Source of the DNA: an uncultured Acidobacteriota bacterium | Lineage (GTDB): Bacteria; Acidobacteriota; Thermoanaerobaculia; UBA5066; Gp7-AA6 | Length of the DNA: 64,000 nt | Direction of reading: 5' to 3' | Assembly (NCBI GenBank): GCA_963764715.1 | Contig: CAVXTP010000017.1 | Span: forward strand, 65,524 to 129,523 | In this document: positions 1 to 64,000 of the stretch, piece by piece | Layout of the letters: each line of letters begins with the position of its first letter | Position numbering within the stretch: position 1 is the stretch's first letter | Made by a program: the position numbers and the translations under genes | The notes under the pieces: generated by a model | Seen by the model: the letters and a program-made list of their open reading frames with translations, nothing else | Databases searched by the model: none | Told to the model about the DNA's origin: nothing

Positions 1-556
1 GGAGGACCGGGCGCTGGGCCCGCAGGTACGCGGCCCAGTTGACGATGAAGAGGATGTGCCGCGCCTCTTCCTGCATGATCGTCTCGAAGATCGCGATGAA
101 GGCCTTGGGGAAGATCTCCGCGCTCGTCCCGAGCCGGAAGAGGCCGAAGGCGAAAAACGAGTCCAAGCACTCCCCGTAGCCGGTCCGCAGGAACGCCAGG
201 GTCGGGTCCTTGGGGACCTCGGGCGGCGGGAACGGGCGGACATCGATCCCGTAATGGCGGGTCAGGCGCTGCAGGACCTCGGCGTGACGGGCCTCCTCGT
301 AGCCCTGGAGGCTGATCGCCTCGGCCAGGAGGGGGTCCTTCTCGGTGTCACCCAGAGACTGCACTTTGACGGCCGTGGCGGCCTCGGTCCGGGTGGCCTC
401 GTTCCAGATCGGCATGGATTTGAGCCGGGCCAGTTGCTCGGCGTCCATGTCCGGCCACCGGATCTCCTCCGGTTTGAAGGGATCGTGGGTGTCGATGAAC
501 ATCCGACAGAGCAGCTCTTTGTGCTCCGGGCTCCCGATCTTGAGCGTATTTGCCAT
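1..556 (-). CDS. Ferritin-like diiron-carboxylate protein (AurF/diiron-oxygenase-like), partial. The N-terminus (MANTLKIGSPEHKELL...) is at 556; the 3' end runs off the window.
   Basis: Reverse-strand translation from the ATG at 554-556 gives a clean GC3-rich reading frame with two E-E-A-R-H motifs (YEEARH, QEEARH) typical of ferritin-like diiron sites. It is absent from the ORF track because it is truncated by the window edge. Confidence 0.5.
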   Translation of the reverse strand, partial: MANTLKIGSPEHKELLCRMFIDTHDPFKPEEIRWPDMDAEQLARLKSMPIWNEATRTEAATAVKVQSLGDTEKDPLLAEAISLQGYEEARHAEVLQRLTRHYGIDVRPFPPPEVPKDPTLAFLRTGYGECLDSFFAFGLFRLGTSAEIFPKAFIAIFETIMQEEARHILFIVNWAAYLRAQRPVL

Positions 557-611
557 ACGAAGTTGTAGAGTATCATCCGCGTTTCTCTTCGGCGGGGGGG
601 TAGGAAATCGT

Positions 612-2561
612 ATGTCCATTCTGAGCCGGATCGAGGGTCCGAAGGACCTCAAGACACTCTCCTATGGAGAGTTAGCCGAGCTTTCGCAGGACTGCCGGGA
701 GGTGATCGTCCAGACGATCACGAAGACCGGAGGCCACCTCGCCTCCAACCTGGGAGTCGTCGAGCTGACCATCGCCCTCCACCGCGCTTTCGACAGCCCG
801 AAAGACCGCCTGGTCTGGGACACCTCCAACCAGTGCTACACCCACAAGCTGGTGACCGGTCGGCGCGACCAGTTCTCGACGATCCGCACCCCGGGGGGTC
901 TCTCGGGCTTCGCCGAGCCTTCCGAGAGCGACCACGACACCCTCGCCGCCGGCCACGCCGGCACCGGGCTCTCCTACGGCCTCGGTGTCTCGATGGCGCT
1001 CCAGGATCGATCCAACGAACCGTACGTCATCGTGATCGTCGGCGACGGCGCCCTGACGTCGGGCCCGTCGTACGAGGCGATGAACAACATCGTCCACGTC
1101 AAGCCCAAGCGGATGATCGTCATCCTGAACGACAACGGCTGGTCGATCTCCGAGAACGTGGGCTGGCTCGCCCACTGGCGCAACCGTTTCGAGCTTCACC
1201 CGACCTACCAGAAGTTCGTCGACGCGGGCCACAGCTTCTTCAAGCGCCTGCCCAAGGGCGACATGGCATGGGAGCTCGCGCGGAAGCTGAAGAGCTCGGT
1301 CGAGGGCCTCTTCTTCCCCAACCTCATCTGGGACGAGCTCGGATTCCACTACGTCGGCCCCGTCAACGGCCACGACTTCAGGGAGCTCGAGGAGGCGCTG
1401 GCCCGCGCCAAGGACGTCTCCGCCGACGGCACGCCCGTCGTCATCCACGCGCTGACGCACAAGGGCCGCGGGTTCCAGCAGGCCGAGCAGAACCCCTCGA
1501 AGTTCCACCAGCCGGGCACTCCGACCGGCCCGGGCGGCGCCGGCACCCGCTACACCTACTCCCAGGTCTTCGCGAAGACGCTCATCTCCATGATGGAGAA
1601 GGACCCCAAGATCGTGGCCTTCTCGGCGGCGATGCTCGAGGGGACCGGGTTGATCGAGGTCCAGAAGAAGTTCCCCGGCCGCGTGTTCGACGTCGGCATC
1701 GCCGAGGAGCACGCCGTGATCTGCGCCGGCGGCATGGCCAAGGAGGGCTGGAAGCCGGTCGTCTCCATTTACTCGACCTTCCTGCAGCGGTCCTTCGACC
1801 AGCTGATCCACGACGTGGCGCTCCAGAACCTGCCCGTCACGATCTGCGTCGACCGGGCCGGCCTCGTCGGCGACGACGGAAAGACGCACCAGGGCGTCTT
1901 CGACATCTCCTACACCCGGATGATCCCGAACATGACGATCGCCGCGCCCAAGGACGAGAACGAGCTGCAGCACGTCCTCCACACCGCGATCAATTCCGGG
2001 CGGCCGTTCGTGGTGCGCTACCCCCGCGGCCTGGCGCTCGGGGTCGAGCTCGACGCCGAGCTGAAGACCATGCCGATCGGGAAGGGCGAGATCCTGCGCG
2101 AGGGACGCGATCTGACCTTCATCGCGTACGGCTCGATGGTTTCGGTCGCGAGCGCCGCGGCCGCGGAGCTCGAGGGCCGGGGGCTCTCGGTCGGCGTCGT
2201 CAACGCGCGCTTCGCCAAGCCCCTCGACATGGACCTGCTCGCGAAGGTCGCCGGCTCCTGCCCGCGCCTGATGACGCTCGAGGAGCACCTGGCGGCCGGC
2301 GGCTTCGGCGCCGGCGTGCTCGAGGCGTTCCATGCCGGGGGGCTGCCGACGGCGGGGCTCAAGGTCCACGCGATCCCGGACCAGTTCATCGACCACAGCC
2401 CGCAGCTCCAGCAGCGCCACAACCTCAAGCTCGACGTCGAGGGCGTCGTCGAGAAGACTTTCGAGCTCTTCCCGGACCTCGCGCGCCCGGCCGCGGCCGC
2501 CGCCGGCGCCGGCGACCCGCGCAGCAAGAAGGAAAAATTCGCCGAGACGGTGAACTGGTGA
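612..2561 (+). CDS. dxs: 1-deoxy-D-xylulose-5-phosphate synthase
   Basis: 650-aa translation MSILSRIEGPKDLKTLSYGELAELSQDCREVIVQTITKTGGHLASNLGVVELTIALH...GDGALTSG matches Dxs (TPP-binding GDG motif, transketolase-like C-terminus). The track ORF 345..2561 has an N-terminal extension; the ATG at 612 gives the canonical N-terminus. Confidence 0.95.
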   Translation: MSILSRIEGPKDLKTLSYGELAELSQDCREVIVQTITKTGGHLASNLGVVELTIALHRAFDSPKDRLVWDTSNQCYTHKLVTGRRDQFSTIRTPGGLSGFAEPSESDHDTLAAGHAGTGLSYGLGVSMALQDRSNEPYVIVIVGDGALTSGPSYEAMNNIVHVKPKRMIVILNDNGWSISENVGWLAHWRNRFELHPTYQKFVDAGHSFFKRLPKGDMAWELARKLKSSVEGLFFPNLIWDELGFHYVGPVNGHDFRELEEALARAKDVSADGTPVVIHALTHKGRGFQQAEQNPSKFHQPGTPTGPGGAGTRYTYSQVFAKTLISMMEKDPKIVAFSAAMLEGTGLIEVQKKFPGRVFDVGIAEEHAVICAGGMAKEGWKPVVSIYSTFLQRSFDQLIHDVALQNLPVTICVDRAGLVGDDGKTHQGVFDISYTRMIPNMTIAAPKDENELQHVLHTAINSGRPFVVRYPRGLALGVELDAELKTMPIGKGEILREGRDLTFIAYGSMVSVASAAAAELEGRGLSVGVVNARFAKPLDMDLLAKVAGSCPRLMTLEEHLAAGGFGAGVLEAFHAGGLPTAGLKVHAIPDQFIDHSPQLQQRHNLKLDVEGVVEKTFELFPDLARPAAAAAGAGDPRSKKEKFAETVNW

Positions 2562-3538
2562 ACGTGCCGGGCGACTTCTCCGGAATCCGGGTCGAGAAGC
2601 TCCTGATCGCGGGCCTGCGCGGCTTCTGCGCCGGCGTCGTCCGCGCGATCGACGTCGTCGAGAAGGCCCTCGAGGCGATCGACGGGCCCGTCTACGTGCG
2701 CAAGGAGATCATCCACAACCGCTACGTCGTCGACGAGCTGCGCGACAAGGGCGCCCGCTTCGTGGAGGAAGTCGACGAGGTCCCGGACAACGCCTCGCTC
2801 ATCTTCTCGGCCCACGGCATCGCGCCCCAGGTCCGCGCCCTCGCCCAGCAGAAGCGGCTGCAGACGATCGACGCGACCTGCCCGCTCGTCACGAAGGTGC
2901 ACCTCGAGGCCATCCACTACGCCAAGCAGGGCTACACGATCATCCTCGTCGGCCACCACGATCACGACGAGACGGTCGGCACGCTCGGCGAGGCGCCGGA
3001 CGCGATCCGCCTGGTCGAGACGCGCGAGGACGCCGAGAAGGTCACGGTGCCGGACCCCGACCGCGTGGCGTACCTGACGCAGACGACGCTCTCGATCGAC
3101 GACACGCGCGACATCCTCGCCGTCCTGAAGCGACGGTTCCCGAACCTGAAGGCCCCCTCGAAGCAGGACATCTGCTACGCCACGCAGAACCGCCAGGACG
3201 CCGTCAAGGCGATGGCGCCCCACGTCGACATGCTGCTGGTGCTCGGGGCGCCGAACTCCTCCAACTCGCTCCGGATGTGCGAGGTCGCCCGCGCCAACGG
3301 GGTCGCGTCGCACCTGATCGAGCGCGCCCGGGACATCCGGCCGGAGTGGCTCCAGGGCGTCCGGGTCCTCGGTCTCACCGCCTCGGCGTCGGCCCCCGAG
3401 ATCCTGGTCCAGGAGGTCGTGACCTTCGCGCGCGAGAAGCTCGGAGTCTCGGTCGTCGAGGAGTTCGAGACCGTCAAGGAAGACGTCCACTTCCCGCTGC
3501 CCCAGGAGTTGAAAGCCCTTCTGCCCGTCAGAGTCTGA
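2558..3538 (+). CDS. ispH: 4-hydroxy-3-methylbut-2-enyl diphosphate reductase
   Basis: Translation from the GTG at 2558 (overlapping the dxs stop) reads ...GLRGFCAGVVRAID...NASLIFSAHGIAPQV...TIDATCPLVTKVH...ICYATQNRQDAV, carrying the conserved IspH/LytB Cys triad. It sits inside the spurious 901-aa track ORF 833..3538. Confidence 0.92.
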   Translation: MNVPGDFSGIRVEKLLIAGLRGFCAGVVRAIDVVEKALEAIDGPVYVRKEIIHNRYVVDELRDKGARFVEEVDEVPDNASLIFSAHGIAPQVRALAQQKRLQTIDATCPLVTKVHLEAIHYAKQGYTIILVGHHDHDETVGTLGEAPDAIRLVETREDAEKVTVPDPDRVAYLTQTTLSIDDTRDILAVLKRRFPNLKAPSKQDICYATQNRQDAVKAMAPHVDMLLVLGAPNSSNSLRMCEVARANGVASHLIERARDIRPEWLQGVRVLGLTASASAPEILVQEVVTFAREKLGVSVVEEFETVKEDVHFPLPQELKALLPVRV

Positions 3539-3554
3539 CGCGTCGGGATCCGGC

Positions 3555-4652
3555 ATGACTCTCCCCACCGCGCCCGTCGCGGCCCCCCGCGGCATTTCGA
3601 AGCTGTCGGACGGCGGGTCGCGCCCCTCGGGCGCGCGACCGCGGGCCGGGCGGATCGCTCTCTTCGCCGCCGGCCTCGTCGTCCTCGGCGCCGGGCTCGC
3701 GCTCGTCGGCTGGACGCCGATCGCCGAGAACCTCGCCCGCATCGGCCCTTACTTCGTCCTGCTCGTCGGCCTCTACGCGGCCGCGCAGATCGCGTTCACG
3801 CTCGGCTGGTGGGTGATCGCCGGCCGGCGCGGCCCGGCGTCGTTCCGGGACCTCTTCGCCGCGTATCTCGCGGGCGACTCGATCAACTACTTCACGAGCG
3901 TCGGCGGCGAGCCCGTCAAGGCCCACCTGCTGCGCGGAAAGATGGGCTTCGGCCCGGCCTTCGCCACGATCTGGGTCAACCGCAACGCGGACGTGCTCGC
4001 GCAGTGGCTCTTCCTCGTCGCCGGAGCGGCCGTCGCGCTGACCCGGTATTCCCTGCCGCCGCTGCCCCGCTTCCTCGTGATCGCCGGCCTGACGGTGCTC
4101 GGCGCGCTCGCGCTCGGGTTCACCGGCATGCAGCGGCGGGGATTCTTCGGGCCGATCCTGAGGCTCCTGAAGAAGGTCCCGCTCCTCGAGAAGCGGCTGT
4201 CGGGGCTCGAGACGCATGCCGAGGAAGTCGACGCGCGGATCCGGCTCTATTACCGGAGCGAGGAGCACGGCCTGCAGTTCGCGATCGCCGTCGTCTGGGG
4301 CTTCCTCGGCTGGTGCGGCGGCCTCGTCGAGACGTGGATCGTCCTGAGGCTGCTCTCCCCGACCCACACGTTCGCATCGGCCTTCGCGGTCGAGTCGCTG
4401 GCGATGATCCTGAACGGCATCCTGCTCTTCATTCCGGCCCGGATCGGGAGCGCCGAAGCCATCCGCCTCGGAGTCGCGGCGCTCGTGGGCCTGACGCCCG
4501 CACAGGGCGCGGCCTACGCGCTCGTCCGGCGGGCCCGCGAGCTGCTGTGGCTCGCGCCGGGGGGCGTCGTGCTCCTGAAGCACCATTTGATCGACGTGGC
4601 GCACTTGCGGCTCGAGCGGCTGGAGCCCTCGGGCCGGGAGGCGCGGCCATGA
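3555..4652 (+). CDS. Flippase-like integral membrane protein (lysylphosphatidylglycerol-synthase TM-region / UPF0104 family)
   Basis: 365 aa with multiple TM helices and a sequence pattern typical of the MprF-N-terminal-like 'flippase-like domain' family (GDSINYFTSVGGEPVKAHLL, RIGSAEAIRLGV). It lies 17 bp downstream of ispH. Confidence 0.7.
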   Translation: MTLPTAPVAAPRGISKLSDGGSRPSGARPRAGRIALFAAGLVVLGAGLALVGWTPIAENLARIGPYFVLLVGLYAAAQIAFTLGWWVIAGRRGPASFRDLFAAYLAGDSINYFTSVGGEPVKAHLLRGKMGFGPAFATIWVNRNADVLAQWLFLVAGAAVALTRYSLPPLPRFLVIAGLTVLGALALGFTGMQRRGFFGPILRLLKKVPLLEKRLSGLETHAEEVDARIRLYYRSEEHGLQFAIAVVWGFLGWCGGLVETWIVLRLLSPTHTFASAFAVESLAMILNGILLFIPARIGSAEAIRLGVAALVGLTPAQGAAYALVRRARELLWLAPGGVVLLKHHLIDVAHLRLERLEPSGREARP

Positions 4653-4749
4653 CGGGCTTCTACGGTAACCTTCCCGCCGTGTGCGCCGACGTCCGGATCG
4701 CACGCCGCCTGACGGCTCGCGCCGAAGAGGCCGCGCGGGGGATCGTCCC

Positions 4750-5439
4750 GTGAGCGCGATCGTCTCGGGCGCGGTCATCGCGGCCGGAGAGGGCTCCCGG
4801 CTGAAGCAGTTCGGCGTGCCCAAGCCTCTCCTCGAGGTCGCGGGGGTGCCGCTGATCGAGCACGTCCTGTCGAACTTCGAGGCCGCCGGGATCGCGTCGG
4901 CGGCGGTCATCTTCAACGAGTCCGAGCGGGACTGCGAGGCCTTCGTCCGCGAGCGCTTCGGGCGGCTCGTCCAGACCGTGCTCGTGAAGACGACGCGCTC
5001 CTCGCTCGAGAGCTTCCGGGCCGTGCTCGAGGTCGCCCCGAAGGGGCGGCTGCTCGTGTCGACCGTGGATGCGTTCTGCCCGCGGAAGGACTTCGTCCGC
5101 TTCGTCGAGCACGCCGGGGAGCTGCCGTCCCATTCCACCGTCCTCGCCGTGACCCGTTTCGTCGACGACGAGAAGCCCCTCTGGGTCAACGTCGCACGGC
5201 ATGGCCGGGTCTCGTCGATCGGCGGATCGACCGGCGACGCCGTGACCGCCGGGATCTACGTCTTCCCGGAGAGGGTCCGGCAGCTCGGCGTTCCGCCGGA
5301 GCTCGGGCGGCTGCGGGACTTCCTCGCGTGGCTCGCGAAGTCCGGCGAGCCGATCCAGGCCCTCGAGATCGAAAAGGTCGTCGACGTCGACCGCGCCGAG
5401 GACCTCGCCGTGGCCGAAGAGCTGGCGGCGGCGCGATGA
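4750..5439 (+). CDS. Nucleotidyltransferase (sugar/alcohol-phosphate cytidylyl/nucleotidyl-transferase fold). By context probably an inositol-phosphate cytidylyltransferase (IPCT-like), but an IspD-like enzyme cannot be excluded.
   Basis: N-terminal AIVSGAVIAAGEGSRLKQFGVPKPLLEVAG is the G-x-G-x-R-(L/M) NTP-transferase signature. GTG start at 4750, about 229 aa. Confidence 0.7.
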   Translation: MSAIVSGAVIAAGEGSRLKQFGVPKPLLEVAGVPLIEHVLSNFEAAGIASAAVIFNESERDCEAFVRERFGRLVQTVLVKTTRSSLESFRAVLEVAPKGRLLVSTVDAFCPRKDFVRFVEHAGELPSHSTVLAVTRFVDDEKPLWVNVARHGRVSSIGGSTGDAVTAGIYVFPERVRQLGVPPELGRLRDFLAWLAKSGEPIQALEIEKVVDVDRAEDLAVAEELAAAR

Positions 5440-6305
5440 CGGGCTCCGCGCCGCGCTGCTGGGGCGTCTACCGGGAGCTCGCCCATTCGCCCGGCCGCGA
5501 GACCGACGACGCCGACATCCTGCGCGCGACGGGCGAGGAGCTGGCGGCGCGCGGGTTCGACGTCTCGCTCAAGACGACCGAGGAGCTGCCCGAGGCGGGG
5601 GACTTCGCTTCGGTGCCCCCGTTTCTCTTCGTCATGTGCGAGCGGGTCCCCGTCGTCGAAACGCTCGCGGCCTGGGAGCGGCGCGGCGCGCGGATCCTCA
5701 ACCGCCCGGCCGGCATCCGCAACACCGACCGCGAGCGGACCCTCGACCTCTTCGGGCGGCACGGCGTCCCGCACCCCCGAAGCGTCCTCGTCGAGACCGG
5801 GAAGGGCGACGCGGCGTTCCCCGGGGAGTGCTGGATCAAGCGCGGCGACGTCCACGCGACCGAGGCCGGCGACGTCGCCTTCGCCGGCGATCCCGGCGGG
5901 TTCGCCACGCACCTCGAGCGCTTCGCCGCCCGCGGGATCCTCTGCGCGGTCGTCCAGGACCACGTCCCGGGCGACCTGATCAAGTTCTACGGCGTCGCCG
6001 GCCTCGACGATCCGCCCGGCCGGCCGTCCTGGTTCCAGTGGTTCTACCACCGCGACCAGGCGCTCGCGAGCCACCCGTTCGACGCGTCCGCCCTGGAGGC
6101 GGCCACGGCCCGCGCCGCCGCCGCGCTCTCGCTCGAGGTCTACGGCGGCGACGCGATCGTGTCCGCGGACGGCCGCATCCACGTCATCGATCTGAACGCC
6201 TGGCCGAGCTTCGCGCTCTTTCGCGGCGTGGCCGCGGCGAAAATCGCGGCCCTGCTCGCCGCGCGCTTCTCCCGCGCCGGCGCCCCGCTCGAGGCCTCCC
6301 GATGA
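5439..6305 (+). CDS. ATP-grasp domain protein (carboxylate-amine ligase or kinase fold)
   Basis: 288 aa. The ATG at 5439 overlaps the upstream stop. Domain architecture (pre-ATP-grasp N-terminus, central nucleotide-binding segment, C-terminal ...IHVIDLNAWPSF) resembles RimK/ITPK-type ATP-grasp enzymes. The call is by pattern only. Confidence 0.55.
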   Translation, partial: TGSAPRCWGVYRELAHSPGRETDDADILRATGEELAARGFDVSLKTTEELPEAGDFASVPPFLFVMCERVPVVETLAAWERRGARILNRPAGIRNTDRERTLDLFGRHGVPHPRSVLVETGKGDAAFPGECWIKRGDVHATEAGDVAFAGDPGGFATHLERFAARGILCAVVQDHVPGDLIKFYGVAGLDDPPGRPSWFQWFYHRDQALASHPFDASALEAATARAAAALSLEVYGGDAIVSADGRIHVIDLNAWPSFALFRGVAAAKIAALLAARFSRAGAPLEASR

Positions 6306-7639
6306 CCGAGGTCCGCCACCGCATCGAGGTCGGGCCGCGCTCGAAGGCGATCGTCGACCTGGAGCAGCGTCACATGGCGCCGGGCCTGCAGTCCTTCGCC
6401 CTGTACTCGGGGCTCGCCATGGCGCGCGGCCAGGGAAGCCGGATCTTCGACGAAGACGGCAACGGCTACGTCGACTTCATCGCCGGGATCGCCGTGGGCT
6501 CCGTCGGCCACTGCCACCCCTATTACGTGAAGGCGCTCCAGGACCAGGCCGCGAAGCTGACGTTCGGCAGCTTCACGACCGAGGTCCGCGCGAAGTTCCT
6601 CAACCTCCTCGGAAGCGTGACTCCCCCCGGCCTGACCCGCATCCAGCTCTTCTCGGGCGGCGCGGAGGCGGTCGAGGCGGCCTTCCGCCTCGCCAAGGCC
6701 GTCACGAAGAAGTTCGAGTTCGTCGGATACTCCGGCGCCTTCCACGGCAAGACCGGCGGCGTCCTGCCGCTCCTGTGGGGCGACTTCAAGGAGGGGCTCG
6801 GCCCCTTCGTCCCCGGCACGTACTCGGCGCCCTACGCCTACTGCTACCGCTGCCCGCTCCAGCTGACCTACCCCGACTGCGGGATCGCCTGCGCGGAAGA
6901 GACGCGCGACGTGATCCGCAACCAGACCGGCCGGCAGGTCGCCGCGATCATCGTCGAGCCGATGCAGGGCACCGCGGGCAACGTGATTCCCCCGCCGGGC
7001 TTCCTGTCCGCCGTCCAGGCGATCGCGAAGGAGAACGGCGCCCTCTTGATCGCCGACGAGATGATCACGGGCTTCGGGCGCACCGGGACGTTCTGGGGGG
7101 TCGAGCACGACGGCGTCGTCCCCGACGTCATGACGTGCGGCAAGGGCATCGGCGGCGGCTTCCCGCTCGCGGCCGTCGTCTCGACCGACGCACTGACGGC
7201 CGCGAAGCCCTGGTCGAACCCCTCGGGCAGCTCCTCCTCGTACGGCGGTAACCCGCTCGGCTCGGCGGCGGGGCTCGCGGCCCTCGAGATCATCACGCGC
7301 GAGAACCTCGTCGAGAACTCGCGCCGCGTCGGGGCCGCCATGCTCGCGCGCCTCCAGGCCATGCAGGAGAAGCACCGCGTCATCGGCGACGTCCGCGGGA
7401 AGGGCCTCCTCCTCGGCCTCGAGCTCGTGAAGGACCGGACGTCGAAGGAGCTGGTGCCGAAGGACTTCGCGAGGGCGCTCTTCCAGGAGTGCCTGCGGCG
7501 CGGCCTTCTGGCGATGTCCTACTCGCCCGTCATCCGCATCAACCCGCCGCTCTCGATCGACGAGGCGACCGCGCTCGAGGGGCTCGAGATCCTCGACGAG
7601 GCGATCGGCGCGACGGCGCGCGATTGGAAGCTGGCATGA
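6302..7639 (+). CDS. Class-III (omega-type) PLP-dependent aminotransferase
   Basis: 445 aa with hallmarks of the acetylornithine/GABA aminotransferase family (GGAEAVEAAFRLAK, IADEMITGFGRTG, TCGKGIGGGFPLAAV with the PLP lysine). Confidence 0.85.
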   Translation: MTEVRHRIEVGPRSKAIVDLEQRHMAPGLQSFALYSGLAMARGQGSRIFDEDGNGYVDFIAGIAVGSVGHCHPYYVKALQDQAAKLTFGSFTTEVRAKFLNLLGSVTPPGLTRIQLFSGGAEAVEAAFRLAKAVTKKFEFVGYSGAFHGKTGGVLPLLWGDFKEGLGPFVPGTYSAPYAYCYRCPLQLTYPDCGIACAEETRDVIRNQTGRQVAAIIVEPMQGTAGNVIPPPGFLSAVQAIAKENGALLIADEMITGFGRTGTFWGVEHDGVVPDVMTCGKGIGGGFPLAAVVSTDALTAAKPWSNPSGSSSSYGGNPLGSAAGLAALEIITRENLVENSRRVGAAMLARLQAMQEKHRVIGDVRGKGLLLGLELVKDRTSKELVPKDFARALFQECLRRGLLAMSYSPVIRINPPLSIDEATALEGLEILDEAIGATARDWKLA

Positions 7640-7829
7640 GGACACGATCCGGCCGGTCCTCCCGGCCCCGGTCCGCGGCGCGAGTAGTCTCCCGAAGTAA
7701 CCGAGGGAGGAGGCTCGCGCCGCGGGAGCGAGCGCGCAGCGAGGGACCAGGCCCGCGGTCGAGCCGGCAGCCCGGCGAGCCGCGGGCCGGTGGCGACAGC
7801 CAGGTCCCGAGAGAGCGCTCGCGACGGTC

Positions 7830-8867
7830 ATGTTGAAGGGCGCGCTCCTCGGCTTCGGGCACGTCGCCGCGGAAGGCCACGTCCCCGGGTGGCTCGCCCG
7901 GAAGGACATCGAGATCGTCGCCGCGGCCGACGCGCGGCCCGGGCGAAGCACGGCGTTCTTCGAGACGTTTCCGCAGGGCCGCTGGTACACGACGGTCGAG
8001 GACCTCCTCGCGAAGGAGTCGCTCGACTTCGTCGACGTCTGCACGCCTCCCGCCTCCCACGCGATGATCGTGCGGCAGGCGCTCGCGCGCTCGCTCCACG
8101 TGCTCTGCGAGAAGCCCCTCGTCGTGTCTCCGATCGAGCTCCGGGGCCTGCCCGCGCTGTCGGCCGAGAAGGAGCGCGCGGTCGTCACGGTGCACAACTG
8201 GCGCTACGCGCCCGCCGTCGTCCGCATCGGCGAGATTCTCTCCGCCGGCGCGCTCGGCGAGATCCGGCGCGTGCGCTGGCAGACGCTCCGCAACAAGCCC
8301 GCCGCGAGCGTGGGCGAGGCCGACAACTGGCGCGTCGACCCGGCGCAGTCCGGCGGCGGCATCCTCGTCGACCACGGCTGGCACGCCCTCTACGTGGTCT
8401 CGGGCTGGATGGGCGCGGCGCCGCGCACCGTCGCGGCGTCCCTCGAGACGCGCAAGCACCACGAGTGGCCGATCGAGGACACCGCCGACCTCTTCCTCGT
8501 CTACCCGGCGGCCTCGGCCGAGATCCTGCTGACCTGGGCGGACCCGGAGCGGTCCAATCGCGCCGAGATCACCGGGACCCGGGGGGTCCTCCGGCTCGAC
8601 GGCGGCCGCCTGACGCTCTTCGACGCGGACGGGAAGCGGCCGAAGGACGAATGGACCGTGCCCTCGCTCTCCGAGGGCTCGCATCACCCCGACTGGTTCT
8701 CCGGCGTCATCGAGAGCTTCTTCGACGAGGTCGCCGACGCGAAGTGGCGCGGGCGCAACCTCGCCGAGGCGACGCTCTGCGCCAACGTGCTCGCCCTCGC
8801 GCGCGAGTCGAGCCGGCAGGGCGGCGTGCCCCTGCCGGTCGAGCGCATGGCGGGCACGCGACGGTGA
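7830..8867 (+). CDS. Gfo/Idh/MocA-family NAD(P)-dependent oxidoreductase (inositol-2-dehydrogenase-like)
   Basis: 345 aa. N-terminal Rossmann segment LLGFGHVAAEGHVPGW...EIVAAADARP plus the EKP motif (HVLCEKPLVV) are characteristic of Gfo/Idh/MocA. Confidence 0.8.
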   Translation: MLKGALLGFGHVAAEGHVPGWLARKDIEIVAAADARPGRSTAFFETFPQGRWYTTVEDLLAKESLDFVDVCTPPASHAMIVRQALARSLHVLCEKPLVVSPIELRGLPALSAEKERAVVTVHNWRYAPAVVRIGEILSAGALGEIRRVRWQTLRNKPAASVGEADNWRVDPAQSGGGILVDHGWHALYVVSGWMGAAPRTVAASLETRKHHEWPIEDTADLFLVYPAASAEILLTWADPERSNRAEITGTRGVLRLDGGRLTLFDADGKRPKDEWTVPSLSEGSHHPDWFSGVIESFFDEVADAKWRGRNLAEATLCANVLALARESSRQGGVPLPVERMAGTRR

Positions 8868-9879
8868 GCCGCGTCCTCGTCCTCGGGCCCCCGGAGGGGC
8901 CGCCCGGAGTCGCGCCCGAATCGGTCCTCCTCGGACTGCCGATCGTGCGGCGGACGGCCCTCGCGGCCCGGCGCGCCGGCTTCGAGGAGATCGCGGTGAT
9001 CGAGCCGCCGCTTCCCGTCCTCGCCGCCCTCGTGGGCACCGACACCGAGGCGCTCGCCGAGGCGCCGCCCGACGCCGTGCGGATGGACTGGAACCGCGTC
9101 GTCGCGGTCCGCGACCTCGAGGCGATCCGCGACGGCGCGGCGCCCGCGTCGGTCGGCGTCGCGGTCGATTCCCCGGCCGATTTCCGGCGCGCCGAAGACC
9201 ACCTGCTCGCGAGCCTCGTCAAGGACACCGAGGGATTCATGTCGCGCCACGTCGAGCGCAAGATCTCGCTCGCGGTCAGCCGGCGCCTCGCCGCGACGAC
9301 GGTCACGCCGAACGCCATGACGCTTCTCTCGGTCTCGATCGGCCTCTTCGGGGCGACCTTCTTTCTCGACAGCACGGCGGCGAGCCAGACCGCGGGGGCC
9401 CTCCTCTTCCTGCTCCATTCGATCCTCGACGGCTGCGACGGCGAGCTCGCGCGACTGAAGTTCCAGGAGTCGCGCTCCGGCGGCCTGCTCGACTTCTGGG
9501 GAGACAACATCGTGCACGTCGCGGTCTTCGCGGCGATCGCGGCCGGCTGGAGCCGCGCGGTCGGCGCCGCGTGGCCGCTCGCGTTCGGCGCCCTCGCGGT
9601 CGGGGGCGCGCTCGCGTCCGCCTTCCTGGTCTACTCCCGCACGATGGCGGCGCCCCGCGAGGGGCCGCTCTACACCTCGGTCGCGACGGCCGCCGAGACT
9701 CGGCTTTCACGCGCTGCCGACGCCCTCTCACGGCGCGACTTCATCTACCTCGTTCTGATACTGTCCGCCTTCGGCAAGGCTGCCTGGTTCCTCGTTCTCA
9801 CGGCCGTCGGAGCGCCGGTTTACTTTCTCGTGCTGACGGCGATCGCGCTGGCCGAAAGACGCCGCCCAAGGAGTGCCTG

Positions 9880-9880
<1 letters not shown>
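8864..9880 (+). CDS. CDP-alcohol phosphatidyltransferase with an extra ~130-aa N-terminal domain (nucleotidyltransferase-like/degenerate), similar in architecture to IPCT/DIPPS-type fusions
   Basis: GTG start overlaps the upstream stop. The C-terminal half carries the CDP-OH transferase motif D-G-x2-A-R...G-x3-D-x3-D (DGCDGELARLKFQESRSGGLLDFWGDNIVH) within several TM helices. Confidence 0.75.
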
Positions 9881-11229
<1,349 letters not shown>

Positions 11230-11246
11230 TTCGACTCCTTGGGCCG

Positions 11247-11330
11247 AGGGCGGCCGCCAGGGCCGCCCCTACTCTTGAGGTGGCGGATGTTAAGCCCGGG
11301 CAGAGTAGGGGCGGGGCTTGTCCCCGCCCT
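11247..11330. repeat. Pair of GC-rich palindromic (REP-like) hairpin elements in the MIPS/dinB intergenic region
   Basis: AGGGCGGCCgccagGGCCGCCCCT (11247-11270) and GTAGGGGCGGGGcttgtCCCCGCCCT (11305-11330). The same GTAGGGGCGG...CCGCCCCTAC core recurs at 12541-12626 and 44401-44520. Confidence 0.7.
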
Positions 11331-11356
11331 CTGACAGGCACAAACTCTCCCGCTGC

Positions 11357-12439
11357 GTGACCCTCCGCCGCATCCTGCACGTCGACATGGACGCGTTCTA
11401 CGCGTCCGTCGAACAGCGCGACGATCCGTCGTTGAAGGGCCGGCCGGTCGCGGTGGGCGGTTCTCCGGAGAGCCGCGGGGTGGTCGCGGCGGCGAGCTAC
11501 GAGGCGCGCAAGTTCGGCGTGCGTTCCGCCATCCCGATGGCCCGGGCCGTGCGGCTGTGCCCGGAGCTGACGATCCTGCGCCCGGACTTCAAGAAGTACG
11601 CGGCCGTCTCCGAGCAGGTCTTCGGCATCTTCCGCAGCGTGACGCCGCTCGTCGAGCCGCTCTCGCTCGACGAGGCGTATCTCGACGTCACGGAGAACTC
11701 CCTCGGCCTGCCGCTCGGCGTCGAGGTGGCGCGGCACCTCAAGCGGCGGATCCACGAGGAGACCCGCCTGACCGCCTCGGCCGGGGTCGCGCCGAACAAG
11801 TTCCTCGCCAAGATCGCCTCGGGCTGGAAGAAGCCGGACGGCCTGACCGTGATCGCGCCGGAGCGCGTCGAGCGGTTCCTCCAGGAGCTCCCGGTCGACG
11901 CCCTCTGGGGCGTCGGTCCCGTGACGGCCGGCCGGCTCCGGGCCGCCGGGATCCACCGTCTCGTCGACGTGCGCACCGCGCCGGCCGACGTGCTCCAGCG
12001 GGCCGTCGGAAGCTGGGCGGAGTCGCTCCGCCGCCTTTCCTTCGGCGAGGACGACCGGACGGTGGAGCCCAACCGGGAGCGCAAGTCGATCGGCTGCGAG
12101 GAGACGTACGCGAAGGACCTCCAGGACCTCGCGGCGATCGCGGGCGAGGTCGAGCGGCTGGCCCGCCGCACCGCCTCGATCCTCGAACGCAAGGCGCTCT
12201 TCGCGCGCACGGTGACGCTCAAGCTGCGATACGCCGACTTCACGACGATCACCCGGAGCGGCACGCAGGACCCCGCCTCGCGCGACGCCGACGGGATCGC
12301 CGCAAGGGCGGCCGCGCTGCTGGCGAAAACCGAGGCGGGAACCCGCCCGGTCCGCCTGCTCGGCGTCTCCGTCCACGGTCTCGCCTCCGAGCCCACCCCC
12401 GATGACGCCGAGCCGGACGATCTCCTGCCGCTCTCGTGA
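11357..12439 (+). CDS. dinB: DNA polymerase IV (Y-family translesion polymerase)
   Basis: The N-terminus ...RRILHVDMDAFYASVEQRDDPSLKGRPVAVGG...SYEARKFGVRSAIPMARA is the canonical DinB start. GTG at 11357 is preferred; an alternative in-frame ATG at 11318 would add 13 residues. Confidence 0.9.
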   Translation: MTLRRILHVDMDAFYASVEQRDDPSLKGRPVAVGGSPESRGVVAAASYEARKFGVRSAIPMARAVRLCPELTILRPDFKKYAAVSEQVFGIFRSVTPLVEPLSLDEAYLDVTENSLGLPLGVEVARHLKRRIHEETRLTASAGVAPNKFLAKIASGWKKPDGLTVIAPERVERFLQELPVDALWGVGPVTAGRLRAAGIHRLVDVRTAPADVLQRAVGSWAESLRRLSFGEDDRTVEPNRERKSIGCEETYAKDLQDLAAIAGEVERLARRTASILERKALFARTVTLKLRYADFTTITRSGTQDPASRDADGIAARAAALLAKTEAGTRPVRLLGVSVHGLASEPTPDDAEPDDLLPLS

Positions 12440-12540
12440 CTGCGCTCGCGGCGCGGCCCCGAGGGCGGCCGCAAGCCGGCCACCGGAGGCAGGCCCCCGA
12501 CCGTAGGCAACGCCGGCCGTAGGCCGGCGGTAACCCAGGG

Positions 12541-12626
12541 CCGCCCCTACGACGGGGTTCAATACGGGAGTTCAAGATGTCGCGGGATCGCTCTGGTCGT
12601 AGGGGCGGGGCTCGTCCCCGCCCTAC
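12541..12626. repeat. REP-like palindromic element, second copy, downstream of dinB
   Basis: GGGCCGCCCCTAC ... GTCGTAGGGGCGGGGctcgtCCCCGCCCTAC. It is preceded by the GCCGGCCgtaGGCCGGC mini-hairpin at ~12510-12530. Confidence 0.7.
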
Positions 12627-13477
12627 TTCCCTGTCGTAATTCCTTTTCGAATGGAGGCGAGCGGCGCGGCGTCGTCGTAGACGGTCCGGCGGCCGTCCGC
12701 CGAGACGCCGAGCTCCTTCCACAGGGCCTCGAGGTCCACTCTGGTCGCCGCCTTTCCGAGCTTCGCGTAGAGCTCCGACAGGACCGGCACCCCCGTGGCG
12801 CGGTCGCCCGCCGCGAGGGCGCGCTCGATCGGCCACGAGACCGTGACGTTGCCCCCGGCCCTCACGATCCCGCGGAGCGCGTCGTCGAGCGATTTCCGGT
12901 TCCCCGTCCGCCTGCGGATCTCGACGTCGGCGAGAAAGCAGAAGGCGGCGCCTCCCCAGTACGTCGAGCCCCAGCTCCGGGCCTCGTCGAGGCCCGTGCT
13001 CCCGATCCCCTCGATCCCCTTCGGCAGGCCCCACAAGAGCCAGCGCCAGATCTCGTCCGGAGCGATGAGTCCCGCGCGGGCGCGGGCGAGCGGCTCGACG
13101 TACGTCGCGAGCCCTTCCTCGATCCACTCGTGGCCCGTCATCGAGGGAAAGGCGAGGTGCACCATCTCGTGGACGAGCACCCAGCTCGTCGCGAGGTCCT
13201 CGGCCGTGGTGTCTTCGCCGGCGGTGATCACGATCGCGGCCCGCCCCCGGTCGCCGAACGTGCGGCCCCCGGCGATCCCCCCGGCGCGGCCGGTGCGGAT
13301 CGTCAGGTCGACGCTCTCGACCGGGAACCCGCCGTAGTACACCGCCACGGCGCGAGCGGCTTTCCCGACCCACGCGAGCAGGTCGGCGCGCGACGGCGAG
13401 TCGCCGGCGCCCGCGAACGACACCTCGATCGTTCCGCCGGGAACCTCGATTCGGGAATCCGCCGGGGTCGCGAGCAA
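12623..13477 (-). CDS. HExxH zinc-metallopeptidase-like hypothetical protein
   Basis: 284 aa with HEMVH and a downstream E (WIEEGLATYVEP). The track start is TTG at 13477. A signal-peptide-like stretch continues in frame upstream (see findings). Confidence 0.55.
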   Translation of the reverse strand: MLATPADSRIEVPGGTIEVSFAGAGDSPSRADLLAWVGKAARAVAVYYGGFPVESVDLTIRTGRAGGIAGGRTFGDRGRAAIVITAGEDTTAEDLATSWVLVHEMVHLAFPSMTGHEWIEEGLATYVEPLARARAGLIAPDEIWRWLLWGLPKGIEGIGSTGLDEARSWGSTYWGGAAFCFLADVEIRRRTGNRKSLDDALRGIVRAGGNVTVSWPIERALAAGDRATGVPVLSELYAKLGKAATRVDLEALWKELGVSADGRRTVYDDAAPLASIRKGITTGK

Positions 13478-13517
13478 GGCCGCCGCGAGCGCCAGGGAAA
13501 GGATCGCCGAGGGCCTT

Positions 13518-14858
13518 CTAGCGCTTGTCCATCGGCTTGAACGGCCGCTCGCCCGGACCGAGGTACACCTGCCGCGGCCGCGCGATCTTCTCCTCCGGGT
13601 CCTCGAGGAGCTCCCCCCACTGCGCGAGCCAGCCGGAGGTGCGCGGGATCGCGAAGAGGACCGTGAAGGCCGCCGTCGGCAGGCCGATCGCCTGGTAGAT
13701 CAGGCCCGAGTAGAAGTCGACGTTGGGATAGAGCTTGCGCTTGACGAAGTACTCGTCCTGGAGGGCGATGCGCTCGAGCTCGAGCGCGATGTCGAGGAGC
13801 GGGTTGCGTCCCGTGACCTCGAAGACCTCCTCGGCCATCTTCTTGATGATCTTGGCGCGCGGGTCGAAGTTCTTGTAGACGCGGTGCCCGAACCCCATCA
13901 GCCGCTTCTCGCCCTTGCCTTCCTTGACTTCTTTGATGAACCCCGGCACCCGCGAAGTCGAACCGATCTCCGCCAGCATCTTCAGAACTTCCTCGTTGGC
14001 CCCGCCGTGGAGCGGCCCGTAGAGGGCCGCGGCCGCGCCCGCGAGCGCCGAGTAGGGGTCCGTGTGCGCCGAGCCGATCCCGCGCATGGCGTTGGTGCCG
14101 CAGTTCTGCTCGTGGTCCGCGTGGAGGATGAAGAGGACGTCGAGCGCGCGCACCAGTGTCGGGTTCGGCTTGTAGTTCTCGGCGGGCGTCTTGAAGAGCA
14201 TCGTGAGGAAGTTCGAGGTGTAGTCCAGGTCGTTCGAGGGGTAGACGTAGGGCATCCCCATCGAGTGCTTGTAGGCGAACGCCGCGATCGTCGGCATCTT
14301 GGCGATCAGGCGGTGGACCTGCTTGGTCCGCACGGCCGGGTCGTGGACCTCGCGCCCTTCGGGGTAGAAGGTCGACATCGCGGCGACCGTCGCGATCAGC
14401 ATCCCCATCGGGTGCGCGTCGTAGTTAAACGCGTCCATGACCTTCTTCAGGCTCTCGTGGATCATCGTGTGGTACGTGATCGCGTGGACCCACTCGTCGT
14501 ACTGCTTGCGGTTCGGCAGCTCGCCGTAGAGGAGCAGGTACGCGACCTCGAGGTAGGTGCACTTCTCGGCCAGCACCTCGATCGGGTAGCCGCGGTACTG
14601 CAGGATTCCCTTGTCGCCGTCGATGAAGGTGATGCGGCTCGTGCACGAGGCCGTGTTCAGGAACGCGGGGTCGTAGGCCATCAGGCCGAAGTCCTCGGGC
14701 CCGGTCTTGATCTGCCGCAGGTCCATCGCCTTGATCGTGCCGTTCTTTATCGGGACCTCGTAGACGCGCCCGGTTCGCTCGTCTTTGATCGTCAGCGCGT
14801 CCTTGCGCGTGCCGGCGGTCGACATCGTCTCTTCCTTCGCCGTTTCCACGGTGGCCAT
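13518..14858 (-). CDS. gltA: Citrate synthase (type II)
   Basis: 446-aa translation with GFGHRVYKNFDPRA and HADHEQNCGT (catalytic His/Asp), classic citrate synthase. Confidence 0.93.
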   Translation of the reverse strand: MATVETAKEETMSTAGTRKDALTIKDERTGRVYEVPIKNGTIKAMDLRQIKTGPEDFGLMAYDPAFLNTASCTSRITFIDGDKGILQYRGYPIEVLAEKCTYLEVAYLLLYGELPNRKQYDEWVHAITYHTMIHESLKKVMDAFNYDAHPMGMLIATVAAMSTFYPEGREVHDPAVRTKQVHRLIAKMPTIAAFAYKHSMGMPYVYPSNDLDYTSNFLTMLFKTPAENYKPNPTLVRALDVLFILHADHEQNCGTNAMRGIGSAHTDPYSALAGAAAALYGPLHGGANEEVLKMLAEIGSTSRVPGFIKEVKEGKGEKRLMGFGHRVYKNFDPRAKIIKKMAEEVFEVTGRNPLLDIALELERIALQDEYFVKRKLYPNVDFYSGLIYQAIGLPTAAFTVLFAIPRTSGWLAQWGELLEDPEEKIARPRQVYLGPGERPFKPMDKR

Positions 14859-14904
14859 GAGAACCTCCGAGTCTTATTCTCTAACGAAAGCCTGCAACGC
14901 GTGC

Positions 14905-16244
14905 CTATGTCCGGCTCAGGCCCCGATCGAGGTGCTCGATCAGGACGTCGGGGCCTTCGAGCCCCACCGACAGCCGGATCAGCCCCGGGGTGATCCCCCG
15001 GGCGAGGCGGTCGGCCTCGGGCACGGCCGAGTGGGTCATCGACGCCGGGTGCTGGATGTACGAGATCGCGGAGCCGAGGCTCACGGCGAGCTCCATCGGG
15101 GTGTCCCGGCGGGCGAAGTAGTTCATCAGACGCTCCCCGGCGGGGGCTCCCCCGGCGAGGTCGAAGCTGATGACCCCGCCGCCGCGGCGCATCTGCCGGC
15201 GGGCGAGATCGGCCTGCGGGAAATCCGGGAACCCGGGGTAGTGGACGTGGGCGACTTCCGGGTGGCCGCGCAGGAACCCCGCGATGAGCGCGGCGCTCCG
15301 GCACTGCTCCTTCTGTCGCACGGCCAGGCTCTGCACGGTCATGGAGTTCAGCCAGGAGTCGAACGGCGAGGGGGTCGCCCCCAGATCCTTGTACCAGTTG
15401 AAGAGGCCTTCCTTCATGAACCGGAACGGGCCGAGCACCGCCCCGCCGACCGACGTCGAATGCCCGTTGACGTACTTGGTCAGCGAGTGCAGCACGAAGT
15501 CCGCGCCGAGGCGGAAGGGCTGCTGGAGGTAGGGCGAACAGAACGTGTTGTCGACGGCGAGCAGGATGCCGCGCTCCTCGGTCAGGCGCGAGATGCGCTC
15601 GATGTCGGCCAGGCGCAGCGTCGGGTTCTCGGGGCTCTCGAGGAAGACGAGCGCGACGTTCGGGTGCTCGTCGAGGGCGGCTTCGACGGCCGCGAGGTTT
15701 CCCATGTCGCAGAAGACGGAGCCCACGCCGAACTTGGCCATTCCGCGGAGCAGGCTGTCCGTGCAGCCGTAGACGTTGCCCGCGAGGACCGTGTCGCCGG
15801 CGCTCAAGACCGAGGCGAAGAGCGCGGAGACGGCGCCCATGCCGGAGGAAAAGATGAGGGTGCCGATCGTCGGCTCGAGCTCGTCCGCGGCCAGGGCCTT
15901 CTCGACGACGTGGTGGGCCTCGAGCTGGAAGAGGACGCGCTCGAGGTACTCGGTCGTCGGGTTGCCGAGGCGCGTGTAGATCCGGGCGTAGGGCCGCTCA
16001 CCCCCCCGGGTCAGCCCGAGGAAGCGGTCGGCGCCGTCCCGCACGCTGCGGAAGGCGAAGTTGGACCGCTGGTGGATCGGGGGCAGGCCGGTGCCCGCCG
16101 CGAGGGCGCGGAACACTCCCTCGGAAAGCTGCCGCTCTTCGTCCCGCACCCACCGGGTCTTCCGGTCTATCCACCAGTCCCACCAGGGCCAGCGACCGGC
16201 TCCCAGGGCCGAGACCAGACCGGGGCGCACCGTCTGGGTTTCCA
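14905..16244 (-). CDS. PLP-dependent Cys/Met-metabolism enzyme (cystathionine gamma-synthase / methionine gamma-lyase / O-acylhomoserine sulfhydrylase family)
   Basis: ...VDNTFCSPYLQQPFRLGADFVLHSLTKYVNGHSTSVGG (PLP lysine in SLTKY). Start taken at the ATG at 16244 (METQTV...). The longer track ORF is upstream run-on. Confidence 0.85.
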
Positions 16245-16348
16245 TGAGAATGGAATACCCCAGGACGATGAGGCCGGGACGATGCGTTTGCATCAAGTTC
16301 GGGCGGAACCTCTCCCGGACGGGCGCGTCTCCCCGCCGGGAGGCCGAC

Positions 16349-17389
16349 ATGCGCCGGTTCCTTTCGCGTCTTGCCGCCGGGGCCCTGCTGGCCGCGGCCG
16401 CGACAGCCGCCCCGGGCCTTCGCCCGGACCCCCCCGCCCCGCCTCCGGGAGTCCCGGCCGAGGACCGGATCCGGCTCGCCGAGGCCTTTCGGCTGGCCGA
16501 CCACGTCGGGGACCGGATCTGGCCGGGCTGGAGCCGCGTCCCGTTCGCCGTGCTCCTCGTCACCGGCGAGACCGAGTACTTCGTCCGCCACGCAAGGCCT
16601 CCCGCGGACGCCCGGCCGATCGGAAGGGACCCCCTGCTCGGCTCCGAGATCTATGCCCGCCCGAGGAGCCTCCCGACGAATCTGCTCGCGACCTTCCCGA
16701 TCGAGGGCATCTCGACCGTCGTCGTCGGACAGGCCTCGAACACCGCGGCGGGCTCGCCGACCGACTGGGTCGTGACGCTCCTCCACGAGCACTTTCATCA
16801 GCTCCAGGACGCGCAGCCGGGATTCACCGAAAAAGTCGCCGCGCTCGGCCTCGCGCGCGGCGACGCGACGGGGATGTGGATGCTGAACTTTCCGTTCCCC
16901 TACGATTCGAAGCCCGTCGGCGAGGCCTACCGCGCGGCCGCCTCGGCGCTGCGCGAGGCCGTCGCCGGCGCCGATCCTGCGGCCTTCCTGGCCGCGCGGG
17001 CGAGGCTGCGCGCGACGCTCGCGCCGGACGACCTTCGGTACTTCGACTTCCAGCTCTGGAAGGAGGGCGTGGCGCGGTACACGCAGGTGCGCGTGGCGCG
17101 CTTCGCGGCCTCCGGGTACGCGCCGCTTCCCGACTTCGCGGCCCTGCCCGGGTTCGTGACGTACGCGGCCCTCGCGCAATCGCTCGCCGGCGCGATCTCG
17201 ACCGAGCTTTCCGAGCTCTCGCTGACCGAGGCGCGGCGCGTCGTCGTCTACCCGCTCGGCGCGGGCGAGGCGTTCCTGCTCGACCGCGAGCGGCCGTGCT
17301 GGCGGGAAGAATATTTTTCCAGGATGTTCACGCTGGCGCCCGCCTTCGATCGAAAGGATTGCGGGAAGGGGACGGCCGCGAGAGGATAG
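16349..17389 (+). CDS. Secreted hypothetical protein (signal peptide MRRFLSRLAAGALLAAAATAAPG; HEHFHQ motif)
   Basis: Good GC3 bias and an N-terminal signal peptide. No family recognised. Confidence 0.5.
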   Translation: MRRFLSRLAAGALLAAAATAAPGLRPDPPAPPPGVPAEDRIRLAEAFRLADHVGDRIWPGWSRVPFAVLLVTGETEYFVRHARPPADARPIGRDPLLGSEIYARPRSLPTNLLATFPIEGISTVVVGQASNTAAGSPTDWVVTLLHEHFHQLQDAQPGFTEKVAALGLARGDATGMWMLNFPFPYDSKPVGEAYRAAASALREAVAGADPAAFLAARARLRATLAPDDLRYFDFQLWKEGVARYTQVRVARFAASGYAPLPDFAALPGFVTYAALAQSLAGAISTELSELSLTEARRVVVYPLGAGEAFLLDRERPCWREEYFSRMFTLAPAFDRKDCGKGTAARG

Positions 17390-17394
17390 CGGCC

Positions 17395-17865
17395 ATGACG
17401 ACACCGGCCGCGAGCCTCCAGGACACTTACGCGCCCCAGAACCGCTGCTTCGGTTGCGGGCCCGCCAACGAGAAGGGCCTCCGCATCAAGAGCTTCGTCG
17501 AGGGTGACACGGTCGTGGCCGAGTGGCGGCCGCAGCCCCATCACCTCGCCTTCGAGGGCGTGCTGAACGGCGGAATCTGCGGGGCGCTCCTCGACTGCCA
17601 CAGCAACTGGGCGGCGACGTACCATCTGATGAAGCAGTCCGGCAGCTCCACCCCGCCCTCCACGGTGACGGCGGATTTCCACGTGACGCTCAAGCGGCCC
17701 ACGCCTCTGGACGTTCCCCTGAAGCTGACCGCGCGCGTGGTCGAGTCGACGGAGGACCGGGCCGTCGTCGAGGCGACCATCGAGGCCAACGGCAAGGTCA
17801 CGGCGACCTGCCGCGGGACCTTCGTGGCCGTCCAGCCGGGCCACCCCGCGTACCACCGGTGGTGA
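17395..17865 (+). CDS. Hotdog-fold acyl-CoA thioesterase (PaaI/4HBT family)
   Basis: 156 aa; the motif ...GVLNGGICGALLDCHSNWAA... matches the PaaI-type thioesterase core. Confidence 0.7.
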   Translation: MTTPAASLQDTYAPQNRCFGCGPANEKGLRIKSFVEGDTVVAEWRPQPHHLAFEGVLNGGICGALLDCHSNWAATYHLMKQSGSSTPPSTVTADFHVTLKRPTPLDVPLKLTARVVESTEDRAVVEATIEANGKVTATCRGTFVAVQPGHPAYHRW

Positions 17866-18611
17866 GCGCCAGGCTGTCCCGGCGCCTGGCGGCGCTCCTG
17901 CTCTGCGCCCTTCCGGCGGCCGCGCTGGCGGGCGCGACCGTCGAGAAACGCACCGTGACCTCGCGCGGGAAGAAGCGCACCTACTACCTGTATGTCCCCG
18001 ACGGCCTCGCCGCCGACCGGAAGGCGCCCCTCCTCGTGACCGTCCACGGCTCTACGGCCGACGGCCGCTCGCTCGTCGAGCGCTGGAAGGAGATGGCCTC
18101 CGCGAAGGGAATCATCCTCGCCGGCCCCGACGCGACGGACAACGCGCGCTGGGCGTCGCCCCAGGACGGCCCGCTGTTCCTCAAGGACGTCGTCGACGAC
18201 GTCTCCGCGAGCCACGCGGTCGACGGCCGCCGCATGTATCTCTTCGGCCAGTCCGCCGGGGCGGTCTTCGCCCTGCAGATGGCGGTCCTCGAATCCGAGT
18301 ACTTCGCGGCCGCCGCCATCCACGCCGGGGCCATCAGCTCGGACTACTTCTCGATCTTCGACGCCGCGACCCGCAAGATCCCGCTCGCGATCTACATCGG
18401 CACGCGCGACCAGTTCTTCCCGCTCGACGTCGTGCGGGCCACGAGCGAGGCCCTGAAGGCGCGCGACTTCCCCCTGCTCTACAAGGAGATCCCGGACCAC
18501 CGGCACAGCTACGCCGAGGTGTCCGAAAAGATCAACCCCGAGATCTGGGAGTACTTCGAGAGCCACCCCCTCCCGGCCGACCCCCGCTACATCAACTACC
18601 GGGACCCCTGA
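17862..18611 (+). CDS. Secreted alpha/beta-hydrolase esterase (PHB-depolymerase/LpqC-like family)
   Basis: GTG start overlaps the upstream stop. It has a signal peptide and a GQSAG nucleophile elbow (LFGQSAGAVFA). Confidence 0.7.
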   Translation: MSARLSRRLAALLLCALPAAALAGATVEKRTVTSRGKKRTYYLYVPDGLAADRKAPLLVTVHGSTADGRSLVERWKEMASAKGIILAGPDATDNARWASPQDGPLFLKDVVDDVSASHAVDGRRMYLFGQSAGAVFALQMAVLESEYFAAAAIHAGAISSDYFSIFDAATRKIPLAIYIGTRDQFFPLDVVRATSEALKARDFPLLYKEIPDHRHSYAEVSEKINPEIWEYFESHPLPADPRYINYRDP

Positions 18612-18665
18612 GCCGGGCCTGGCGGTAAGATCGGCCGCACGAACCCCGAAGTCGTCGCCGCCATC

Positions 18666-19610
18666 GTGAATCTCCGTGCGAAGGGCGTCCTCTCGGACGC
18701 GCAGGCGGAAGCGTTCGCCCCGGTCGCCCGCGGAGAACGCCTCTCCATTCGTGGTGAGCTGCGGCTCCTTCTCTACGGCGGCGTTCTGCTCCTCGCCGGA
18801 GGCATCGGCCTCTTCCTGAAGGAGAACCACGAGCGCCTCGGCCCGGCCCTCATCGCCGCGCTCGCCGGCGCGGCCGCCCTGGGCTGCTTTGCCTACGTCG
18901 TCCGACGCGCGCCCCCCTTCTCCTGGGGCCCGGTCGCGTCGCCCCACATCGCGGTCGACTACCTGCTGCTGCTCGCCATGCTCGTCTTCGCCGCCGACCT
19001 CGCCTACGTCGAGACGCAGTTCCGGCTCCTCGGGCCGAACTGGCCCTATCACCTGCTCGTCGTCGCGATCGCTGGCTTCGCGGCGGCGTACCGCTTCGAC
19101 TCGCGCGCCGTGCTGACCCTCGCGCTGACCTCGTTCGCGGCGTGGCGCGGGGTCTCGGTCGGAATGCCCTTCGCCGACGGAGGGGCGGCGACCGGCTCGC
19201 CCGGCGCCGTCCGCGCCAACGCGATCGCCTGCGGGCTCCTCTACGTCGCGGCCGGAATCGTCTCCGTGCGATGGCGGCGCAAGGCCCACTTCGAGCCGGT
19301 CTGGGTGACGGGGGGCCTCGTCCTCGTCTTCGGCGCGCTGCTGTCCGGTGCGTGGGGGCACGGATCCGAGCCGTGGCCCCTCTGGGAGGCCGCGCTCTTC
19401 CTCCTCGCGGCCGTCGTCATGGCGATCGCCTACCGGCTCCGCCGGCCGCTCGACTTCGCGATCGCCCTCGCCGCCGTCTACCTCGGCGGCCTGCGCGCGC
19501 TCGAAGGCCTCATCTCGGGCCCCGACGACATGCTGATCGTCGCGGCCTGGAGCATCGGCGCGCTCGTCGTCCTCATCGCCGCGACACGGCGGCTGCGGAG
19601 AACGGAGTGA
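18666..19610 (+). CDS. Polytopic membrane protein (DUF2157-like)
   Basis: 314 aa and highly hydrophobic, with about 8 TM segments. Confidence 0.55.
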   Translation: MNLRAKGVLSDAQAEAFAPVARGERLSIRGELRLLLYGGVLLLAGGIGLFLKENHERLGPALIAALAGAAALGCFAYVVRRAPPFSWGPVASPHIAVDYLLLLAMLVFAADLAYVETQFRLLGPNWPYHLLVVAIAGFAAAYRFDSRAVLTLALTSFAAWRGVSVGMPFADGGAATGSPGAVRANAIACGLLYVAAGIVSVRWRRKAHFEPVWVTGGLVLVFGALLSGAWGHGSEPWPLWEAALFLLAAVVMAIAYRLRRPLDFAIALAAVYLGGLRALEGLISGPDDMLIVAAWSIGALVVLIAATRRLRRTE

Positions 19611-20779
19611 AGAGCGCCTGGGCGGCGACCTCGCGGGCCGAAGCGGTCCGGGACGCGGCGCGCGGCTGGAAGGGCGCGGGAGCGATCGACGCCCCCGCCC
19701 TCGCCGCCATCCAGGCCGAGTATCCCGAGCCGCGGATCGCCCTCCACCGGGCGTGGCGGGTGCTCGTGTTCGTGCTCGTCTCGATCGCAACCGGCGCGGT
19801 CTTCGGCGTGTTCCACGGCAACGACGACATCCTCGCGCCCTGTCTCGTCTTCGGCGCGGCCCTCGCCGTGGCGACCGAGGTGCTCCGAGGCTCGCGCCTG
19901 TCGGGGACCGGGGCCGACGCCGCCACCGCGTCCTGGGCGACGGGATTCCTGCTCGCCGCGGCCGCCATCTTCCTGACGGATCGCCTCCACTTCGAAAGCG
20001 ACGACGCCGTCACCCTCGTCCTCGCGGCCGCGGTCCTCCTCGGTGCGCTGGCGGCGTGGCGCTGGGGATTCTGGTTCTTCGCCGCGGCGGCAATGGGGGC
20101 GTTCTTCTTTGCCGTCGCGCGGCAGCCCTTCGCGCGCAGCGCCTGGATCGTGCTCTCGATCCTCGCCATGGCCGCGACCTACCGCCGCCTCGATCGCGCC
20201 GCGATCGCGCCGGCGCACCGGTCCGGGCTCGCCGCCGTTTTCGCGGCATCCGCGGCCGCCCTGTACGCCGCGACGAACCTCTACTCCTTCGACATGCTGC
20301 TCGTGGAGCGCATCCGGCTCTCGCTGTCCGGCGGGGCCCGGCTGTCCGCTTCCGGGGCTTCGCCCGTCCGCATCGTCGCGATCCTCGCGACGGCGGCCTT
20401 CCCCGTCGTGTTCCTCGCCTGGGGAATCCGGGCCCGGCGCACGCTGCTTCTCGGGATCGGGATCGTCTCGGCCGCGCTCTCGGTCGCGACGTTCCGAAAC
20501 GAGTTCCCGATAGGGCCGCGTTGGGCGTTTCTCACGGCGTGCGGCGCCGTCCTCGTCGGCGCGGCGCTCTGGATCCACCGGCGGCTGCGCGAGGCACCCG
20601 GCCGGACCTGGCGCGGCCTCACGGCGGAGCCGCTGTATTCGGACGCCGAGCCCGGCATCTCGCCGCTCGGGGCCCTCGGCGCTCACTTCGCCGGGCCCGC
20701 GGCGCCCCACGAGCCGGAAAGCGGCCTCGCGACGGGCGGCGGGGAGTTCGGCGGCGGCGGTGCGTCGGGCCAGTACTAA
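19607..20779 (+). CDS. Polytopic membrane protein (DUF4401-like), translationally coupled to the preceding gene
   Basis: The GTG at 19607 overlaps the upstream stop. Multiple TM helices and a C-terminal Gly-rich tail. Confidence 0.5.
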   Translation: MKSAWAATSRAEAVRDAARGWKGAGAIDAPALAAIQAEYPEPRIALHRAWRVLVFVLVSIATGAVFGVFHGNDDILAPCLVFGAALAVATEVLRGSRLSGTGADAATASWATGFLLAAAAIFLTDRLHFESDDAVTLVLAAAVLLGALAAWRWGFWFFAAAAMGAFFFAVARQPFARSAWIVLSILAMAATYRRLDRAAIAPAHRSGLAAVFAASAAALYAATNLYSFDMLLVERIRLSLSGGARLSASGASPVRIVAILATAAFPVVFLAWGIRARRTLLLGIGIVSAALSVATFRNEFPIGPRWAFLTACGAVLVGAALWIHRRLREAPGRTWRGLTAEPLYSDAEPGISPLGALGAHFAGPAAPHEPESGLATGGGEFGGGGASGQY

Positions 20780-20781
20780 GG

Positions 20782-22299
20782 CTAGTTCCCCTTGAGGATG
20801 TCGATCGACCCGTTCGAGTCGGTCAGCGTCAGCGGACACTTGCCGTCGCCGATGCGCCCGTTGAGGCTCTCGCCCGAGACCGAGCCGGCCACGGTCAGCG
20901 GCAGCTCGGTCTTGATCTTGCCGAACGACGTCCTCGCCTCGACCGTGTAGCCCGCGCCTTCCGGCAGGCGGACCGTGATCGGGCCGAACGAGGTCCGCAG
21001 GGAAACGGGCTGGCAGGCGCCGCCCTTGCCACCGGCGGCGCGCACCTCGATGCCGCCGTTGGAGTTGTCGACGTCGATCTTGCCGTCGACGTCCTGGAGC
21101 CAGACCGAGCCGAACGAGGTCCGTACCTGCGCTCCGCCCCGAATCCCCTGCGCCTTGATGGCGCCGTTGGAGTTCTCGACCGTCAGGTCGCCCGTGACGC
21201 GGTTCGCCTCGGCCGGACCGAAGCTCGTCTTGAGGAAGGCGCCGCCCAGGACGTCCGTCGCCGACACGGGTGCGTTCTCGGCCACGATCCGGAGGCCCTT
21301 CTTCACGTTGGAGGCCGCGACCCGCGCGAAGGAGCCTCGCAGCTCGGCCGTTCCGGCCACGTCGTTGACCGAGATGGCCCCGTTCGAATTCGTCACGGAC
21401 ACGTCGCCGCCGAGGGCCGACATGACGACGCTCCCGAAGGACGAGCGCACGGTTGCCGGGCCCTTGATCGTGTCCGCGCTGACGGCGCCGTTGGAGTTCT
21501 CGACCTCGAGCGAGGACGACAGGTTGCGCGCCTCCACGCTGCCGAACGAGTTGGTGACCGACACCGGCCCCTTCGCGTCGTTGACGCTGACCGCGCCGTT
21601 GGAGCCCGAGATCGTCAGCTTTCCCAGGATCCGCGCGGCCGAGATCGGGCCGAAGCGGTTGCGGACCTGGGCGGCACCCGCGACGTCGTTGACCCCGATG
21701 CTCCCGTTCGAGCCGCTGATCTCGACGTTGCCCGCGTTCGACGTCAGCTCGATCGCGCCGAAGGCGTTCTCGATCTTCTGGTCTCCGCGTCCGTTGCGGA
21801 AGAGAACCTTGCCATTGGCGTTGGTGATCGCGCCGGCGGCCTTCAGGCCTTCGACCGACACGTCGCCGAATTTGTTGCGCGCCGACAACGGCATCGTTTC
21901 CGGCAGGACGATCTCGAAGTCGACGGAGTAGGACACGAACCCGGAGCCCGAGAACCTCCACTTCTTCTCGGGGTACTTCGTTCTGACGACGATCGCCGCG
22001 GCCGTCTCCTCGACCGAGATCGCGATCCCGTCGCCGAACGCCTTCGCCTCGCCGCTCGCGGACGTCGAGACCGCGACGTGCGCGCGGATCCGGACCTCGG
22101 GCAGCGCATGCGTCGTGATCCGCACCGCGCCCTGGCTGTGATCGATTTCGAAGCGCTGGCCGGGCTTGACGGCGAGCGTCTTCGAGAAGTCGCGCTCGTA
22201 GTCGTCGCGGGCCTCGCGGCTCGCGGCGGACAGCGCGGGGGCGAGCGCGGCGAAGGCCAGGAGGGCGGCCGCGGCCCATCGGGAAGGACGAGCGTTCAT
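20782..22299 (-). CDS. DUF4097-type putative adhesin / beta-repeat protein (SNG(A/S)I...V repeat units), secreted
   Basis: Signal peptide MNARPSRWAAAALLAFAALAPALSAA. About 12 tandem ~20-aa repeats of the SNGAISV / SFGSV type. Start at 22299, overlapping the anti-sigma stop. Confidence 0.7.
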   Translation of the reverse strand: MNARPSRWAAAALLAFAALAPALSAASREARDDYERDFSKTLAVKPGQRFEIDHSQGAVRITTHALPEVRIRAHVAVSTSASGEAKAFGDGIAISVEETAAAIVVRTKYPEKKWRFSGSGFVSYSVDFEIVLPETMPLSARNKFGDVSVEGLKAAGAITNANGKVLFRNGRGDQKIENAFGAIELTSNAGNVEISGSNGSIGVNDVAGAAQVRNRFGPISAARILGKLTISGSNGAVSVNDAKGPVSVTNSFGSVEARNLSSSLEVENSNGAVSADTIKGPATVRSSFGSVVMSALGGDVSVTNSNGAISVNDVAGTAELRGSFARVAASNVKKGLRIVAENAPVSATDVLGGAFLKTSFGPAEANRVTGDLTVENSNGAIKAQGIRGGAQVRTSFGSVWLQDVDGKIDVDNSNGGIEVRAAGGKGGACQPVSLRTSFGPITVRLPEGAGYTVEARTSFGKIKTELPLTVAGSVSGESLNGRIGDGKCPLTLTDSNGSIDILKGN

Positions 22300-22961
22300 G
22301 ACTTGACCTCTTTCATCAGATCCTGCAGGGTGCGCTGCTTCTCGCGGTACGCGGCGAGCAGCTCCCGGCGCAGGTGGGTGTTGTAGCGGTTCTGTTCGAT
22401 CGACGATTTCAGGTCCGCGATCGCGGAGTCGAGGACCGCGAGCTTCTCGCGGTAGTTCAGGGCGAGCGGGGAGCTCGCGGCCTGGAGCTTCGGCGCGGCC
22501 AGGCGGGACAGTTTCTCGATCGACTCGACGTAGCCCTTCTCGGCCGCTTCGACCTCGTCGGCGGCGGCGTCGGCGAGGATGGGATCGCGGGTCGTCTCCC
22601 AGCGGCTGGCGAGCGGGTCGCGCCCGCCGCTGTTGCGGAAGACCCACAGGCCCGCGGTCGCGATCGCGAAGAGAGCGATGAGGGCGCCGGCCGGAAGGAG
22701 CCGGAGCCACGACGTCGACGGCACGGACTCGGATCCGGCCGGCTTCGCGGACTCCTCGGCCAGGCGCTGCCGGATCGAGGGCCAGAGCTCCGGGGAGGAC
22801 CACCGGACCCGCAGGGACGGCGCGGCGGCCGAGAGGCGGCGCCATTCCGCGAGCTCGCCGGCGCAGGCGGCGCAATCCCGCGCGTGCTCTTCGACGGCTT
22901 CGAGGAGCCCCGGGGCGCCGCTTTCGAGCGCCCGTTCGAGATCGCGGCACGCGGCTTTCAC
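22296..22961 (-). CDS. Anti-sigma factor (zinc-finger HxxxCxxC-type N-terminus, one TM helix)
   Basis: The GTG at 22961 overlaps the sigma stop. The N-terminus has HARDCAACAGEL, a TM segment LRLLPAGALIALFAIATAGLWVF and a C-terminal coiled region. Confidence 0.65.
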   Translation of the reverse strand: MKAACRDLERALESGAPGLLEAVEEHARDCAACAGELAEWRRLSAAAPSLRVRWSSPELWPSIRQRLAEESAKPAGSESVPSTSWLRLLPAGALIALFAIATAGLWVFRNSGGRDPLASRWETTRDPILADAAADEVEAAEKGYVESIEKLSRLAAPKLQAASSPLALNYREKLAVLDSAIADLKSSIEQNRYNTHLRRELLAAYREKQRTLQDLMKEVKS

Positions 22962-23521
22962 GGGGCCTCCGGCGGGAGAAACGCGCCCGCGGCCGAAAGC
23001 GTCTTCTGCAGCCGCCGCTTGGCGCGAAACAGCAGGCCCCGGGAAGCCGCCTCGGGCACCTCGAGGATCTCGCCGGCTTCGCGATGCGAGAGGCCCTCGA
23101 CCTCGCAGAGGAGAAACGCCGCCCGTTCGCGGGCGTCGAGGCGCGCGAGCGCCGCCTCGATCGCCAGTCGCAGCGCAGGATCCGTGTCGCGGACCGGCTC
23201 CTGCGCGATCGTCTCCGGCAGCGGGCCCTCCGCGCGGCGTCGGTTCTTGCGCATCAGGTCGTAGCAGGTGTTGACGAGGATGCGGTAGAGCCAGGTCGAG
23301 AGACTCGCGCCGCCGCGAAAGCCGGGCGCGGCCCGGTAGGCTTTGAGCATCGCCTCCTGGACCGCGTCTTCGGCGTCGGCGGCGTTGCCGAGAAGATTGG
23401 CTGCGATCGACTTCATCCGGTCTCCGTGCTCCGTGAAGAGCCATTCGAAGGCGGGCAGGCGGCCTGCTCGTAGACCCTCGAGAAGCTCCCCTTCGCCGGG
23501 CCGGACGTCGCTGCCTGACAG
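22958..23521 (-). CDS. RNA polymerase ECF (sigma-24/sigma-E type) sigma factor, probably with a non-canonical CTG start
   Basis: Region 2 (DAEDAVQEAMLKAYRA...STWLYRILVNTCYDLMRK) and region 4 (LSHREAGEILEVPEAASRGLLFRAKRRL) are present. The first ATG (23416) lies inside region 2.1. The in-frame extension to CTG at 23521 restores the typical N-terminus and has AAGGAG 6 nt upstream. Confidence 0.75.
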   Translation of the reverse strand: MSGSDVRPGEGELLEGLRAGRLPAFEWLFTEHGDRMKSIAANLLGNAADAEDAVQEAMLKAYRAAPGFRGGASLSTWLYRILVNTCYDLMRKNRRRAEGPLPETIAQEPVRDTDPALRLAIEAALARLDARERAAFLLCEVEGLSHREAGEILEVPEAASRGLLFRAKRRLQKTLSAAGAFLPPEAP

Positions 23522-23626
23522 GACGAACTCCTTTGCCGTCTGTGCGATGCGAACGATACACCTGCCTCCGGTCCGGTCGAAGGAACCATTCCCGGCTACT
23601 TGGACGTCGGCCGGGGGCGTTTCGTT

Positions 23627-23732
23627 CGTGGGGTCAGGTCTTCAAATTTCGGATTTCGCCGTGGGGATCGACCCTGGCCATCGAGACCGGCGGCCAGGTT
23701 GAAAAATCCGAAAAATGAAGACCTGACCCCCG
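23627..23732. promoter_or_regulatory. Large imperfect palindrome (~30-bp arms, ~40-nt spacer) in the divergent sigma / phosphatase intergenic region
   Basis: GGGGTCAGGTCTTCAaaTTTCGGATTT ... AAATCCGAAaaaTGAAGACCTGACCCC. The outer 15 bp are perfect inverted repeats. Confidence 0.6.
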
Positions 23733-23744
23733 CTATAAGGGGCC

Positions 23745-24248
23745 ATGCGCCGGGTCGTTCTGCTCGCCGCCGTCATCGCGATTTCGGGTGCCGCGCAGGC
23801 GGCCGCCCAGCAGGTCGTCTTCGTCGTCCGTCACGCGGAGAAGATTTCGGACGAGGACGAGCGGTTGACGGAGGCCGGGCGCGCCCGGGCCGCGCGCCTG
23901 GCCGGGATGCTGCGGCGCTCGGGGATCACGGCGATCTACTCGACCGACACCGAGCGCACGCTCGGCACGGCGCGGCCGCTCGCCGACGCGCTCGGAATCA
24001 AAATCGCCATCTACGAAGCGAAGGCGATGAGCGGCCGCGTGGATTCCGCGGCCCTCGTCGAGCGGCTGCGCCGCGAGGCGCCCCGCGGCACGGTGCTCGT
24101 CGTCGGCCACAGCAACACGGTCCCGTCGCTTCTCGCGGCGCTCGGCTGCGGGGAGACCGTCTCGATCGGCAACGACGAGTACGACAACCTGTTCGTCGTC
24201 ATCCCGAAGGAGACCGGAAGAGCGACCCTCGTGCGGCTGAGGTACTAG
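23745..24248 (+). CDS. Histidine-phosphatase-superfamily protein (SixA/phosphoglycerate-mutase-like), secreted
   Basis: Signal peptide followed by the RHAEK catalytic motif (VVFVVRHAEK) and a downstream GHSNT (His). Confidence 0.75.
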   Translation: MRRVVLLAAVIAISGAAQAAAQQVVFVVRHAEKISDEDERLTEAGRARAARLAGMLRRSGITAIYSTDTERTLGTARPLADALGIKIAIYEAKAMSGRVDSAALVERLRREAPRGTVLVVGHSNTVPSLLAALGCGETVSIGNDEYDNLFVVIPKETGRATLVRLRY

Positions 24249-24262
24249 CGGCGGTTGCGCTT

Positions 24263-26455
24263 CTACTGAAGCGAGAACGTCTTGACGATGAACACCGCCA
24301 TCTGGCCACGGGTGCTGTTGGCCGAAGGACAGTAGAGCGGAGGGCTGGCGGAGCAACCGCCCGTCACGCCCTCGGCCGCGAGCTGTTCGATCCAGTCGGC
24401 GAACGGCGACGGACAGGCGACGTCGTCGAAGGTCCCGGCGCAGGGTGGAGGCGCGAATCCCGATCCGTGCTCGCCCTTCATGAGGAAGACGGCCATCTGG
24501 TCCCGTCGCACCGGATCTTGCGGGCAGAACTTCCCGCCGCCGCAGCCGCCCGTGATTCCCTCGGCGGCCATCTGCTCGATCCACGGCGCGAACGACGATG
24601 AACACGGCACGTCGGAGAACACGCCCTGGCAAGGCGGCGGCGCGTAGCAGAGCCCGTGCTCCGCCTTGAGGATGAACACCGCCATCTGCTGCCGCAGCGT
24701 CGGTTGATTGACACCGTACATGCCTCCTCCGACGCCGGCGGTGATTCCGTTGGACACGAGCGTCGTGACGAACGCGTAGAACTGCGTACCGGAGTCGACG
24801 TCGAGGAAGTTCGAGACCCAGCCCTTGACCAGCGTCCCGCTCGTGCCGTCCGTGTTCGTCACGACGAGATCGTTGACGGTCCCGGCCGCCAGGATCGGAC
24901 TCGTGGCGTTGATCTGACCTCCGTTGACGACGTTGACGCCCGTCGCCGCCTGGCCGCCGATCGTCACCGCCGCGCCCGCGGCGAAGTCCGTCCCGAAGAT
25001 CGTGATCGGGATACCGACGGTGGGCGGACCCGACGGGGGCGAGACCGAGAACGGCAGGCGCTGCGAGAACTCGGAGGTCCGGCCGGTCGCGTGGTTGGTC
25101 GCCGTCATGCTGATTCGGGCGCCCGCCTCGGTCGCGACGGGGAGCGTGGTGTCGATCGACACCGTTCCCGCGCCGTCGGTCGTGACCTGGTCCGAGCCCA
25201 GGTAGGTCTTCCCCTCGTCGAAATCACGGGGGAAGTTCGAGCATGCCGGGTTCGAATAAAAATCGATGTCGTACATCGTCGAAGCCAGCGAGTGCAGCGC
25301 GGCCTGGACGTGCGTGGTCGCTCCCGTCGTGACCGACTTCAGGAGCGGGAAGTTCTGGATGCCGTCCACGTCGCCGGGGTCGTTCCTGGTGACCCCGTCG
25401 GACAGCATGTCGATGCCGAGGCCCGAGAAGCCGGGGTCTCCCCCGTTGCCATAGATGGAGTTGCCCCGGATCGTGCCGCCGCTGAAGACGCTTCCGATCA
25501 CGCCGATGCGCGTCATACCCGTCACGATGTTGCCCTCGCCGGGATTGACGCCGCCGACGATGGCGTCGATGCCGGGATCGATGCCGTAGGCGGTCGCGGG
25601 GGGAAACACGACGGTTCCGCTGGCGTCGACGCCGATCCGGTTGCCCTGGATTACCGTGCCGTCACACTGCGCCTGGATCGCCGCCCCCCGAAAGCCGGCG
25701 ATGACATTGCCGAGGACCGAGTTCGTGGCGGCGGCGGCCGAGCAGGACCCCAGGGTCACGCCGGTGCTCGTCGGAGCCTGCGTCAGCGCGACCGTGCCGG
25801 TCGAGTCCGTGCCCATCAGGTTGTTCTGGACGACGAATCCACTCGGGTTGCTCGAGTGCGCCGCGGAATACGCCGAGCCGATGACGTTGCGCTGCGCGAG
25901 CGCCGGGCCCCCGACGGTGCCCGAAATCATGTCGACGCCGACGTGGTTCCCCGAGGCCGTCAGCCCCGAGGCGTCGATTCCGATGAAGCAGCCCTCGACA
26001 TGCGCGGCCACCTCGTCGAAGCACACGACGGCCTCGTTGAATCCCCCGTTGATCACGAGACCCCGGACCGTTCCCCCGTTGATCCCGAAGATGATGCCGT
26101 CGGCATTCGGAATATTGGCTGCCGAGAGGACGATTTTCAGGACGGCGTTCGAGCCGAAGGTCGCCGTGTTCACGGACGCGCCCGGCTGGGTGTACCCGTC
26201 GATCGTCGCGATGTCGTTGACACCGGGCAGCTGCGAGGTCGGCGCGATCGTGCACACGCCCGAGCCGTCGCAGCCGGCTCCGGTGACGTTGAACGCGACC
26301 GTGTCGGCGCCGGCGTTCGCGTTCGCGTCGAGGATCGCCTGCCGGAGCGAGCCGGCCCCTGCGTCGTTCGTGTTCGTGACGGTGAACGTGGCCGCGGAGA
26401 GTCTCGCGGCGACGATCACTCCCGCAGCGATGCACAGGCAGAGCGCGACTTTCAC
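24263..26455 (-). CDS. Secreted right-handed beta-helix protein with three C-terminal Cys-rich SLH-like repeats (paralog A)
   Basis: GTG at 26455 preceded by GGAGG. Signal peptide VKVALCLCIAAGVIVAARLSAA. Central Gly/Asn/Thr-rich parallel-beta-helix repeats. The C-terminus has 3x [F.DV...F..(W)IE.(L/M)AAEG(I/V)TGGC...(F/Y)CP....TR.QMAVF..K]. Confidence 0.7.
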   Translation of the reverse strand: MKVALCLCIAAGVIVAARLSAATFTVTNTNDAGAGSLRQAILDANANAGADTVAFNVTGAGCDGSGVCTIAPTSQLPGVNDIATIDGYTQPGASVNTATFGSNAVLKIVLSAANIPNADGIIFGINGGTVRGLVINGGFNEAVVCFDEVAAHVEGCFIGIDASGLTASGNHVGVDMISGTVGGPALAQRNVIGSAYSAAHSSNPSGFVVQNNLMGTDSTGTVALTQAPTSTGVTLGSCSAAAATNSVLGNVIAGFRGAAIQAQCDGTVIQGNRIGVDASGTVVFPPATAYGIDPGIDAIVGGVNPGEGNIVTGMTRIGVIGSVFSGGTIRGNSIYGNGGDPGFSGLGIDMLSDGVTRNDPGDVDGIQNFPLLKSVTTGATTHVQAALHSLASTMYDIDFYSNPACSNFPRDFDEGKTYLGSDQVTTDGAGTVSIDTTLPVATEAGARISMTATNHATGRTSEFSQRLPFSVSPPSGPPTVGIPITIFGTDFAAGAAVTIGGQAATGVNVVNGGQINATSPILAAGTVNDLVVTNTDGTSGTLVKGWVSNFLDVDSGTQFYAFVTTLVSNGITAGVGGGMYGVNQPTLRQQMAVFILKAEHGLCYAPPPCQGVFSDVPCSSSFAPWIEQMAAEGITGGCGGGKFCPQDPVRRDQMAVFLMKGEHGSGFAPPPCAGTFDDVACPSPFADWIEQLAAEGVTGGCSASPPLYCPSANSTRGQMAVFIVKTFSLQ

Positions 26456-26481
26456 GAAACCTCCTCGTGTCGTTGGAACTC

Positions 26482-28641
26482 TCAAAACGACAGACCGAAC
26501 GTCTTGACCATGAACACGGCCATCTGGCCGCGGGTGTTGTTGTTGCCCGGGCAGTAGTTGCCTCCCCCGCAGCCTCCGGTGATGTTCTCGGCCGCGAGGC
26601 GCTCGATCCAGTCCGCGAAGGTCGACGGGCAGGGAACGTCGCCGAAGACCCCCACGCAGGCCGGCGGCACGTAGCTCGATCCGTGCTCTCCCTTGAGGAG
26701 GAACACCGCCATCTGGTCGCGCCGCACCGGGTTCTGCGGGCAGAACTTCCCGCCGCCGCAGCCGCCGGTGATCCCTTCGGCGGACATGGCCTCGATCCAC
26801 GCCGCGAAACTGGACGGGCAGGGCACGTCGGAGAACGTGCCCGCACACGGCGGCGGCGTGTAGCACAGCCCGTGCTTGGCCTTCAGCAGGAAGACCGCTA
26901 TCTGCTGGCGCAGCGTCGGGTTGTCGACGCCATAAAGCCCGCCGCCGATGCCGACCGTGATCGCGTTCGAGACGAGGCCGGTGACGTAGAAGTAGAACTG
27001 GTTGCCGGAATCCACGTCGAGGAAGTTCGAGACCCAGCCCTTCACGAGGGTCCCCGACGTTCCATTGGTGTTCGTGACGACGAGGTCGTTGACGGAACCG
27101 GGCGTCAACGCCGGAGTCCCGCCGGTGATCTGGTTGAAGCCGTTGACCGAGATGTCCGTCGCCGGCTGGCCGCCGACCGTCACCGTCGCGCCGGCCTCGA
27201 AATCGGTGCCGGCGATCGTCATCCCGTTTCCGGCCGCGGCGGGGCCGGCGGCCGGCGTCACCGAGAAGGGCAGGCGCTGCGAGAACTCCGAGGTCCTTCC
27301 GCCGGGCGTCGTCGCCGTGACCGAGATCCGCGCGCCCGCCGCCGTCGCCACGGGCAGCGAGACGTCGAAGGACCCGACGCCCGCGCCGTCCGTCGTGACC
27401 TGGCTCGAGCCGAGATACGTCTCCCCTTCGAGGAACTCCCGCGGGAAGTTCGAGCACGCCGCGTTCGAGTAGAAGTCGAGGTCGAACACCGTGGACGGCG
27501 TCGAGTGCAGCAGGCCCTGAACGTGCGTCGGGTTGCCGGTCGTCACCGACTTCAGGACCGGAAAGTTCTGGATGCCGTCCGCCTCGGCCAGATCGTTCGG
27601 CGTTGCCCCGTCGTTGCCCACGTCGATCCCGAGGCCCGCGTTGTCGTGGATGGAGTTGCCGCGGATCGTCACGCCGTCCACGACGTTCACGAAGATTCCG
27701 TTCCCGGAGCTGTACGCGATGATGTTGCCCTGGCCGGTCCCGATCCCCCCGATGGTGACATCGTCGTTCATCACGGTGATCGCGCCCGGCCCCGTGCCGA
27801 GCGGCAGAGTTCCCGTCACGTCCGTGCCGAGCTTGTTGCCCTGGATCACGGTTCCGAGCCCCGCGCCGTCGATCAGGCTGAATTCGGCGGCGGCCATGAC
27901 GTTGTCGCGGATCGTGACGCTCGGCGACGCACCGGCGACGGCGGTGCCGGGACCGATGGCCGAGGTTCCCGCCGCGTCGGTTCCGAAGAGGTTGTTCCGC
28001 ACCAGCAGGCCGGGCTGCCCTTCACACTCGATGTGATAGATCGTCGCGGCGGCGAAGAGATTCCGATCGGCCGGGTTCGGGCCGCCGACGACCGTCCCGG
28101 ACCCCACCACGTCGACGACCGAGACGGCGGTCGGATCGGCCGTGTGCCCGTCCGGCGCGACACCGAAGAAGCAGCCCGTGATGTGGGTGTCCGTTCCGCC
28201 CAGGATGTCGATGGCCGGATGCCAGTCCTTCCGGAAGACGAGGCCCCGCACGGTCGCCGGGCCCGTCACCGTGAAACAGAGCTGGTTCGAGAGGTTGACC
28301 GCCGAGAGGACGATCTTCAGGACCGCGTTCGTGCCCTGCGCGAGCGTGTTGACCGAGGCCCCCGGCTGGGTGTAGCCGTCGATCGTGACGGGGTCGGTGA
28401 CGTTGACCAAAGGATTGAGCGGCGCGATCGTGCAGACGCCGCTGCCGTCGCAGCCCGAATCGGACCCCGGAATGTTGAACGCGATCGTGTCGGCGCCGGC
28501 GTTGTTGTCGGCGTCGATGATCGCCTGCCGGAACGAGCCCGCGCCCGAGTCGTTGGTGTTGGTCACCGTGAACGTCGCCGCCGAGAGATTCGAGATCAGG
28601 AGAACGCCCGAGGCGAGGCCGACGCCGAGTCGATGTCTCAT
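26482..28641 (-). CDS. Secreted right-handed beta-helix protein with three C-terminal Cys-rich SLH-like repeats (paralog B)
   Basis: ATG at 28641 (MRHRLGVGLASGVLLISNLSAA). Same architecture as paralog A with high identity (shared AATFTVTNTND..AGAGS..QAI.DA.N.AGADT.AFN and C-terminal repeats). Confidence 0.7.
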   Translation of the reverse strand: MRHRLGVGLASGVLLISNLSAATFTVTNTNDSGAGSFRQAIIDADNNAGADTIAFNIPGSDSGCDGSGVCTIAPLNPLVNVTDPVTIDGYTQPGASVNTLAQGTNAVLKIVLSAVNLSNQLCFTVTGPATVRGLVFRKDWHPAIDILGGTDTHITGCFFGVAPDGHTADPTAVSVVDVVGSGTVVGGPNPADRNLFAAATIYHIECEGQPGLLVRNNLFGTDAAGTSAIGPGTAVAGASPSVTIRDNVMAAAEFSLIDGAGLGTVIQGNKLGTDVTGTLPLGTGPGAITVMNDDVTIGGIGTGQGNIIAYSSGNGIFVNVVDGVTIRGNSIHDNAGLGIDVGNDGATPNDLAEADGIQNFPVLKSVTTGNPTHVQGLLHSTPSTVFDLDFYSNAACSNFPREFLEGETYLGSSQVTTDGAGVGSFDVSLPVATAAGARISVTATTPGGRTSEFSQRLPFSVTPAAGPAAAGNGMTIAGTDFEAGATVTVGGQPATDISVNGFNQITGGTPALTPGSVNDLVVTNTNGTSGTLVKGWVSNFLDVDSGNQFYFYVTGLVSNAITVGIGGGLYGVDNPTLRQQIAVFLLKAKHGLCYTPPPCAGTFSDVPCPSSFAAWIEAMSAEGITGGCGGGKFCPQNPVRRDQMAVFLLKGEHGSSYVPPACVGVFGDVPCPSTFADWIERLAAENITGGCGGGNYCPGNNNTRGQMAVFMVKTFGLSF

Positions 28642-28757
28642 GGGACCTCCGTCGTGCGGGGATCGGCGGCAATCTAGGGGCCGGAGGCGGCTCCGGAAAT
28701 AGCATGGCCATGCGGTCCGGCCGCGAGCACGATCGGTGCGATTCCGGGGACGGGCGC

Positions 28758-29423
28758 CTACTCGATCAAGCCGCGCCGCAGCCCGCGGCTCACGGCCTCG
28801 GACTTCGAGTGCACGTGGAGCTTGTCGTAGACGCTCCGCACGTGGTCCCGGACCGTGTTGATCGACACGCCCAGCCGATCCGCGCAGGTCTGGTAGCTGT
28901 GCCCCTCCGCCAGCAGACGCAGGAGACTTCGCTCCTGGGCCGTCAGGGGCGACTCTCCCGGAGGCCGCGCCGGCGAACGCTGGAAGTGCTCGACCATCCG
29001 GCGGGCGATCTCGGGCGACAGCGGGGAGCCGCCGCTCCATGCCTGGCGCACCGCTTCCGCGATCTGCGCCGGGGGCGTCTTCTTGAGGAGGTACCCGCAG
29101 GCGCCGTTGCGGATCGACGCGAAGACCTGCTCCTCTTCCTCGTACACCGTCAGCATCAGGACCCGCGTTTCGGGGAAACGATCGCGGATGACCGCGACGC
29201 CCTCGACGCCGGACATGCCCGGGAGATGGATGTCGAGAAGGAGCACGTCGCAGGGAGCCGCGTCGAGCCTCGCGACGGCCTCTTCGACGGACGGAAAGGC
29301 GCCGACGCAGGCGAGCCCCGGCGAGCGGTCGAGGATCGCGCCGAGACCCTCGCGGATCAGGCGCTTGTCCTCGACGAGGGCCACGCGGATCCGGCTCGGA
29401 GGCGGCGTCGGCATCGAACGCAT
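28758..29423 (-). CDS. Two-component response regulator, NarL/FixJ (LuxR-HTH) family
   Basis: REC domain (VALVEDKRLIREGL...DVLLLDIHLPGMSG) plus C-terminal LuxR HTH (LTAQERSLLRLLAEGHSYQTCADRLGVSINTVRDHVRSVYDKL). Confidence 0.85.
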   Translation of the reverse strand: MRSMPTPPPSRIRVALVEDKRLIREGLGAILDRSPGLACVGAFPSVEEAVARLDAAPCDVLLLDIHLPGMSGVEGVAVIRDRFPETRVLMLTVYEEEEQVFASIRNGACGYLLKKTPPAQIAEAVRQAWSGGSPLSPEIARRMVEHFQRSPARPPGESPLTAQERSLLRLLAEGHSYQTCADRLGVSINTVRDHVRSVYDKLHVHSKSEAVSRGLRRGLIE

Positions 29424-29458
29424 CCTCCGGCGCTACGCGGCCGGCCGCAACCGCATCC

Positions 29459-32400
29459 TCATGCGGAGCGCGCCGCCCGGCCGCGCAGGGGCACCCGCAC
29501 GCGGATCCGCGTGCCTCCCGGCCTCCGGGAATCCGCCTCGAAGGTGCCGCCGAGGCCGAGGGCGCGCGCCTTCATGTTGGCGAGGCCGTGCCCCGCGCAC
29601 GCGCCGGCCGCGCCTTCCGCGAACCCGATCCCGTCGTCCTCGACCTCGATCGAAAGCGTCTGCGCCTCCGGCGCGATGCGGATCGAGGCCCGTCCCGCGC
29701 GGGAATGGCGGGCGACGTTCGTCAGGGCCTCCTTGAGCACCAGGTAGATCTGCCGCCGGGTCTCGGGCTCGAGCGCGCGCTTCTCGAAATCCGGCGCGAC
29801 CTCGAGGGTCCAGGCGATCCCCCGGCCCTCGAGGGCGTTCGCGGCGAAGTGCCGGATCCGCGCGAGCAGGCTCGCGGCGTCGTCCCGGCGCGGGTCCGTG
29901 GACCACACGATGTCGCTCATGGAGTCGACGAGCGCACGCGCCCGCTCGCCGATCTCCTGGAGCACCTTTCCGGGATCGCGGCCGGGCGATCCCCGCGGCA
30001 GCTCCGAGAGGATCGCGATCTCCGAGAGGCCGGCGCCGACGTCGTCGTGGAGGTCGGTGGCGACGCGCGTGCGGACCCGGTCGATCGCGAGCGCCCGCTT
30101 GAGGCGGCTGCGGTGGAGGGCGTAGGCCGCGGCGAGGGCCAGGAGAGCGAGGCCTCCGATCACCTCCGGCCGCTTCCAGAACGACGGGAGAACGCGGAAG
30201 CGGACCTCGGCCTCCCTCCCTCCCATCGATCCGTCGTTGGCGATGGCGCGCACGCGGAAGCGGTAGGCGCCCGACGGCAGCCTCGCGTAGACGACCGACG
30301 GCCGGGACGTCGGCGCGCTCCAGTCGCGGTCGAGGCCGTCGACCCGGTACTGGTAGCGCGGCCGGCCACCCGGCGCGAAATCGAGCGCGACGAAGTCGAT
30401 CTCGACGGAGGTCGGCTCGGTCGCGCGCGCCGACAGCTGCGCCGAGGTCACGCCGAGCTCGGCGAAGGGCTCGCGGACGCCGTTGACGAGCACGCGCGTG
30501 ACCCGCAGCGGCAGCGCCTTCCGAGGCGCGTCGGGGACCGGCTCGAGCCACGAGAGGCCCTCCGAGGAGCCGAACCAGAGACGTCCCCGGCGGTCCCGGA
30601 GGCAGGTCTCGATCACTCCGCGGGCGAGACCGTCGTCGCTCGTGAAGTGCTGGACGTTCCCGCTCGCCGGATCGACCCGGTCGAGGCCCCGCTCGGTCCC
30701 GGCGTAGATGCGCCCCTGCGGGTCCTCGGCCAGCGAATACGCGTTGTCGCTCGCCAGGCCCTGCGCCGAGGAGACGCGTTCGAAACGCACGGAAGCCTCG
30801 GCCGGCCGGTCGACCCGGGCGAGGCCGCCGCGGCTCGTCGCGATCCATAGCCGTCCCGCGCGGTCGACGTGGAGGGCGCGGACCGATCCCGGCGGCAGCC
30901 CTTCGCGCTCGCCGAACGCGGCGGACTTCCCGCCGTGCCGGCGGACGAGCCCGCCCCGAAGGAAGCCGATCCACACGCCCCCGCCCGGGTCTTCGGCGAA
31001 CGCCATCGGCAGCTCCGCCGGGATGCCGTCGGCCGCCGAAAGAGTCTCGATCCGGTCCGTCGAGCGTTCCCAGCGCGCGAGCGGCCGATCCGTGCCCGCG
31101 AGCCCCATCCAGAGGTCCCCCCGGCGGTCTTCGAAGAGACGGTAGACCTGGTCGGAGGGCAGCCCGTCGCGCTGCGTGTAGACCCGTCGCGGCGCGACCT
31201 GCCCGAGCCGCTCGAAGGGCACCGCGGGAAACCGGAAGAGCCCCGCGAAGGTCGGCACCCACCACTCGCCGGCGGAGTCCCGCAGCGTGAGTTGATTCCA
31301 TCCCCATCCGTAGGACGTACCCGCCGGAAGGCGCACGCGCTGCGTGTGAAAGCGCTCCCCGTCGAAGCACTCGAGGAAGCCGTCGTCGCCCCCGACGTCC
31401 TCGGGTCGCCGGCCACGGGTGAATGCGCAGGGCGCGCCGCCGACGCCCGCGAAGAGGGCGCTCACCCGGTCGCTCGAGAGCCCGTCGCGGGAGTCGAGCC
31501 GCCGGAAGCCGTTCCGGGCGAGCCGCATGACGCCCGCGTCGTCGCTTCCGATCCAGAGGTTCCCCTCGCCGTCTTCCGCGAGCGACCAGATCCCGAAGCC
31601 CGCCAGCCCCTGCGCCATCGTGTGGCTCCGGACCGACGCGCGATCGGCGGCGATCTCGGAGACGCCGCCGAAGCAGGCCGCCCAGATTTCTCCGTCGGAA
31701 GTTCTCTTCAGCGCCGTGACGTGGTTTCCGGCCAGGCCGTTCTCGCTCCCGAACGCGTGCCGGGCGACGAGCTCGCCCGATGCGGAGCGGCGGACCTCCG
31801 CGATTCCCTCGGCGAGCGTCCCGACCCACAGCGGGCCGTCGGGCTCGGCGAGCAGGGCGCGGACCGTTCGCGGCGGCCCGTTCGGACCGCCGACCCGAAC
31901 GGCCGTGCTCCCCGCCCGAAGCCGGAAGAGGCCGCCCTCGGTTCCGACGAAGAGATCTCCGCCGGGGCCCCGGGCGAGCGCGTTGACGATGCGGGCGTCC
32001 GCATTGCCCGGGGGTTCGAAACGGACGCGCTCCGCCGCCCAGCTCCGCCCCGAGGGCGACACACGATAGAGCCCGTCGCGCGTTCCCGCCCAGAGCACGC
32101 CGCCGTCCTCGAGCAGCGCCTCCACCTCGTCGCCGCCTCCCGCGCCGGCGGGATGGACCACGAGCATCGACGCCGGCGGCCCGGTCGGCTCCCGGGCCGG
32201 ATTCCAGCGCACGATCCCCCGGTTGGTCGCGGCCCAGTACGCACCGTCGCCCGCCTCCAGGAGGTCGCCCACCTCGGGACCGGGCAGTCCCTCGGGCACG
32301 CCGAGGCCGGTGAACCCGTAGCCGTCGAAGCGCGCGATCCCGTCGGACGTTCCGAGCCAGAGGTAGCCGTGCGAGTCGGGAAGGATCGCGTGGATCCGGT

Positions 32401-32521
32401 CGCTCGGGAGGCCGTCGGCCGTCGTGTAGAGCTTGAGGGGGAGCTGCTCGCCGAACGTGGTGCCGGCGACCGCCGCGATGGCGGCGAACGAGACGGCGCG
32501 GAGCGCGCGTCCGGGATTCAT
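29459..32521 (-). CDS. Hybrid-architecture sensor histidine kinase with periplasmic two-component-regulator propeller (Y_Y_Y / beta-propeller) repeats, one TM, HisKA_3 and HATPase_c
   Basis: N-terminal signal/TM. Repeated GLPSD.(I/V)..(L/I)..D..G.LW(I/V)GT blades. ...TDLHDDVGAGLSEIAI (HisKA_3 H-box) and a C-terminal ATPase (EVEDDGIGF, GHGLANMKARA). Confidence 0.8.
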   Translation of the reverse strand: MNPGRALRAVSFAAIAAVAGTTFGEQLPLKLYTTADGLPSDRIHAILPDSHGYLWLGTSDGIARFDGYGFTGLGVPEGLPGPEVGDLLEAGDGAYWAATNRGIVRWNPAREPTGPPASMLVVHPAGAGGGDEVEALLEDGGVLWAGTRDGLYRVSPSGRSWAAERVRFEPPGNADARIVNALARGPGGDLFVGTEGGLFRLRAGSTAVRVGGPNGPPRTVRALLAEPDGPLWVGTLAEGIAEVRRSASGELVARHAFGSENGLAGNHVTALKRTSDGEIWAACFGGVSEIAADRASVRSHTMAQGLAGFGIWSLAEDGEGNLWIGSDDAGVMRLARNGFRRLDSRDGLSSDRVSALFAGVGGAPCAFTRGRRPEDVGGDDGFLECFDGERFHTQRVRLPAGTSYGWGWNQLTLRDSAGEWWVPTFAGLFRFPAVPFERLGQVAPRRVYTQRDGLPSDQVYRLFEDRRGDLWMGLAGTDRPLARWERSTDRIETLSAADGIPAELPMAFAEDPGGGVWIGFLRGGLVRRHGGKSAAFGEREGLPPGSVRALHVDRAGRLWIATSRGGLARVDRPAEASVRFERVSSAQGLASDNAYSLAEDPQGRIYAGTERGLDRVDPASGNVQHFTSDDGLARGVIETCLRDRRGRLWFGSSEGLSWLEPVPDAPRKALPLRVTRVLVNGVREPFAELGVTSAQLSARATEPTSVEIDFVALDFAPGGRPRYQYRVDGLDRDWSAPTSRPSVVYARLPSGAYRFRVRAIANDGSMGGREAEVRFRVLPSFWKRPEVIGGLALLALAAAYALHRSRLKRALAIDRVRTRVATDLHDDVGAGLSEIAILSELPRGSPGRDPGKVLQEIGERARALVDSMSDIVWSTDPRRDDAASLLARIRHFAANALEGRGIAWTLEVAPDFEKRALEPETRRQIYLVLKEALTNVARHSRAGRASIRIAPEAQTLSIEVEDDGIGFAEGAAGACAGHGLANMKARALGLGGTFEADSRRPGGTRIRVRVPLRGRAARSA

Positions 32522-32564
32522 GACGTCGTGCGGGAAGTCTCCGCTTCGAACCCCCGGGACAGGC

Positions 32565-34379
32565 CTACCAGCCGACCGGCTTTCCCTTGTTCTGCTCGTC
32601 GAGCCACTTCTGGAGCGGGGCGAAGTAGTCGCGGATCGCGGTCGCGTCCATCTGCCGCTGGCCCGTCAGGGCCTCGAGCGCGTCGGGCCAGGGACGGGAC
32701 TGCCCCATCGCCAGCGTGTCGCGCAGGCGCTTGCCCGCCGCCGCGTTTCCGTAAATCGAGCAACGGTTGAGCGCTCCCGTGCAACCCGCGGTCTTCGTCA
32801 GCGCCCGGTGGAACTGGAACTGCAGGATGTCGGCGAGGAAGTAGCGCGTGTACGGAACGCCCGCGGGCACGTGGTACTTCGCGCCCGGGTCGAACGCGTC
32901 GGCCGGACGCGCGATCGGCGGCGCGACGCCCTGGTACTTCAAGCGCAGGTCCCAGAACGCCTTGTTGTAGTCGGCGGGCGGAATCTCCCCGGAGAAGACC
33001 TTCCAGCGCCACTGGTCGATCAGGAGGCCGAAGGGCAGGAAGGCCACTTTCTCGAGCGCCTTCTGGAGAAGCAGGCCGATGTCCCTGGACGCGTCGGGGG
33101 CCGAGGAGAGGAGGCCGAGCTTCACGAGGTACTCCGGCGTCACCGAGAGCGCGACCGTGTCGCCGATCGCTTCGTGAAAGCCGTCGTTGGCGCTGTCGCG
33201 GAAGAGCACGGGCTGCGTGTCGTAGGCCCGCTGGTAGTAGTTGTGGCCGAGCTCGTGATGCACGGTGACGAAATCCTCGGCCGTGATGTCGATGCACATC
33301 TTGATCCGGAGGTCGTCCACGTAGTCGATGTCCCAGGCGCTCGCGTGGCAGACGACCTCGCGGTCCTGCGGCTTCACGAACATCGAGCGCTCCCAGAAGG
33401 TCTTCGGGAGCGGGTCGAAGCCGAGGGAGCTGAAGAAGCCCTCGCCGTACCGGACCATCTGGCGCGCGTCGGTCTTCCGGGACTTGAGGATCTCGGTCAG
33501 GTCGTAGCCGGGATCGGCCCCCTTCGGCGCGACCAGCGGATAGACGTTGTCCCAGGTCTGGGCCCACATGTTGCCGAGCAGATGGGCCGGGATCGGTCCG
33601 GTCGCCGGCACGGCGTCGCCGTACTTTTCCCGCAGCTTCCACCGCACGTACGCGTGGAGCGAGACGTAGAGCGGACGCACCTGCTCCCAGAGCCGGTCGA
33701 GCTCGGCTGCGAACGCCTCCGGCGCCATGTCGTACTTCGAGCGCCACATCGCGCCCGTGTCCTTGTAGCCGAGCTCCCGCGCGCCCTTGTTGGCGAGCTC
33801 GACGTACCGCACGTAGTTCGGCTGGATGGGCGGCGCGATCGTGTGCCAGCCGGCCCAGACGTCGAGGAGCTGCTTCGCGTCCCGCGACGTGGCCATGATC
33901 TTCGTGATGTCCTCGAGGTCGAGGCACTTTCCCTCGGGCGGGCAGTACTTGCCCTTGCCGTACATGCCCTCCATCGCCGCCCCGAGCCGCGTCAGCTCCG
34001 CCGCCTCGGCCGGGTCCCCGGGTGCCGCGACCGTCAGCGCGAGCTTCAGAAGCTTCAGCTTGCGCGCCGTCTCGGCGTCGGCAGGGACGCCGTCGAACCG
34101 CGTCGCCTGCTTGGCATACCGGACCCCGGCCGAGATCGCCTTCTCGTTGGCCTGGGCCGCCAGAATCTCGGTGTCGTCCGTGATGTACGTCGACTTGACC
34201 CAGTCGGCGCGGCTCGAGTCGATCCAGAGCCTCAAGAGGTCCTTCTCGGCCGCCTCGACGAAGGCCTTCGCCTCGCCGGCGGTCGGCGCCGCCGCCGCGG
34301 TCTGGGCCGCAGCCTCAGCGGACACGAGTGCCCCCGCCAGTAACAAACCGGCCGCGAGGCCGGAAAGCGGTCTCCTCAT
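32565..34379 (-). CDS. Peptidase M2 family (angiotensin-converting-enzyme-like peptidyl-dipeptidase), secreted
   Basis: 604 aa with signal peptide. HHELGH zinc motif plus downstream EAIGD; the overall length and layout match bacterial ACE homologues. Confidence 0.85.
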   Translation of the reverse strand: MRRPLSGLAAGLLLAGALVSAEAAAQTAAAAPTAGEAKAFVEAAEKDLLRLWIDSSRADWVKSTYITDDTEILAAQANEKAISAGVRYAKQATRFDGVPADAETARKLKLLKLALTVAAPGDPAEAAELTRLGAAMEGMYGKGKYCPPEGKCLDLEDITKIMATSRDAKQLLDVWAGWHTIAPPIQPNYVRYVELANKGARELGYKDTGAMWRSKYDMAPEAFAAELDRLWEQVRPLYVSLHAYVRWKLREKYGDAVPATGPIPAHLLGNMWAQTWDNVYPLVAPKGADPGYDLTEILKSRKTDARQMVRYGEGFFSSLGFDPLPKTFWERSMFVKPQDREVVCHASAWDIDYVDDLRIKMCIDITAEDFVTVHHELGHNYYQRAYDTQPVLFRDSANDGFHEAIGDTVALSVTPEYLVKLGLLSSAPDASRDIGLLLQKALEKVAFLPFGLLIDQWRWKVFSGEIPPADYNKAFWDLRLKYQGVAPPIARPADAFDPGAKYHVPAGVPYTRYFLADILQFQFHRALTKTAGCTGALNRCSIYGNAAAGKRLRDTLAMGQSRPWPDALEALTGQRQMDATAIRDYFAPLQKWLDEQNKGKPVGW

Positions 34380-34491
34380 TCGATCCTCCAGCGTACGACT
34401 TCGTTTTCGACACCGGAGAAATCTACATCAGGCCCGCAGGGCGAAAGGGCCCTCCGCAAAGTGAGTCAAACGACCCTTGCGCGGCCCGCCC

Positions 34492-35997
34492 TCAGCCGAT
34501 CCGCACGAAGTCGATGAAGCCGCGCTCGACGTCCGTCGAGATGAGCTTGACGCGGAGGCGGTCGCCGACCTCGAGATCTTCCCAGCCGTGGACGAGCTTG
34601 CCCTCGACGGGCGGCTGGAAGATCCGGACCCAGGTCCCCTTCTCCGACGCGCCCGTGACGATGGCGTCGAAGGCCTGGCCGATCCGCGGCTCGAGGAGAA
34701 GCGCGGCCGCGGATTTGCGGACCTGCCGCTCGACCTTGTCGGCGTCGTCCTCCTGCTCCGTGCAGTGGGTCGCGAGGAAGCCGAGCTCGGCGACGTCGTA
34801 GGCCGGCGGCTCGCCCGCGAGCGCCGCCTTGACGAGGCGCTGCGTGATGAGGTCGGGGTACCGGCGGTTCGGCGCCGTCGAGTGCGTGTAGTCGCGGACC
34901 GCCAGGCCGAAGTGGCCGATCGCCGCCTGGCCGGGCCGCTCGACGACGTACTCGCCGGCGCCCATCAGCTTGATGATCACGAGAGAGAGATCCGGGAACC
35001 TCAGGGGATCGGCGCGGCGACGCTTCACGAGGAAGGCCTCGAGGGCCCGCGCGTCCGGCTCGGCGGGCAGGCGCTCCCCCGACTGGGCCGCGACCGACAC
35101 GATCTTCGACCACCGCTCGGGCGAGCGGACGACGCGGCGGAGCGACGCGATGCCGCGCGACGCGAGAAACCGGGCGGTCACGCCGTTGGCGGCGATCATG
35201 AAATCCTCGATGAGCTCGCGGGCCCGGTTCTTGGGCTGGACCGCGAGGTCCGTCACGGTGTCGTCGACGAAAACCGCGCGGGGCTCGATCGTTTCGAGGT
35301 CGAGCGCACCCTCCTCGTGGCGCCGCGTGCGGAGCGCCTGCGCCACCGCGTCCTGGGCGCGGAGCTGCTCGGCCGCCCCCGGGGTTCCGTCGACCTTCTC
35401 CGGCATCGCTCCGCCCTCGAGACCGACGGAGACGCTGTCGTAGGCGAGCTTGGCCCGGTTGTGGACGGCGGCGCGGTAGATGTCGGAGCGGACGAGGGTC
35501 CCGTCCTTCTCGAAATCCATCTCGGCGACGACGGCGAGCCGGTCTGCGGCCTCGTTCAGCGACGTCAGGTCGGTCGAGAGCTTCTCCGGCAGCATCGGAA
35601 AGATCTCCGCCGCCGTGTAGATCGAGGTCGTGTTCGTCCGCGCGTGCTCGTCGATCGACGAGCCCTTCGGAACGAGCGCGTCGACGTCGGCGATCGCGAC
35701 GAAGATCCGCGTGCGCCCGCCGGGGATGGCCTCGGACACGGACAGCTGGTCGAGGTCGCGCGAGTCGTCGTTGTCGATCGAGACCCAGAGCCGGTCGCGC
35801 AGGTCCCGGATGCCGGCGCCCGAGGCCGTCGCCGGGCCCCGGATCGCGGAGAGCTCCGCGAGAACGTCGCGCGAAAAGTCGGGGGCGAGCCCCCGGTCGA
35901 CCATCGCCTTTCGGGCGATCGCCTTCAGGTCCGCGCGGTCGTGCCGCCCGGTGCGCGCCTTGCGCCGATCGAGCCCGCTGCGCCGCTCGCGTTCCAC
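34492..35997 (-). CDS. RNase II-family 3'-5' exoribonuclease (RNB domain + C-terminal S1-like), short-N-terminus type
   Basis: The RNB start signature is IRDLRDRLWVSIDNDDSRDLDQLSV, followed by the catalytic region and a C-terminal ...GKLVHGWEDLEVGDRLRVKLISTDVERGFIDF S1 fold. The start is either GTG at 35997 or ATG at 35904. Upstream track sequence is run-on antisense to the CDF gene. Confidence 0.8.
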   Translation of the reverse strand: MERERRSGLDRRKARTGRHDRADLKAIARKAMVDRGLAPDFSRDVLAELSAIRGPATASGAGIRDLRDRLWVSIDNDDSRDLDQLSVSEAIPGGRTRIFVAIADVDALVPKGSSIDEHARTNTTSIYTAAEIFPMLPEKLSTDLTSLNEAADRLAVVAEMDFEKDGTLVRSDIYRAAVHNRAKLAYDSVSVGLEGGAMPEKVDGTPGAAEQLRAQDAVAQALRTRRHEEGALDLETIEPRAVFVDDTVTDLAVQPKNRARELIEDFMIAANGVTARFLASRGIASLRRVVRSPERWSKIVSVAAQSGERLPAEPDARALEAFLVKRRRADPLRFPDLSLVIIKLMGAGEYVVERPGQAAIGHFGLAVRDYTHSTAPNRRYPDLITQRLVKAALAGEPPAYDVAELGFLATHCTEQEDDADKVERQVRKSAAALLLEPRIGQAFDAIVTGASEKGTWVRIFQPPVEGKLVHGWEDLEVGDRLRVKLISTDVERGFIDFVRIG

Positions 35998-36048
35998 GCG
36001 GCGGAGTTTACGCGAGGGCGGCCGCGCCGCGGGCACTATGATTTCGGC

Positions 36049-37008
36049 GTGACCACGGCAGCCGCGCCGATCCCCGCCCGCTCCGCGCGGTTCTACGCCT
36101 TCGTGTCGATCGGCGCGGCGGTCGTGACGATCGTGTTGAAGCTCGCGGCCTGGAAGCTGACCGGCTCGGTCGGCCTTCTCTCGGACGCCGCGGAGTCGGT
36201 CGTCAACCTCGTCGCGGCGTTGATCGCCCTGTGGGCGCTGACCGTGGCCGCGAAGCCCCCCGACCAGAAGCACGCCTTCGGTTATACGAAGGCCGAGTAC
36301 TTCTCGAGCGGCGTCGAGGGCTTTCTCATCATCGCCGCGGCGGCCGGCATCGTGGTGGCCGCGTGGGAGCGCTGGAAGACGCCGCAACCCCTGACCGACG
36401 CGTGGCTCGGCGTCGGCGTGTCCGTCGTCGCCTCCGCGATCAACGGGTCGGTCGCCGTGATGCTTCTCGCCGCCGGCCGGAGACTGCGCTCGATCACGCT
36501 GACCGCCGACGCGCACCACCTGCTGACCGACGTCTGGACCTCGGCGGGCGTCATCGTGGGGATCGCGCTCGTCGCGCTGACGGGCTGGGTCCGCCTCGAC
36601 CCTCTCATCGCCGCCGCCGTCGCCGTGAATATCGTCTGGACCGGCTGGAGGCTGGTGCGCGACACGGGCCTCGGGCTCATGGACTCTTCGCTTCCGGAGG
36701 ACGAGCGCAAGGTCGTGACCGAGGCCCTCGCGCCCTTCCAGGAGCAGGGCATCCTCTTCCACGCGATCCTGTCGCGCGTGGCCGGCCGCCGCCGCTTCGT
36801 GACGATGCACGTCCTCGTGCCCGGCACGTGGACCGTGCAGAGGGGCCACGACCTCTGCGAATCGATCGAGGCGGCCGTTCGCCAGACCCTTCCCGGCTCC
36901 CACGCGATCACGCATCTCGAGCCGCGCGAGGACCCCGTCTCCTGGGACGACCGTGGGCTCGACCGGCCCTCGCCGGAAATCAGTCCTGGAGCGCGGCCGG
37001 CAGGGTGA
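36049..37008 (+). CDS. Cation diffusion facilitator (CDF) family divalent-metal efflux transporter
   Basis: Six TM helices with the CDF signature LLSDAAESVVNLVAALIAL and HLLTDVWTSAGVIVG, plus a C-terminal cytoplasmic domain. GTG start at 36049. Confidence 0.85.
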   Translation: MTTAAAPIPARSARFYAFVSIGAAVVTIVLKLAAWKLTGSVGLLSDAAESVVNLVAALIALWALTVAAKPPDQKHAFGYTKAEYFSSGVEGFLIIAAAAGIVVAAWERWKTPQPLTDAWLGVGVSVVASAINGSVAVMLLAAGRRLRSITLTADAHHLLTDVWTSAGVIVGIALVALTGWVRLDPLIAAAVAVNIVWTGWRLVRDTGLGLMDSSLPEDERKVVTEALAPFQEQGILFHAILSRVAGRRRFVTMHVLVPGTWTVQRGHDLCESIEAAVRQTLPGSHAITHLEPREDPVSWDDRGLDRPSPEISPGARPAG

Positions 37009-38250
37009 CGATGTCGACGAGCCCCGCGCAGCCGTAGATCGCCGGCAGGACCTTCTCCGGAGGGTGGTTCCGGCGCAGGTCGGCGACGACCTCGGTGCCG
37101 GCGCGGTAGGCGGGCAGGTTCATGCGGCCGAAGAGAGGATGCTTTCCCCACGCCCCCCGAATTTCCCGGCGCGCTCTTCGGAGACCAGGAAGTCGCGCCG
37201 CAGCGCCGCGACGATCTCTTCCTGCGGCGCGCGCTCGCCCCAGGTCCGGTACGACGCCTGGTTCTTGGCGTCGTCCTGGAGGTGGGCGAGCCAGAGGCCG
37301 ATCTGGAGGTCCTCGTCGGGCACCTGTTCGACCTCGGTCAGGCCCATCGCCATCAGGACCGCGTTGTTGCCGATGCCCTCGGCGAGCGTTCCCCAGCGCG
37401 TGTTCATCGCGAGGATCGTGGCCTCGAAGCCGACGCGGCCCCGCACGTAGAGGCCCTGCATCAGCGCCGCCGTCGTAACGTGGCCGGGGACGACCTCGTG
37501 GCCGACGAGCTGCTCGAACTCGGGCACGGAAATCTGCAGCGAGGCGTTGATCTCGTAGAGCGCCTCGTACTGCGGCGAACCGTCGGGGTTGCGGGCGCGG
37601 CCGACGTAGCTCATGAAGCCCGAGAAGAACGCGTCCTTGATGGGCACGAACGTCATGTTCGAGCGCGGGACTCCTCGTAACTCGGCGGGCAGGTGGGGCG
37701 CGAGGTTCTTCGTCGTCCCGGCGTCGAAGCGGGCGATGAAGGCGTTGGCGAGCGTCGCGATCGTTTTCGGCGGCACCATCCGCTCGCGCCGCCAGGCGTC
37801 GACCGCGGCGAGGAGCTCGTCGCCGGTCTTCGACGGATATCCGGCTTTCGCCAGGAGCTCGGCGAGCCGCCGCCGCTTCTCCTCGGGGCGCGAGGGCGAG
37901 GGCGGCCTCCCCGTCGATGCGACGACGCAGCGCTCGTAGGGAACCTCCGGACCGCGGCCGAGCAGGTGCATCGAGAGGTCCCACATCACCGACATGCACT
38001 CGCCGAGGCCGTCGAAGAACGCGCCGCGCAGGCCCGGAAGCGTCGCGCCAGCGGCGGCGACGGCGTCGATCGCCCCTTTCACGTCGATCGCGGCGAGGTA
38101 GGCGTCGACGGCCGCGCGGTCCGGCTCCTTCGCGGCGACGCCCCCGGCGGCCCGGAGAGTCGCCGCGGCCGGATGCGTGTACGCCTCGGGCATCGGCTCG
38201 TCCGAGAACCAGGAATCGACGACCGCCCGCCCGGTCCCGGACGGGTTCAT
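36980..38250 (-). CDS. DUF885-like putative Zn-dependent hydrolase (HExxPGH motif), interrupted by an apparent -1/+1 frameshift in a C6 homopolymer (~37153-37158)
   Basis: The coding frame (HEVVPGHVTTAAL...) ends prematurely at 37120 after the C6 run, while the downstream frame (...KHPLFGRMNLPAYRAGTEVVADLRRNHPPEKVLPAIYGCAGLVDIVTLPAALQD*) is clearly coding to 36980. The start is taken at ATG 38250 and is uncertain. Confidence 0.5.
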
Positions 38251-38318
38251 GACGTCGCCGCCCCAGAGCGTGTCGATCCCGAGGAGGGCCGTCGCCGTGA
38301 GCGTCCCGAGCCGGTCGG

Positions 38319-40319
38319 TCAGGCGGGCTTCTCCTTCTTCATGGAGCCGTACCAGAGGTAGAGACACAGCAGGACGAAGCCCGCGGCGCTCACGGTCTGG
38401 GAAACCGGGTCGATGTCGTAGAAGGGCAGCTTGATCAGGTCCTCGCGGAACCCGGGCACGACGCGCAGCCCCGCGCCGAAAACGCCGCCGAGCGCGCCGC
38501 CGGCCATCAGTCCCGACGCGATGATGATCGCCCGCTCGCGCATCGACCGGCCGGTCACGCCGCCGGCCGCCTCGGAGCGCTTGTTGACGAAGTGCGAGAT
38601 GACTCCCCCGACGAGCGCCGGCGTATTGAGCTCGAGCGGCAGGTACATCCCGAGGGCGAAGATCAGGGGGGGAACCTGCAGCATCTCCATGGCGACCGCG
38701 ATCATCGCGCCCGCGCCGAAGAGGATGTAGGCGACCGGCTGGCGGCTCATGAAGCCCTCGACGAGGGCCTTCATGATCGAGGCCTGCGGGGAGGCCAGGA
38801 CCGGCCGCAGGTCGCCCGGCGCGGACTCGCCGAACTGGAAGGTCTTCGCGAGGAGCACGATCACGAGGCCCACGACGACCGACGAGACCAGCACGCCGTA
38901 GAACTTGACGCGCTCCTGGACGGCGGGGGTCGACCCCAGCCAGTAGCCCGTCTTCAGGTCCGTGATGGTCTGGCCGGACACCGACAGCGCCGTGCAGACC
39001 ATCCCGGCGATCGCCATGACGAAGAACATGCCCGTCCGCCCCGACACGCCGAACTCGAGGAGGATCAGGGACGAGATGATGATCGTCAGCATCGTCATCC
39101 CCGAGACCGGGTTGCGCGCCGTCGTCGCGATCGCGTTGGCCGCCACGGACGTGAAGAAGAACGAGAACACCATCGTCAGCCCGAGGCCGATGAGGACGAT
39201 GACGGCCCTGGCGTCGAGATTGCCCAGGAAGATCGCGACGGCCACGGTCGACACCACGACGCCGACCAGGATCTTCATGATCGCCATGTCCCGGTCCGTC
39301 CGTTCCAGCCCTTCGGCCTCGCCGTGGCGGAAGGCTTTGGCGGCGATCGAGAACGAACCGGCGACGATCTTGAGCGACTTGATGATGCCGAAGATGCCGG
39401 CGGTCGCGATGGCCCCGACGCCCATGAACCGCACGTAGGCGCGGTAAATGTCCGTCCCGGTCATCTCGGCGATCGGGAGCGTGCCCGGGTAGACGACCGC
39501 GTCGGGAAACTTCCGGCCGATGAACCAGATCACCGGCACGAGCACGAAGTTCGACAGCACGCCCCCGGCGCACAGCAGCGTCGAGGCCCGCAGGCCCATC
39601 ACGTAGCCGAGGCCGAGAATGAAGGCGACGGCGTCGAAACGCAGGACCATGCGGGCCTTGACCGCCAGATCGTCGAAGACCTTCACGAACCGGAAATCGA
39701 CGAACTCCTTCCACACCTGAAAGGTCGTCACGAAGAAGTCGTACACGGCCGAGATGCCGGTCGCCTGGAGCAGGAGCTTCGCCTGCGAACCTCCCCTCTC
39801 GCCGGTGACGAGAACCTCGGTGATGGCCGTCGCCTCGGGGAAGGGAAACTGCCCGTGCATGTCCCGGACGAAATAGCGGCGAAGCGGAATGATGAACAGG
39901 ACCCCGAGGGCGCCGCCGGCGAGGCAGATGAAGATCGTCTGCCAGGGATGAGGATCGAGCTTCAGGATGTAGAGGGCCGGGAGCGTGAAGATCGCGCCGG
40001 CGACGACCGACGCCGAGACGCCCCCGATCCCGGTGATGATGACGTTTTCGAGGATCGACGAACGTCGGCCGTAGACGCGCGCCAGGCCGATCGCCAGGAT
40101 CGAGATCGGGATGGCGGCCTCCATGACCTGCCCGACCTTGAGCCCGGAATATGCCGATGCCGCGGTAAAGATCGCGCAGAGGAAGAGCCCCCAGAGGACC
40201 GAGCGCCAGGTCGCCTCGGGGAGATTGGCGGAGGCCGGGACGATCGGCTGGTAGACCTCGCCGGACCCGAGCGGACGGTAGGCGTTTTCCGGCAGGGATT
40301 TCGTCTCGGACGCGTCCAT
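38319..40319 (-). CDS. OPT-family oligopeptide transporter
   Basis: 666 aa with about 15 TM helices. The N-terminus MDASETKSLPENAYRPLGSGEVYQPIVP...RSVLWGLFLCAIFTAASAYSGLKVGQVMEAAIPISILA is typical of OPT transporters. Confidence 0.85.
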   Translation of the reverse strand: MDASETKSLPENAYRPLGSGEVYQPIVPASANLPEATWRSVLWGLFLCAIFTAASAYSGLKVGQVMEAAIPISILAIGLARVYGRRSSILENVIITGIGGVSASVVAGAIFTLPALYILKLDPHPWQTIFICLAGGALGVLFIIPLRRYFVRDMHGQFPFPEATAITEVLVTGERGGSQAKLLLQATGISAVYDFFVTTFQVWKEFVDFRFVKVFDDLAVKARMVLRFDAVAFILGLGYVMGLRASTLLCAGGVLSNFVLVPVIWFIGRKFPDAVVYPGTLPIAEMTGTDIYRAYVRFMGVGAIATAGIFGIIKSLKIVAGSFSIAAKAFRHGEAEGLERTDRDMAIMKILVGVVVSTVAVAIFLGNLDARAVIVLIGLGLTMVFSFFFTSVAANAIATTARNPVSGMTMLTIIISSLILLEFGVSGRTGMFFVMAIAGMVCTALSVSGQTITDLKTGYWLGSTPAVQERVKFYGVLVSSVVVGLVIVLLAKTFQFGESAPGDLRPVLASPQASIMKALVEGFMSRQPVAYILFGAGAMIAVAMEMLQVPPLIFALGMYLPLELNTPALVGGVISHFVNKRSEAAGGVTGRSMRERAIIIASGLMAGGALGGVFGAGLRVVPGFREDLIKLPFYDIDPVSQTVSAAGFVLLCLYLWYGSMKKEKPA

Positions 40320-40419
40320 CGGCCCTCCGGCGGCGGTTGGGCTATCGTGTCCGAACGGTGCCCGCCGCGAAACTCCGCGGATCTTACCGGAGTCGGGGCG
40401 GACGAAGGAGGGCCGGGGC

Positions 40420-40866
40420 GTGAGCGGGAGCGCGAGCGATGCGGCGGGCCGGGCCTGGGCGGTCCTCTTCGCCCGCGGCGTGCTCGGCCTGATCTTCTTC
40501 ATGGCCGGCTTCTGGAAGGTCTTCACCCTGACGCCGTCGGGCCACGCGCACCGGTGGTTCGTCGATCCCTACGCCGACACGTTTCTTCCGGCGTGGTCGC
40601 TCTGGATCGCCGGCGTGACGATTCCCTTCGTCGAGCTCGCGGGCGGCGCGCTCATGCTCGCCGGCTGGCGCGTGCGCGAGGCCTCGCTCGCCCTCGGCGC
40701 GGTGCTCCTCGTCGTCACGTTCGGCCACCTGCTGAAGGAGCCGCTCTACGAGTTCCACACGCACGTCATTCCGCGCCTCGCCCTGGTCGTTTTCGTCCTG
40801 ATGGTTCCGCGCGATGCGGACCGCTTCTCGCTCGACGCGCTCGCCACGCGGCGGGCCCGCGCATGA
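40420..40866 (+). CDS. DoxX-family membrane protein
   Basis: 148 aa with 4 TM helices (LGLIFFMAGFWKVF...). DoxX-like topology. Confidence 0.65.
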   Translation: MSGSASDAAGRAWAVLFARGVLGLIFFMAGFWKVFTLTPSGHAHRWFVDPYADTFLPAWSLWIAGVTIPFVELAGGALMLAGWRVREASLALGAVLLVVTFGHLLKEPLYEFHTHVIPRLALVVFVLMVPRDADRFSLDALATRRARA

Positions 40867-41462
40867 AAGGAGCTCTCGTGAAAAAGCCCGTGCTCGCCCT
40901 CGTCGCCCTGCTGCTCTCCTCGATCGCCGCCGCCCAGGCGACCCGGCCGCCCTCGTCGGCCCCGCCGAGCGACGCGGCTCGCCGCCCCGGCGCGCCGCCC
41001 GCCGGCGACGGCGCCTCGATCGACTCCATCCTCGCCGCGCTCTACGCGTCGGTCAGCCATCCCGACGGCGCCGAGCCCGACTGGGCGCGGATGCGCGCGG
41101 TGATGCTGCCCGTCGGGATGTTCATCCCGCCCAAGCGCCCGAAGGAAGAGCTCTTCACGGTCCTCGACGTGGACGGCTTCCGCGACCGGGTGCGCAAGGG
41201 CGCCGCCGAGGCGAAGGAGAAGGGCAACTCGACCGCCTTCTACGAGAAGGAGGTCGCGCGCCGGCTCGACTGCTTCGGGAACGTCTGCCAGGCCTTCTCG
41301 ACCTACGAGGCGCGCCGCGCGCCGTCCGACGAGAAGCCCTTCGTCAGCGGCATCAACAGCATCCAGATGCTCAACGACGGCGAGCGCTGGTGGGTGGCCT
41401 CGGTCGTCTGGGACGTCGAGCGGCCCGGCAACCCGATCCCCGACCAGTACAAGCCGAAGTAA
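40863..41462 (+). CDS. Secreted hypothetical protein (signal peptide; possible SnoaL/NTF2-like fold)
   Basis: The ATG at 40863 overlaps the upstream stop; the N-terminus is MKGALVKKPVLALVALLLSSIAAAQA. Good coding bias. Confidence 0.5.
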   Translation: MKGALVKKPVLALVALLLSSIAAAQATRPPSSAPPSDAARRPGAPPAGDGASIDSILAALYASVSHPDGAEPDWARMRAVMLPVGMFIPPKRPKEELFTVLDVDGFRDRVRKGAAEAKEKGNSTAFYEKEVARRLDCFGNVCQAFSTYEARRAPSDEKPFVSGINSIQMLNDGERWWVASVVWDVERPGNPIPDQYKPK

Positions 41463-41501
41463 CGGTCAGGGAGGCGGGCGCGATCGGCGAAGGAGGACAC
41501 C

Positions 41502-41924
41502 ATGGGCCGGATCAACTTTTCCCGCGTCGTCCTCGGCGGCATCCTGGCCGGCATCCTGATCAACATCTCCGAGTACCTGCGCTACGACGTCGTCATGCGG
41601 GGAGAGTACGAGTCCGGCATGCGCGCGCTCGGGAAGGGACTGCCGCAGGGCGGCGCGGTGACCGCGGTCTGGACGCTCTGGGGATTCGGGCTCGGCATCG
41701 CCGCGGTCTGGCTCTACGCCGCCATCCGGCCGCGCTTCGGCGCCGGCGCCGCGACCGCCGTGCGGGCCGGCGTGGCGGTCTGGTTCTTCACGTCGCTGCT
41801 CGCGATCATCGCCATGCGGGCGATGGGCCTCTTCGGGATCTCGGCGCTCGCGCTCGCGTGGACGCTCGTCGAGTGCGTCGCCGCGACGCTCGCCGGCGCC
41901 TGGCTCTACCGCGAGACGGACTGA
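41502..41924 (+). CDS. Small membrane protein (4 TM), hypothetical
   Basis: 140 aa, hydrophobic, GC3-rich. Confidence 0.45.
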   Translation: MGRINFSRVVLGGILAGILINISEYLRYDVVMRGEYESGMRALGKGLPQGGAVTAVWTLWGFGLGIAAVWLYAAIRPRFGAGAATAVRAGVAVWFFTSLLAIIAMRAMGLFGISALALAWTLVECVAATLAGAWLYRETD

Positions 41925-41928
41925 TCCG

Positions 41929-43053
41929 TCAGGCGAGGGCCTGCCGGAAGTCCTCGACGAGGTCGTCGGGGTGCTCGAGGCCGACCGAGACCCGGAGGAG
42001 GTTCGGCGGCGTCCTGGACCCCGGGCCCTCGCTCGAGGCGCGGTGCTCGAGCAGGCTCTCGGTCCCGCCGAGGCTCGTCGCGTTGACGAAGAGCTTCATG
42101 CGCGAGGCCGCGCGCAGGGCGCCCTCGCGGCCGCCCTGGATGCGCACCGACACCATCCCGCCGAAGGCGCTCATCTGCCGCCGGGCGACCGCGTGGCCGG
42201 GGTGCGAGGGCAGCCCCGGGTAGTGCACCGCCTCGACGGCCGGATGGGCCTCGAGCGCCCGGGCCAGGGCGAGGGCGTTTTCGGAATGGCGCTCCATCCG
42301 GCAGGCCAGCGTCCGGAGGCCCCGGAGCACGAGCCAGGAGTTGAAGGGCGCCGCCACCGCGCCGAGGATGTACCGCACCTCCTCGGCCTTCGAAAAGGTC
42401 TCGTCCTTCTTCCGGAACACGAGGGCCCCGCCCTGCACGTCGCTGTGGCCGCCGAGGTACTTCGTCGTCGAGTGCAGGACCGCGTCGGCGCCGAGGTCGA
42501 GCGGGCGCTGCAGGGCGGGCGTCGCGAACGTCCCGTCGACGACGAGCTTCGCGCCTGCCCGGCGCGCGATCTCCGCGAGGCCCGCGAGGTCGGCGATCTT
42601 CATCAGCGGGTTCGACGGGGTCTCGGCCCAGATCAGACGCGTCGCGGGCGTCACCGCCGCCTCGACCCGGCCGAGGTCCCCCATGTCGACGGCGGACGCC
42701 GTCATCCCCCAGCGCGGAAGGAACTCGTCGGCCATGTGCCGGAAGCCGTAGTAGACGTCGTCCGGGAAGAGCACGTGCGACCCCGGCGGCATGGCCTGTA
42801 GGTACGCCGCCCCGGCCGCGAGGCCCGACGCGAACACGAGCGTGTCCTCGCCGCCCTCGATCGCCGCGAGGGCCTCGGCGAGCTGGCTCTGGTTCGGGTT
42901 GGACTCCCGGATGTAGATGTGCCCCCCCGGCCGCTCGGCCGCGGGGCCGTGCTCGAAGGTCGTCGAGAGGTGGATCGGCGGCGCAACGTCGAAGGTCGCC
43001 CGGTCGCGGCCTCCCCCGGCATGGATCGCGAGCGTTTCGAACTTCATGAACAT
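41929..43053 (-). CDS. Trans-sulfuration PLP enzyme (cystathionine gamma-synthase/beta-lyase, MetB/MetC family)
   Basis: 374 aa with ...[19 protein letters not shown] (PLP lysine) and the family-typical N-terminus [12 protein letters not shown]. Confidence 0.85.
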
Positions 43054-43206
43054 CCCCCCGGTTTGCGCGCAACTCTCTCACGGGGGGAGGCTTGCCTGCC
43101 ACGGAATCCGCGGCGCCGTTCGGGACGTACTCCGTGCGAAACCCGCGAGCCCCGCCGGAATCTAAGGCAGTCCGGCAGGGTTCTCGCCGGAGGAGGATCC
43201 ATACCC

Positions 43207-43821
43207 TTGAAGACCCGGTGGCTCGCCCGTCTGATCCTGTCTCTCGCCCTCGGCGTCCTGGCCCGGGCCGCGCTCGCCGCGCCCAACGAGAAGGCCATCT
43301 TCGCCGGAGGCTGCTTCTGGTGCGAGGAGAGCGCGTTCGAGGACCTTCCCGGCGTCGTGTCGGCCGTCTCGGGTTACACCGGCGGCCGGACCGCGGACCC
43401 GACGTACGAGCAGGTCTCGACCGGCATGACCGGCCACGCCGAGTCGGCGGAGATCACCTTCGACCCGGCGAAGATCTCCTACGAGCAGCTTCTCCAGGTC
43501 TTCTGGCACAACATCGATCCGACCCAGGCCGACGGACAGTTCTGCGACCACGGGTCGCAGTACCGGTCCGCGATCTTCTACTTGAACGACGCGCAGAAGA
43601 AGGCGGCCGAGGCCTCGAAGGCGAAGCTCGAGCAGGACCCCCGGTTCCGCGGGAAGATCGCGACCCAGATCGTGCCGGCCTCGAAGTTCTATCCGGCCGA
43701 GGAGCATCACCAGAACTACTGCAAGGTCAATCCGCTCCGCTACAAGATGTACGCCGCGGGCTGCGGCCGCGCCGCGCGCCTCAAGGCGATCTGGGGCGAG
43801 GACGCCGGGAGCCACCCGTGA
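43207..43821 (+). CDS. msrA: Peptide-methionine (S)-S-oxide reductase, secreted
   Basis: [12 protein letters not shown] active-site motif after a signal peptide. TTG start at 43207 with GGAGGAGG upstream. Confidence 0.9.
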
Positions 43822-44399
43822 CGCGCGCCCTGCTCGCCGCCTTCGCCGGCGTTCTCGTGCTCGGCGCGACGCTCGCCGCGACCCTCGCGCCGTCTCCCGC
43901 TCCGACGCCCGCACCCGCCGCCGCGGCCTCGACGCCGCGCTGGAACGGCGCCGGCGCGTTCCAGAAGCCCTCGAGCGCGGAACTGCGCCGGCTGCTGACG
44001 CCCCTCCAGTTCGCCGTCACCCAGCAGGAGGGGACCGAGCGCGCGTTCTCCAACGAGTACTGGGACAACAAGCGGGCCGGGATCTACGTCGACATCGTGT
44101 CGGGCGAGCCCCTCTTCTCCTCGTTCGAGAAGTACGACTCGGGCACCGGCTGGCCGAGTTTCTGGAAGCCCCTCGAGCCCGCGAACGTGAAGGCGGGGGC
44201 CGAGATCTCCTTCATCATGCCGTATGCGGAAGTCCGGTCGGCCCACGCCGACTCCCATCTCGGCCACGTCTTCCACGACGGCCCGAAGCCGACGGGATTG
44301 CGTTACTGCATGAACTCGGCGGCGATGCGGTTCATCCCGGCCGAGGACCTCGAGAAGGAAGGCTACGGGCAGTACAGGGCGCTGTTCGAGAAGAGATAG
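43818..44399 (+). CDS. msrB: Peptide-methionine (R)-S-oxide reductase, secreted
   Basis: The GTG at 43818 overlaps the msrA stop. SelR/MsrB motifs GTGWPSF and [11 protein letters not shown] (catalytic Cys). Confidence 0.9.
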
Positions 44400-44400
44400 T

Positions 44401-44520
44401 CTCCGCCCCGGGTCGTAGGGGCGGCCCTTGTGGCCGCCCTTCGAGCGAGGGCGGGGGCAAGCCCCGCCCCGACGACGGGAGCCGCCCTTCGTCCTACGGC
44501 GACAGCCCCGGCTCGTAGTT
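44401..44520. repeat. REP-like GC-rich palindromic element cluster (third locus)
   Basis: GTCGTAGGGGCGGCCcttgtGGCCGCCCT, GGGCGGGGGCaagCCCCGCCCC, GGGAGCCGCCCTTCGTCCTACGGCG. It shares the GTAGGGGCGG core with the 11.3-kb and 12.6-kb copies. Confidence 0.7.
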
Positions 44521-45393
44521 CTCGACGAACTCGAGGAACCGGATCGTCTCGAGCATGTCCTTGCCGCGGAACCGGATCGCGTGGGCGTCGGTGCGCTCGA
44601 CGATCGGGAGGTACGCGAGGACCTCCGACGGCCGGTAGTTCTTGAAGCGGAGGTCGAGAGTCACGGGCGCCTTGACCTCGTAGACCTTCATCGCCGAAAG
44701 CCGGCCGAGCGCCGCCTTCGCGGCCGCGCGGATCCGGTCGCAGCTTGCCTCGGGCGTCAGCGTCCGGGCCGAGTGGAAGCCGGCGTTCCACTTCACGACG
44801 GCGCCCTCGATCGGCCCGAGCAGCGCCTGGGCCTCTTTCACCGCGGCGTCGTCGCCCGAGATCATCGCGACCGGAACGTGGAAGTGCCCCGCGATCGCGG
44901 CGTTGAGGCCCGCCTCCAGCACGGAGACGCCGTTGAGCCGCACGTCGGCGAGCGTCGCCGAGGACATCGTGTGCGCGCGGACGCCCTGCGGGTTGGTCGT
45001 CGACGCGTGGTAGCCGACGAAGAGGACCGCGTCGAAGCTCGCGTCGATTCCTTCCATCATCGCGAGCGGGCGCGGCCACGACCGGACGATCTGCACGTCC
45101 TTCGGGAAGCGCTCGATGAGGAGGTTTTCGCCGTTGCCGTGGGAATCGGAGACGAGGATCTCCGTCGCGCCCGCGGCCCGGGCCCCGTCGATCGCCGCCA
45201 GCACCTCGTTCGTCATGAACCCGCGGAACCGCTCGTACTCGAATCCCTGGGGGCCGAGCTGGTCGCCCGTCACGACCCCGGCGACGCCTTCCATGTCGGC
45301 CGAGATGTAGACCTTGAGCTTCGGCTGCGCGGCGGCGGGAAGCGCCGCGGCGAGAGCGAAGACGAGGGCCGCGGCGGTCCGGCCGCTCTTCAT
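44494..45393 (-). CDS. Peptidase M55 (D-aminopeptidase DppA-like), secreted
   Basis: Signal peptide then KVYISADMEGVAGV...LVSDSHGNGENL...VLFVGYHA, the DppA-family metal-binding signature. Confidence 0.75.
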   Translation of the reverse strand: MKSGRTAAALVFALAAALPAAAQPKLKVYISADMEGVAGVVTGDQLGPQGFEYERFRGFMTNEVLAAIDGARAAGATEILVSDSHGNGENLLIERFPKDVQIVRSWPRPLAMMEGIDASFDAVLFVGYHASTTNPQGVRAHTMSSATLADVRLNGVSVLEAGLNAAIAGHFHVPVAMISGDDAAVKEAQALLGPIEGAVVKWNAGFHSARTLTPEASCDRIRAAAKAALGRLSAMKVYEVKAPVTLDLRFKNYRPSEVLAYLPIVERTDAHAIRFRGKDMLETIRFLEFVENYEPGLSP

Positions 45394-46166
45394 CGGCCGC
45401 CCCCGCCGCCGACGCCCGGGGGCTCGGATTTCGCGGGCATCGCGAAGCGCGAGTCGTCGATCGGGACGTTGAGCTCGATCTTGTCGAACTTGAGCGACTG
45501 GGTCTGGTCGACGCCGGACGCCGCCGCCTCGAAGGAGTGCGGCAGCATCAGGCCCGACACGTCGCGGTAGTCGCCGATCCGGCTCCGGATCTCGACGTCG
45601 CGGCCGTCGACCGACCGCTTCGTCACGGCGAGGATCTGCAGATAGGTCTTCGCATCGAGGTACACGTCGCGGGTGTCGCCGGTCTTGCGCTTGATCCGGA
45701 GGTGCCACGCGTCGACGTCCTCCTCGATCTTCTCGCGCCCGATGACCTCGATCGTGTTGCCCTTGGCCGCGGCGTCGACGAGCGGCCCGTCGATGTCGGC
45801 CTGAAGCTCGATGTCCGCGGTCTCGGACGGCGACATCTTCTGGGGCTCGGTGACCCCGGCGAACGGCATCAGCATCCACGCGGTCTTTCCGTCGTAGGCC
45901 TGGATGGCCGTCTGCCCGTCGAAGATGAATTCCCAGCGCGTCATCGCGGGGCGCTTGATCTCGAGCGTCGTCGGCAGGGTCTCGTCGGCGAGCTTCATCT
46001 TGCCGGTCATCCGCATCGACTGGATCGACTTGATCTTCTCGAGTCCGCCGCGCGCCTGGATGCTCCGGGCGACGAGCTCGTCGGCGGTCGGTTTCTCCGT
46101 CTGCGCCGCGAGCGCCCGGGCGAGCCCCAGCGCGGCGAGGAGCGCGATCGTTCGTGTCCGTTTCAT
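45390..46166 (-). CDS. LolA-like / outer-membrane lipoprotein-sorting-fold protein, secreted
   Basis: Signal peptide MKRTRTIALLAALGLARALAAQ. About 250 aa of beta-rich sequence typical of the LolA/LppX-fold 'outer membrane lipoprotein-sorting protein' family. Weak call. Confidence 0.5.
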   Translation of the reverse strand: MKRTRTIALLAALGLARALAAQTEKPTADELVARSIQARGGLEKIKSIQSMRMTGKMKLADETLPTTLEIKRPAMTRWEFIFDGQTAIQAYDGKTAWMLMPFAGVTEPQKMSPSETADIELQADIDGPLVDAAAKGNTIEVIGREKIEEDVDAWHLRIKRKTGDTRDVYLDAKTYLQILAVTKRSVDGRDVEIRSRIGDYRDVSGLMLPHSFEAAASGVDQTQSLKFDKIELNVPIDDSRFAMPAKSEPPGVGGGGGR

Positions 46167-46258
46167 GGGGACCTCCCGTTCGCGGGGACTCTACCCCAGC
46201 GTCCCCGGGCGCGCCCGGGCCCGTCCGGCCGCGGCGCCGCGCGATAGGCTCTCGCCCC

Positions 46259-47350
46259 ATGCAATCGATCGAAGACCTCCCGACCCCTTCGGTCCTCGTC
46301 GACCTCGACGTCCTCGAGTCGAACGTCCGGGGAATGCAGGCCCGCGCCCGCGAGGCGGGACTCAAGCTGCGTCCCCACGCCAAGACGCACAAGTCGCCGG
46401 AGGTCGGGCGGCTGCAGCTCGCGGCCGGCGCCGCGGGCCTCACGCTCGCGAAGACCTCCGAGGCCGAGGTCTTCGCCTCCCTCGGGTTCGAGGACATCTT
46501 TCTGGGCTATCCGATCTACGGAGCGGACAAGGCCCGCCGACTGCTCGCGCTCGCGGACCGCATCCGGCTCGCCGTCGGCGTCGACAGCGAGGCGGGGGCG
46601 AAGAGCCTCGGCGACGTCTTCCACGCCGCCGGGCGCCGGCTCCCGGTGCGCCTCAAGATCGACTGCGGCTACCACCGGGTCGGCGTCGCCCCCGAGCAGG
46701 CCGTCGCCATGGCGCAGCGCATCGCGTCCCTGCCCGGACTGTCGTTCGCCGGCGTCTTCACGCACGGCGGGCAGGGCTACGCGGGACGGACCCCCGAGGA
46801 GGTCGCCGAGGCGGGCCACCTCGAGGGCCGCGTCGTCGCCGCCGCGGCCGAGGCGATCCGGTCCTCCGGGCTTCCGGTCGGCGAGGTCTCCCTCGGCTCG
46901 ACCCCGACGGCGCGGGCGGGCATGTCGGAGCGCGGGGTCACCGAGACGCGGCCCGGGACCTACGTCTACAACGACTTCTCGCAGGTGCAGCTCGGGAGCT
47001 GCCGGCTCGAGGACTGCGCCATGACGATCGTCGCCACCGTCGTGAGCTCTCCCGCGGCGGACCGCGCCGTCGTCGACGCCGGATCGAAGACGCTTTCGAA
47101 CGATCCCCTGCGGCCCGAGGGCCCCGGCCACGGCGCCATCCTCGGCCGCCGCAGCCGCCTCGCGCGGCTCTCCGAGGAGCACGGCGTCATCGCGGTCGAG
47201 CCCGGCGAGTCGTTCGCCGTCGGCGATCGCGTCCGCATCCTGCCCAACCACGCCTGCATCGTGTCGAACCTCCACGACCGTCTCGTCGCCGTCCGCGGCG
47301 GAAGGGTCGAAGGCTGGATCACCGTCGCGGCGCGGGGCTGCGTGCAATAG
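46259..47350 (+). CDS. Alanine-racemase-fold PLP enzyme of the D-serine deaminase / D-threonine aldolase (DSD1) family
   Basis: The N-terminus LPTPSVLVDLDVLESNVRGMQARAREAGLKLRPHAKTHKSPEV has the PLP lysine in the AKTHK motif. The C-terminal domain is typical of DSD1-like enzymes. Confidence 0.75.
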   Translation: MQSIEDLPTPSVLVDLDVLESNVRGMQARAREAGLKLRPHAKTHKSPEVGRLQLAAGAAGLTLAKTSEAEVFASLGFEDIFLGYPIYGADKARRLLALADRIRLAVGVDSEAGAKSLGDVFHAAGRRLPVRLKIDCGYHRVGVAPEQAVAMAQRIASLPGLSFAGVFTHGGQGYAGRTPEEVAEAGHLEGRVVAAAAEAIRSSGLPVGEVSLGSTPTARAGMSERGVTETRPGTYVYNDFSQVQLGSCRLEDCAMTIVATVVSSPAADRAVVDAGSKTLSNDPLRPEGPGHGAILGRRSRLARLSEEHGVIAVEPGESFAVGDRVRILPNHACIVSNLHDRLVAVRGGRVEGWITVAARGCVQ

Positions 47351-47404
47351 ACTGGCGGCCCGAAAAAACCAGACCTGACCCTGGACTTTTTCGTAAGGAG
47401 AAAG

Positions 47405-48013
47405 ATGATGTTCCGTACCCGGTTGCTCGCCCTCGTCCTCGCTGCCGCGGCCGCGCCGCTCGCCGCCGCCGACACCTACACCATCGACAAGAACCACTCG
47501 GACGTCAGCTTCCGCGTCCGGCACTTCGCCTCGAAGGTCCGTGGCACCTTCGGCGACTTCGAGGGGGCGATCCAGGCCGATCCCGCCAGGCCCGAGATCT
47601 CCTCGGTGGTCTTCACGATCAAGACCGCCTCGATCAACACGAACACCCCCGACCGGGACAAGCACCTCCAGTCCCCCGACTTCTTCGACGCCGCGAAGTG
47701 CCCGGAGCTGTCCTTCAAGAGCGCGAAGATCGTCCCGGCCGGGAAGGACAAGTACACGGTGACGGGCACGCTCACGATGCACTGCGTCTCGAAGGAGGTG
47801 ACCCTTCCGGTCGAGTACCTCGGAAGCACCAAAGACCCCTGGGGCAACGAGCGCGCGAGCTTCGAGGTGACGACGAAGCTGAACCGCAAGGACTGGGGCA
47901 TCAACTGGAACAAGGCGCTCGACGCGGGCGGATTCATGCTGTCCGACGACGTCGACGTCACCGTCAGCCTGGAGACGGTCAAGAAGAAGCCCGAGGCGGC
48001 CCCGGCCAAGTAG
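47405..48013 (+). CDS. YceI-family periplasmic polyisoprenoid-binding protein
   Basis: Signal peptide then YTIDKNHSDVSFRVRHF...GTFGDFEG, the hallmark YceI N-terminal signature. Confidence 0.85.
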   Translation: MMFRTRLLALVLAAAAAPLAAADTYTIDKNHSDVSFRVRHFASKVRGTFGDFEGAIQADPARPEISSVVFTIKTASINTNTPDRDKHLQSPDFFDAAKCPELSFKSAKIVPAGKDKYTVTGTLTMHCVSKEVTLPVEYLGSTKDPWGNERASFEVTTKLNRKDWGINWNKALDAGGFMLSDDVDVTVSLETVKKKPEAAPAK

Positions 48014-48030
48014 CTCTCGTCGCTCCACCG

Positions 48031-48066
48031 ATCCGAGGGCGGCCCGCGCGGCCGCCCTGCGCTTTT
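48031..48066 (+). terminator. Rho-independent terminator-like hairpin after the yceI-like gene
   Basis: GAGGGCGGCCcgcgcGGCCGCCCTgcgCTTTTCT: a GC stem followed by a T-rich tract. Confidence 0.55.
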
Positions 48067-48163
48067 CTGGACAACTTTTCCGCCCCCGAAGGGGCCCGCC
48101 TAGCATCCACAGCCCGCTCCGGACCGTACTCCGGCGGACGGAGCCAGCGGTAAAGTTCCTCTC

Positions 48164-49348
48164 ATGAAGACCTCAGTCGCAATCGTCGGGCGTCCCCGGA
48201 CCGTACGGGCCTCCGCCGTGGCGGGCTTCGCGCTCGTCCACGCCGCCGCCCTGGGCGTCATCGCCCTCGGCTTCTCCTGGCGGGGAGTCGCCCTGTGCGT
48301 GGCCTCCTATTACCTGCGGATGTTCGCGGTCACCGCGGGCTTCCACCGCTACTTCAGCCACCGGACGTTCCGCCTCGCCCGCGGGCCGCAGTTCCTGCTC
48401 GCCTTTCTCGGGCAGACCGCCGCCCAGAAGGGCGTTCTCTGGTGGGCCTCCAACCACCGCCATCACCACAAGTACTCGGACCGGCCCGAGGACATCCACA
48501 GTCCCCTCCAGCGCGGTCTCTGGTGGAGCCACATGGGCTGGATCCTGTCGCCGGACTACGTCGAGACCGACCTGTCCAGGGTCCCGGACCTGGCGAAGTA
48601 CCCGGAGCTCCGGTGGCTCGACCGGCACCAGTACGTCCCGACCGTCCTCTACGGCGTCGCGCTGGCCCTCGCGTTCGGCCCGGTGGGCCTCTTCTACGGT
48701 TACTTCCTCTCGACCGTCCTCCTGTGGCACGGCACGTTCTCGATCAACAGCCTCATGCACGTCTTCGGCCGCCGCGCCTTCGCGACGACCGACGACTCTC
48801 GCAACAGCTTCCTGCTCGCTCTCGTCACCATGGGCGAGGGCTGGCACAACAACCATCACTGGGCCCAGGGCTCGGCCGCGCAGGGGTTCCGCTGGTGGGA
48901 GATCGACGCGAGCTACTACCTCCTCTGGCTCGGAGAGAAGCTCGGCCTCGTGCACGAGCTGCACCGCCCGCCGCAGCGGTGGCGCGAGGCCGCGCTCGAG
49001 GCCGCCCGGACCGGGCGCGCCTTCACGTCGGCGAGACTCCACGTCGAGGTCAAGACCCTGACCGAGCGCTGGGCGAGAGATGCGCGCGTCCGTGCGTCTG
49101 ACGGCGCACGACGCGCTCGCCGAGCTCGAGGCGGCCCGGGTGCGCGCCGCGGTGCGGCTCGAGCACCTCCACGCCGAAGCCGCCGCCGCCGGCGCGCGGG
49201 CCGGCCGGCGTCTCGACGAGATCCACCGCGAGATCGAGAAGGCGCGCGCGATCCTCGTCGAGATCCTCCGGCGCCTCGTCGCGACCGCCGAGTCCCTGGG
49301 ACTGCCGGATCCCCAGACGGGATAGCCATGTCGCCCGGAGCCGCTTGA
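48164..49348 (+). CDS. Acyl-CoA (delta-9-type) fatty-acid desaturase, membrane-bound di-iron. The 3' end has an apparent frame switch after ~49075.
   Basis: Histidine boxes HRYFSH, HRHHH, HNNHH and typical TM segments. After ...LTERWAR the called frame becomes Arg/Pro/Gly-rich junk with poor GC3, while the +1 frame (49080..49325) is strongly coding. Confidence 0.75.
   Translation: MKTSVAIVGRPRTVRASAVAGFALVHAAALGVIALGFSWRGVALCVASYYLRMFAVTAGFHRYFSHRTFRLARGPQFLLAFLGQTAAQKGVLWWASNHRHHHKYSDRPEDIHSPLQRGLWWSHMGWILSPDYVETDLSRVPDLAKYPELRWLDRHQYVPTVLYGVALALAFGPVGLFYGYFLSTVLLWHGTFSINSLMHVFGRRAFATTDDSRNSFLLALVTMGEGWHNNHHWAQGSAAQGFRWWEIDASYYLLWLGEKLGLVHELHRPPQRWREAALEAARTGRAFTSARLHVEVKTLTERWARDARVRASDGARRARRARGGPGARRGAARAPPRRSRRRRRAGRPASRRDPPRDREGARDPRRDPPAPRRDRRVPGTAGSPDGIAMSPGAA
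49080..49325 (+). CDS. Small coiled-coil ORF (81 aa). It is either the true C-terminal tail of the desaturase, reached by a frameshift, or a separate small protein.
   Basis: Almost all third-codon positions are G/C and the amino-acid composition is balanced (MRASVRLTAHDALAELEAARV...IHREIEKARAILVEILRRL...). It overlaps the non-coding-looking tail of the desaturase frame. Confidence 0.4.
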   Translation: MRASVRLTAHDALAELEAARVRAAVRLEHLHAEAAAAGARAGRRLDEIHREIEKARAILVEILRRLVATAESLGLPDPQTG

Positions 49349-50595
49349 GTCGCATCGCCGTCATCGGCTCCGGGATCTCCGGTCTTTCCGCCGCGTACTT
49401 TCTGTCGCGCCGGCACTCCGTCACGCTCTTCGAGCGGGAGGAGCGCCTGGGCGGCCACACGCACACGCACCGGGTCCAGGCGCCCGAGGGCATCCTTCCC
49501 GTCGACACCGGGTTCATCGTCCACAACCCGCGCAACTACCCGAAGCTCTCGCGCCTCCTGCGCGAGCTCTCCGTCGAGACCCAGCCAAGCGACATGTCCT
49601 TCTCGGTTTCCTCCGGCGGGGACGGACCCGACTGGTCGAGCCGCGAGCCGCTCCGCCTCGCGCTTCGCTCGGCCAACCTCCTCGACCGCGCCTGGCGGGG
49701 CTTTCTCCCCGAGATCGCGCGGTTCAACCGCCGCGCGCCGTGCCTGCTCGACGAGCCTGCTCCCGATCGCCTGACGCTCTCCGAGTACCTGACGCGGGAG
49801 CGCTTCGGAAAGCGCTTCCGGGACCACTATCTCTACCCGCTCGCGGCCTCGGTCTGGTCGGCCTCGGCCGACCGGATGGACGACTTCCCCGCGGCGACGG
49901 TCGTGCGTTTCTTCAAGAACCACGGCTTCCTCGGATTCTTCACGCAGAGCCCGTGGCGGTCGATCCGCGGCGGAAGCGCCTCGTACATCCCGCCCCTGAC
50001 TGCCCCGTTCCGGGAGCGCATCCGCCTCGCGGCGCCGATCGAGCGGGTCGTGCGGGACGCGCGCGGCGTCACGGTCCGCGCGCGCGGCCTCGCCGACGAG
50101 CGCTTCGACGAGGTGGTCTTCGCCTGCCACGGCGACCAGGTGCTCCCGATGCTCGCCGACCCGACCCCCGCGGAGACGAGCGTCTTCTCCGTCTTCAAGA
50201 CGAGCGCGAACGAGGCCAGGCTCCACACCGACACTTCGGTGCTGCCCCGCCGGCGGCGGGCCTGGGCGTCGTGGAACTTCCGGCGGTCCAGGGCGCAGGA
50301 CGGCCGCCTCTCCGTCACGTACCACATGAACCGGCTCCAGGCGCTGCCGACCGCGACGGACTACTGCGTCAGCCTGAACGCGAACGGCGAGGTCGACTCT
50401 TCGCGCCTTCTCGCCCGCATGGAGTACCGCCATCCGCTTTTCACCCGCGAGTCCGCCGCGGCCCAGAGGCGCTGGGCCGAGGTGTCCGGAGTCTTCCGCA
50501 CCCACTACTGCGGGGCGTACTGGGGACACGGCTTCCACGAGGACGGGCTCGTCTCGGCCCTCGCCGTGGCCGGGCGCCTGGGAGTCGCCTGGTGA
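49345..50595 (+). CDS. FAD/NAD(P)-binding amine-oxidase-like oxidoreductase (cfa-cluster associated; UfaD-like fatty-acyl desaturase candidate)
   Basis: TTG start. N-terminal dinucleotide-binding motif IAVIGSGISGLSAAYFL...LFEREERLGGHTHT. About 416 aa. Confidence 0.8.
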   Translation: MSRIAVIGSGISGLSAAYFLSRRHSVTLFEREERLGGHTHTHRVQAPEGILPVDTGFIVHNPRNYPKLSRLLRELSVETQPSDMSFSVSSGGDGPDWSSREPLRLALRSANLLDRAWRGFLPEIARFNRRAPCLLDEPAPDRLTLSEYLTRERFGKRFRDHYLYPLAASVWSASADRMDDFPAATVVRFFKNHGFLGFFTQSPWRSIRGGSASYIPPLTAPFRERIRLAAPIERVVRDARGVTVRARGLADERFDEVVFACHGDQVLPMLADPTPAETSVFSVFKTSANEARLHTDTSVLPRRRRAWASWNFRRSRAQDGRLSVTYHMNRLQALPTATDYCVSLNANGEVDSSRLLARMEYRHPLFTRESAAAQRRWAEVSGVFRTHYCGAYWGHGFHEDGLVSALAVAGRLGVAW

Positions 50596-51374
50596 GCGCG
50601 GCGCTCCCCACGCCCGCCTTGTACCGTGGAACGCTCCGGCACCGCCGGTTCGCGCCGAAGCTCCACGCCTTCACCTATCCCGTCTTCATGGTCTTCCTGG
50701 ACGTCGACCGCATCGCGGAGCTCTCCCGCGTCTCGCCGTTTCTCTCGGTCAACCGCTGGAACTGGGCGAGCTTCGACGACCGCGACCACCTGGGCGCCCC
50801 GGGGCGCCGACTGCGCGACCGGCTCGCCGACAGCGCGGCCGAGCGGGGCCTGCGGCTTCCCGACGGGCCCATCTTCCTCCTCACGAACCTGCGCTATCTC
50901 GGATACTGTTTCAATCCGGTCTCGTACTTCTACTGCTACGACGGGGCCGGGGAGCTTTCGCTCGTGATGGCGGAAGTCAGCAACACGTTCGGGGAGATGC
51001 ACCCGTACTGGCTCGACGGATCCCTCGAGACCCGCACGGGCGCCGGCCGGCACTACGACTTCGACAAGGCCTTCCACGTGTCCCCGTTCATGCCGATGGA
51101 TTGCCGCTACCGGTTCGGGTTCACCGACCCCGGCGACTCGCTCGTCGTGCAGGTCTCCGAGTGGAGGGCCGCCGACCTGTTCTTCGACGCGACGCTCCGG
51201 CTCCAGCGCGAGCCGTGGGGCGCCGCGGCGCTGCATCGGGCGCTGTGGCGGCACCCGTGGATGACGCTGAAGGTGATCGCCGCGATTCACTGGCAGGCGC
51301 TGCGGCTCTGGGTCAAACGGGTTCCGGTCTTCACGCACCCGAAAAGACTCGACGGGAAGGAGGGCGCGCCATGA
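50592..51374 (+). CDS. DUF1365-family protein (cfa-cluster associated; UfaO-like candidate)
   Basis: The GTG at 50592 overlaps the upstream stop. ...YRGTLRHRRFAPKLHAFTYPVFMVFLDVD...LTNLRYLGYCFNPVSYFYCYD... is characteristic of DUF1365. Confidence 0.75.
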   Translation: MSAALPTPALYRGTLRHRRFAPKLHAFTYPVFMVFLDVDRIAELSRVSPFLSVNRWNWASFDDRDHLGAPGRRLRDRLADSAAERGLRLPDGPIFLLTNLRYLGYCFNPVSYFYCYDGAGELSLVMAEVSNTFGEMHPYWLDGSLETRTGAGRHYDFDKAFHVSPFMPMDCRYRFGFTDPGDSLVVQVSEWRAADLFFDATLRLQREPWGAAALHRALWRHPWMTLKVIAAIHWQALRLWVKRVPVFTHPKRLDGKEGAP

Positions 51375-52603
51375 GCGTTTCTCGCAATCTCTTCCTCCGC
51401 GGTCTCGAGCGGATCGCCGATGGCCGGCTCGAGGTGCGGCTTCCCGGCGGCCGCGTACGGGAGTTCGGCGACCCCGCCTCGGATCTCCACGCGACAGTCG
51501 AGATCCGCGACGAAGCGGCATTTGCCCGGTTCGTGTTCGGCGGCGACATCGCCTTCGGCGAGGCCTACGCGGAGGGGCTCTGGTCCTCGCCGGATCTGCC
51601 GTCGGTCGTGCGCCTGGCGGTCCGCAACATTGCCGCCTTCGACGCCGGCAACCGCGCGACCGCCGCCCTCTCGCGCTGGGCGGCGCGCCTGCGGCACTGG
51701 CTGCGCCGCAATACCGTCTCCGGCAGCCGCCTCAACATCTCGTATCACTACGACCTCGGGACCGACTTCTACTCGCTCTTCCTCGACCCGACGCTGACGT
51801 ACTCGTGCGGGCTCTTCGAGAGGCCGGGCCTCTCGCTCGAGGAGGCCCAGGTTGCGAAGTTCGACCGCATCGCGCAGATGCTCGAGCTCGCGCCGGGGGA
51901 CCGGCTCGTCGAGATCGGCTCGGGCTGGGGCTCCTTCGCTCTGCACGCCGCCCGCCGCTACGGCTGCCGGGTCACGACGACGACGATCAGCCGTTCCCAG
52001 TACGACCACGTCCGCGACCGGCTCGCTCGCGAGGACGGGGGCGGACAGGTAGAGCTCCTCTTCGAGGACTACCGCCAGCTGACCGGCCGGTATGACAAGG
52101 CCGTTTCGATCGAGATGTTCGAGGCGGTCGGCCTCGCCTATTACGACGACTACTTCCGCGCCGTCGACCGGCTGCTCGAGCCCGGCGGGACGATGCTGCT
52201 GCAGACGATCTGGATCAACGAGGAGCGGTTCCCGCGCTACCACGCCCAGCCCGACTTCATCCAGCGCCACGTCTTCCCCGGCAGCGAGCTCGCGTCGATC
52301 GGGCAAATCCGCCGGTCGCTCGCACGGGCCACGACGCTTTCCGTCGCCGCGCTCGAGGAGATCGGGCTCCACTACGTTTCGACGCTCACCGCCTGGCGCC
52401 AGGCCTTCCTCGCCCACCGCGACAGGGTCCGCGCCCTCGGCTTCCCCGAGACGTTCGTGCGCCTGTGGGACTACTACCTCGCCTACTGCCAGGGGGCGTT
52501 CGCGGAGCGGTACATCGGCGACGCGCAGATCCTCCTCGCGAAGGTGGCGGCGCCGGCCGGCCGGGCCGCGGTCCGCTCCGGGGCGGCGGGAGCGAAGGCG
52601 TGA
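51371..52603 (+). CDS. Cyclopropane-fatty-acyl-phospholipid synthase-family SAM-dependent methyltransferase (copy 1)
   Basis: ...YSCGLFE...LELAPGDRLVEIGSGWGSFALHAARRYGCRVTTTTIS..., the CFA synthase fold signature, and a C-terminal WDYYLAYCQGAF. Confidence 0.85.
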   Translation: MSVSRNLFLRGLERIADGRLEVRLPGGRVREFGDPASDLHATVEIRDEAAFARFVFGGDIAFGEAYAEGLWSSPDLPSVVRLAVRNIAAFDAGNRATAALSRWAARLRHWLRRNTVSGSRLNISYHYDLGTDFYSLFLDPTLTYSCGLFERPGLSLEEAQVAKFDRIAQMLELAPGDRLVEIGSGWGSFALHAARRYGCRVTTTTISRSQYDHVRDRLAREDGGGQVELLFEDYRQLTGRYDKAVSIEMFEAVGLAYYDDYFRAVDRLLEPGGTMLLQTIWINEERFPRYHAQPDFIQRHVFPGSELASIGQIRRSLARATTLSVAALEEIGLHYVSTLTAWRQAFLAHRDRVRALGFPETFVRLWDYYLAYCQGAFAERYIGDAQILLAKVAAPAGRAAVRSGAAGAKA

Positions 52604-52932
52604 AGACCGCGCTCATCGCCCTCTTCGGGGCCATCCTCGCCGGCATGCTCGCGGTCACCGGCTGGGCGAGCCTGCGCATCCCGATCTGGAAGGCGGGCCC
52701 GGACATCTCGGACCCCTGGTCGCTCGCGACGCTCGCCGACGCCTACGCCGGGTTCCTCACCTTCTTCGTCTGGGTCGCGTACCGGGAGTCGAAGCTCGCC
52801 GCCAGGGCCCTGTGGTTCGTCCTCATCATGGCCCTGGGCAACATCGCGATGTCGATCTATGTCCTTCGGGAGCTCCTGCAGCTCGCGCCGGGCGAGCCGC
52901 CCTCGCGCCTGCTCGAGAAGCGCCGCGCATGA
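52600..52932 (+). CDS. Small membrane protein (DUF1475-like), operon member
   Basis: The GTG overlaps the upstream stop. 110 aa with 3 TM segments. Confidence 0.45.
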   Translation: MKTALIALFGAILAGMLAVTGWASLRIPIWKAGPDISDPWSLATLADAYAGFLTFFVWVAYRESKLAARALWFVLIMALGNIAMSIYVLRELLQLAPGEPPSRLLEKRRA

Positions 52933-53447
52933 GCCTCCGGGAATTCCTCCGCTCGTGGATCGCCGCGCCGATCCGCGAGCAGCTCACGCAGGGCCTCTCG
53001 CCCGAAAAGATCGCCCTGACGATCGGCGTGGGCCTGGCGATCGCCGTCATCCCGGTCGTCGGCGTGACGACGGTCATGAGCTTCCTCGCCGCCTGGGCGC
53101 TCCGGCTCAACCAGCCCATCATCCAGACGATCAACTGGTCCTCGTATGCGCTCCAGCTGCTGATGATCTTCCCCTTCATCCGCCTGGGCGAGAAGCTCTT
53201 CCGCGCGCCGCGCCTCCGTCTCTCCCTCGACGAGCTCGTCGCGATGGGCAAGGCCGATCCTCTCGGGACGCTGTCGCGCCTCGGCTCGACGATCGGGCAC
53301 GCGGTCGTCGCCTGGGCGCTCGTCGCGCCGCTGATCGTGGCCGCCGCGTACTACGGGACCCGACCCGCGCTGCGCGCCCTGTCCCGCCGGCTCGCGCCGC
53401 CGGCCGCGAGGCCGGACGACGCCAGGGGAGTGGACGATGTGGCGTGA
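52929..53447 (+). CDS. DUF2062-family membrane protein, operon member
   Basis: The ATG overlaps the upstream stop. ...LSPEKIALTIGVGLAIAVIPVVGVTTVMSFLAAWALRLNQP... is typical of DUF2062. Confidence 0.55.
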   Translation: MSLREFLRSWIAAPIREQLTQGLSPEKIALTIGVGLAIAVIPVVGVTTVMSFLAAWALRLNQPIIQTINWSSYALQLLMIFPFIRLGEKLFRAPRLRLSLDELVAMGKADPLGTLSRLGSTIGHAVVAWALVAPLIVAAAYYGTRPALRALSRRLAPPAARPDDARGVDDVA

Positions 53448-54222
53448 GGCCGCCGCGCTCGCCCTCTGGGGCGCCCTCCTCGTGACGGCGGTCATGTTCG
53501 CCGCCTGGGCCGCGCACTTGAAGGCCCGGAACGCCGGCGTCGTCGACGTCGCCTGGTCGGCCAACATCGCGCTCCTCGCCGTGCTGTACGCGGCGCTGGG
53601 ACCGGGGCTTGTGCTGCGGCGCGTCCTCGTCGCGCTCATGGGCGGCGTCTCCGGCTTGCGTCTGGCATGGCACATCCACGCCCGCGGGCACGGCAAGCCC
53701 GAGGACGGCCGCTATGCGACCCTGCGAAAGGAGTGGGGCGGGAACGTCGAGGTGAAGTTCCTCTTCTTCTTCCTCTTCCAGGGACTCCTCGATCTCGTCC
53801 TCGGAATCCCGTTCCTCTTCGCCTCGCTCGACGAATCCGCTCCGGTCTCGCCTCTCGCATGGGCCGGCGTCGCGCTGTGGTGCGTCGCCGTCACCGGCGA
53901 GACGACGGCCGACCGGCAGCTCGAGCGTTTCAAGTCGGACCCGGCCAACAAGGGCCGGACGTGCCGCGCCGGCCTCTGGCGGTTCTCGCGCCACCCCAAT
54001 TACTTCTTCGAGTGGCTCGTGTGGGTCGCCTGGGCCGTCTTCGCGCTCGCCTCGCCCGGCGGGTGGCTCGCGCTCGTCTGCCCGGCCCTGATGCTGTTCT
54101 TCCTGCTGCGGGTCACCGGCATCCCCGCGACCGAAGCCCAGGCCCTGAAGTCCCGCGGCGACGACTACCGCGACTACCAGCGCACGACGTCGGCGTTCGT
54201 GCCGTGGCTCCCGAAAGCATGA
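53437..54222 (+). CDS. DUF1295 / steroid-5-alpha-reductase-ICMT-like membrane protein, operon member
   Basis: ...GLWRFSRHPNYFFEWLVWVAWAV... is the conserved C-terminal motif of the DUF1295/ICMT-like family. Confidence 0.7.
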   Translation: MWREAAALALWGALLVTAVMFAAWAAHLKARNAGVVDVAWSANIALLAVLYAALGPGLVLRRVLVALMGGVSGLRLAWHIHARGHGKPEDGRYATLRKEWGGNVEVKFLFFFLFQGLLDLVLGIPFLFASLDESAPVSPLAWAGVALWCVAVTGETTADRQLERFKSDPANKGRTCRAGLWRFSRHPNYFFEWLVWVAWAVFALASPGGWLALVCPALMLFFLLRVTGIPATEAQALKSRGDDYRDYQRTTSAFVPWLPKA

Positions 54223-55271
54223 GCGCCCGGGCGAAGCTCGAGATTCCGGCCGCGGGCCTCGTCGAGCGGGGCCTCGTCCCGGACGCCATCCTGCGCCTGG
54301 CGATCCGGCGCCTCCTCGCCGCGCGACTCCGCGAGGAAGACGCCGGAGACCCCGAGGCCGCGCGCCGCCGCACCGACGCGTTCGCCGCGAGGATGCGGGA
54401 GAGCCCGATCGCCATCGCGACTTCCGACGCCAACGCCCAGCACTACGAGGTCCCGCCGCGGCTCTTCGAGCTCGTCCTCGGGAAACGCATGAAGTACAGC
54501 TGCGGTCTCTACGAGAGCACGACGGTGACGCTCGACGAGGCCGAGGAGGCGATGCTCGCCCTGACGGGCGCCCGGGCGCAGCTCCAGGACGGCCAGGAGG
54601 TCCTCGAGCTCGGCTGCGGCTGGGGCTCGCTCACCCTCTGGATGGCGGAGCGGTTTCCGCGTTCCAGGATCACGGCCGTCTCCAACTCCCGCGACCAGCG
54701 CGGATTCATCGAGATGCGCGCCCGGGAGCGCGGCCTCTCGAACGTCACGATCGCGACGGCGGACATGAACGTGTTCGACCCCGGCCGGACGTTCGATCGG
54801 ATCGTGTCCGTCGAAATGTTCGAGCACATGCGCAACTGGCCGAAGCTGCTCGAGCGGATCGCCTTCTGGATGCGCCCCGACGCGCGTCTCTTCCTGCACG
54901 TCTTCTCCCACCGGGCGGTCGCCTACCCCTTCGACGTGCGGGACGCCTCCGACTGGATGGCGCGCGAATTCTTCACCGGGGGGCTCATGCCCTCCGACGA
55001 CCTGCTCGACCGGTTCCCGGACCACGTCCGGATCGAGGCGCGCTGGCAGGTCGACGGCACCCACTACCAGCGAACCGCCGAGGACTGGCTCGCGAACCTC
55101 GACGCCCGGCGCGACGAGGCCCTCGCGCTCTTCGCCGCGACGTACGGAGAGACCGAAGCGCGCGCGCGGCTCGCGGCCTGGCGCCTCTTCTTCCTCGCCT
55201 GCGCCGAGTGCTGGGGCTACCGCGGCGGAACGGAGTGGATCGTCTCGCACTACCGGCTGCGCCGGTCCTGA
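54219..55271 (+). CDS. Cyclopropane-fatty-acyl-phospholipid synthase-family SAM-dependent methyltransferase (copy 2)
   Basis: ...MKYSCGLYE...VLELGCGWGSLTLWMAERFPRSRITAVSNS... and a C-terminal ...WRLFFLACAECWGY. Confidence 0.85.
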   Translation: MSARAKLEIPAAGLVERGLVPDAILRLAIRRLLAARLREEDAGDPEAARRRTDAFAARMRESPIAIATSDANAQHYEVPPRLFELVLGKRMKYSCGLYESTTVTLDEAEEAMLALTGARAQLQDGQEVLELGCGWGSLTLWMAERFPRSRITAVSNSRDQRGFIEMRARERGLSNVTIATADMNVFDPGRTFDRIVSVEMFEHMRNWPKLLERIAFWMRPDARLFLHVFSHRAVAYPFDVRDASDWMAREFFTGGLMPSDDLLDRFPDHVRIEARWQVDGTHYQRTAEDWLANLDARRDEALALFAATYGETEARARLAAWRLFFLACAECWGYRGGTEWIVSHYRLRRS

Positions 55272-55288
55272 GGTAGCCTGCCCGGAGA

Positions 55289-56206
55289 GTGAACCTCCCC
55301 ACGCCGCTCGAGGCGGCGCCGGCGGAGCTCGCCGGCGGCCGGCCCCTGGACTTGAAGCGCGAGGACGCGCACGAGCTCGGCGCGTTCAAGTGGCGCGGAG
55401 CGCTGCCCACGGTCGAGGCGTACAAGCGGCAGGGCGCCTCGGCCGTCGTCACCGCCTCGACCGGGAACCACGGGGCCGCGGTCGCCTGGGCCTCGCGGCG
55501 GCTGGGCCTGCGCGCGATGGTCTACGCGCCCGCGGGCGCTTCGCTCGCGAAGCTCGCGCTGATCGACTCGCTCGGCGCCGAGATCCGGCTCATCGGCACC
55601 GACCTCGACTTCGCCAAGGACGAGGGCAAGCGCTTCGCGGCCGAAGCCCGGCTTCCCTTCTTCGAGGACGGCGTCGAGCCCACGCAGTACCAGGGATACG
55701 GGGCGATCGCCGACGAGATCCTCGACCAGGGCACAGAGCCGCCGGCCGCCGTCGTCGTGCCGGTCGGCAACGGCGCGCTGATCGGCGGGATCGGCCGGAC
55801 CCTGAAGCGCCGCTCCCCCGCGACGTCCCTCGTCGGCGTCGCCGCGAAGGAGGCGCCGGTCATGGCGCTGTCCCACCGGGCGGGCCGCGCCGTCGAGAGC
55901 GACCGCATGGGGACCTTCGCCGACGGCCTCGCGGTCCGCGTCGCGATCCCCGAGGCGGTCGAGCTCGTCAACGGGGTCGTCGACCGGATGCTCCTGGTGT
56001 CCGAGCGGTCCATGGCGGAAGCGATCGGCGCGTTTCACCGTGCCGGAATTCGCGCCGAGGGCGCCGCCGCCGCGGGCCTCGCCGCGCTGCCTCAGCTTCC
56101 GCTTCCGGTCGACGTGGGACGGATCGTCCTCGTCGTCACCGGCCGCAACATCGACGAGGCTCTCCACCGCCGCGCCGTCGAGGACCCCGGCTCCTTCCCG
56201 GACTGA
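55289..56206 (+). CDS. PLP-dependent (tryptophan-synthase-beta-fold, PALP) enzyme, threonine/serine dehydratase-like
   Basis: GTG start. ...EDAHELGAFKWRGALPTV...VTASTGNHGAAVAWA... (PLP lysine in FKWRG, glycine-rich loop). Confidence 0.7.
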   Translation: MNLPTPLEAAPAELAGGRPLDLKREDAHELGAFKWRGALPTVEAYKRQGASAVVTASTGNHGAAVAWASRRLGLRAMVYAPAGASLAKLALIDSLGAEIRLIGTDLDFAKDEGKRFAAEARLPFFEDGVEPTQYQGYGAIADEILDQGTEPPAAVVVPVGNGALIGGIGRTLKRRSPATSLVGVAAKEAPVMALSHRAGRAVESDRMGTFADGLAVRVAIPEAVELVNGVVDRMLLVSERSMAEAIGAFHRAGIRAEGAAAAGLAALPQLPLPVDVGRIVLVVTGRNIDEALHRRAVEDPGSFPD

Positions 56207-56224
56207 GCCCGTCTTCGGCCCCGG

Positions 56225-56259
56225 CTTACTGCTTACCGCTTACCGCTTACCGCTTACTG
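56225..56259. repeat. Heptanucleotide tandem repeat array (CTTACYG)x5, inverted partner of the array at 59375-59438
   Basis: cttactg cttaccg cttaccg cttaccg cttactg, in the gap between two convergent genes. The last unit overlaps the amidase stop codon. Confidence 0.9.
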
Positions 56260-57878
56260 ACCCTCAAATCCACCGTCGGCAGATACCGCGGCGGCCGCCG
56301 CACCTTCGTCGCCTGCTCGAACGCGTAGGCGATCTTCAGGAGCGTCGGCTCGCTGCCGGCCCGGCCGAAGAACGACAGCCCGACCGGCAGCCCGAAGTGC
56401 CAGCCCGCGGGCACGGTGATGTCGGGATAGCCGGCGATCGCCGGGATCGACGAGCTCCCGTCGGCGCCGTAGCCGCCGTTGACGAGGTCGATCAGCGACG
56501 CGGGGCCCGAGGTCGGCGCGACGAGGCAGTCGAGACGATGTTCGTCCATGGTCTTGTCGATGCCCTCGACGCGCGACAGCCGGAGGTCCTTGGCGAGCGC
56601 GTCGACGTAGGCCTTGTCCGTCAGCGGGCCCTTGGCTTCCGCCTTCTCGAAGATCTCCTGCCCGAAGTACGGCATCTCGCTCTCGCGGTTCTTCGCGTTG
56701 AAGAGGATCAGGTCCGAGAGCGTCCGGTACCGCGTCCGGGAGCCGAGCCCCGCGAGATGGGCGTTGAGGTCCGCCTTGAACTCGTAAAGGAGCACTTCGA
56801 ATTCGGACTCGCCGATCTCGCCCGCCGATGCGATGTCGGCCGGGTCCACGATGACGGCGCCCTCCCGCCGCATGACCGCGAGGGCATCCTCGGCGACGGC
56901 GTCGGCCGCCGGGCTCTGCCCGTAGAGCTTTTTGCGCGGCACGCCGATGCGGGCGCCGGCGAGGCCGCGGGGATCGAGGAAGGTCGCGTAGTCGATCGGC
57001 GCCCTCCCGGCGAGGTCGCGTGTCGCCGGGTCCGCCGGATCGAAGCCGCACATCGCGGTCAGCAGGATCGCGGCGTCGGCGACGGTGCGGGTCATCGGGC
57101 CGGCGGTGTCCTGGCTGTGCGCGATGGGGATGATCCCGCTCCGCGACACGAGGCCGAGCGTCGGTTTCAGCCCGACGAGGCCGCAGTTGTTGGACGGCGA
57201 GACGATCGAGCCGTCGGTCTCCGTCCCGATCGTGATCGCGCAGAGGCTCGCCGCCGCCGCGGCCCCCGAGCCCGAGCTCGAGCCCGACGGATCGCGGTCG
57301 AGGGCGTACGGGTTGCGGCACTGCCCGCCGCGGCCGCTCCAGCCGCTCTGGGAGTGCGTCGAGCGGAAGTTGGCCCACTCCGAGAGGTTCGTCTTGCCGA
57401 GGATCACCGCGCCCGCGTCGCGCAGCCGCTGGACGATGTGGGCGTCCTTCTCGGGAACCGCTCCGACGAGGGCGAGCGAGCCGGCCGTCGTCTGCATGCG
57501 GTCGGCGGTCCCGATGTTGTCCTTGATCAGCACGGGGATCCCGTGGAGGGGCCCGCGGACCTTGCCGGCCTTGCGCTCGGCGTCGAGGCGGTCGGCGATC
57601 GCCAGGGCGTCGGGGTTCACCTCGAGGACCGCCCGCAGCGTCGGGCCCTTCCGGTCGATCGCCTCGATGCGCGCGATGTACTTCTCGGCGAGCGTGCGGG
57701 CGGAGTCCGCGCCCGAGGCCAGCCGCTTCTGGAGATCGGCGACCGTCAGCTCGTCGAGCTCGCCCGCCGGCGGCGGCGGAGGGTCGGCCGGCGGCGGCCC
57801 CGCCGCAGCGTTGCGGGAGACCGCCGCGGCGGCGCCTCCCAGGACTCCGCTCTTCAACAGGGACCGGCGATCGATCAT
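56247..57878 (-). CDS. Amidase-signature family amidase, Tat/Sec-secreted
   Basis: N-terminal twin-arginine-like signal MIDRRSLLKSGVLGGAAAA and an AS signature region ...GGSSSGSGAAAAASLCAITIGTETDGSIVSPS... (Ser-cisSer-Lys triad context). Confidence 0.85.
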   Translation of the reverse strand: MIDRRSLLKSGVLGGAAAAVSRNAAAGPPPADPPPPPAGELDELTVADLQKRLASGADSARTLAEKYIARIEAIDRKGPTLRAVLEVNPDALAIADRLDAERKAGKVRGPLHGIPVLIKDNIGTADRMQTTAGSLALVGAVPEKDAHIVQRLRDAGAVILGKTNLSEWANFRSTHSQSGWSGRGGQCRNPYALDRDPSGSSSGSGAAAAASLCAITIGTETDGSIVSPSNNCGLVGLKPTLGLVSRSGIIPIAHSQDTAGPMTRTVADAAILLTAMCGFDPADPATRDLAGRAPIDYATFLDPRGLAGARIGVPRKKLYGQSPAADAVAEDALAVMRREGAVIVDPADIASAGEIGESEFEVLLYEFKADLNAHLAGLGSRTRYRTLSDLILFNAKNRESEMPYFGQEIFEKAEAKGPLTDKAYVDALAKDLRLSRVEGIDKTMDEHRLDCLVAPTSGPASLIDLVNGGYGADGSSSIPAIAGYPDITVPAGWHFGLPVGLSFFGRAGSEPTLLKIAYAFEQATKVRRPPRYLPTVDLRVSKR

Positions 57879-57933
57879 CGCGTCCTCCGCTTTCGTGCGG
57901 CCGAGAGATATCACGGAGCGGCGCGGGCCCGCG

Positions 57934-59340
57934 TCAGAAGAGGTGCGCGATCGAGTTGGCGTAGTAGCGCAGCAGCGGCACCTCGTCCGGGCGGGCGCGG
58001 AAGAGGCCGCCGGCCTCCTCGACGAGGCGGCGCAGCGTCAGCATGCGGAGGCCCACCGTGATCGCGTAGTCCTGGTCGCCCCGCGGGACGTAGACGTGGG
58101 CCCCCCGCCCCTCGAGCTCCCGGATCAGCCGCAGCACCTCGCCCTTGAGCTCGAGCTCGCTCCAGCTCCGCTCCGGCGCCCGCACGAAGACCGTCGCGAC
58201 GAGCGAGACCGGGACGACCGGGATGACCCGCGCGATCTCCCCCATCAGCTCCCGCGCCAGGTCCGACAGGCGCCGGGAGCGCTCCTCTCCCGCGAGGGAG
58301 CGAAAGTCGAACGCGTGGCGCTGGAGGTGGCGCCGGAGCGAAACGGGCGAGCCGAAGTTCACGCACGCGTAGCCGAACCGGTGCCAGCGATTGAGGGCCC
58401 TCAGCCAGACGTTGCGGCCGATGAACCGCGCCGTCGTCCCCGCCGCGGCCGGCGCGCTCCGGGGAGAGGCCTCCGGGTCGAGCTCGCGCAGGAAGCTGCG
58501 GTCCTCGAACGTCCGGTCGTAGTTGATGCCGACCGGGATGAAGACGATGTCGCGCTCCCCCGCCGGGTCGAACGACCGGACCATGTAGTCGAGGATGCCG
58601 AGCCTGGGCGGCCGCAGCTTCCCGTCGCGCGAGAGGCCGCCCTCCGGGAAGACCGCCTGCGTCACGCCCGCCGCGGTGGCCATCCCGACGTAACGCTCGA
58701 GGACCTTGCGGTAAAGGGGGTCCTTCGAGTTGCGCCGCACGAAGTACGCGCCCATCGAGCGGATCAGCGTCTGCAGCGGCCAGATGCGCGCCCACTCGCC
58801 GACGGCGTAGGAGAGCGCGGCCTTCTCCGCCGCGAGATACGAGACGAGGACGTAGTCCATGTTGCTGCGGTGGTTGATGAGGAAGACGACCGTCGCCTTC
58901 GGAGGCATCGACGCGAGGCCTTCCTCGTCCTCGTAGCCGAGGCGCACCCGGTAGAGCGAGCGCGCCAGGTTGCGGGCGAGCCAGTAGCCGATGCGGAAGT
59001 AGGCGTACGCGTTGAAGGCCGGGACGATCTCGCGCGCGTAGCGGCCGACGCGCTGCATGACGACCTCGCGCGGCATCGCCTTCTCCCTCGCCTCGGCCTC
59101 CGCGGCCTGCTGCACCTGGGGGTCGTAGAGCAGGCGGTCGATCAGGACCTCGCGCTTCGTCAGCTCGAAGTGCGCGATGCGGATCTTCAGGCGGGTGTTG
59201 ATCTCCTCGAGGACCCGGTTGACCCGGCGCCGGAGAAACCACCGGACGCTCGGGATGAGCAGCCGGTCGAGGGCGGCCCACGCCGCGAGGATCGCGAGCA
59301 GGATGGCGAGCCAGGTCGGAAGCTCGACGGTGCCGCGCAT
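57934..59340 (-). CDS. Glycerolipid acyltransferase (PlsB/PlsC-like lysophospholipid acyltransferase family; HxxxxD motif)
   Basis: Start ATG at 59340 (MRGTVELPTWLAILLAILAAW...). H(X4)D motif VFLINHRSNMDYVL plus a downstream FPEGG motif. The longer 513-aa track ORF translates the non-coding heptamer array. Confidence 0.75.
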   Translation of the reverse strand: MRGTVELPTWLAILLAILAAWAALDRLLIPSVRWFLRRRVNRVLEEINTRLKIRIAHFELTKREVLIDRLLYDPQVQQAAEAEAREKAMPREVVMQRVGRYAREIVPAFNAYAYFRIGYWLARNLARSLYRVRLGYEDEEGLASMPPKATVVFLINHRSNMDYVLVSYLAAEKAALSYAVGEWARIWPLQTLIRSMGAYFVRRNSKDPLYRKVLERYVGMATAAGVTQAVFPEGGLSRDGKLRPPRLGILDYMVRSFDPAGERDIVFIPVGINYDRTFEDRSFLRELDPEASPRSAPAAAGTTARFIGRNVWLRALNRWHRFGYACVNFGSPVSLRRHLQRHAFDFRSLAGEERSRRLSDLARELMGEIARVIPVVPVSLVATVFVRAPERSWSELELKGEVLRLIRELEGRGAHVYVPRGDQDYAITVGLRMLTLRRLVEEAGGLFRARPDEVPLLRYYANSIAHLF

Positions 59341-59374
59341 GGGAAGTGCTTGCCGAGCATAGGACAGTCGTCGG

Positions 59375-59438
59375 CCAGTGAGCAGGAGGCAGGAGGCAGG
59401 CAGTAAGCAGTAAGCAGTAAGCAGTAAGCAGTAAGCAG
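59375..59438. repeat. Heptanucleotide tandem repeat array (GCAGGAG)x2-(CAGTAAG)x5, the reverse complement of the CTTACTG array at 56225
   Basis: gcaggag gcaggag gcagg cagtaag x5 cag. It lies 35-95 bp upstream of the acyltransferase start. Confidence 0.9.
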
Positions 59439-59494
59439 GGATACGAAAAGGGGCGGCCGTGCGGGGCCGCCCCACCTGGTCCGACCGGCCTGAC

Positions 59495-60055
59495 CTAGCG
59501 CGGCCAGAGCCAGCCGAAGACGCCGGCCGTCAGGAGCCCGTACACGATCCCGTCGATCACTTCCTTGATCGTCGAGGACCAGGACCGGCCCCACCAGATC
59601 GCGTTCGGCACGATCCCGGCGGCGTAGGCCAGCGCGGCGGCCCCGCCCGCGGTGTGGAAGACCGTGCGGTAGGAGGAGCCCACCGGCAGGACGCGGCCGG
59701 CGACGCAGGCGACCACCGTCGAGACCACCAGCAAATAGACGAACCAGAGGCCGAGCTGCTTGCCCATCCCCATCGGTCCGGGCGGCCAGACGACCATCGT
59801 GCCCATCGGGCCTTCTTCCATCTTCTTCTTCGTCTCGGGGCTCTTGTCGCGCGGGTCGCAGAACGGGAAGCGGTACTGCCCGCGCCCCACGCCCGCGCGG
59901 CGCATGGCCTCGAGCACTCCCGCCTCGCCGGGAAGCTGGGCCCAGTCCTTCTTGTGGTGCGGCAGGAACATCCAGACGATGGAGCTCGCGATGTAGACGA
60001 GGACCGCGGAGCCCAGGATGGGAAGCCAGAGTGAGCCGAGGGCGACCATACCCAC
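59495..60055 (-). CDS. Hypothetical membrane protein (3-4 TM)
   Basis: 186 aa with hydrophobic segments and reasonable GC3 bias. No family recognised. Confidence 0.45.
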   Translation of the reverse strand: MGMVALGSLWLPILGSAVLVYIASSIVWMFLPHHKKDWAQLPGEAGVLEAMRRAGVGRGQYRFPFCDPRDKSPETKKKMEEGPMGTMVVWPPGPMGMGKQLGLWFVYLLVVSTVVACVAGRVLPVGSSYRTVFHTAGGAAALAYAAGIVPNAIWWGRSWSSTIKEVIDGIVYGLLTAGVFGWLWPR

Positions 60056-60114
60056 CTCCTTGTGCGGTTGGAGCGAAGTGGCGGAATTATCCTCCCGAAT
60101 CCGCGCGGCGTAGG

Positions 60115-60570
60115 ATGCGCCCCATGGAATGGCGCCGCGGCGGTTATGCGATCTCGACCGACCCGCAACGGCTGGACCGGGCCGCCATTCACGGCTTCCT
60201 GTCCGGTTCCTACTGGGCGAAGGGCATCCCGCGCGAGGTCGTCGAGCGCTCGATCGAGGGGGCCCTCTGCTTCGGCCTCTACGAGGGAGAACCCCAGGTC
60301 GGTTTCGCCCGGGTGATCACCGACCGTGCGACCTTCGCCTACCTCGCCGACGTCTTCGTCGTCGAATCGCACCGCGGCCGGGGGCTCGCCGCCTGGCTCA
60401 TGGAGACCGTCATGGGGCACCCCGAGCTCCAGGGGCTCCGCCGCTGGATCCTCATGACCCGGGACGCGCACGGGCTCTACCGGAAGTTCGGCTTCCGCGA
60501 GATCGCCGATTCCGGCCGCTGCATGGAGATCGTGGACCGCGAGGTGTACACGCGGGCTCCGCGACGCTAG
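60115..60570 (+). CDS. GNAT-family N-acetyltransferase
   Basis: ...FVVESHRGRGLAAWLMETVM...LYRKFGF..., the acetyl-CoA-binding motif A (R/Q-x-x-G-x-G/A). Confidence 0.75.
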   Translation: MRPMEWRRGGYAISTDPQRLDRAAIHGFLSGSYWAKGIPREVVERSIEGALCFGLYEGEPQVGFARVITDRATFAYLADVFVVESHRGRGLAAWLMETVMGHPELQGLRRWILMTRDAHGLYRKFGFREIADSGRCMEIVDREVYTRAPRR

Positions 60571-60695
60571 AATCGCCCCGCTGCCTATGATCGTCCCTCG
60601 GTAAAAAGCGCGGTTCCCCGGACGGCCCGGCCGTCCGATCACGAAGCCACGAACGCGGGGCGCCCGCGCACGGGCGCTCGCCGAGAGGAGATCCC

Positions 60696-61472
60696 TTGAA
60701 CGCACCCACGGACTGGTGGAAGACCTTCTTCGACGGCCTCGCCGTCGGCTTCTGGCGGGCCGCCGTCCCGCCGGAAGCGACCCGGGCCGACGCCGACTTT
60801 CTCTGGAAGCACCTGAATCTCGCGCCGGGCGCCCGCGTCCTCGACGTGCCCTGCGGCGCCGGGCGGCTGACGCTGCCGCTCGCCGAACGCGGCTGCGCGA
60901 TGTCGGGCGTCGACATCTCGACCGAGTCCGTCGAGGCCGCGGCGGCCGCCGCCGCCGAGCAGGGGCTCGCCGTCGACTTCCGGTGCGCCGACATGCGCGA
61001 CCTGCCCGCGTCGTCCGGGTTCGACGCGGCGTTCTGCTTCGGCAACAGCTTCGGGTACCTCGACGACGCCGGCAACGAGGCCTTCGTCGCGGCCGCCGCG
61101 CAGGCGCTCTCGCCCGGCGGACGCCTGGCCATCGACTTCGGGCAGACGGCCGAGGGCGTCTTTCCGCGGCTCGAGCCCCGGCTCGAGGGCGAGCTCCACG
61201 GATTCCGGTTCGTGGAAGAGACGCGCTTCGACCCGGTCACCTCGCGCATCGAGAACGTCTTCGAGTTCTCGAAGGACGGCCGGTCCGAGCGCAAGCTCGC
61301 TTCGCAGCGCGTCTACCTGGCGGGCGACCTCGTCCGCATGCTCGGCCGCGCGGGCCTTCGGGTCCTCGGCCTCTACGGATCGCCGGAGGAGGAGCCCTTC
61401 GCCCTCAGCTCGCAGCGCCTCCTGATCGTGGCGGAGAAGCCGCGAGCTTCCGGACGAGGGACACGAGGCTGA
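60696..61472 (+). CDS. Class-I SAM-dependent methyltransferase
   Basis: TTG start. Motif I VLDVPCGAGRLTLPLAERG; post-I acidic GVDIS. Confidence 0.75.
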   Translation: MNAPTDWWKTFFDGLAVGFWRAAVPPEATRADADFLWKHLNLAPGARVLDVPCGAGRLTLPLAERGCAMSGVDISTESVEAAAAAAAEQGLAVDFRCADMRDLPASSGFDAAFCFGNSFGYLDDAGNEAFVAAAAQALSPGGRLAIDFGQTAEGVFPRLEPRLEGELHGFRFVEETRFDPVTSRIENVFEFSKDGRSERKLASQRVYLAGDLVRMLGRAGLRVLGLYGSPEEEPFALSSQRLLIVAEKPRASGRGTRG

Positions 61473-61668
61473 TGACCGACCAGGAGCCCTCGAGCACGAT
61501 CAGGCCGGCGTTCTTCGCTTCGACGGCGAACCACGTCAGGATGACGGCCCCCAGGAGATTGAGAACGAGGTAGGCGCGGTCCTCGCCGCCGAGCTTCCCG
61601 GCCTGCTGGGCGGCGAAGGCGGCGAGGATCATCGCCGCGCCGAGAAGCGAGACGAGCTGGGCGATCAC
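61405..61668 (-). CDS. Small hydrophobic ORF (87 aa, 2 TM), doubtful
   Basis: ORF with TM-like composition. It overlaps the 3' end of the convergent methyltransferase gene by 68 bp. Confidence 0.25.
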   Translation of the reverse strand: MIAQLVSLLGAAMILAAFAAQQAGKLGGEDRAYLVLNLLGAVILTWFAVEAKNAGLIVLEGSWSVISLVSLVRKLAASPPRSGGAAS

Positions 61669-61756
61669 GACGCCGCCCGTTCGGCCTCGCCCGGCGTGGC
61701 CCGGGTCCGCATTGCGACTTCGAGGCGTCGTCCGCGATGGGTTCGTTCGGTCACGA

Positions 61757-62341
61757 TCAGGTCTCCTCTTCCGAAACCGGTCCTTCGGGCGCTTCGGCGA
61801 CGGGGTAGCAGGCGAGGACGAGACGGTAGGGGCGGCCCTTCCCCGGGCGGCCGTTCTCGCGCAGATTCGGCATCGAGTGCCGGGCGATGACCTCGACGAT
61901 CGCCGCCCGCATCGCCTCGGCGAACCGGGTCCGCTGTTCCGGAGTCTCGAACCGGAACTGCGACTTCACGGACAGGGTCGCCAGGCGCTTGCCCTCGGCG
62001 GCGGCTTCCCGAGCGGCGCGACCGACGTCCGACCGGACCTGGTCGGCGAGGGCGAGGAGGTAGTCGGAGGAGGCCGTGTCGGCGATCTGCCGCCAGTCCG
62101 CCGCGAGGGGCCCGAGAAGGTCGGGCGAGAGCGTGTAAGAACGGGCCGTGGCCACATAGCGCTGCTCGATCAGGTTTCGCCGCCGGCGGCGGCCGGCCGG
62201 GCGCAGAAGCCCGGCCCTCTCGAGGGCCCGGACGTGGTAGTTGACCCGCTGCCTCGGGAGCCCGAGTCGGCGCGCCAGCTCGGTCGAGGAGGCAGGCTCC
62301 CGGGCGAGGGCCAGCAGGCGCGAGCGCAGCGGGTGGAGCAT
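61757..62341 (-). CDS. ArsR/SmtB-family winged-helix transcriptional regulator with a C-terminal extension
   Basis: MLHPLRSRLLALAREPASSTELARRLGLPRQRVNYHVRALERAGLL is a classic ArsR HTH. Start taken at the internal ATG at 62341 rather than the ORF's first start. Confidence 0.7.
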   Translation of the reverse strand: MLHPLRSRLLALAREPASSTELARRLGLPRQRVNYHVRALERAGLLRPAGRRRRRNLIEQRYVATARSYTLSPDLLGPLAADWRQIADTASSDYLLALADQVRSDVGRAAREAAAEGKRLATLSVKSQFRFETPEQRTRFAEAMRAAIVEVIARHSMPNLRENGRPGKGRPYRLVLACYPVAEAPEGPVSEEET

Positions 62342-62403
62342 CGCGCTCGCCCGCCGCGCGCTTTGCACCGCTTCGAGTCCGATGGCCCCGGGAGTTGGCT
62401 GCA

Positions 62404-62435
62404 CCTCCACAGACAGTATTATCTGTACAGACAAA
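62404..62435. promoter_or_regulatory. AT-richer repeat/palindrome (ACAGACAGTATTATCTGTACAGACA) in the divergent ArsR / ABC-exporter promoter; candidate operator
   Basis: The only AT-rich island in the region. It contains inverted ACAGA/TCTGT half-sites and a repeated ACAGACA. Confidence 0.4.
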
Positions 62436-62587
62436 TCTACTTGTCAATACGGCGGTCCTGCTCCCATTCGGGCCGGCGAGCGTATTTGGAGGGTGAACAC
62501 TTCTCCCGTCTTCCCCGGATCCCGTCGGTACAATCCGTCGGTGGTGCCCTCTTTCCTCCTCGTCCGCGCTTTCAGGGTCGCCTGACA

Positions 62588-64000
62588 ATGCCGAAGCTCG
62601 GGCTGACGGGAGGCGGATTCTCCTCCCGCTCGATGCGCGCGGAGCGCCGCGGCCGCGCCGGCTCCGACCGGCCGGACGAAGCCGGCAGGCCGAAAAAGAA
62701 GCTGCCGGTAAAGGTCATCCTCCGGGACGCGTCCGAGCTCATCGCGGCACGCAAGGGCCGGCTCGCCCTCGGCTTCGGCCTTCTCCTCGTCAGCCGGCTC
62801 TGCGGCCTGGTGCTGCCCGGGACGACCAAGATCCTCCTGGACGACGTGATCGGGAAGGGGCGCCGCGACCTCCTCGTGACGATCGTCCTGGTTTCGGGGG
62901 CTGCAACCCTCGTCCAGGCGATCACCGGTTTCGCCCTCTCCCAGGTCCTCGGAAAGGCGGCCCAGCGCTCGATCACCGACATGCGCCGGTCGGTGCAGCG
63001 CCACGTGGGCCGTCTGAAGGTGGCCTTCTTCGACCAGACGAAGACGGGAATCCTCCTCTCCCGGGTCATGACCGACGCCGAAGGGGTCCGGAACCTCGTC
63101 GGCACCGGGCTCGTCGAGCTCGCCGGGGGGCTCGTCACCGCCCTCTTCGCCCTCGGAATCCTCTTCTATTTCAGCGCCAAGCTGACGCTCATCGCCCTCG
63201 CGGTCCTGTCCCTCTTCGGCCTCGTCCTGCTCTTCGCGTTCAAGACCCTCCGGCCGCTCTTCCGCGAGCGCTCGAAGATCAACGCCGAGGTCTCGGGACG
63301 CCTGACGGAGTCCTTCTCGGGGATCCGCGTGGTCAAGGCCTACCGGGCCGAGCGCCGGGAGGCCCTGGTCTTCACCCGGGGGGTCCACCGGCTCTTCAGC
63401 AACGTGGCGAAGACGATGACGGGCTTTTCCGCCGTGGCGGCCTTCTCGACGCTGCTGCTCGGCGTCGTGGGCGTCTCGATCATGTGGGTCGGCGCCCATG
63501 AGATCGAGGCCGGCCGCATGACGGTCGGCTCGTTCGTCTCGTTCACGCTGTACCTGGGCCTCCTCGTCGGGCCGGTGATCCAGATCGTCTCGATCGGCAG
63601 CCAGATCACCGAGGCCTTCGCCGGCCTCGAGCGGATCCGGGAGCTGCGGGACGAGCTCGCCGAGGACGCCGGCGACCGCGAGCGCGAGCCGCTCCCGCCG
63701 CTCGAAGGGAGAGTCGAGTTCCGGGACGTCTCCTTCTCCTACGAGGAGAACGTGCCGGTCCTGAACGACGTCTCGTTCGTCGCCTCGCCGGGGACCGTCA
63801 CGGCCCTCGTCGGCCCGTCGGGCTCGGGCAAGAGCACGATCATCGGCCTCGTCGCGGCCTTCCACCGGCCCACGGCGGGAACGATCTTCGTCGACGGCCG
63901 CGACCTCTCGAAGGTCCGCCTCTCCGACTACCGCGGCCAGATCGGGGTCGTCTTCCAGGACAACTTCCTCTTCGACGGCAGCGTTTACGAGAACATCGCC
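62588..64000 (+). CDS. ABC exporter, fused TMD-NBD (MsbA/lipid-A-exporter-like), 3' partial
   Basis: Six-TM type-I exporter domain followed by the NBD with Walker A GPSGSGKST. It is truncated by the window end. Confidence 0.85.
   Translation, partial: MPKLGLTGGGFSSRSMRAERRGRAGSDRPDEAGRPKKKLPVKVILRDASELIAARKGRLALGFGLLLVSRLCGLVLPGTTKILLDDVIGKGRRDLLVTIVLVSGAATLVQAITGFALSQVLGKAAQRSITDMRRSVQRHVGRLKVAFFDQTKTGILLSRVMTDAEGVRNLVGTGLVELAGGLVTALFALGILFYFSAKLTLIALAVLSLFGLVLLFAFKTLRPLFRERSKINAEVSGRLTESFSGIRVVKAYRAERREALVFTRGVHRLFSNVAKTMTGFSAVAAFSTLLLGVVGVSIMWVGAHEIEAGRMTVGSFVSFTLYLGLLVGPVIQIVSIGSQITEAFAGLERIRELRDELAEDAGDREREPLPPLEGRVEFRDVSFSYEENVPVLNDVSFVASPGTVTALVGPSGSGKSTIIGLVAAFHRPTAGTIFVDGRDLSKVRLSDYRGQIGVVFQDNFLFDGSVYENIA

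Follow-up and report, generated by a model that had tools for sequence, protein, structure and literature searches.

A conserved Thermoanaerobaculia locus encoding a sensor kinase, a response regulator and tandem beta-helix proteins with cysteine-bearing SLH repeats

Four adjacent minus-strand genes within the 64-kb window (the whole stretch of DNA, from a soil acidobacterium, that was analysed, 64,000 nucleotides) encode a sensor histidine kinase, a separate response regulator and two exported tandem paralogs, B and A, whose three C-terminal repeats are S-layer homology (SLH) domains, the second and third of them carrying paired cysteines. We propose, with a probability of roughly 0.6, that these genes represent a Thermoanaerobaculia cassette in which the sensor and regulator control SLH-anchored, Cys-clamped proteins with a variable beta-helix. 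What the locus adds is a new subtype of a known anchoring system, and new hosts for that system and for a known sensor class; it overturns nothing. Its features are:

29459..32521, minus strand: sensor histidine kinase, 1020 aa (from Pfam, PDB homology and transmembrane segments read from sequence)
29452..29467, no strand assigned: box 1, perfect palindrome CCGCAT-GAGG-ATGCGG, conserved in related loci
28758..29423, minus strand: NarL/LuxR(FixJ)-type response regulator, 221 aa (Pfam Response_reg and GerE)
28699..28716, minus strand: box 2, ACCGCATGGCCATGCTAT, with palindrome GCATGG/CCATGC, from conservation in the intergenic alignment
26482..28641, minus strand: paralog B, 719 aa, ATG start after GGAGG; residues 1-21 signal peptide, ~22-351 beta-helix, ~352-455 beta-sandwich, ~456-538 IPT/TIG, 539-593 SLH1 (without loop cysteines), 594-656 SLH2, 657-719 SLH3
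24263..26455, minus strand: paralog A, 730 aa, GTG start after GAGGAGG
26455-26393, minus strand: paralog A, signal peptide
26392-25376, minus strand: paralog A, beta-helix
25375-25061, minus strand: paralog A, beta-sandwich (residues ~361-465)
25060-24812, minus strand: paralog A, IPT/TIG
24811-24647, minus strand: paralog A, SLH1
24646-24458, minus strand: paralog A, SLH2
24521..24559, minus strand: putatively Cys-clamped loop of SLH2 in A, G633-ITG-G637 (SLH-Gly29)-C638-GGGKF-C644-P645
24457-24266, minus strand: paralog A, SLH3
24326..24370, minus strand: putatively Cys-clamped loop of SLH3 in A, long form, G696-VTG-G700-C701-SASPPLY-C709-P710

The interval 24263-32521 begins exactly at the stop of paralog A and ends exactly where the kinase gene starts, and the coordinates bear out the order and strand given in an earlier note on this DNA: kinase, regulator, paralog B, paralog A, all on the minus strand. 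A gap of 116 nt separates the regulator gene from paralog B, and paralog A starts 26 nt past the stop of B. Both paralogs indeed share a signal peptide (ending in LSA before ATFTVTNTND), the N-terminus that follows it and three C-terminal repeats of about 60 aa. The two proteins are 58% identical over their full length, and their DNA is about 75% identical where alignable, with a longest exact common run of 32 nt; this divergence excludes assembly duplicates, which the earlier note had allowed for, and marks the genes as diverged tandem paralogs. Between helix and repeats lie a beta-sandwich and an IPT/TIG domain, both missed at that time. The latter scores above the PF01833 cut-off of 20.9 bits in A (31.2) and B (28.5), an assignment in line with Foldseek matches to IPT domains of EBF and plexin. 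The AlphaFold2 model of paralog A has a mean pLDDT of 92.8 and a pTM of 0.88.

That the repeats form an SLH cell-wall anchor is supported by Pfam, by profile comparison and by fold superposition. PF00395 matches both whole proteins (A 52.5, B 40.6 bits; cut-off 20.8); taken singly, A-SLH1 (34.6), A-SLH2 (26.5) and B-SLH2 (23.4) exceed the cut-off, B-SLH1 (14.8) and B-SLH3 (16.7) fall below it and A-SLH3 has no match. A profile of the repeats finds the Sap SLH (3PYW/6BT4, E = 2.8e-17) and OmpM-type SLH entries (E = 1e-7 to 2e-6), and the whole 185-aa tail aligns over all three SLH domains of SbsB (4AQ1). Over residues 550-730 of the AlphaFold model the block means of pLDDT range from 81 to 97 and mostly exceed 90, and the triple superposes on the Sap and SpaA trimers (3PYW, 6BT4, 6CWC, 6CWH) with TM(target) of 0.80-0.85 and an rmsd of 2.6-3.7 A over about 180 columns, reproducing their pseudo-trimeric 'three-pronged spindle'. 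The HMM comparison and the structure prediction both speak against a domain unrelated to SLH. The suggestion that the module was divergent, with cysteines in place of the SLH core, does not hold: the G-x-x-x-G ... F-x-P ... T-R-x-E framework is kept, and relatives are already named 'S-layer homology domain-containing protein' in public sources. The G-x-x-x-G glycines, SLH-Gly29 (G574, G637, G700) and SLH-Arg43 (R588, R651, R716) are all invariant in 74 homologues, and the Gly29-Arg43 spacing is the canonical 14 residues, or 16 in the long-loop repeat.

In SpaA and Sap, SLH-Gly29 and SLH-Arg43 (TRAE-type motif) bind the pyruvylated wall polymer (PMC6081394). Because both residues are kept in all three repeats, we propose by analogy with these proteins that the wall ligand may be a pyruvylated polymer; the three repeats, folded into the usual pseudo-trimer, would hold the protein non-covalently on a peptidoglycan-linked glycopolymer. 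None of the 54 genes scanned within the 64-kb window matches PF04230 (pyruvyl transferase, CsaB). SLH-Trp13, which stacks on the sugar in SpaA, is absent in A, where Q558, S621 and P684 occupy its place in a register counted back from Gly29 that may be one residue off; Phe occupies position 14 (F559, F622, F685), and position 17 has Trp or Phe. Given the loss of Trp13, the ligand may differ. The paralogs share with Sap of B. anthracis, SpaA of P. alvei and SbsB of G. stearothermophilus the three tandem domains, the Pfam family and Gly29/Arg43, but differ from the Gram-positive trimers in lacking Trp13, in having xRxQ rather than TRAE, and in carrying the module at the C-terminus in an acidobacterial, presumably diderm, host. 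SLH domains also occur in the diderm envelope in OmpM/SlpA-type tethers (8BZ2/8BYS/8BYM); in those proteins of diderm Terrabacteria, however, the SLH domains are N-terminal and joined to a beta-barrel in the outer membrane, which they tether, whereas here a soluble passenger sits on a C-terminal SLH triple. In a diderm a Sec signal peptide by itself leads only to the periplasm, so the "surface" location earlier assumed is unproven; Sec signal and SLH together would put the paralogs beneath the outer membrane, not on the surface.

The cysteine pairs that the earlier note ascribed to the triple repeat are found in repeats 2 and 3 but not in repeat 1, which has Val/Ile and Gly at the two loop positions. 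Aligned to Sap SLH, the loop cysteines fall on SLH-30 and SLH-36, two non-conserved SLH positions, one being the residue after Gly29 and the other the residue between Phe and Pro; Sap and SbsB, unlike the paralogs, have no cysteine there or at the second pair in the alignments shown. C638, C644, C701 and C709 are invariant in the 74 homologues, and each Cys-bearing repeat has four invariant cysteines. Both loop cysteines occur together in 704 repeats and are jointly missing from 147, with one alone in 11, all of them truncated; for the second pair the corresponding counts are 235, 246 and 6 (each of the 6 with another cysteine nearby). This near-perfect covariation suggests that the two pairs in each of SLH2 and SLH3 are disulfides. 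The loop disulfide (SLH-30 to SLH-36) would clamp the loop immediately after the ligand-binding Gly29, and the second would join the inter-repeat linker (PPxC) to the repeat start (DVxC). Of the earlier idea of a disulfide-stabilised module, the pairing is supported by covariation, and the disulfide bonds themselves are predicted. The four cysteines of each repeat could instead make up a Cys4 metal site or a redox switch, as their invariance in the paralog family would allow; this is highly improbable, as about 60% of the Cys-loop repeats in other proteins have the loop pair without the second pair, two cysteines are insufficient for a tetrahedral site, and the proteins are exported.

Cys-loop SLH repeats are widespread across many phyla and on many passenger domains, already annotated as SLH: a search of other genomes found them to be very common, in tens of thousands of protein clusters. 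They occur in the diderm Acidobacteriota, Myxococcota, Beta- and Gammaproteobacteria, Gemmatimonadota and Nitrospirota, and also in Chloroflexota and Acidimicrobiia. Among 307 such repeats, 69% have a 5-residue and 29% a 7-residue loop. We found no paper describing this subtype, common as it is in public data. To our knowledge, SLH anchoring has been studied almost solely in Firmicutes and in the outer-membrane tethers of Terrabacteria; here a cysteine-braced form of the fold appears in tens of thousands of clusters from rarely cultured soil phyla, and if the pairs are disulfides beside the binding glycine, they would offer a simple handle on how these proteins hold the wall and which polymer they bind.

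In the beta-helix, the N-terminal cap is conserved and the body is hypervariable. Identity between A and B drops to 23-40% over residues 121-330, where most indels lie, against 60-93% elsewhere. Within these residues Asp, Glu, Lys and His are never conserved at 80% or above; conservation is confined to R131, R189 and R330 and to structural Gly and Asn. The right-handed beta-helix fold is backed by the AlphaFold model and by weak Foldseek matches, and a PDB search found no sequence relative. Comparison with the Pfam family Beta_helix (PF13229), proposed in the earlier note, gave 22.4 bits in B, under the cut-off of 25.9, and no match in A. The cap ('...TNTNDSGxGSLRQAI') and the repetitive 'IGTDxxG' coils resemble by eye those of what we take to be 'choice-of-anchor Q' or CSLREA-type beta-helix proteins; as the corresponding NCBIfam models gave no match at E <= 1, the likeness is a lead only.

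The earlier note took the paralogs for an enzyme or lyase, and one could imagine wall-anchored polysaccharide lyases or hydrolases whose released oligosaccharides are sensed by the kinase in a PUL-like feedback loop. The modelled fold would suit such a role, as would the Foldseek matches to phage tailspike depolymerases (weak, E about 1e-4, TM 0.2-0.27) and, better, to 8WM1_A, deposited as 'DHS dehydratase' (E = 2.9e-11, TM(target) 0.54), together with a kinase sensor of the glycan-sensing class described below. Firmicutes are known to have exoenzymes with C-terminal SLH triples, and the order of passenger, Ig-like spacers and three SLH domains, presumably with the same wall-holding logic, is alike in Firmicutes exoproteins and in the paralogs. 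In the paralogs, however, the passenger is a hypervariable beta-helix with no recognisable catalytic family, encoded in recombining tandem arrays with a dedicated two-component system. A fixed active site would not be expected in so variable a body, and since the body also has no conserved catalytic residues, the lyase assignment is unsupported; the sub-threshold Pfam score and the lack of a PDB relative point the same way, and we regard catalysis as unlikely. Under the reading we prefer, the variable helix face would be the working end and most likely binds a variable ligand, which we predict is probably a glycan.

Related Thermoanaerobaculia show the same succession of kinase, regulator and paralog, often with tandem arrays of 3 to at least 9 paralogs. 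This order recurs in loci L003, L004, L125-L128 and L205, and L001 retains regulator fragments. Orthologues of paralog A (66-70% identity) are the first gene past the regulator in L001, L003, L004 and L126, whereas paralog B has no close orthologue outside its own species (best elsewhere about 60%). The 90%-identity cluster of B includes a relative on L205, an independent soil-metagenome contig that is 94.9% identical over 6.4 kb and carries the kinase, the regulator and B. The single paralog gene of L205 resembles B as far as the TRGQMAVF codons of SLH3 and A thereafter, and is followed by the downstream flank of paralog A; if this is not an assembly chimera, it would represent a change in copy number by recombination in the SLH-coding ends. 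Helices would be diversified in this way, as genes duplicate in tandem and recombine unequally inside their conserved SLH-coding 3' ends.

An SLH triple, large tandem family arrays, a variable exposed region on a conserved scaffold and a possible copy-number difference between contigs 95% identical at the locus might also describe alternative subunits of an S-layer or envelope lattice, resembling the Sap/EA1 or SbsA-D switches, with the two-component system timing their production. We judge this very unlikely. C-terminal SLH domains on a protein of about 720 aa with a beta-helix and Ig-like spacers look more like the anchor of a passenger, genes only 26 nt apart are probably co-expressed rather than switched, and no inversion or promoter-switch elements were seen.

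A wider interpretation, speculative and held at clearly less than even odds, is that Cys-clamped SLH is a distinct and very widespread envelope-anchoring module which, in Thermoanaerobaculia, displays recombining arrays of hypervariable beta-helices. A disulfide-locked loop beside the ligand-binding glycine, with the stacking Trp lost in the Thermoanaerobaculia form, means that the ligand could differ from the pyruvylated polymers of Firmicutes; if so, that would suggest that these lineages have a wall glycopolymer not recognised so far. The locus, with a two-component system of glycan-sensor type and its own operator, would then be an acidobacterial counterpart for sensing environmental polymers and displaying proteins towards them.

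The kinase consists of an N-terminal signal or transmembrane segment, a periplasmic sensor of about 760 aa, a transmembrane helix, HisKA_3 and HATPase_c. Its sensor is a double beta-propeller followed by Y_Y_Y (Pfam Reg_prop, 151 bits over 7 stretches) and shares homology with periplasmic domains of hybrid two-component proteins from Bacteroides (HTCS; 4A2L, E = 4e-47, and also 3V9F and 3OTT), a homology that places it in the same class as glycan-sensing HTCS sensors. Like BT4663 (4A2L/4A2M), the system combines this sensor architecture with adjacent genes for secreted proteins presumably under its control. BT4663-type HTCS, however, are single hybrid proteins with an AraC-type output, which the locus lacks; Pfam finds no receiver or HTH domain in the kinase, which ends after HATPase_c, so that a classical two-protein system of HisKA_3 kinase and separate REC-GerE regulator takes the place of the HTCS fusion. 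Nor does the locus have SusC/SusD genes: no SusC- or SusD-like gene is present among the 54 window genes scanned, and hence no adjacent pair of the kind that defines a PUL. The regulator is of NarL/FixJ type (PF00072 Response_reg, 80 bits; PF00196 GerE, 48.7 bits) and may instead begin with the ATG at 29414, which would make it 218 aa long, the length called in L205. Its best NCBIfam similarities are to MctR, MadR and NarL, and because no equivalog cut-off was reached it is not assigned to any of these.

The two palindromes flank the regulator gene and share CCGCATG. Box 1 spans the kinase stop codon about 37 nt upstream of the ATG at 29414, an awkward place for a classical activator site. Its half-sites are kept around a variable 4-nt spacer in all related loci checked (L001, L003, L004, L125-L129, L205), and the window contains 4 instances of GCAT-N4-ATGC, where shuffles give 0.45 +/- 0.7. 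Box 2 lies 57 nt upstream of the start codon of B and is the sole strongly conserved block of the intergenic alignment. Apart from unconstrained central bases it is exact in L001, L003, L004, L125, L126, L127 and L205 (in the last, the first base also differs), with 1 mismatch in L128 and 2 in L129. There is one copy per locus, invariably between the regulator and the first paralog, and a scan of about 1.05 Mb of loci that allowed up to 2 mismatches gave no other match. Close to many regulator homologues that are more distant lies a related box, AACGCAT[GA]NNCATGCTCT, mostly downstream of the regulator. The regulator homologues of L133 (57% identity) and L134 (56%) have a related box and stand ahead of secreted proteins whose beta-helix cap, TVTNTN..GSLRQA, is that of the paralogs.

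We infer that the kinase phosphorylates the regulator, which would bind both boxes, one before its own gene and one before B, with B and A co-transcribed from the box 2 region. Conserved synteny and conserved boxes confirm the link between two-component system and paralogs made in the earlier note; adjacency might nevertheless be conserved without direct control, the boxes serving another factor, such as a sigma factor or global regulator, or box 1 acting as an RNA hairpin. As RNA, box 1 could fold into a 6-bp hairpin with UU after it, a search of the region found no sigma-70-like promoter, there is an ECF sigma gene 1 kb downstream of A, and the array in L002 has no two-component system directly upstream. 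Yet boxes of the related type accompany regulator homologues of as little as about 53% identity, beside differing secreted genes; the shared CCGCATG, invariant half-sites and variable spacers fit dimeric HTH proteins of LuxR/NarL type; and each box is single per locus at a fixed position. We consider the absence of direct control quite unlikely, and the conserved unit of kinase, regulator, boxes and array offers a concrete Thermoanaerobaculia regulon with predicted operators.

Beyond the four genes, the flanks encode a histidine phosphatase, the ECF sigma factor with an anti-sigma factor, an M2 peptidase, an RNB-domain (RNase II-type) exoribonuclease and an OPT transporter.

An earlier note had described a two-component system preceding tandem paralogs with beta-helix and SLH-like regions, and this observation proved correct. 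Within the window, which has a G+C content of ~70% and in which 56 genes were called using third-position GC, these genes are arranged as follows.

32521-29459, minus strand: propeller-sensor histidine kinase, 1020 aa
29423-28758, minus strand: NarL/LuxR-type response regulator, 221 aa (218 aa if the start is ATG 29414)
28641-26482, minus strand: paralog B, 719 aa, with GGAGG preceding an ATG start
26455-24263, minus strand: paralog A, 730 aa, with GAGGAGG preceding a GTG start

The gaps between consecutive genes are 35, 116 and 26 nt, and the regulator is called as 218 aa in the near-identical contig L205. Because the genes on either side are unrelated, namely a convergent histidine phosphatase, an ECF sigma factor and a probable anti-sigma below A, and an M2 (ACE-like) peptidase, an RNB-domain (RNase II-type) exoribonuclease and an OPT transporter above the kinase, we consider kinase, regulator, B and A to form a discrete cassette. 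The angiotensin-converting-enzyme-like M2 peptidase (32565-34379, minus strand; directly upstream of the kinase) is full-length, with a score of 759 bits and a signal peptide. The stretch 20782-23416 (minus strand) contains, in order, the ECF sigma factor, the probable anti-sigma, a 221-aa protein without a Pfam hit, and a 505-aa secreted protein composed of short 'SNGAISV...SFG' repeats and with no significant Pfam family. No sigma-70 promoter or convincing terminator was found in the locus, where terminator-like sites are about as frequent as in shuffled sequence and one of them coincides with box 2, a palindromic DNA box discussed below. The window gave no Rfam hit to a riboswitch or other known RNA.

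The possibility that the two paralogs are assembly duplicates was rejected, as A and B share 58% protein identity over their full length and ~75% DNA identity where alignable, with a longest exact shared run of 32 nt. A tblastn search of the window returned A and B only, with no third copy. L205 (ERZ1759591), an independent soil-metagenome contig that is 94.9% identical over 6.4 kb, reproduces the kinase, the regulator, both palindromic boxes and B.

Both proteins exceed the curated Pfam cut-offs for SLH (PF00395) and IPT/TIG (PF01833), while Beta_helix is matched below cut-off and in B only; NCBIfam offers just a sub-threshold match, via the SLH part. An AlphaFold2 model of A, built from an alignment of 74 homologues, reaches very high confidence (mean pLDDT 92.8, pTM 0.88) and divides the protein as follows.

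Residues 1-21: signal peptide
Residues ~22-360: right-handed beta-helix
Residues ~361-465: beta-sandwich
Residues ~466-548: IPT/TIG domain
Residues 549-730: three two-helix SLH repeats (SLH1-SLH3)

The helix and three repeats of the earlier description are retained, and the beta-sandwich and IPT/TIG spacer domains, which it overlooked, are added.

That the repeats of A and B are SLH domains is beyond doubt. The 185-aa tail can be aligned to all three SLH domains of SbsB (4AQ1), and a profile built from 54 diverse repeats of the same type, which bear a cysteine pair in the loop (Cys-loop repeats), matches the SLH domains of Sap (3PYW/6BT4) at E = 2.8e-17 as well as SbsB and the OmpM-type SLH entries 8BZ2, 8BYS and 8BYM. 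In Foldseek, the model of the tail superimposes on the SLH trimers of Sap and SpaA at TM(target) 0.80-0.85 and an rmsd of 2.6-3.7 Å. Scored singly against Pfam, A-SLH1, A-SLH2 and B-SLH2 pass the cut-off, and B-SLH1, B-SLH3 and A-SLH3 fail it. The likeness to SLH first seen by eye is therefore borne out, and the term "divergent" is fair for some repeats, but the suggestion that the module is non-canonical at its core did not hold. An unrelated domain was rejected as the identity of the repeats, the sole other Pfam signal being a sub-threshold match to DUF7569.

In SpaA, the pyruvylated wall polymer is bound by SLH-Gly29 and SLH-Arg43 (PMC6081394). The equivalents in A (G574, G637 and G700; R588, R651 and R716) are invariant in the 74 homologues. 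SLH-Trp13, the residue used for stacking, has not been retained; Q, S or P stands at position 13 and Phe at position 14. No pyruvyl transferase is encoded within the window. Given the Sec signal, the SLH repeats and a presumably diderm host, the proteins would be located under the outer membrane.

The loop cysteines are absent from repeat 1, and repeats 2 and 3 each contain two cysteine pairs. The first pair occupies SLH-30, directly after Gly29, and SLH-36, between a conserved Phe and Pro, in the loops G-I-T-G-G-C-GGGKF-C-P and G-V-T-G-G-C-SASPPLY-C-P; the second joins the linker (PPxC) and the repeat start (DVxC). In A, the loop pairs are C638/C644 and C701/C709, and the second pairs C609/C618 and C672/C681. 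An HMM search of 274 related proteins yielded 862 SLH repeats, of which 704 have both loop cysteines and 147 have neither; the 11 with only one are all truncated at a protein end. The second pair is complete in 235 repeats and absent from 246, with a single cysteine in six, each of which has another cysteine nearby. On this paired occurrence, the proposal of a disulfide-stabilised anchor is probably right. As ~60% of Cys-loop repeats in other proteins carry the loop pair without the second, two independent disulfides are favoured over a four-cysteine metal site, and we infer that arrangement for SLH2 and SLH3. Two further invariant cysteines, C405 in the beta-sandwich and the extra C603 (GLCY), might connect their domains, though a motif test was too crude to lend this support.

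The Cys-loop subtype is abundant. At thresholds of E <= 1e-3, 1e-10 and 1e-30, a search with the tail recovered 42,241, 13,830 and 2,968 cluster representatives, respectively, in proteins of 213 to 1546 aa, and a G[ILVM][TS]xGC...CP loop is present in all of the 150 best matches (150/150). The loop is five residues long in 69% of repeats and seven in 29%. A degenerate DNA pattern for GITxGCxxxx[FY]CP identified at least 84 loci in species-representative genomes; those listed belong to Acidobacteriota (including Thermoanaerobaculia and Bryobacterales), Chloroflexota, Acidimicrobiia and other Actinomycetota, Beta- and Gammaproteobacteria, Polyangiaceae, Gemmatimonadales and Nitrospirae, and among the matches listed the translated sequence reads as an SLH repeat in every case. 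The module is also attached to many different passengers: 65 proteins without the TVTNTN..GSLR N-terminal cap include TIG, FG-GAP, PKD, NosD/beta-helix, Chlam_PMP, propeller, BNR/Sortilin, Calx-beta, M23 peptidase and metallophosphoesterase domains, and 63 of them match Pfam SLH. Such proteins are already publicly annotated as "S-layer homology domain-containing protein". Our literature searches found no paper describing cysteine-bearing SLH domains, and nothing on SLH in Acidobacteria or Thermoanaerobaculia or on CsaB in Acidobacteria; a paper on LysBT1 was set aside as not applicable, since its cysteines are not disulfide-bonded and the context is different.

The first 485 residues of A have no sequence relative in the PDB (E <= 1). 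For the helix, Foldseek ranks 8WM1_A first (E = 2.9e-11, TM(target) 0.54), an entry deposited under the name "DHS dehydratase" on which no literature was found; weak matches to phage tailspikes come next. A and B are 60-93% identical in the N-terminal cap (residues 31-120) and from residue 360 onward, versus 23-40% in residues 121-330, where most indels fall and where conservation of Asp, Glu, Lys or His nowhere reaches 80%. A variable, indel-rich helix body between a conserved cap and a conserved remainder is what one would expect of a putative binding face that diversifies while its scaffold stays constant, and not what a fixed active site would show. The idea of a lyase is unsupported, and that of diversification among tandem copies was right, in line with the variable helix body and the arrays in relatives. 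An invariant segment, N-D-x-G-D-x-D-G-x-Q-N-F-P (A residues 358-370; 25346-25384), caps the helix, is found at the same site in B, and by eye looks like a candidate calcium-binding loop.

The periplasmic sensor of the kinase (residues ~25-785) shares homology with its counterparts in the hybrid two-component systems of Bacteroides (4A2L, E = 4e-47; 3V9F; 3OTT). 4A2L is the heparin-sensing BT4663. Unlike those hybrids, the kinase here is of the classical HisKA_3 type, and its REC-GerE partner is a protein of its own. In related genomes, too, the beta-helix/SLH family comes directly after this kinase and regulator: they are followed by three paralogs in L003 and at least six in L004 (for example L004:10001-22178), and in L125-L128 and L205 the order of kinase, regulator and paralog is that of the window. 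L001 has regulator fragments and at least five paralogs, and L002 has at least nine SLH proteins in 22 kb (L002:38-22187) with no two-component system directly upstream.

Two palindromic boxes sharing CCGCATG accompany these genes. Box 1, CCGCAT-N4-ATGCGG, is a perfect palindrome at 29452-29467 that straddles the kinase stop codon; it is kept in all related loci checked, with a variable spacer. Box 2, ACCGCATGnCCATGCTAT (28699-28716), is the sole conserved block when the gaps between regulator and first paralog are aligned. It occurs once per locus, always in that gap, and nowhere else in ~1.05 Mb of collected loci at <=2 mismatches. Invariant half-sites with a free spacer fit putative binding sites of a dimeric LuxR/NarL-type regulator. 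A third GCAT-N4-ATGC match inside A (~25402-25419, minus strand; core GGCATCGACATGCT) was discounted as probably a coding coincidence: it falls in the codons for the conserved peptide G-I-D-M-L, and it is found again, ~1.1 kb into the A-type gene, in the coding sequence of A-type orthologues and, in L001, L003, L004 and L126, of the first paralog. More distant regulator homologues (~53-58% identity) often have AACGCAT[GA]NNCATGCTCT nearby, mostly downstream of the regulator; in L133 and L134 what follows is a gene for a secreted protein that shares the TVTNTN..GSLRQA cap, and other loci with a related box have different secreted proteins downstream. The box-regulator pairing may represent a wider regulon type in Acidobacteriota. 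The Cys-loop SLH proteins here come with a well-defined, testable regulatory unit. The lower-GC relatives L133, L134, L137, L143, L167 and L190, with regulator homologues at ~54-58%, mostly carry a AACGCATGAACATGCTCT-like box downstream of the regulator, preceding varied secreted proteins, some of more than 1300 aa.

In L001, L003, L004 and L126, the first gene past the regulator is an orthologue of A, with 66-70% identity; beyond its own species, no relative of B exceeds ~60%. L205 contains a single gene instead of the B-A pair, which resembles B as far as the TRGQMAVF codons of SLH3 and A from there on, with A's downstream flank next to it; the switch lies in L205:6300-6475, compared with 26400-26573 and 24175-24354 of the window. 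Such a gene could be an assembly chimera of the two paralogs, but the exact run common to A and B at this point is only 11 nt in the window, which makes a chimera the less likely explanation, and unequal recombination (deletion or duplication) within the conserved SLH-coding ends is the more likely origin. Tandem arrays of three to at least nine beta-helix/TIG/SLH paralogs are present in the related Thermoanaerobaculia loci L001-L004, with Radical-SAM (Radical_SAM_N2 + DUF2344) and PTPS genes as recurrent neighbours on their immediate upstream side.

Elsewhere in the window, the plus-strand genes at 3555-11229 encode an LPG-synthase-like membrane protein, a MobA-like nucleotidyl transferase, a class-III aminotransferase, a GFO/IDH/MocA oxidoreductase, a CDP-alcohol phosphatidyltransferase with an N-terminal extension and a myo-inositol-1-phosphate synthase; this cluster resembles a route to a lipid or solute derived from inositol. 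A lipid-modification cluster at 48218-55271 (plus strand) comprises a fatty-acid desaturase, an amine oxidase-like flavoprotein, DUF1365, two cyclopropane-fatty-acid-synthase-like methyltransferases, DUF1475, DUF2062 and DUF1295. The ~800 nt at 16563-17359 contain neither a called gene nor an Rfam hit. ARAGORN predicted a 90-nt minus-strand tRNA-Gly(GCC) at 5840-5929, within a coding region of the plus strand, and this is probably a false positive.

Follow-up and report, generated by a model that had tools for sequence, protein, structure and literature searches.

A widespread lipid-modification operon in an uncultured acidobacterium, with a probable role in the synthesis of methylated furan fatty acids

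The window, that is, the whole 64-kb stretch of acidobacterial DNA that we analysed, carries at 48164-55271 eight genes, all on the + strand as judged from GC3 periodicity and Pfam matches. Because this interval starts with the start of the desaturase gene, it consists of a desaturase and seven further genes, in agreement with the preliminary description, which had proposed a seven-gene operon with a neighbouring desaturase. The genes and the features around them are as follows:

48036..48058, + strand: intrinsic-terminator-like hairpin just past the yceI stop codon (9-bp stem with 8 G-C pairs, then TTTTCT)
48068..48108, + strand: conserved upstream element TGGACAAC-N25-CTAG(C/G)ATCC, in the 150-nt leader
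48164-49325 in the conserved frame (49348 for the ORF as read), + strand: FA_desaturase, predicted membrane delta-9-type (Pfam)
49345-50595, + strand: UfaD-like FAD oxidoreductase, TTG start (Pfam Amino_oxidase / NAD_binding_8)
50592-51374, + strand: DUF1365 protein, UfaO-like (Pfam)
51371-52603, + strand: CMAS methylase 1 (MT1), 410 aa (Pfam CMAS)
52600-52932, + strand: DUF1475-like small membrane protein 1, 110 aa (Pfam)
52929-53447, + strand: DUF2062 small membrane protein 2, 172 aa (Pfam)
53437-54222, + strand: DUF1295 polytopic membrane protein (Pfam)
54219-55271, + strand: CMAS-like SAM methyltransferase 2 (MT2), 350 aa (Pfam, PDB matches)
55289..56206, + strand: Ser/Thr-dehydratase-family PLP enzyme, 18 nt downstream of MT2 (Pfam PALP)

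Overlaps of 1-4 nt had been claimed for the operon throughout. Five of the six junctions between the FAD and MT2 genes are indeed 4-nt overlaps (GTGA at 50592-50595 for FAD/DUF1365, ATGA for DUF1365/MT1, GTGA for MT1/DUF1475-like, ATGA for DUF1475-like/DUF2062 and ATGA for DUF1295/MT2), whereas the DUF2062 and DUF1295 genes overlap by 11 nt. The seven genes downstream of the desaturase are intact, with GC3 values of 0.92-0.96, and would be translationally coupled from the FAD enzyme to MT2. An apparent TTGA overlap between the desaturase and FAD genes was rejected as an artefact of a +1 frameshift near 49074; in its conserved frame, the desaturase gene ends with a stop codon at 49323-49325, which leaves a gap of 19 nt to the start of the FAD gene. 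The frameshift stems from one extra base relative to four close homologues (L001, L032 and L003 among them) and throws the conserved C-terminal coiled-coil tail of the desaturase, ~85 aa long, out of frame. We counted this defect against a role of the operon in furan fatty acid synthesis.

The strong hairpin at 48036..48058 marks the 5' boundary of the operon, separating it from the upstream yceI gene, and all eight genes would be transcribed from the leader 3' of this terminator. Neither a sigma-70 consensus nor an Rfam match was found in the leader preceding the desaturase. The element at 48068..48108, a candidate promoter or operator, occurs upstream of the desaturase in the window clade only (L001, L002, L003 and L032), and the linkage of the YceI-family gene to the operon is likewise seen only in this clade. 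The same holds for the PLP enzyme at the other end, which scores below the cutoff for all NCBIfam dehydratase families; possibly co-transcribed, it is probably a passenger. In the 64-kb window, we found no gene for CarH/LitR (MerR+B12) or for an ECF sigma/ChrR, so that regulation by light or singlet oxygen is no more than a possibility in this genome. Among related Acidobacteriota, a gene for the B12-dependent light regulator CarH/LitR (MerR+B12) flanks the core, divergently oriented, in 25 of 31 loci. Genes for MsrA and MsrB lie 4 kb upstream of the operon, an observation that was counted in favour of a link to photo-oxidative stress.

The product of 48164..49325 is predicted to be a membrane desaturase of the delta-9 type, resembling DesA and stearoyl-CoA desaturases. 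In translation, its His boxes HRYFSH, HRHHH and HNNHH are all intact, and it matches Pfam FA_desaturase (PF00487, 3e-16), scoring 84 bits against the NCBIfam DesA equivalog, for which the cutoff is 400. The FAD enzyme, with an N-terminal GxGxxG, matches Pfam Amino_oxidase (4e-20) and NAD_binding_8 (3e-17) and, over its full length, LkcE as the best PDB match (1e-48). It agrees with the description of the UfaD family as NAD/FAD-binding proteins of ~420-430 aa with an amine-oxidase/phytoene-desaturase-like fold, and its gene lies directly upstream of that for the DUF1365 protein in 39 of 39 Acidobacteriota loci. The latter protein is covered by PF07103 over residues 10-251 of 260 (2.3e-84), that is, over the full length of a domain that spans ~250 aa in UfaO. 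A PDB sequence search with it gave no solved relative; the AF2 model (pLDDT 92) shows a barrel of mostly beta structure that has weak matches of the FABP/nitrobindin type. Lemke et al. (2020; PMC7380195) define UfaO itself as a member of the DUF1365 family, and UfaD as an FAD enzyme similar to phytoene desaturases. In Rhodobacter sphaeroides, the last two steps require both proteins, and the pair suffices for them; in the two species tested the FAD and DUF1365 enzymes are specific to diene and furan formation (PMC7380195).

MT1 fits the description of the UfaM family, namely CFA-synthase-family methyltransferases of ~400 aa: it matches Pfam CMAS (6.6e-82), and its best PDB matches are the CFA synthases 7qos and 6bqc (1e-47 to 1e-51). 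Both methylases score below the NCBIfam CFA synthase equivalog cutoffs (272 vs 600 and 253 vs 400 for MT1; 137 vs 400 for MT2). The position of MT1 matches both RPA2569, the UfaM of Rhodopseudomonas palustris, and RSP1089 of R. sphaeroides, a CFA-like protein without which that species still makes furan fatty acids (PMC7380195); therefore, MT1 may not be a UfaM-type enzyme. MT2 is 28% identical to MT1, and FufM, the second methylase of the known pathway, is 26% identical to UfaM (PMC7380195). The best PDB match of MT2 is coclaurine N-methyltransferase 6gkv (2.9e-70, 38% identity over 336 columns, full length), with CFA synthases at 5e-22; for FufM, an identity of 37.9% to LIME1, a CNMT-like plant protein (AT4G33110), has been reported (PMC10940516). 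By sequence, MT2 belongs to the CNMT/LIME1 branch. FufM is reportedly a relative of this branch, which makes the link between MT2 and FufM an indirect one, running via the LIME1 literature. Homologues linked to DUF1295 in Proteobacteria and Planctomycetes are 49-63% identical to MT2.

Tailoring of the lipid by a second methylase and an ICMT-like DUF1295 protein had also been suggested. The second methylase and the membrane enzyme are both present; however, the DUF1295 protein is reductase-like, and ICMT ranks lower by Pfam (DUF1295, 4e-68; Steroid_dh, 3e-9; ICMT, 1e-4) as well as by Foldseek, in which the top matches of the AF2 model (pLDDT 94) are 4quv, 7bw1 and 7c83 (probability 1.0, TM 0.5-0.57). 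The invariant residues D159, N188 and E192 align with positions 164, 193 and 197 of SRD5A2, at a profile E-value of only 0.33, that for ICMT being 0.037. From the modelled fold, which is steroid/sterol-reductase-like, we infer that the protein may reduce C=C bonds of a lipid in the membrane, with NAD(P)H as cofactor. A fusion of DUF1295 with MT2 exists (P0012). Small membrane protein 1 matches Pfam DUF1475 (2.7e-10) over a single repeat, has ~3 predicted TM segments and belongs to a family with 554 representatives. It travels with MT2: it adjoins an MT2 homologue in Steroidobacteraceae (L040), lies beside the cluster of Planctomycetes (L041) and is part of the Geothrix locus (L044). Small membrane protein 2 (DUF2062, 1.8e-12) is present in all Acidobacteriota loci with MT2; the two proteins form a conserved sub-module with MT2. 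The known furan pathway offers no role for the DUF1295, DUF1475-like and DUF2062 proteins, and this, too, was counted against the furan reading.

Conservation of the gene order far exceeds what chance would give: four close metagenome-assembled genomes (MAGs) and Geothrix are collinear with the window here, and about ten Acidobacteriaceae/Terriglobia MAGs carry the same genes in two divergent halves. A DesA-like desaturase is present in 13 of the 14 Acidobacteriota loci with MT2 as against 2 of the 17 without it. At one locus (L023), the membrane desaturase is absent and a soluble acyl-ACP-type desaturase adjoins the core; the cluster thus tends to bring its own double-bond source. Planctomycetes and a plasmid of Acinetobacter carry near-identical gene sets, and in Shinella the DUF1295-MT2 pair lies directly 3' of rpoE-chrR (ECF sigma-ChrR). 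Geothrix sp. PMB-07 (CP132333.1), a cultured isolate of the class Holophagae, has the identical order Desat-FAD-DUF1365-CMAS-DUF1475-DUF2062-DUF1295-MT2 with the same short overlaps and 42-63% identity, although a two-component system, rather than yceI, precedes it. Plasmid pYUSHP14-1 of Acinetobacter sp. SH20PTE14 (L043) encodes, in the same order and with 33-49% identity, an acyl-CoA desaturase, the FAD enzyme, a DUF1365 protein, a CFA-family methylase, a DUF1295 protein and a class I SAM methyltransferase, but not the two small membrane proteins, and the flanking genes are those for a lipocalin and a cryptochrome/photolyase. Such a gene set is thus by no means confined to this genome; cultured bacteria have it as well. 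Given this wide distribution, including cultured Geothrix sp. PMB-07, the novelty implied by the preliminary description was overstated.

Methylated furan fatty acids in the membranes of other bacteria protect against damage by light and oxygen. In R. palustris, ufaD-ufaO-ufaM (RPA2571-2569) are contiguous in that order and fufM is RPA0924 (Q6NBA4); R. sphaeroides has the RSP1091-1087 operon (RSP1091, Q3IYV7) and ufaM as RSP2144; and both systems use phospholipid acyl chains as substrate and depend on O2 (PMC7380195). The acidobacterial locus resembles that of R. palustris, sharing the tightly linked FAD enzyme, DUF1365 protein and CFA-like methylase in the same order, plus a distant second SAM methylase, so that the UfaM/UfaD/UfaO-like reading offered earlier holds at the level of families and synteny. 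Furthermore, RPA0923 and RPA0924 overlap by ATGA, according to primer sequences, as do the DUF1295 and MT2 genes here. Unlike in R. palustris and R. sphaeroides, the desaturase, FufM-type methylase, DUF1295, DUF1475-like and DUF2062 genes all belong to one operon; in addition, rpoE-chrR is not nearby and no counterparts of RSP1087/RSP1088 were identified. In contrast to both systems, the locus comes from the phylum Acidobacteriota. Our literature search returned no paper joining Acidobacteria with furan fatty acids, which bears out what the preliminary description said about the product in this phylum. LitR mediates the induction of the homologous cluster by light in Pseudomonas (PMC9758184), and in Chlamydomonas CFA1, the CNMT-like CFA2, DUF1365 and DUF1295 proteins are co-induced by singlet oxygen (SAK1 regulon; PMC4067076). 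Across the LitR/CarH and sigmaE-ChrR regulons of Pseudomonas, Shinella and Chlamydomonas, the same families, that is, CFA-like and CNMT-like methylases, DUF1365, DUF1295 and DUF2177, are co-regulated or co-located, whereas the window has no such regulator and its clade instead carries a conserved leader motif of its own.

Taken together, we consider it probable that the locus represents, in an acidobacterium, a conserved cluster for lipid modification in photo-oxidative stress, by which methylated furan fatty acids are formed on the phospholipids of the membrane. In this pathway, each step of which is drawn from homology and gene linkage, the DesA-like desaturase would use O2 to desaturate a saturated acyl chain bound to a phospholipid, creating a cis double bond, and UfaM-like MT1 would place a methyl group from SAM onto this bond, yielding a methyl-branched trans-monoene. 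The UfaD-like FAD enzyme would then add a second, conjugated double bond, converting the methylated monoene to a diene; the UfaO-like DUF1365 protein would insert an oxygen atom from O2 and close the furan ring; and MT2, as a FufM/LIME1-type methylase, would add the second ring methyl, turning the monomethyl into a dimethyl furan fatty acid. The operon would accordingly be an intact copy, in a soil acidobacterium, of a known kind of cluster, with an annotation that is sound but fairly ordinary.

The same enzymes could instead yield mid-chain methyl-branched or cyclopropane fatty acids, with MT1 methylating or cyclopropanating the double bond set by the desaturase and the DUF1295 protein reducing the remaining or exocyclic bond to give a saturated methyl-branched chain of the tuberculostearic acid type. 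True CFA synthases as the nearest solved relatives of MT1, the C=C-reductase-like fold of DUF1295 and the dispensability of RSP1089, the positional equivalent of MT1, are all consistent with such products. So is the presence in the Planctomycetes cluster of a protein of the FAD_binding_4 family, the one that Actinobacteria employ in the reduction step of 10-methyl fatty acid synthesis. Nevertheless, we regard this outcome as rather unlikely: MT1 remains under the cutoffs for bona fide CFA synthases, and the FAD and DUF1365 genes, diene- and furan-specific in the two species tested, are universal, intact and apparently translationally coupled. That the substrate is a non-acyl lipid (a polyprenoid, hopanoid, carotenoid or quinone) and the resemblance to Ufa proteins a matter of family membership only seems very unlikely. 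The weak similarity of the FAD enzyme to HpnE, phytoene desaturases and protoporphyrinogen oxidase, the resemblance of DUF1295 to sterol/steroid reductases, alkaloid methylation by the best solved relatives of MT2 and the YceI-family gene just upstream (YceI proteins bind polyisoprenoids) would fit such a substrate. However, many lineages have a fatty acid desaturase gene linked to the cluster, and others use a desaturase of a second type; a terminator separates yceI, the linkage of which is confined to the window clade; and the scanned parts of the window contained no genes for isoprenoid biosynthesis.

The insertion near 49074 could also signify decay, the frameshifted desaturase being a pseudogene and the pathway being left without substrate in this genome. 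This, too, is highly improbable, because the frameshift lies 3' of all three His boxes, within a tail that Terriglobia homologues lack (the L007 protein has 274 aa), and the seven downstream genes show no damage. In addition, the nearest MAG, L002, contains many indels typical of assembly error, which makes a sequencing artefact a plausible source of the extra base.

Steroid 5-alpha-reductases reduce alpha,beta-unsaturated ketones. By analogy, and as a distinctly doubtful extension of the furan pathway, the DUF1475-like, DUF2062 and DUF1295 proteins and the FufM-type methylase might constitute a membrane-embedded maintenance branch, in which DUF1295 with NADPH would reduce an enedione (dioxoene) to a saturated 1,4-diketone able to re-cyclise to the furan. 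By chemical reasoning, the trapping of singlet oxygen or radicals by a furan fatty acid would yield the enedione. If such a branch exists, furan lipids would be regenerated and act as a catalytic antioxidant instead of being sacrificed.

The locus belongs to the known Ufa/FuFA-type lipid-modification clusters; this acidobacterial example is well preserved and has an extended form that is also found in Proteobacteria, Planctomycetes and Geothrix. Given that the G+C content of the window is ~70%, raw ORF lists contain a great many spurious frames; third-position GC (GC3) periodicity singled out a single gene series on the + strand (48164-56206), the members of which were identified using Pfam and NCBIfam.

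Genes of the operon and its immediate neighbours
47405-48013, + strand, YceI-family gene immediately upstream, with operon linkage only in the window clade (the close MAGs L001, L002, L003 and L032)
48164-49348 (ORF as read), + strand, membrane fatty acid desaturase (Pfam/NCBIfam)
49345-50595, + strand, amine-oxidase-like FAD enzyme, TTG start directly 5' of the GxGxxG motif
50592-51374, + strand, DUF1365 protein (E 2e-84)
51371-52603, + strand, CMAS/CFA-synthase-family methylase 1 (410 aa)
52600-52932, + strand, DUF1475-like membrane protein (110 aa)
52929-53447, + strand, DUF2062 membrane protein (172 aa)
53437-54222, + strand, DUF1295 protein (Pfam/NCBIfam)
54219-55271, + strand, CMAS-like methylase 2 (350 aa)
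55289 to the end of the series at 56206, + strand, Ser/Thr-dehydratase-family (PALP) gene, 18 nt after methylase 2

The preliminary description of this operon was essentially right, both the gene series and the domain identities being upheld by GC3 periodicity, Pfam and NCBIfam. The interval assigned to it (48164-55271) contains eight genes because its start coordinate is that of the desaturase. From the FAD gene to methylase 2, five junctions are 4-nt ATGA/GTGA overlaps, in agreement with the 1-4-nt overlaps described earlier, whereas the DUF2062/DUF1295 overlap is 11 nt long. The compact eight-gene operon is self-contained, as a desaturase and the two methylases are part of it.

The upstream yceI gene is closed off by a strong terminator at 48036-48058, a 9-bp G+C-rich hairpin with a T-run behind it, which places the operon start within the 150-nt leader. 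A search of this leader for a sigma-70 consensus found none, and no Rfam family was matched in a riboswitch search. The sole feature seen there is a motif unlike the sigma-70 pattern, TGGACAAC-N25-CTAG(C/G)ATCC (48068-48108), which recurs upstream of the desaturase in the four MAGs of the window clade but not in other loci. At the other end, the PALP gene was considered as a pathway member and rejected, given its Ser/Thr-dehydratase family and its linkage in the window clade only; we treat it as a passenger.

The desaturase itself is frameshifted. The GC3 phase of the ORF as read switches near 49000, and comparison with four close homologues locates one extra base near 49074 (49060-49090), which puts the C-terminal coiled-coil tail out of frame. 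In L001, L032 and L003, a single frame runs into the conserved tail and stops ~20 nt before the FAD gene, so that the TTGA overlap previously noted between the desaturase and FAD genes is a by-product of the frameshift. L002, the nearest MAG, carries a stop/indel pair in the same region, a few bases upstream. An assembly error is a plausible source of the extra base. Since the lesion comes after all three His boxes and the tail is wholly absent from Terriglobia homologues, catalysis is probably unaffected.

The core of the operon matches the characterized furan-fatty-acid pathway of Rhodobacter sphaeroides and Rhodopseudomonas palustris in protein families and gene order. In that pathway, UfaM (Q3J4I7) methylates phospholipid-bound cis-vaccenate, the FAD enzyme UfaD (RSP1091; Q3IYV7) produces a conjugated diene and the DUF1365 protein UfaO (RSP1090; Q3IYV8) uses O2 to yield a monomethyl furan fatty acid (Lemke et al., 2020; PMC7380195). 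The order FAD-DUF1365-methylase 1 in the window is that of the contiguous ufaD-ufaO-ufaM genes of R. palustris (RPA2571-2569), in which a second methyl group is added by FufM (RPA0924; Q6NBA4), 26% identical to UfaM (PMC7380195). Methylases 1 and 2 share 28% identity, and the best solved relative of methylase 2 is coclaurine N-methyltransferase (CNMT; E 3e-70, 38% identity over the full length), CFA synthases reaching only 5e-22. FufM, in turn, is reported to be 37.9% identical to Arabidopsis LIME1 (AT4G33110), a plant CNMT-like protein (PMC10940516), and sequence similarity would thus place methylase 2 in the FufM branch, with CNMT/LIME1 as an indirect bridge. The deletion primers in the supplement of Lemke et al. 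reveal an ATGA overlap between RPA0923 and RPA0924 (PMC7380195), like that between DUF1295 and methylase 2 in the window, the likeness being that of the overlap only. Two exact-pattern scans of metagenomes with primer-derived junction and start sequences of RPA0923/0924 returned no matches and 13 chance matches with no homologue among them, respectively.

DUF1295 had been described as ICMT-like, and a methyltransferase role was considered for it. Plain sequence comparison does not separate reductases from ICMT; however, among the solved structures matched in a fold search with the predicted model (pLDDT 94), an NADPH-dependent sterol C14 reductase and two steroid 5-alpha-reductases ranked at the top, with ICMT behind, and the Pfam ranking agrees. 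We therefore reject the methyltransferase assignment and, on the strength of these rankings, read DUF1295 as a putative membrane C=C reductase-like enzyme. The predicted model of DUF1365 (pLDDT 92) is a mostly-beta barrel weakly matching fatty-acid-binding-protein-like and nitrobindin barrels, and a sequence search for a solved relative found none; the model fits a lipid-binding enzyme with a fold not yet characterised. The DUF1475-like family is small, with 554 representatives, mostly of ~110 aa and including some two-repeat proteins of 215-310 aa.

On balance, we favour a mono- or dimethyl furan fatty acid on membrane phospholipids as the most likely product. The main alternative, that the operon makes methyl-branched or cyclopropane acyl chains and no furan is formed, appears rather unlikely, even though R. 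sphaeroides can do without its positional counterpart of methylase 1 (RSP1089) and saturation of a double bond by DUF1295 is conceivable. Were the furan product confirmed, furan fatty acids would join the lipid repertoire of Acidobacteriota, which are among the most abundant soil phyla, and non-phototrophic soil bacteria would turn out to maintain a membrane antioxidant system that is dedicated, O2-dependent and often under B12/light regulation. The current pathway picture is extended rather than changed. The eight-gene operon would also be a convenient cassette for making dimethyl furan fatty acids in a heterologous host, and it offers an uncluttered setting in which functions could be assigned to the widespread uncharacterised DUF1295, DUF1475 and DUF2062 families.

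Scanning the DUF1365 protein against one genome per species yielded 39 loci, nearly all from Acidobacteriota MAGs, the best relatives being 86-90% identical. When all window proteins were mapped onto these loci, three arrangements emerged. In four close MAGs, the gene order follows that of the window from yceI on the upstream side to the dehydratase gene on the downstream side. Some 10 Acidobacteriaceae/Terriglobia MAGs carry the same genes split into two divergent halves, DUF1475-like/DUF2062/DUF1295/methylase 2 versus desaturase/FAD/DUF1365/methylase 1. The remaining loci contain FAD-DUF1365-methylase 1 only, with a more distant DUF1295 several kb off. Across the 31 loci with enough flanking DNA, a DesA-like desaturase accompanies methylase 2 in 13 of 14 cases and is found in two of the 17 loci lacking methylase 2. 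Furthermore, one locus without a membrane desaturase (L023) encodes a soluble acyl-ACP-type desaturase (PF03405; 12057-13049, + strand) directly after the CFA-like gene. Taken together, these patterns indicate that the cluster has recruited a double-bond source of its own more than once. DUF2177 and DUF1722/2-thiouracil-desulfurase-like genes are also close by in L023. FAD and DUF1365 form one 686-aa ORF in the Terriglobia MAG L007 (8750-10810, + strand); this in-frame read-through, seen in L007 only, was given no weight as Rosetta-stone evidence, since it probably stems from an indel in a long-read assembly and not from a true fusion.

The gene set extends beyond Acidobacteriota and is not limited to uncultured organisms. 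All eight genes recur in unchanged order, at 42-63% identity, in Geothrix sp. PMB-07, a cultured isolate, where the cluster lies within CP132333.1 (2,934,531-2,955,334). A Planctomycetes MAG encodes DUF1295, methylase 2, desaturase, FAD, DUF1365, CMAS and DUF2878, with a DUF1475-like gene alongside, and an Acinetobacter plasmid carries desaturase, FAD, DUF1365, CFA-family methylase, DUF1295 and methylase 2, adjoined by lipocalin and photolyase genes. In Shinella, genes for an ECF sigma factor and a ChrR anti-sigma factor are followed by DUF1295-methylase 2, and a Steroidobacteraceae MAG has a DUF1475-like gene that runs into the start of a methylase 2 homologue. The protein collection includes a predicted DUF1295-CMAS-like methylase fusion (P0012; 611 aa, 11 member sequences), 75% identical to methylase 2.

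A MerR-HTH protein carrying two B12-binding domains is encoded divergently beside the core at 25 of the 31 related Acidobacteriota loci (in L007, at 6821-7747 on the - strand), sometimes accompanied by DUF2177 and DUF1722 genes. Its domain composition is that expected of the CarH/LitR type of light-sensing repressor. Such a gene also adjoins the core in one Acidimicrobiia MAG (L017). In Pseudomonas, the homologous cluster owes its light-inducibility to LitR-family regulators (PMC9758184), the R. sphaeroides cluster is part of the singlet-oxygen sigmaE regulon, and in Chlamydomonas singlet oxygen co-induces CFA1, CNMT-like CFA2, DUF1365, DUF1295 and DUF2177 genes (PMC4067076). By analogy, light or singlet-oxygen control is likely for the cluster family and possible for the window copy. 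A tblastn search of the window with the L007 protein gave no match, and of ~30 neighbouring genes analysed with Pfam, none was identified as an ECF sigma, ChrR, photolyase or carotenoid gene. As our literature search found no paper that connects either furan fatty acids or CarH/LitR with Acidobacteria, the phylum-level statement is new but incremental.

Several other genes surround the operon. An msrA-msrB pair (methionine sulfoxide reductases; 43207-44399, + strand) with a stop/start overlap lies 4 kb upstream and is kept in L001, L002 and L032. The flanking regions 44494-47350 and 55289-57878 have an amino-acid-catabolism flavour, encoding an M55 D-aminopeptidase, a 3-hydroxy-D-aspartate-aldolase-like alanine-racemase-fold protein, the Ser/Thr-dehydratase-family protein and an amidase; a 258-aa protein (45390-46166, - strand) has no Pfam match. 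A class I SAM methyltransferase (60696-61472, + strand; 258 aa) with a weak CMAS match (5e-9) is adjoined by a GNAT acetyltransferase and an ArsR/MarR-type regulator. Finally, a PlsB-like glycerol-3-phosphate acyltransferase (57934-59340, - strand), kept beside the operon in the window clade, is only 468 aa long; the PlsB models span 800 aa, of which it matches approximately the central 430.

Follow-up and report, generated by a model that had tools for sequence, protein, structure and literature searches.

Heptanucleotide repeat arrays at gene ends in an uncultured acidobacterium: probably independent microsatellites seeded on terminator tails

Several described systems are pertinent to a pair of heptamer arrays in the genome of an uncultured member of the Thermoanaerobaculia (Acidobacteriota). 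REP sequences and REPINs are palindromes that recur outside genes, carry a GT[AG]G head and are mobilised by RAYT transposases. The STRR repeats of cyanobacteria are heptamers and constitute another dispersed intergenic heptanucleotide family; the strict STRR family we take to be one of heterocystous cyanobacteria, and by unit and by host the arrays with which we are concerned, built on CTTACTG, fall outside it. In many prokaryotes no long simple-sequence repeat is commoner than the heptanucleotide kind (Mrazek 2007, as cited in PMC4679880). At matching intergenic positions, strains that are close to one another have 7-nt indels (PMC4679880), and repeats of TAACTGA occur in Beggiatoaceae, Cyanobacteria and Bacteroidetes (MacGregor 2015, PMC4679880). 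The hmw1A and hmw2A genes of H. influenzae have heptanucleotide repeats in their promoters or 5' UTRs, and their expression depends on repeat number (PMC8262952, PMC12721329).

The window considered here is the whole stretch of DNA analysed, 64,000 nt in length. Array 1 (56225-56259, plus strand) is (CTTACYG)x5, its units being CTTACTG, then CTTACCG three times, then CTTACTG again, and the perfect part of array 2 (59401-59435, minus strand) is (CTTACTG)x5, which on the plus strand reads CAGTAAG five times over. TRF places the former at 56224-56257 (period 7, 4.9 copies) and the latter at 59400-59438 (5.6 copies, 100% matches). Degenerate units of array 2 occupy 59376-59400 (minus strand), and on the plus strand they are CAGTGAG, CAGGAGG, CAGGAGG and CAGG; followed along the minus strand, as CCTG, CCTCCTG, CCTCCTG and CTCACTG, they extend toward the acyltransferase gene introduced below. 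That these head-to-tail 7-nt units go beyond chance length is the verdict both of TRF and of a two-unit 14-nt probe allowed up to 3 mismatches, which found 12 matches in the 64-kb window versus 0.55 expected from shuffles, 10 of the 12 falling within arrays 1 and 2; the same probe at the same threshold found no further array in the window. The heptamer arrays recorded at both positions in an earlier note on this DNA are accordingly real and non-random. That note had them as exact reverse complements of each other, which overstates the match as 3 of the 5 units differ (CCG vs CTG), and its (GCAGGAG)x2 comes to 2.7 copies, not 2. No significant structure is predicted for the array RNA, Rfam gave no match at E<=1 between 55000 and 61000, and a literature search found no description of the units CAGTAAG, CTTACTG, CTCACTG or CAGTGAG.

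Both arrays are intergenic, array 1 reaching into coding sequence only over the stop, and the 4 codons before it, of an amidase gene (56247-57878, minus strand; 543 aa, PF01425) whose product has a twin-arginine-like N-terminus, RRSLL. The TAA stop of this gene (56247-56249) is inside array 1 and so supplied by it, the minus strand of the array encoding the final amidase residues ..V S K R and then TAA. Convergent with the amidase is the gene for a PLP-dependent enzyme (PALP; 55289-56206, plus strand), and array 1 begins 18 nt past its TGA stop, reading CTTACTG in the PALP direction. On the other side, the heptamer tract of array 2 is 36-98 nt upstream of the ATG of a gene for a GPAT/PlsC-type acyltransferase (57934-59340, minus strand; 468 aa, PF01553 and PF19277), and it is preceded by the terminator of a gene for a 186-aa membrane protein (59495-60055, minus strand). 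Earlier identification of an amidase and a PlsB/PlsC-like acyltransferase holds with these Pfam assignments, and the coordinates agree with its placing of one array across the amidase stop and the other just upstream of the acyltransferase start.

How constant are the arrays? The closest genomes, L121 and L122, whose acyltransferases are 94% and 92% identical, respectively, to that of the window, have arrays at three matching intergenic sites with copy numbers and interruptions that differ (some of the small differences in L121 and L122 are possibly long-read assembly errors, and the L122 amidase is split). On the amidase side both have 2 units versus the 5 of the window. On the promoter side the window has 5 units, all of them perfect, L122 has about 4-5 with interruptions, and L121 has a 2+1+2 arrangement with an unrelated insert. 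The third array in L121 and L122 is about 5 kb from the other arrays, and we infer that the source genome would have its own third array just beyond the window end. L210 has only the amidase-side array, in decayed form, and L206 only the promoter-side one, as a 2-unit stub. Arrays are absent from L123-L125, from L209 and from 80 metagenome loci, the metagenome relatives having been found with an acyltransferase query at 58-84% identity. In L209, a 93% relative, GTAG hairpin repeats of REP-like type stand where the amidase-side and third arrays would be. Array-encoded amidase C-termini are confined to the window protein and the L121 type; in P0252 and P0122-P0124, which are close homologs, the ancestral ..AGSRA end is retained. 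Copy number thus differs at orthologous sites between the window and its closest relatives, and with the arrays neither invariant nor absent from these relatives, and their unit not unique to this locus, the idea of a polymorphic simple-sequence repeat survives the refuting conditions of the earlier note.

The terminator that precedes array 2 is a GC-rich intrinsic-terminator hairpin with a GTGG head (59450-59473, minus strand), a member of a REP-like hairpin family with the form GGGGCGGCC-loop-GGCCGCCC, and between it and the array lies the junction tail TTTTCGTATCCCTG (59436-59449, minus strand). An identical tail stands before array 2 in L121 and L122 and before the third array in L121, that of the L122 third array being one base off (TTTTCCGTATCCCTG); terminator hairpin, TTTTCGTATCCCTG and (CTTACTG)n, in that order, is the junction that array 2 and the third array have in common. 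L209 has the same hairpin and then a near-identical tail, TTTTTCGTGCCCTGC, without heptamers, and hairpin plus tail are found there four times in this heptamer-free state. GTAG-headed copies of the hairpin number 4 in the window versus 0 expected, and in the window and L209 the family occurs as inverted doublets or tandem clusters at gene ends, sometimes serving as the source of a TAG stop. It is the hairpin family, and not the arrays, that has the make-up of a REP, being extragenic, imperfectly palindromic, present in multiple copies and headed at the 5' end by GT[AG]G. An origin of array 1 from the hairpin element is uncertain because its flank, GAGCCCGTCTTCGGCCCCGG, has only a loose likeness to the hairpin tail.

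Our preferred explanation, which we hold to be probable, is that the arrays are independent, fast-changing heptanucleotide microsatellites that arose on the tails of terminators and run in the direction of whichever gene is upstream. Arrays 1 and 2 would be separate members of a young, lineage-specific family with the unit CTTACTG (TTACTGC in another phase), for which short spacers at gene 3' ends would be the site of growth. At least arrays 2 and 3 may have been seeded on the pyrimidine-rich tail, TTTTCGTATCCCTGC, of the REP-like GC-rich terminator hairpin, itself a dispersed intergenic element in the clade, with slipped-strand mispairing and point mutation then likely to have been responsible for expansion, contraction and decay of the tracts. 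We know of no described case in which a REP tail has given rise to a heptamer microsatellite. Each array would read CTTACTG along its upstream gene, array 2 along that for the membrane protein (minus strand) and array 1 along PALP (plus strand), and their inverted relationship would come about because these upstream genes face opposite ways. Array 1 would have replaced the last ~5 amidase codons and the stop because CAGTAAG has TAA in all three frames. As a side effect array 2 would put a 43% G+C tract directly upstream of the acyltransferase core promoter. What lies between the arrays, 3.1 kb in all, is ordinary conserved chromosome. Persistence at the same sites across lineages 6-8% apart in protein could mean that the arrays are maintained. 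The distribution along the DNA is itself uneven, with three arrays within ~9 kb, if the putative third is counted, and none in the other ~55 kb of the window, and this counts against the preferred explanation.

Is such a repeat peculiar to this clade? A scan of genome contigs for (CRGTAAG)3 yielded at least 120 loci in other phyla, so that the CTTACYG unit is not unique to the locus; the source genome is not among the matches listed. Among those matches 109 arrays from other phyla were inspected for a preceding terminator, which occurs 8 times in the CTTACYG orientation and 0 times in the opposite one. Adjacent inverted pairs among the matches listed are always (CAGTAAG)n-loop-(CTTACTG)n, 24:0 by one method and 22:0 by a second, and crude gene calls put 0 of 17 of the listed hairpin loci between divergent genes and have a stop codon supplied by the array in about 21. 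So strict a strand polarity in unrelated phyla is a hint that a function, or some dedicated mechanism, is at work rather than neutral slippage. On account of the pair counts, the terminator orientation and the many array-supplied stops, all among the matches listed, it is conceivable, if rather unlikely, that CTTACTG/CAGTAAG arrays are a strand-polar, terminator-associated element class across many bacterial phyla and not neutral microsatellites. If so, those of the Thermoanaerobaculia, attached to REP-like tails, would represent the single-arm form of a 3'-end module of general occurrence, with terminator extension, insulator and mRNA-end element as candidate roles; alternatively, the arrays would be the footprint of a mechanism that writes heptamers at gene ends. 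Other regularities were considered and set aside. That heptamer hairpins in general should have their purine-rich arm on the 5' side is strictly true of the CAGTAAG family but weak beyond it (22:0 for that family and 16:8 for other units, among the matches listed), an ACTG core supposedly universal in co-occurring heptamers is present in 26 of 159 distant arrays, which on a rough estimate exceeds the ~5% expected by chance but is far from all of them, and G.U-rich hairpin asymmetry, as a sign of the transcribed strand, is built in by orienting on the perfect CTTACYG arm.

On a rival reading, the arrays of this clade would be functional strand-polar 3'-end modules, situated after terminators or at stops and reinforcing termination or insulation. 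They might do so as a protein roadblock site, by letting a termination factor load onto RNA that has read through, or by offering stops in three frames. All three clade arrays do follow a gene 3' end in the same orientation, in keeping with the 8:0 terminator and 24:0 and 22:0 pair counts, the 0 of 17 loci between divergent genes and the ~21 supplied stops among the matches listed, the last two being figures that rest on crude gene calls. However, the polarity could come from seeding on T-rich terminator tails, and close relatives dispense with the arrays, REP-like hairpins standing in for two of the three, those on the amidase side and at the third site. No binding protein is known for the arrays, and CUUACUG is without the YC dinucleotides that Rho prefers. 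We think a 3'-end function for these arrays doubtful. Were a function to lie behind the cross-phylum polarity, heptamer arrays would rank with REP elements as a general 3'-end class, and there would be a testable role for bacterial heptanucleotide repeats, whose abundance has been noted since 2007 without explanation.

The proximity of array 2 to the acyltransferase gene leads to a different proposition, that it is a tunable contingency-type promoter element whose 7-bp units grade acyltransferase transcription. Their gain or loss would shift an upstream element in spacing or in phase, or would change how much UP-like DNA, richer in AT, is present. Promoter SSRs made of heptanucleotides are known to act in a graded way (PMC8262952, PMC12721329), copy number here varies among the closest relatives, and the tract, at 43% G+C, is locally the most AT-rich stretch. 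A TATGCT box (59356-59361, minus strand), 16 nt before the ATG and within a conserved CCTATGCTC motif, is kept in the window, L121-L125, L206, L128, L132, L138 and L140, and it is probably the -10 of the acyltransferase promoter. The heptamer tract is directly upstream of, and touches, the putative -35 position, and it lies wholly upstream of the TATGCT box, spanning about -27 to -90. With that box downstream of the whole tract, changes in unit number would leave -35/-10 spacing unaltered and shift only the sequence upstream of about -27, so that, for the phase-variable promoter element of the earlier note, classical phase variation through promoter spacing is not supported insofar as the promoter is rightly assigned. 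No promoter turned up near array 2 in a scan for the sigma-70 consensus, and a promoter comparison gave no convincing candidate for an acyltransferase -35 hexamer. Further, the CTTACTG unit is also at two non-promoter sites, both between convergent genes, relatives manage without array 2, and the host is a free-living environmental organism in which the gene product is a lipid enzyme of housekeeping type rather than a surface antigen. Promoter tuning by array 2 is, in our estimation, improbable. The degenerate units of array 2 overlap the expected -35 position (59379-59384, TGCTCA), the placement of which is putative. Membership among contingency promoter SSRs that have their repeat between -35 and -10, in the 5' UTR or in the ORF was also considered and rejected, the tract being upstream.

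The arms of arrays 1 and 2 constitute a 40-nt inverted repeat, 90% complementary, 3141 nt apart and around exactly two genes, and the earlier note saw them as bracketing a cassette that they might invert or excise, or as marking a mobile unit. For the arrays to be recombination substrates or terminal repeats, by which the amidase-acyltransferase segment inverts, excises or moves, is very improbable. The gene order GNAT, membrane protein, acyltransferase, amidase, PALP enzyme is kept in relatives lacking arrays, so the segment is not a cassette; the gene pair is in the same context without arrays in six relatives (L125, L128, L132, L136, L144 and L209), and each array is present independently of the other, gained or lost on its own. 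Orientation of the segment is unchanged in every relative fetched, array-less ones included (L121, L122, L125, L128, L132, L136, L144, L209 and L210). RecA recombination usually needs roughly 23-27 bp of identity, but the longest unbroken identity between the arms, read off both arrays by eye, is ~13 nt. Neither the six neighbouring genes nor the Pfam lists of orthologous 21-kb loci include a recombinase or transposase, and local composition is the same as that of the flanks. Scarcely credible, finally, is pairing in RNA between the 5' (CUUACUG)5 and 3' (CRGUAAG)5 of a bicistronic transcript to give a 35-bp duplex for processing or stabilisation, for while the three array differences would be G.U wobbles on the sense strand and not C.A mismatches, they are one variant unit repeated (a 50:50 chance), array 2 is unlikely to be in mRNA, since a strong terminator immediately precedes it and the probable -10 box lies downstream of it, relatives carry the arrays singly, and L123, L124, L207 and L210 have a YfhO gene, on the opposite strand, between the acyltransferase and amidase genes.

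With independent microsatellites as the preferred reading, a tempting shufflon-like or mobile-cassette view of the amidase and acyltransferase is removed, and what the locus provides is a display, at single-site resolution, of how quickly gene-end spacers turn over in a lineage of uncultured acidobacteria. Depending on the genome, one and the same set of three spacers has heptamer arrays, REP-like hairpin clusters or almost nothing, and spacer insertions even rewrite the last codons and stops of neighbouring genes.

In conclusion, the likeness to fim, hin and the Bacteroides invertons goes as far as inverted repeats around a short gene-containing segment; unlike in those systems there is no recombinase among the neighbours checked and no orientation polymorphism in relatives, the repeats are mutually independent microsatellites, and the segment is conserved without them. 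With the hmw1A/hmw2A repeats is shared a 7-bp array upstream of a gene, its copy number varying between lineages, whereas array 2 is upstream of the probable -10 box and has a unit that is also at non-promoter sites. The hairpin family of array 2 resembles REP/REPIN in consisting of GC-rich extragenic palindromes with GTAG-headed copies in the window and L209, but the heptamer arrays themselves are not palindromes. Relative to TAACTGA and STRR repeats, the unit is a different one, CTTACTG, the host is of a high-G+C Thermoanaerobaculia lineage and 2 of 3 arrays are attached to a REP-like hairpin tail; the arrays are at gene 3' ends or after terminators, in contrast to the BOGUAY arrays just upstream of start codons (PMC4679880). 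Yet, as with TAACTGA and other long SSRs, there is a 7-nt unit in short intergenic arrays of 2-6 copies, one unit recurs in a genome (here CTTACTG at three nearby sites in L121 and L122), and close strains have matching positions with 7-nt steps and slightly more distant relatives nothing. As with TAACTGA also, the RNA is unstructured and stops are in all frames on one strand only, and CTTACTG even has the ACTG core in common with it: the locus is an ordinary member of the known heptanucleotide-repeat kind.

The window holds two inverted heptamer arrays which the sequence itself, Tandem Repeats Finder, a probe search and an inverted-pair search all indicate to be real and non-random. Array 1 (56225-56259) consists of the units CTTACTG CTTACCG CTTACCG CTTACCG CTTACTG, reported by Tandem Repeats Finder as period 7 with 4.9 copies at 56224-56257, and array 2, read in register from 59376, is CAGTGAG CAGGAGG CAGGAGG CAGG (CAGTAAG)5, reported as period 7 with 5.6 copies at 59400-59438. 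A two-unit heptamer probe allowing up to 3 mismatches gave 12 matches in the 64-kb window versus 0.55 expected from shuffles, and since 10 of the 12 are inside these arrays there is no similar array elsewhere in the 64 kb. The repeat finder returns them as a 40-nt inverted pair, 90% complementary and spaced by 3141 nt; because three units differ they are not the exact reverse complements that the earlier note took them to be, and the GCAGGAG repeat which it counted as two copies is present (59382-59400) at 2.7. The strongest tandem repeat of the window is a 189-bp duplication at 26548-26922 (2.0 copies, 74% matches, score 408).

ORF listing and Pfam confirmed the earlier annotation of an amidase and an acyltransferase. 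A plus-strand gene for a PLP-dependent enzyme (PALP, 55289-56206) stops 18 nt ahead of array 1. The names attached to homologs of 75-80% identity indicate Thermoanaerobaculia (Acidobacteriota) as the lineage. On the minus strand are the amidase, with an RRSLL N-terminus (56247-57878), a GPAT/PlsC-type acyltransferase (57934-59340) and a 186-aa membrane protein (59495-60055), and on the plus strand beyond them a GNAT acetyltransferase (60031-60570) and a methyltransferase (60696-61472). As had been claimed, array 1 overlaps the amidase stop, the TAA at 56247-56249 lying within it. On the minus strand the membrane-protein gene has a strong intrinsic terminator, and array 2 comes directly after it (minus strand, 59450-59473; 9 G-C pairs, then TTTTCGTATC). 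CTTACTG is free of stop codons in all its frames, and so an ORF at 57934-59475 (minus strand) stays open from a GTG within that terminator, across array 2 and on into the acyltransferase; since the acyltransferase homologs all begin at a conserved ATG (59340), the added 45 codons are an artefact that gene callers might take.

Orthologous loci were fetched via homologs of the acyltransferase (with L121, ERZ25039463 contig_51134, 94% identical to the window, L122 and L206 92%, L207 and L208 89%, L123 and L124 88%, L125 80%, and 80 metagenome loci 58-84%) and of the amidase (L209 93%, L210 87%). The terminator seen in the window recurs on the promoter side of L121 and L122, where TTTTCGTATCCCTG and then heptamers follow it: CTTACTG CTTACTG CTTACCG CTCTACTG CTTACGG in L122, and in L121 CTTACTG CTTACTG C CTTACTG, an unrelated CTTATCTCTCTGTTATCTCTCTGT, and ACTG CTTACTG CTTACGG. 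On the amidase side both have CGGTAAG CAGTAAG only, with the stop supplied by the array here too. A check of copy number, as the earlier note had proposed, thus reveals variation among relatives, array 1 having 5 units in the window versus 2 in L121 and L122 and the promoter-side units also differing. The amidase of L122 (11659-13292, long-read assembly) is split in two called ORFs of 236 and 182 aa; the gene may have become a pseudogene, or the split may come from an erroneous indel, and for this reason single-nucleotide differences in the arrays of L121 and L122 need caution. About 5 kb further on, where Bax1-I and ABC-transporter genes converge, these two loci have a third array between the two genes, with the units (CTTACTG)4-5; its counterpart would lie ~600 nt past the window end. 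L206 has only a promoter-side stub, ACTG CTTGCTG CTTACG; in L210 the promoter side has none, and an array of five decayed units (CGGTAAG CCGTAAG CGGTAAA CAGCAAG CGGGAGA) is present on the amidase side; L209 has no heptamer array at either site. Among the homologs compared, amidase C-termini are array-encoded only in the window (..VDLRVSKR) and the L121 type (..VDLKIGKQ), with the ancestral ..AGSR[AS] end kept in the close homolog P0252 and in the 91-93% identical P0122-P0124. Site-by-site presence, copy number and C-termini point to arrays that are young and variable in unit number, with gain, loss and erosion independent at each site; judged by sequence comparison, this is the behaviour of microsatellites rather than of a functionally coupled pair.

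The flanks suggest where they came from. The proposed seed is a hairpin tail, TTTTCGTnnCCCTGC. Array 2, in the window as in L121 and L122, and the third array of the latter two have a common junction of GC-rich hairpin, TTTT(TT)CGTATCCCTG and (CTTACTG)n, with differing hairpin stems. At the third-array site L209 has four tandem copies, GTAGGGGCGGCCCTTGCGGCCGCCC-TTTTTCGTGCCCTGC, of the same hairpin with nearly the same tail and without heptamers (~107 bp x4, 2890-3290), and in its amidase/PALP spacer, expanded to ~690 nt versus 40 nt, a repeat of ~210 bp that is made up of similar hairpins with GTAG heads is present in ~3 copies (11640-12300); REP-like tandem repeats in this 93% identical relative thus fill spacers that carry heptamer arrays in other genomes. 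The family, GTAGGGGCGG[CC/GG]-loop-[GG/CC]CCGCCC with a GTAG head and often in inverted doublets, is extragenic and GC-rich. It has 4 exact pattern matches in the window (11248-11272 on the minus strand; 11305-11329, 12599-12623 and 44415-44439, the last with a partner at ~44449-44475, on the plus strand) versus 0 expected from shuffles; related hairpins are at 48036-48058 (plus strand) and, adjoining array 2, at 59446-59473 (minus strand). With a GT[AG]G head, palindrome and inverted doublets, these hairpins look like REP/REPIN-type elements. In L209 (11633-11640) and L124 (~10395-10402) the amidase stop is the TAG of the GTAG head, the REP-like element having overwritten the amidase end as the heptamer array did in the window.

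CTGC ends every heptamer unit of the array 2 tract (TTA-CTGC, CTC-CTGC) and likewise the tail of the element (CCCTGC), and from this likeness a microsatellite would have been seeded on the tail of a terminator-like element and then been extended by slippage. Array 1 has on its left a flank (GAGCCCGTCTTCGGCCCCGG in the window, GAGCCGGCCTTCGGCCCCTG in L121) that is only loosely like the hairpin tail, which makes the origin of this array less certain. All three arrays read CTTACTG in the direction of their upstream gene, and since PALP is on the plus and the membrane-protein gene on the minus strand, arrays 1 and 2 are inverted. Overall, the arrays are probably independent, lineage-specific heptanucleotide microsatellites seeded at terminator or REP-like tails at gene 3′ ends; the changes to the amidase stop codon and to the upstream region of the acyltransferase promoter would be incidental.

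Such arrays are not confined to this lineage. A genome-contig scan for (CRGTAAG)3 gave at least 120 loci, some genomes appearing twice, from Acidobacteriota, Chloroflexota, Verrucomicrobiota, Planctomycetota, Bacteroidota, Nitrospirota, several proteobacterial classes and candidate phyla. Among the matches listed, 24 of 120 loci have an inverted partner within 150 nt. In every case the partner is on the upstream side of the CTTACYG array, which makes the order (CAGTAAG)n-loop-(CTTACTG)n, and the mirror form does not occur (24:0); a method based on Tandem Repeats Finder gave 22:0 for this unit family versus 16:8 for other units, and looser settings gave 35 heptamer hairpins with predicted energies of ~-29 to -155 kcal/mol. 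Long hairpins from inverted heptamer arrays are common, with 24-35 of 120 loci having one for the CAGTAAG family among the matches listed. Again among the matches listed, a terminator-like hairpin plus T-run within 90 nt comes before the array when this is read in the CTTACYG direction in 8 cases and in the opposite direction in none; by crude ORF calls, 0 of 17 hairpin loci are placed between divergent genes, and at ~21 loci the gene that runs into the CAGTAAG strand has its end inside the array or at most 8 nt away. The scan loci (0.9 Mb) contain 159 other heptamer arrays, with an ACTG core in 26, among the matches listed. A Verrucomicrobiota MAG locus (L107, 3281-3765) has a ~485-nt palindromic structure, MITE-like or a giant hairpin, whose ~135-nt arms about a 204-nt centre have heptamer arrays outermost and, further in, another inverted repeat that is conserved. 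The papers searched gave no description of CAGTAAG-family hairpins, their terminator polarity or stop-codon supply. T-rich terminator tails, as the places where arrays are seeded, may account for the polarity; alternatively, it may be a sign of function at gene 3′ ends. The window pair has the opposite, divergent arrangement, 3.1 kb apart, which fits two independent single arrays.

Might array 2 nevertheless act on the acyltransferase? In the window, L121-L125, L206 and four further fetched loci (L128, L132, L138, L140), the acyltransferase ATG is preceded at 16-25 nt by the motif CCTATGCTC, with TAnnnT-type boxes at similar distances in more distant relatives; TATGCT (59356-59361, minus strand) is a predicted -10 box for a short-leader mRNA. 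The heptamer tract (59376-59438) would then occupy about -27 to -90, its degenerate end overlapping the -35 position. A graded effect on the promoter, for which the heptanucleotide repeats upstream of Haemophilus influenzae hmw1A are the model (PMC8262952, PMC12721329), is possible but unsupported. As to the phase-variable promoter proposed earlier, gain or loss of perfect units would displace only sequence that lies upstream of the core promoter, and so classical on/off spacer variation is not supported. Being upstream of the predicted -10 box and after a terminator, array 2 is unlikely to be in the acyltransferase mRNA, for which reason a 5′-3′ RNA duplex with array 1 was dismissed; the arrays have no significant RNA structure (z = -1.7, -0.8, +0.5), the terminator hairpin alone is stable as RNA, and the array region has no Rfam match.

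The earlier note also took the arrays to bracket a gene pair that could move or invert. L121, L122 and L209 have GNAT, membrane protein, acyltransferase, amidase and PALP in the order and orientations of the window, L125 keeps that order minus the membrane gene, and L128, L132, L136 and L144 keep the acyltransferase-amidase adjacency with flanks as in the window. CTTACTG arrays are absent from L123-L125, L209 and the 80 metagenome loci, which makes the arrays younger than the gene pair and the context in which it sits. Nor is the pair an obligate operon, since in part of the clade an opposite-strand YfhO-family membrane-protein gene separates the two (L123 6370-8637; L124 6554-8683; L207 6824-8041; L210 7658-9928). 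The longest unbroken identity between the array arms, on reading the two, is ~13 nt; RecA-dependent recombination normally requires identity well above this. With array-free relatives in the same context, no inverted 3.1-kb segment among the relatives' fetched loci, and G+C and skew equal to those of the flanks, the cassette, mobile-unit and inversion readings are rejected.

Heptanucleotide units are the most abundant long simple-sequence repeats of many prokaryotic genomes, as stated in PMC4679880, citing Mrazek et al. (2007). TAACTGA arrays of 2-6 copies are dispersed in intergenic regions of Beggiatoaceae, Cyanobacteria and Bacteroidetes, with 7-nt indels between close strains at matching positions, their function being unknown (PMC4679880), and for Nostoc heptamer repeats near promoters a regulatory role was suggested, not shown (bioRxiv 10.1101/2022.06.06.494920). 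Our literature search found no paper mentioning the heptamer units of the window. In every feature tested the window arrays fit prokaryotic heptanucleotide simple-sequence repeats; what is new in them is the heptamer itself, the lineage of the host and the fact that they are attached to REP-like terminator tails.
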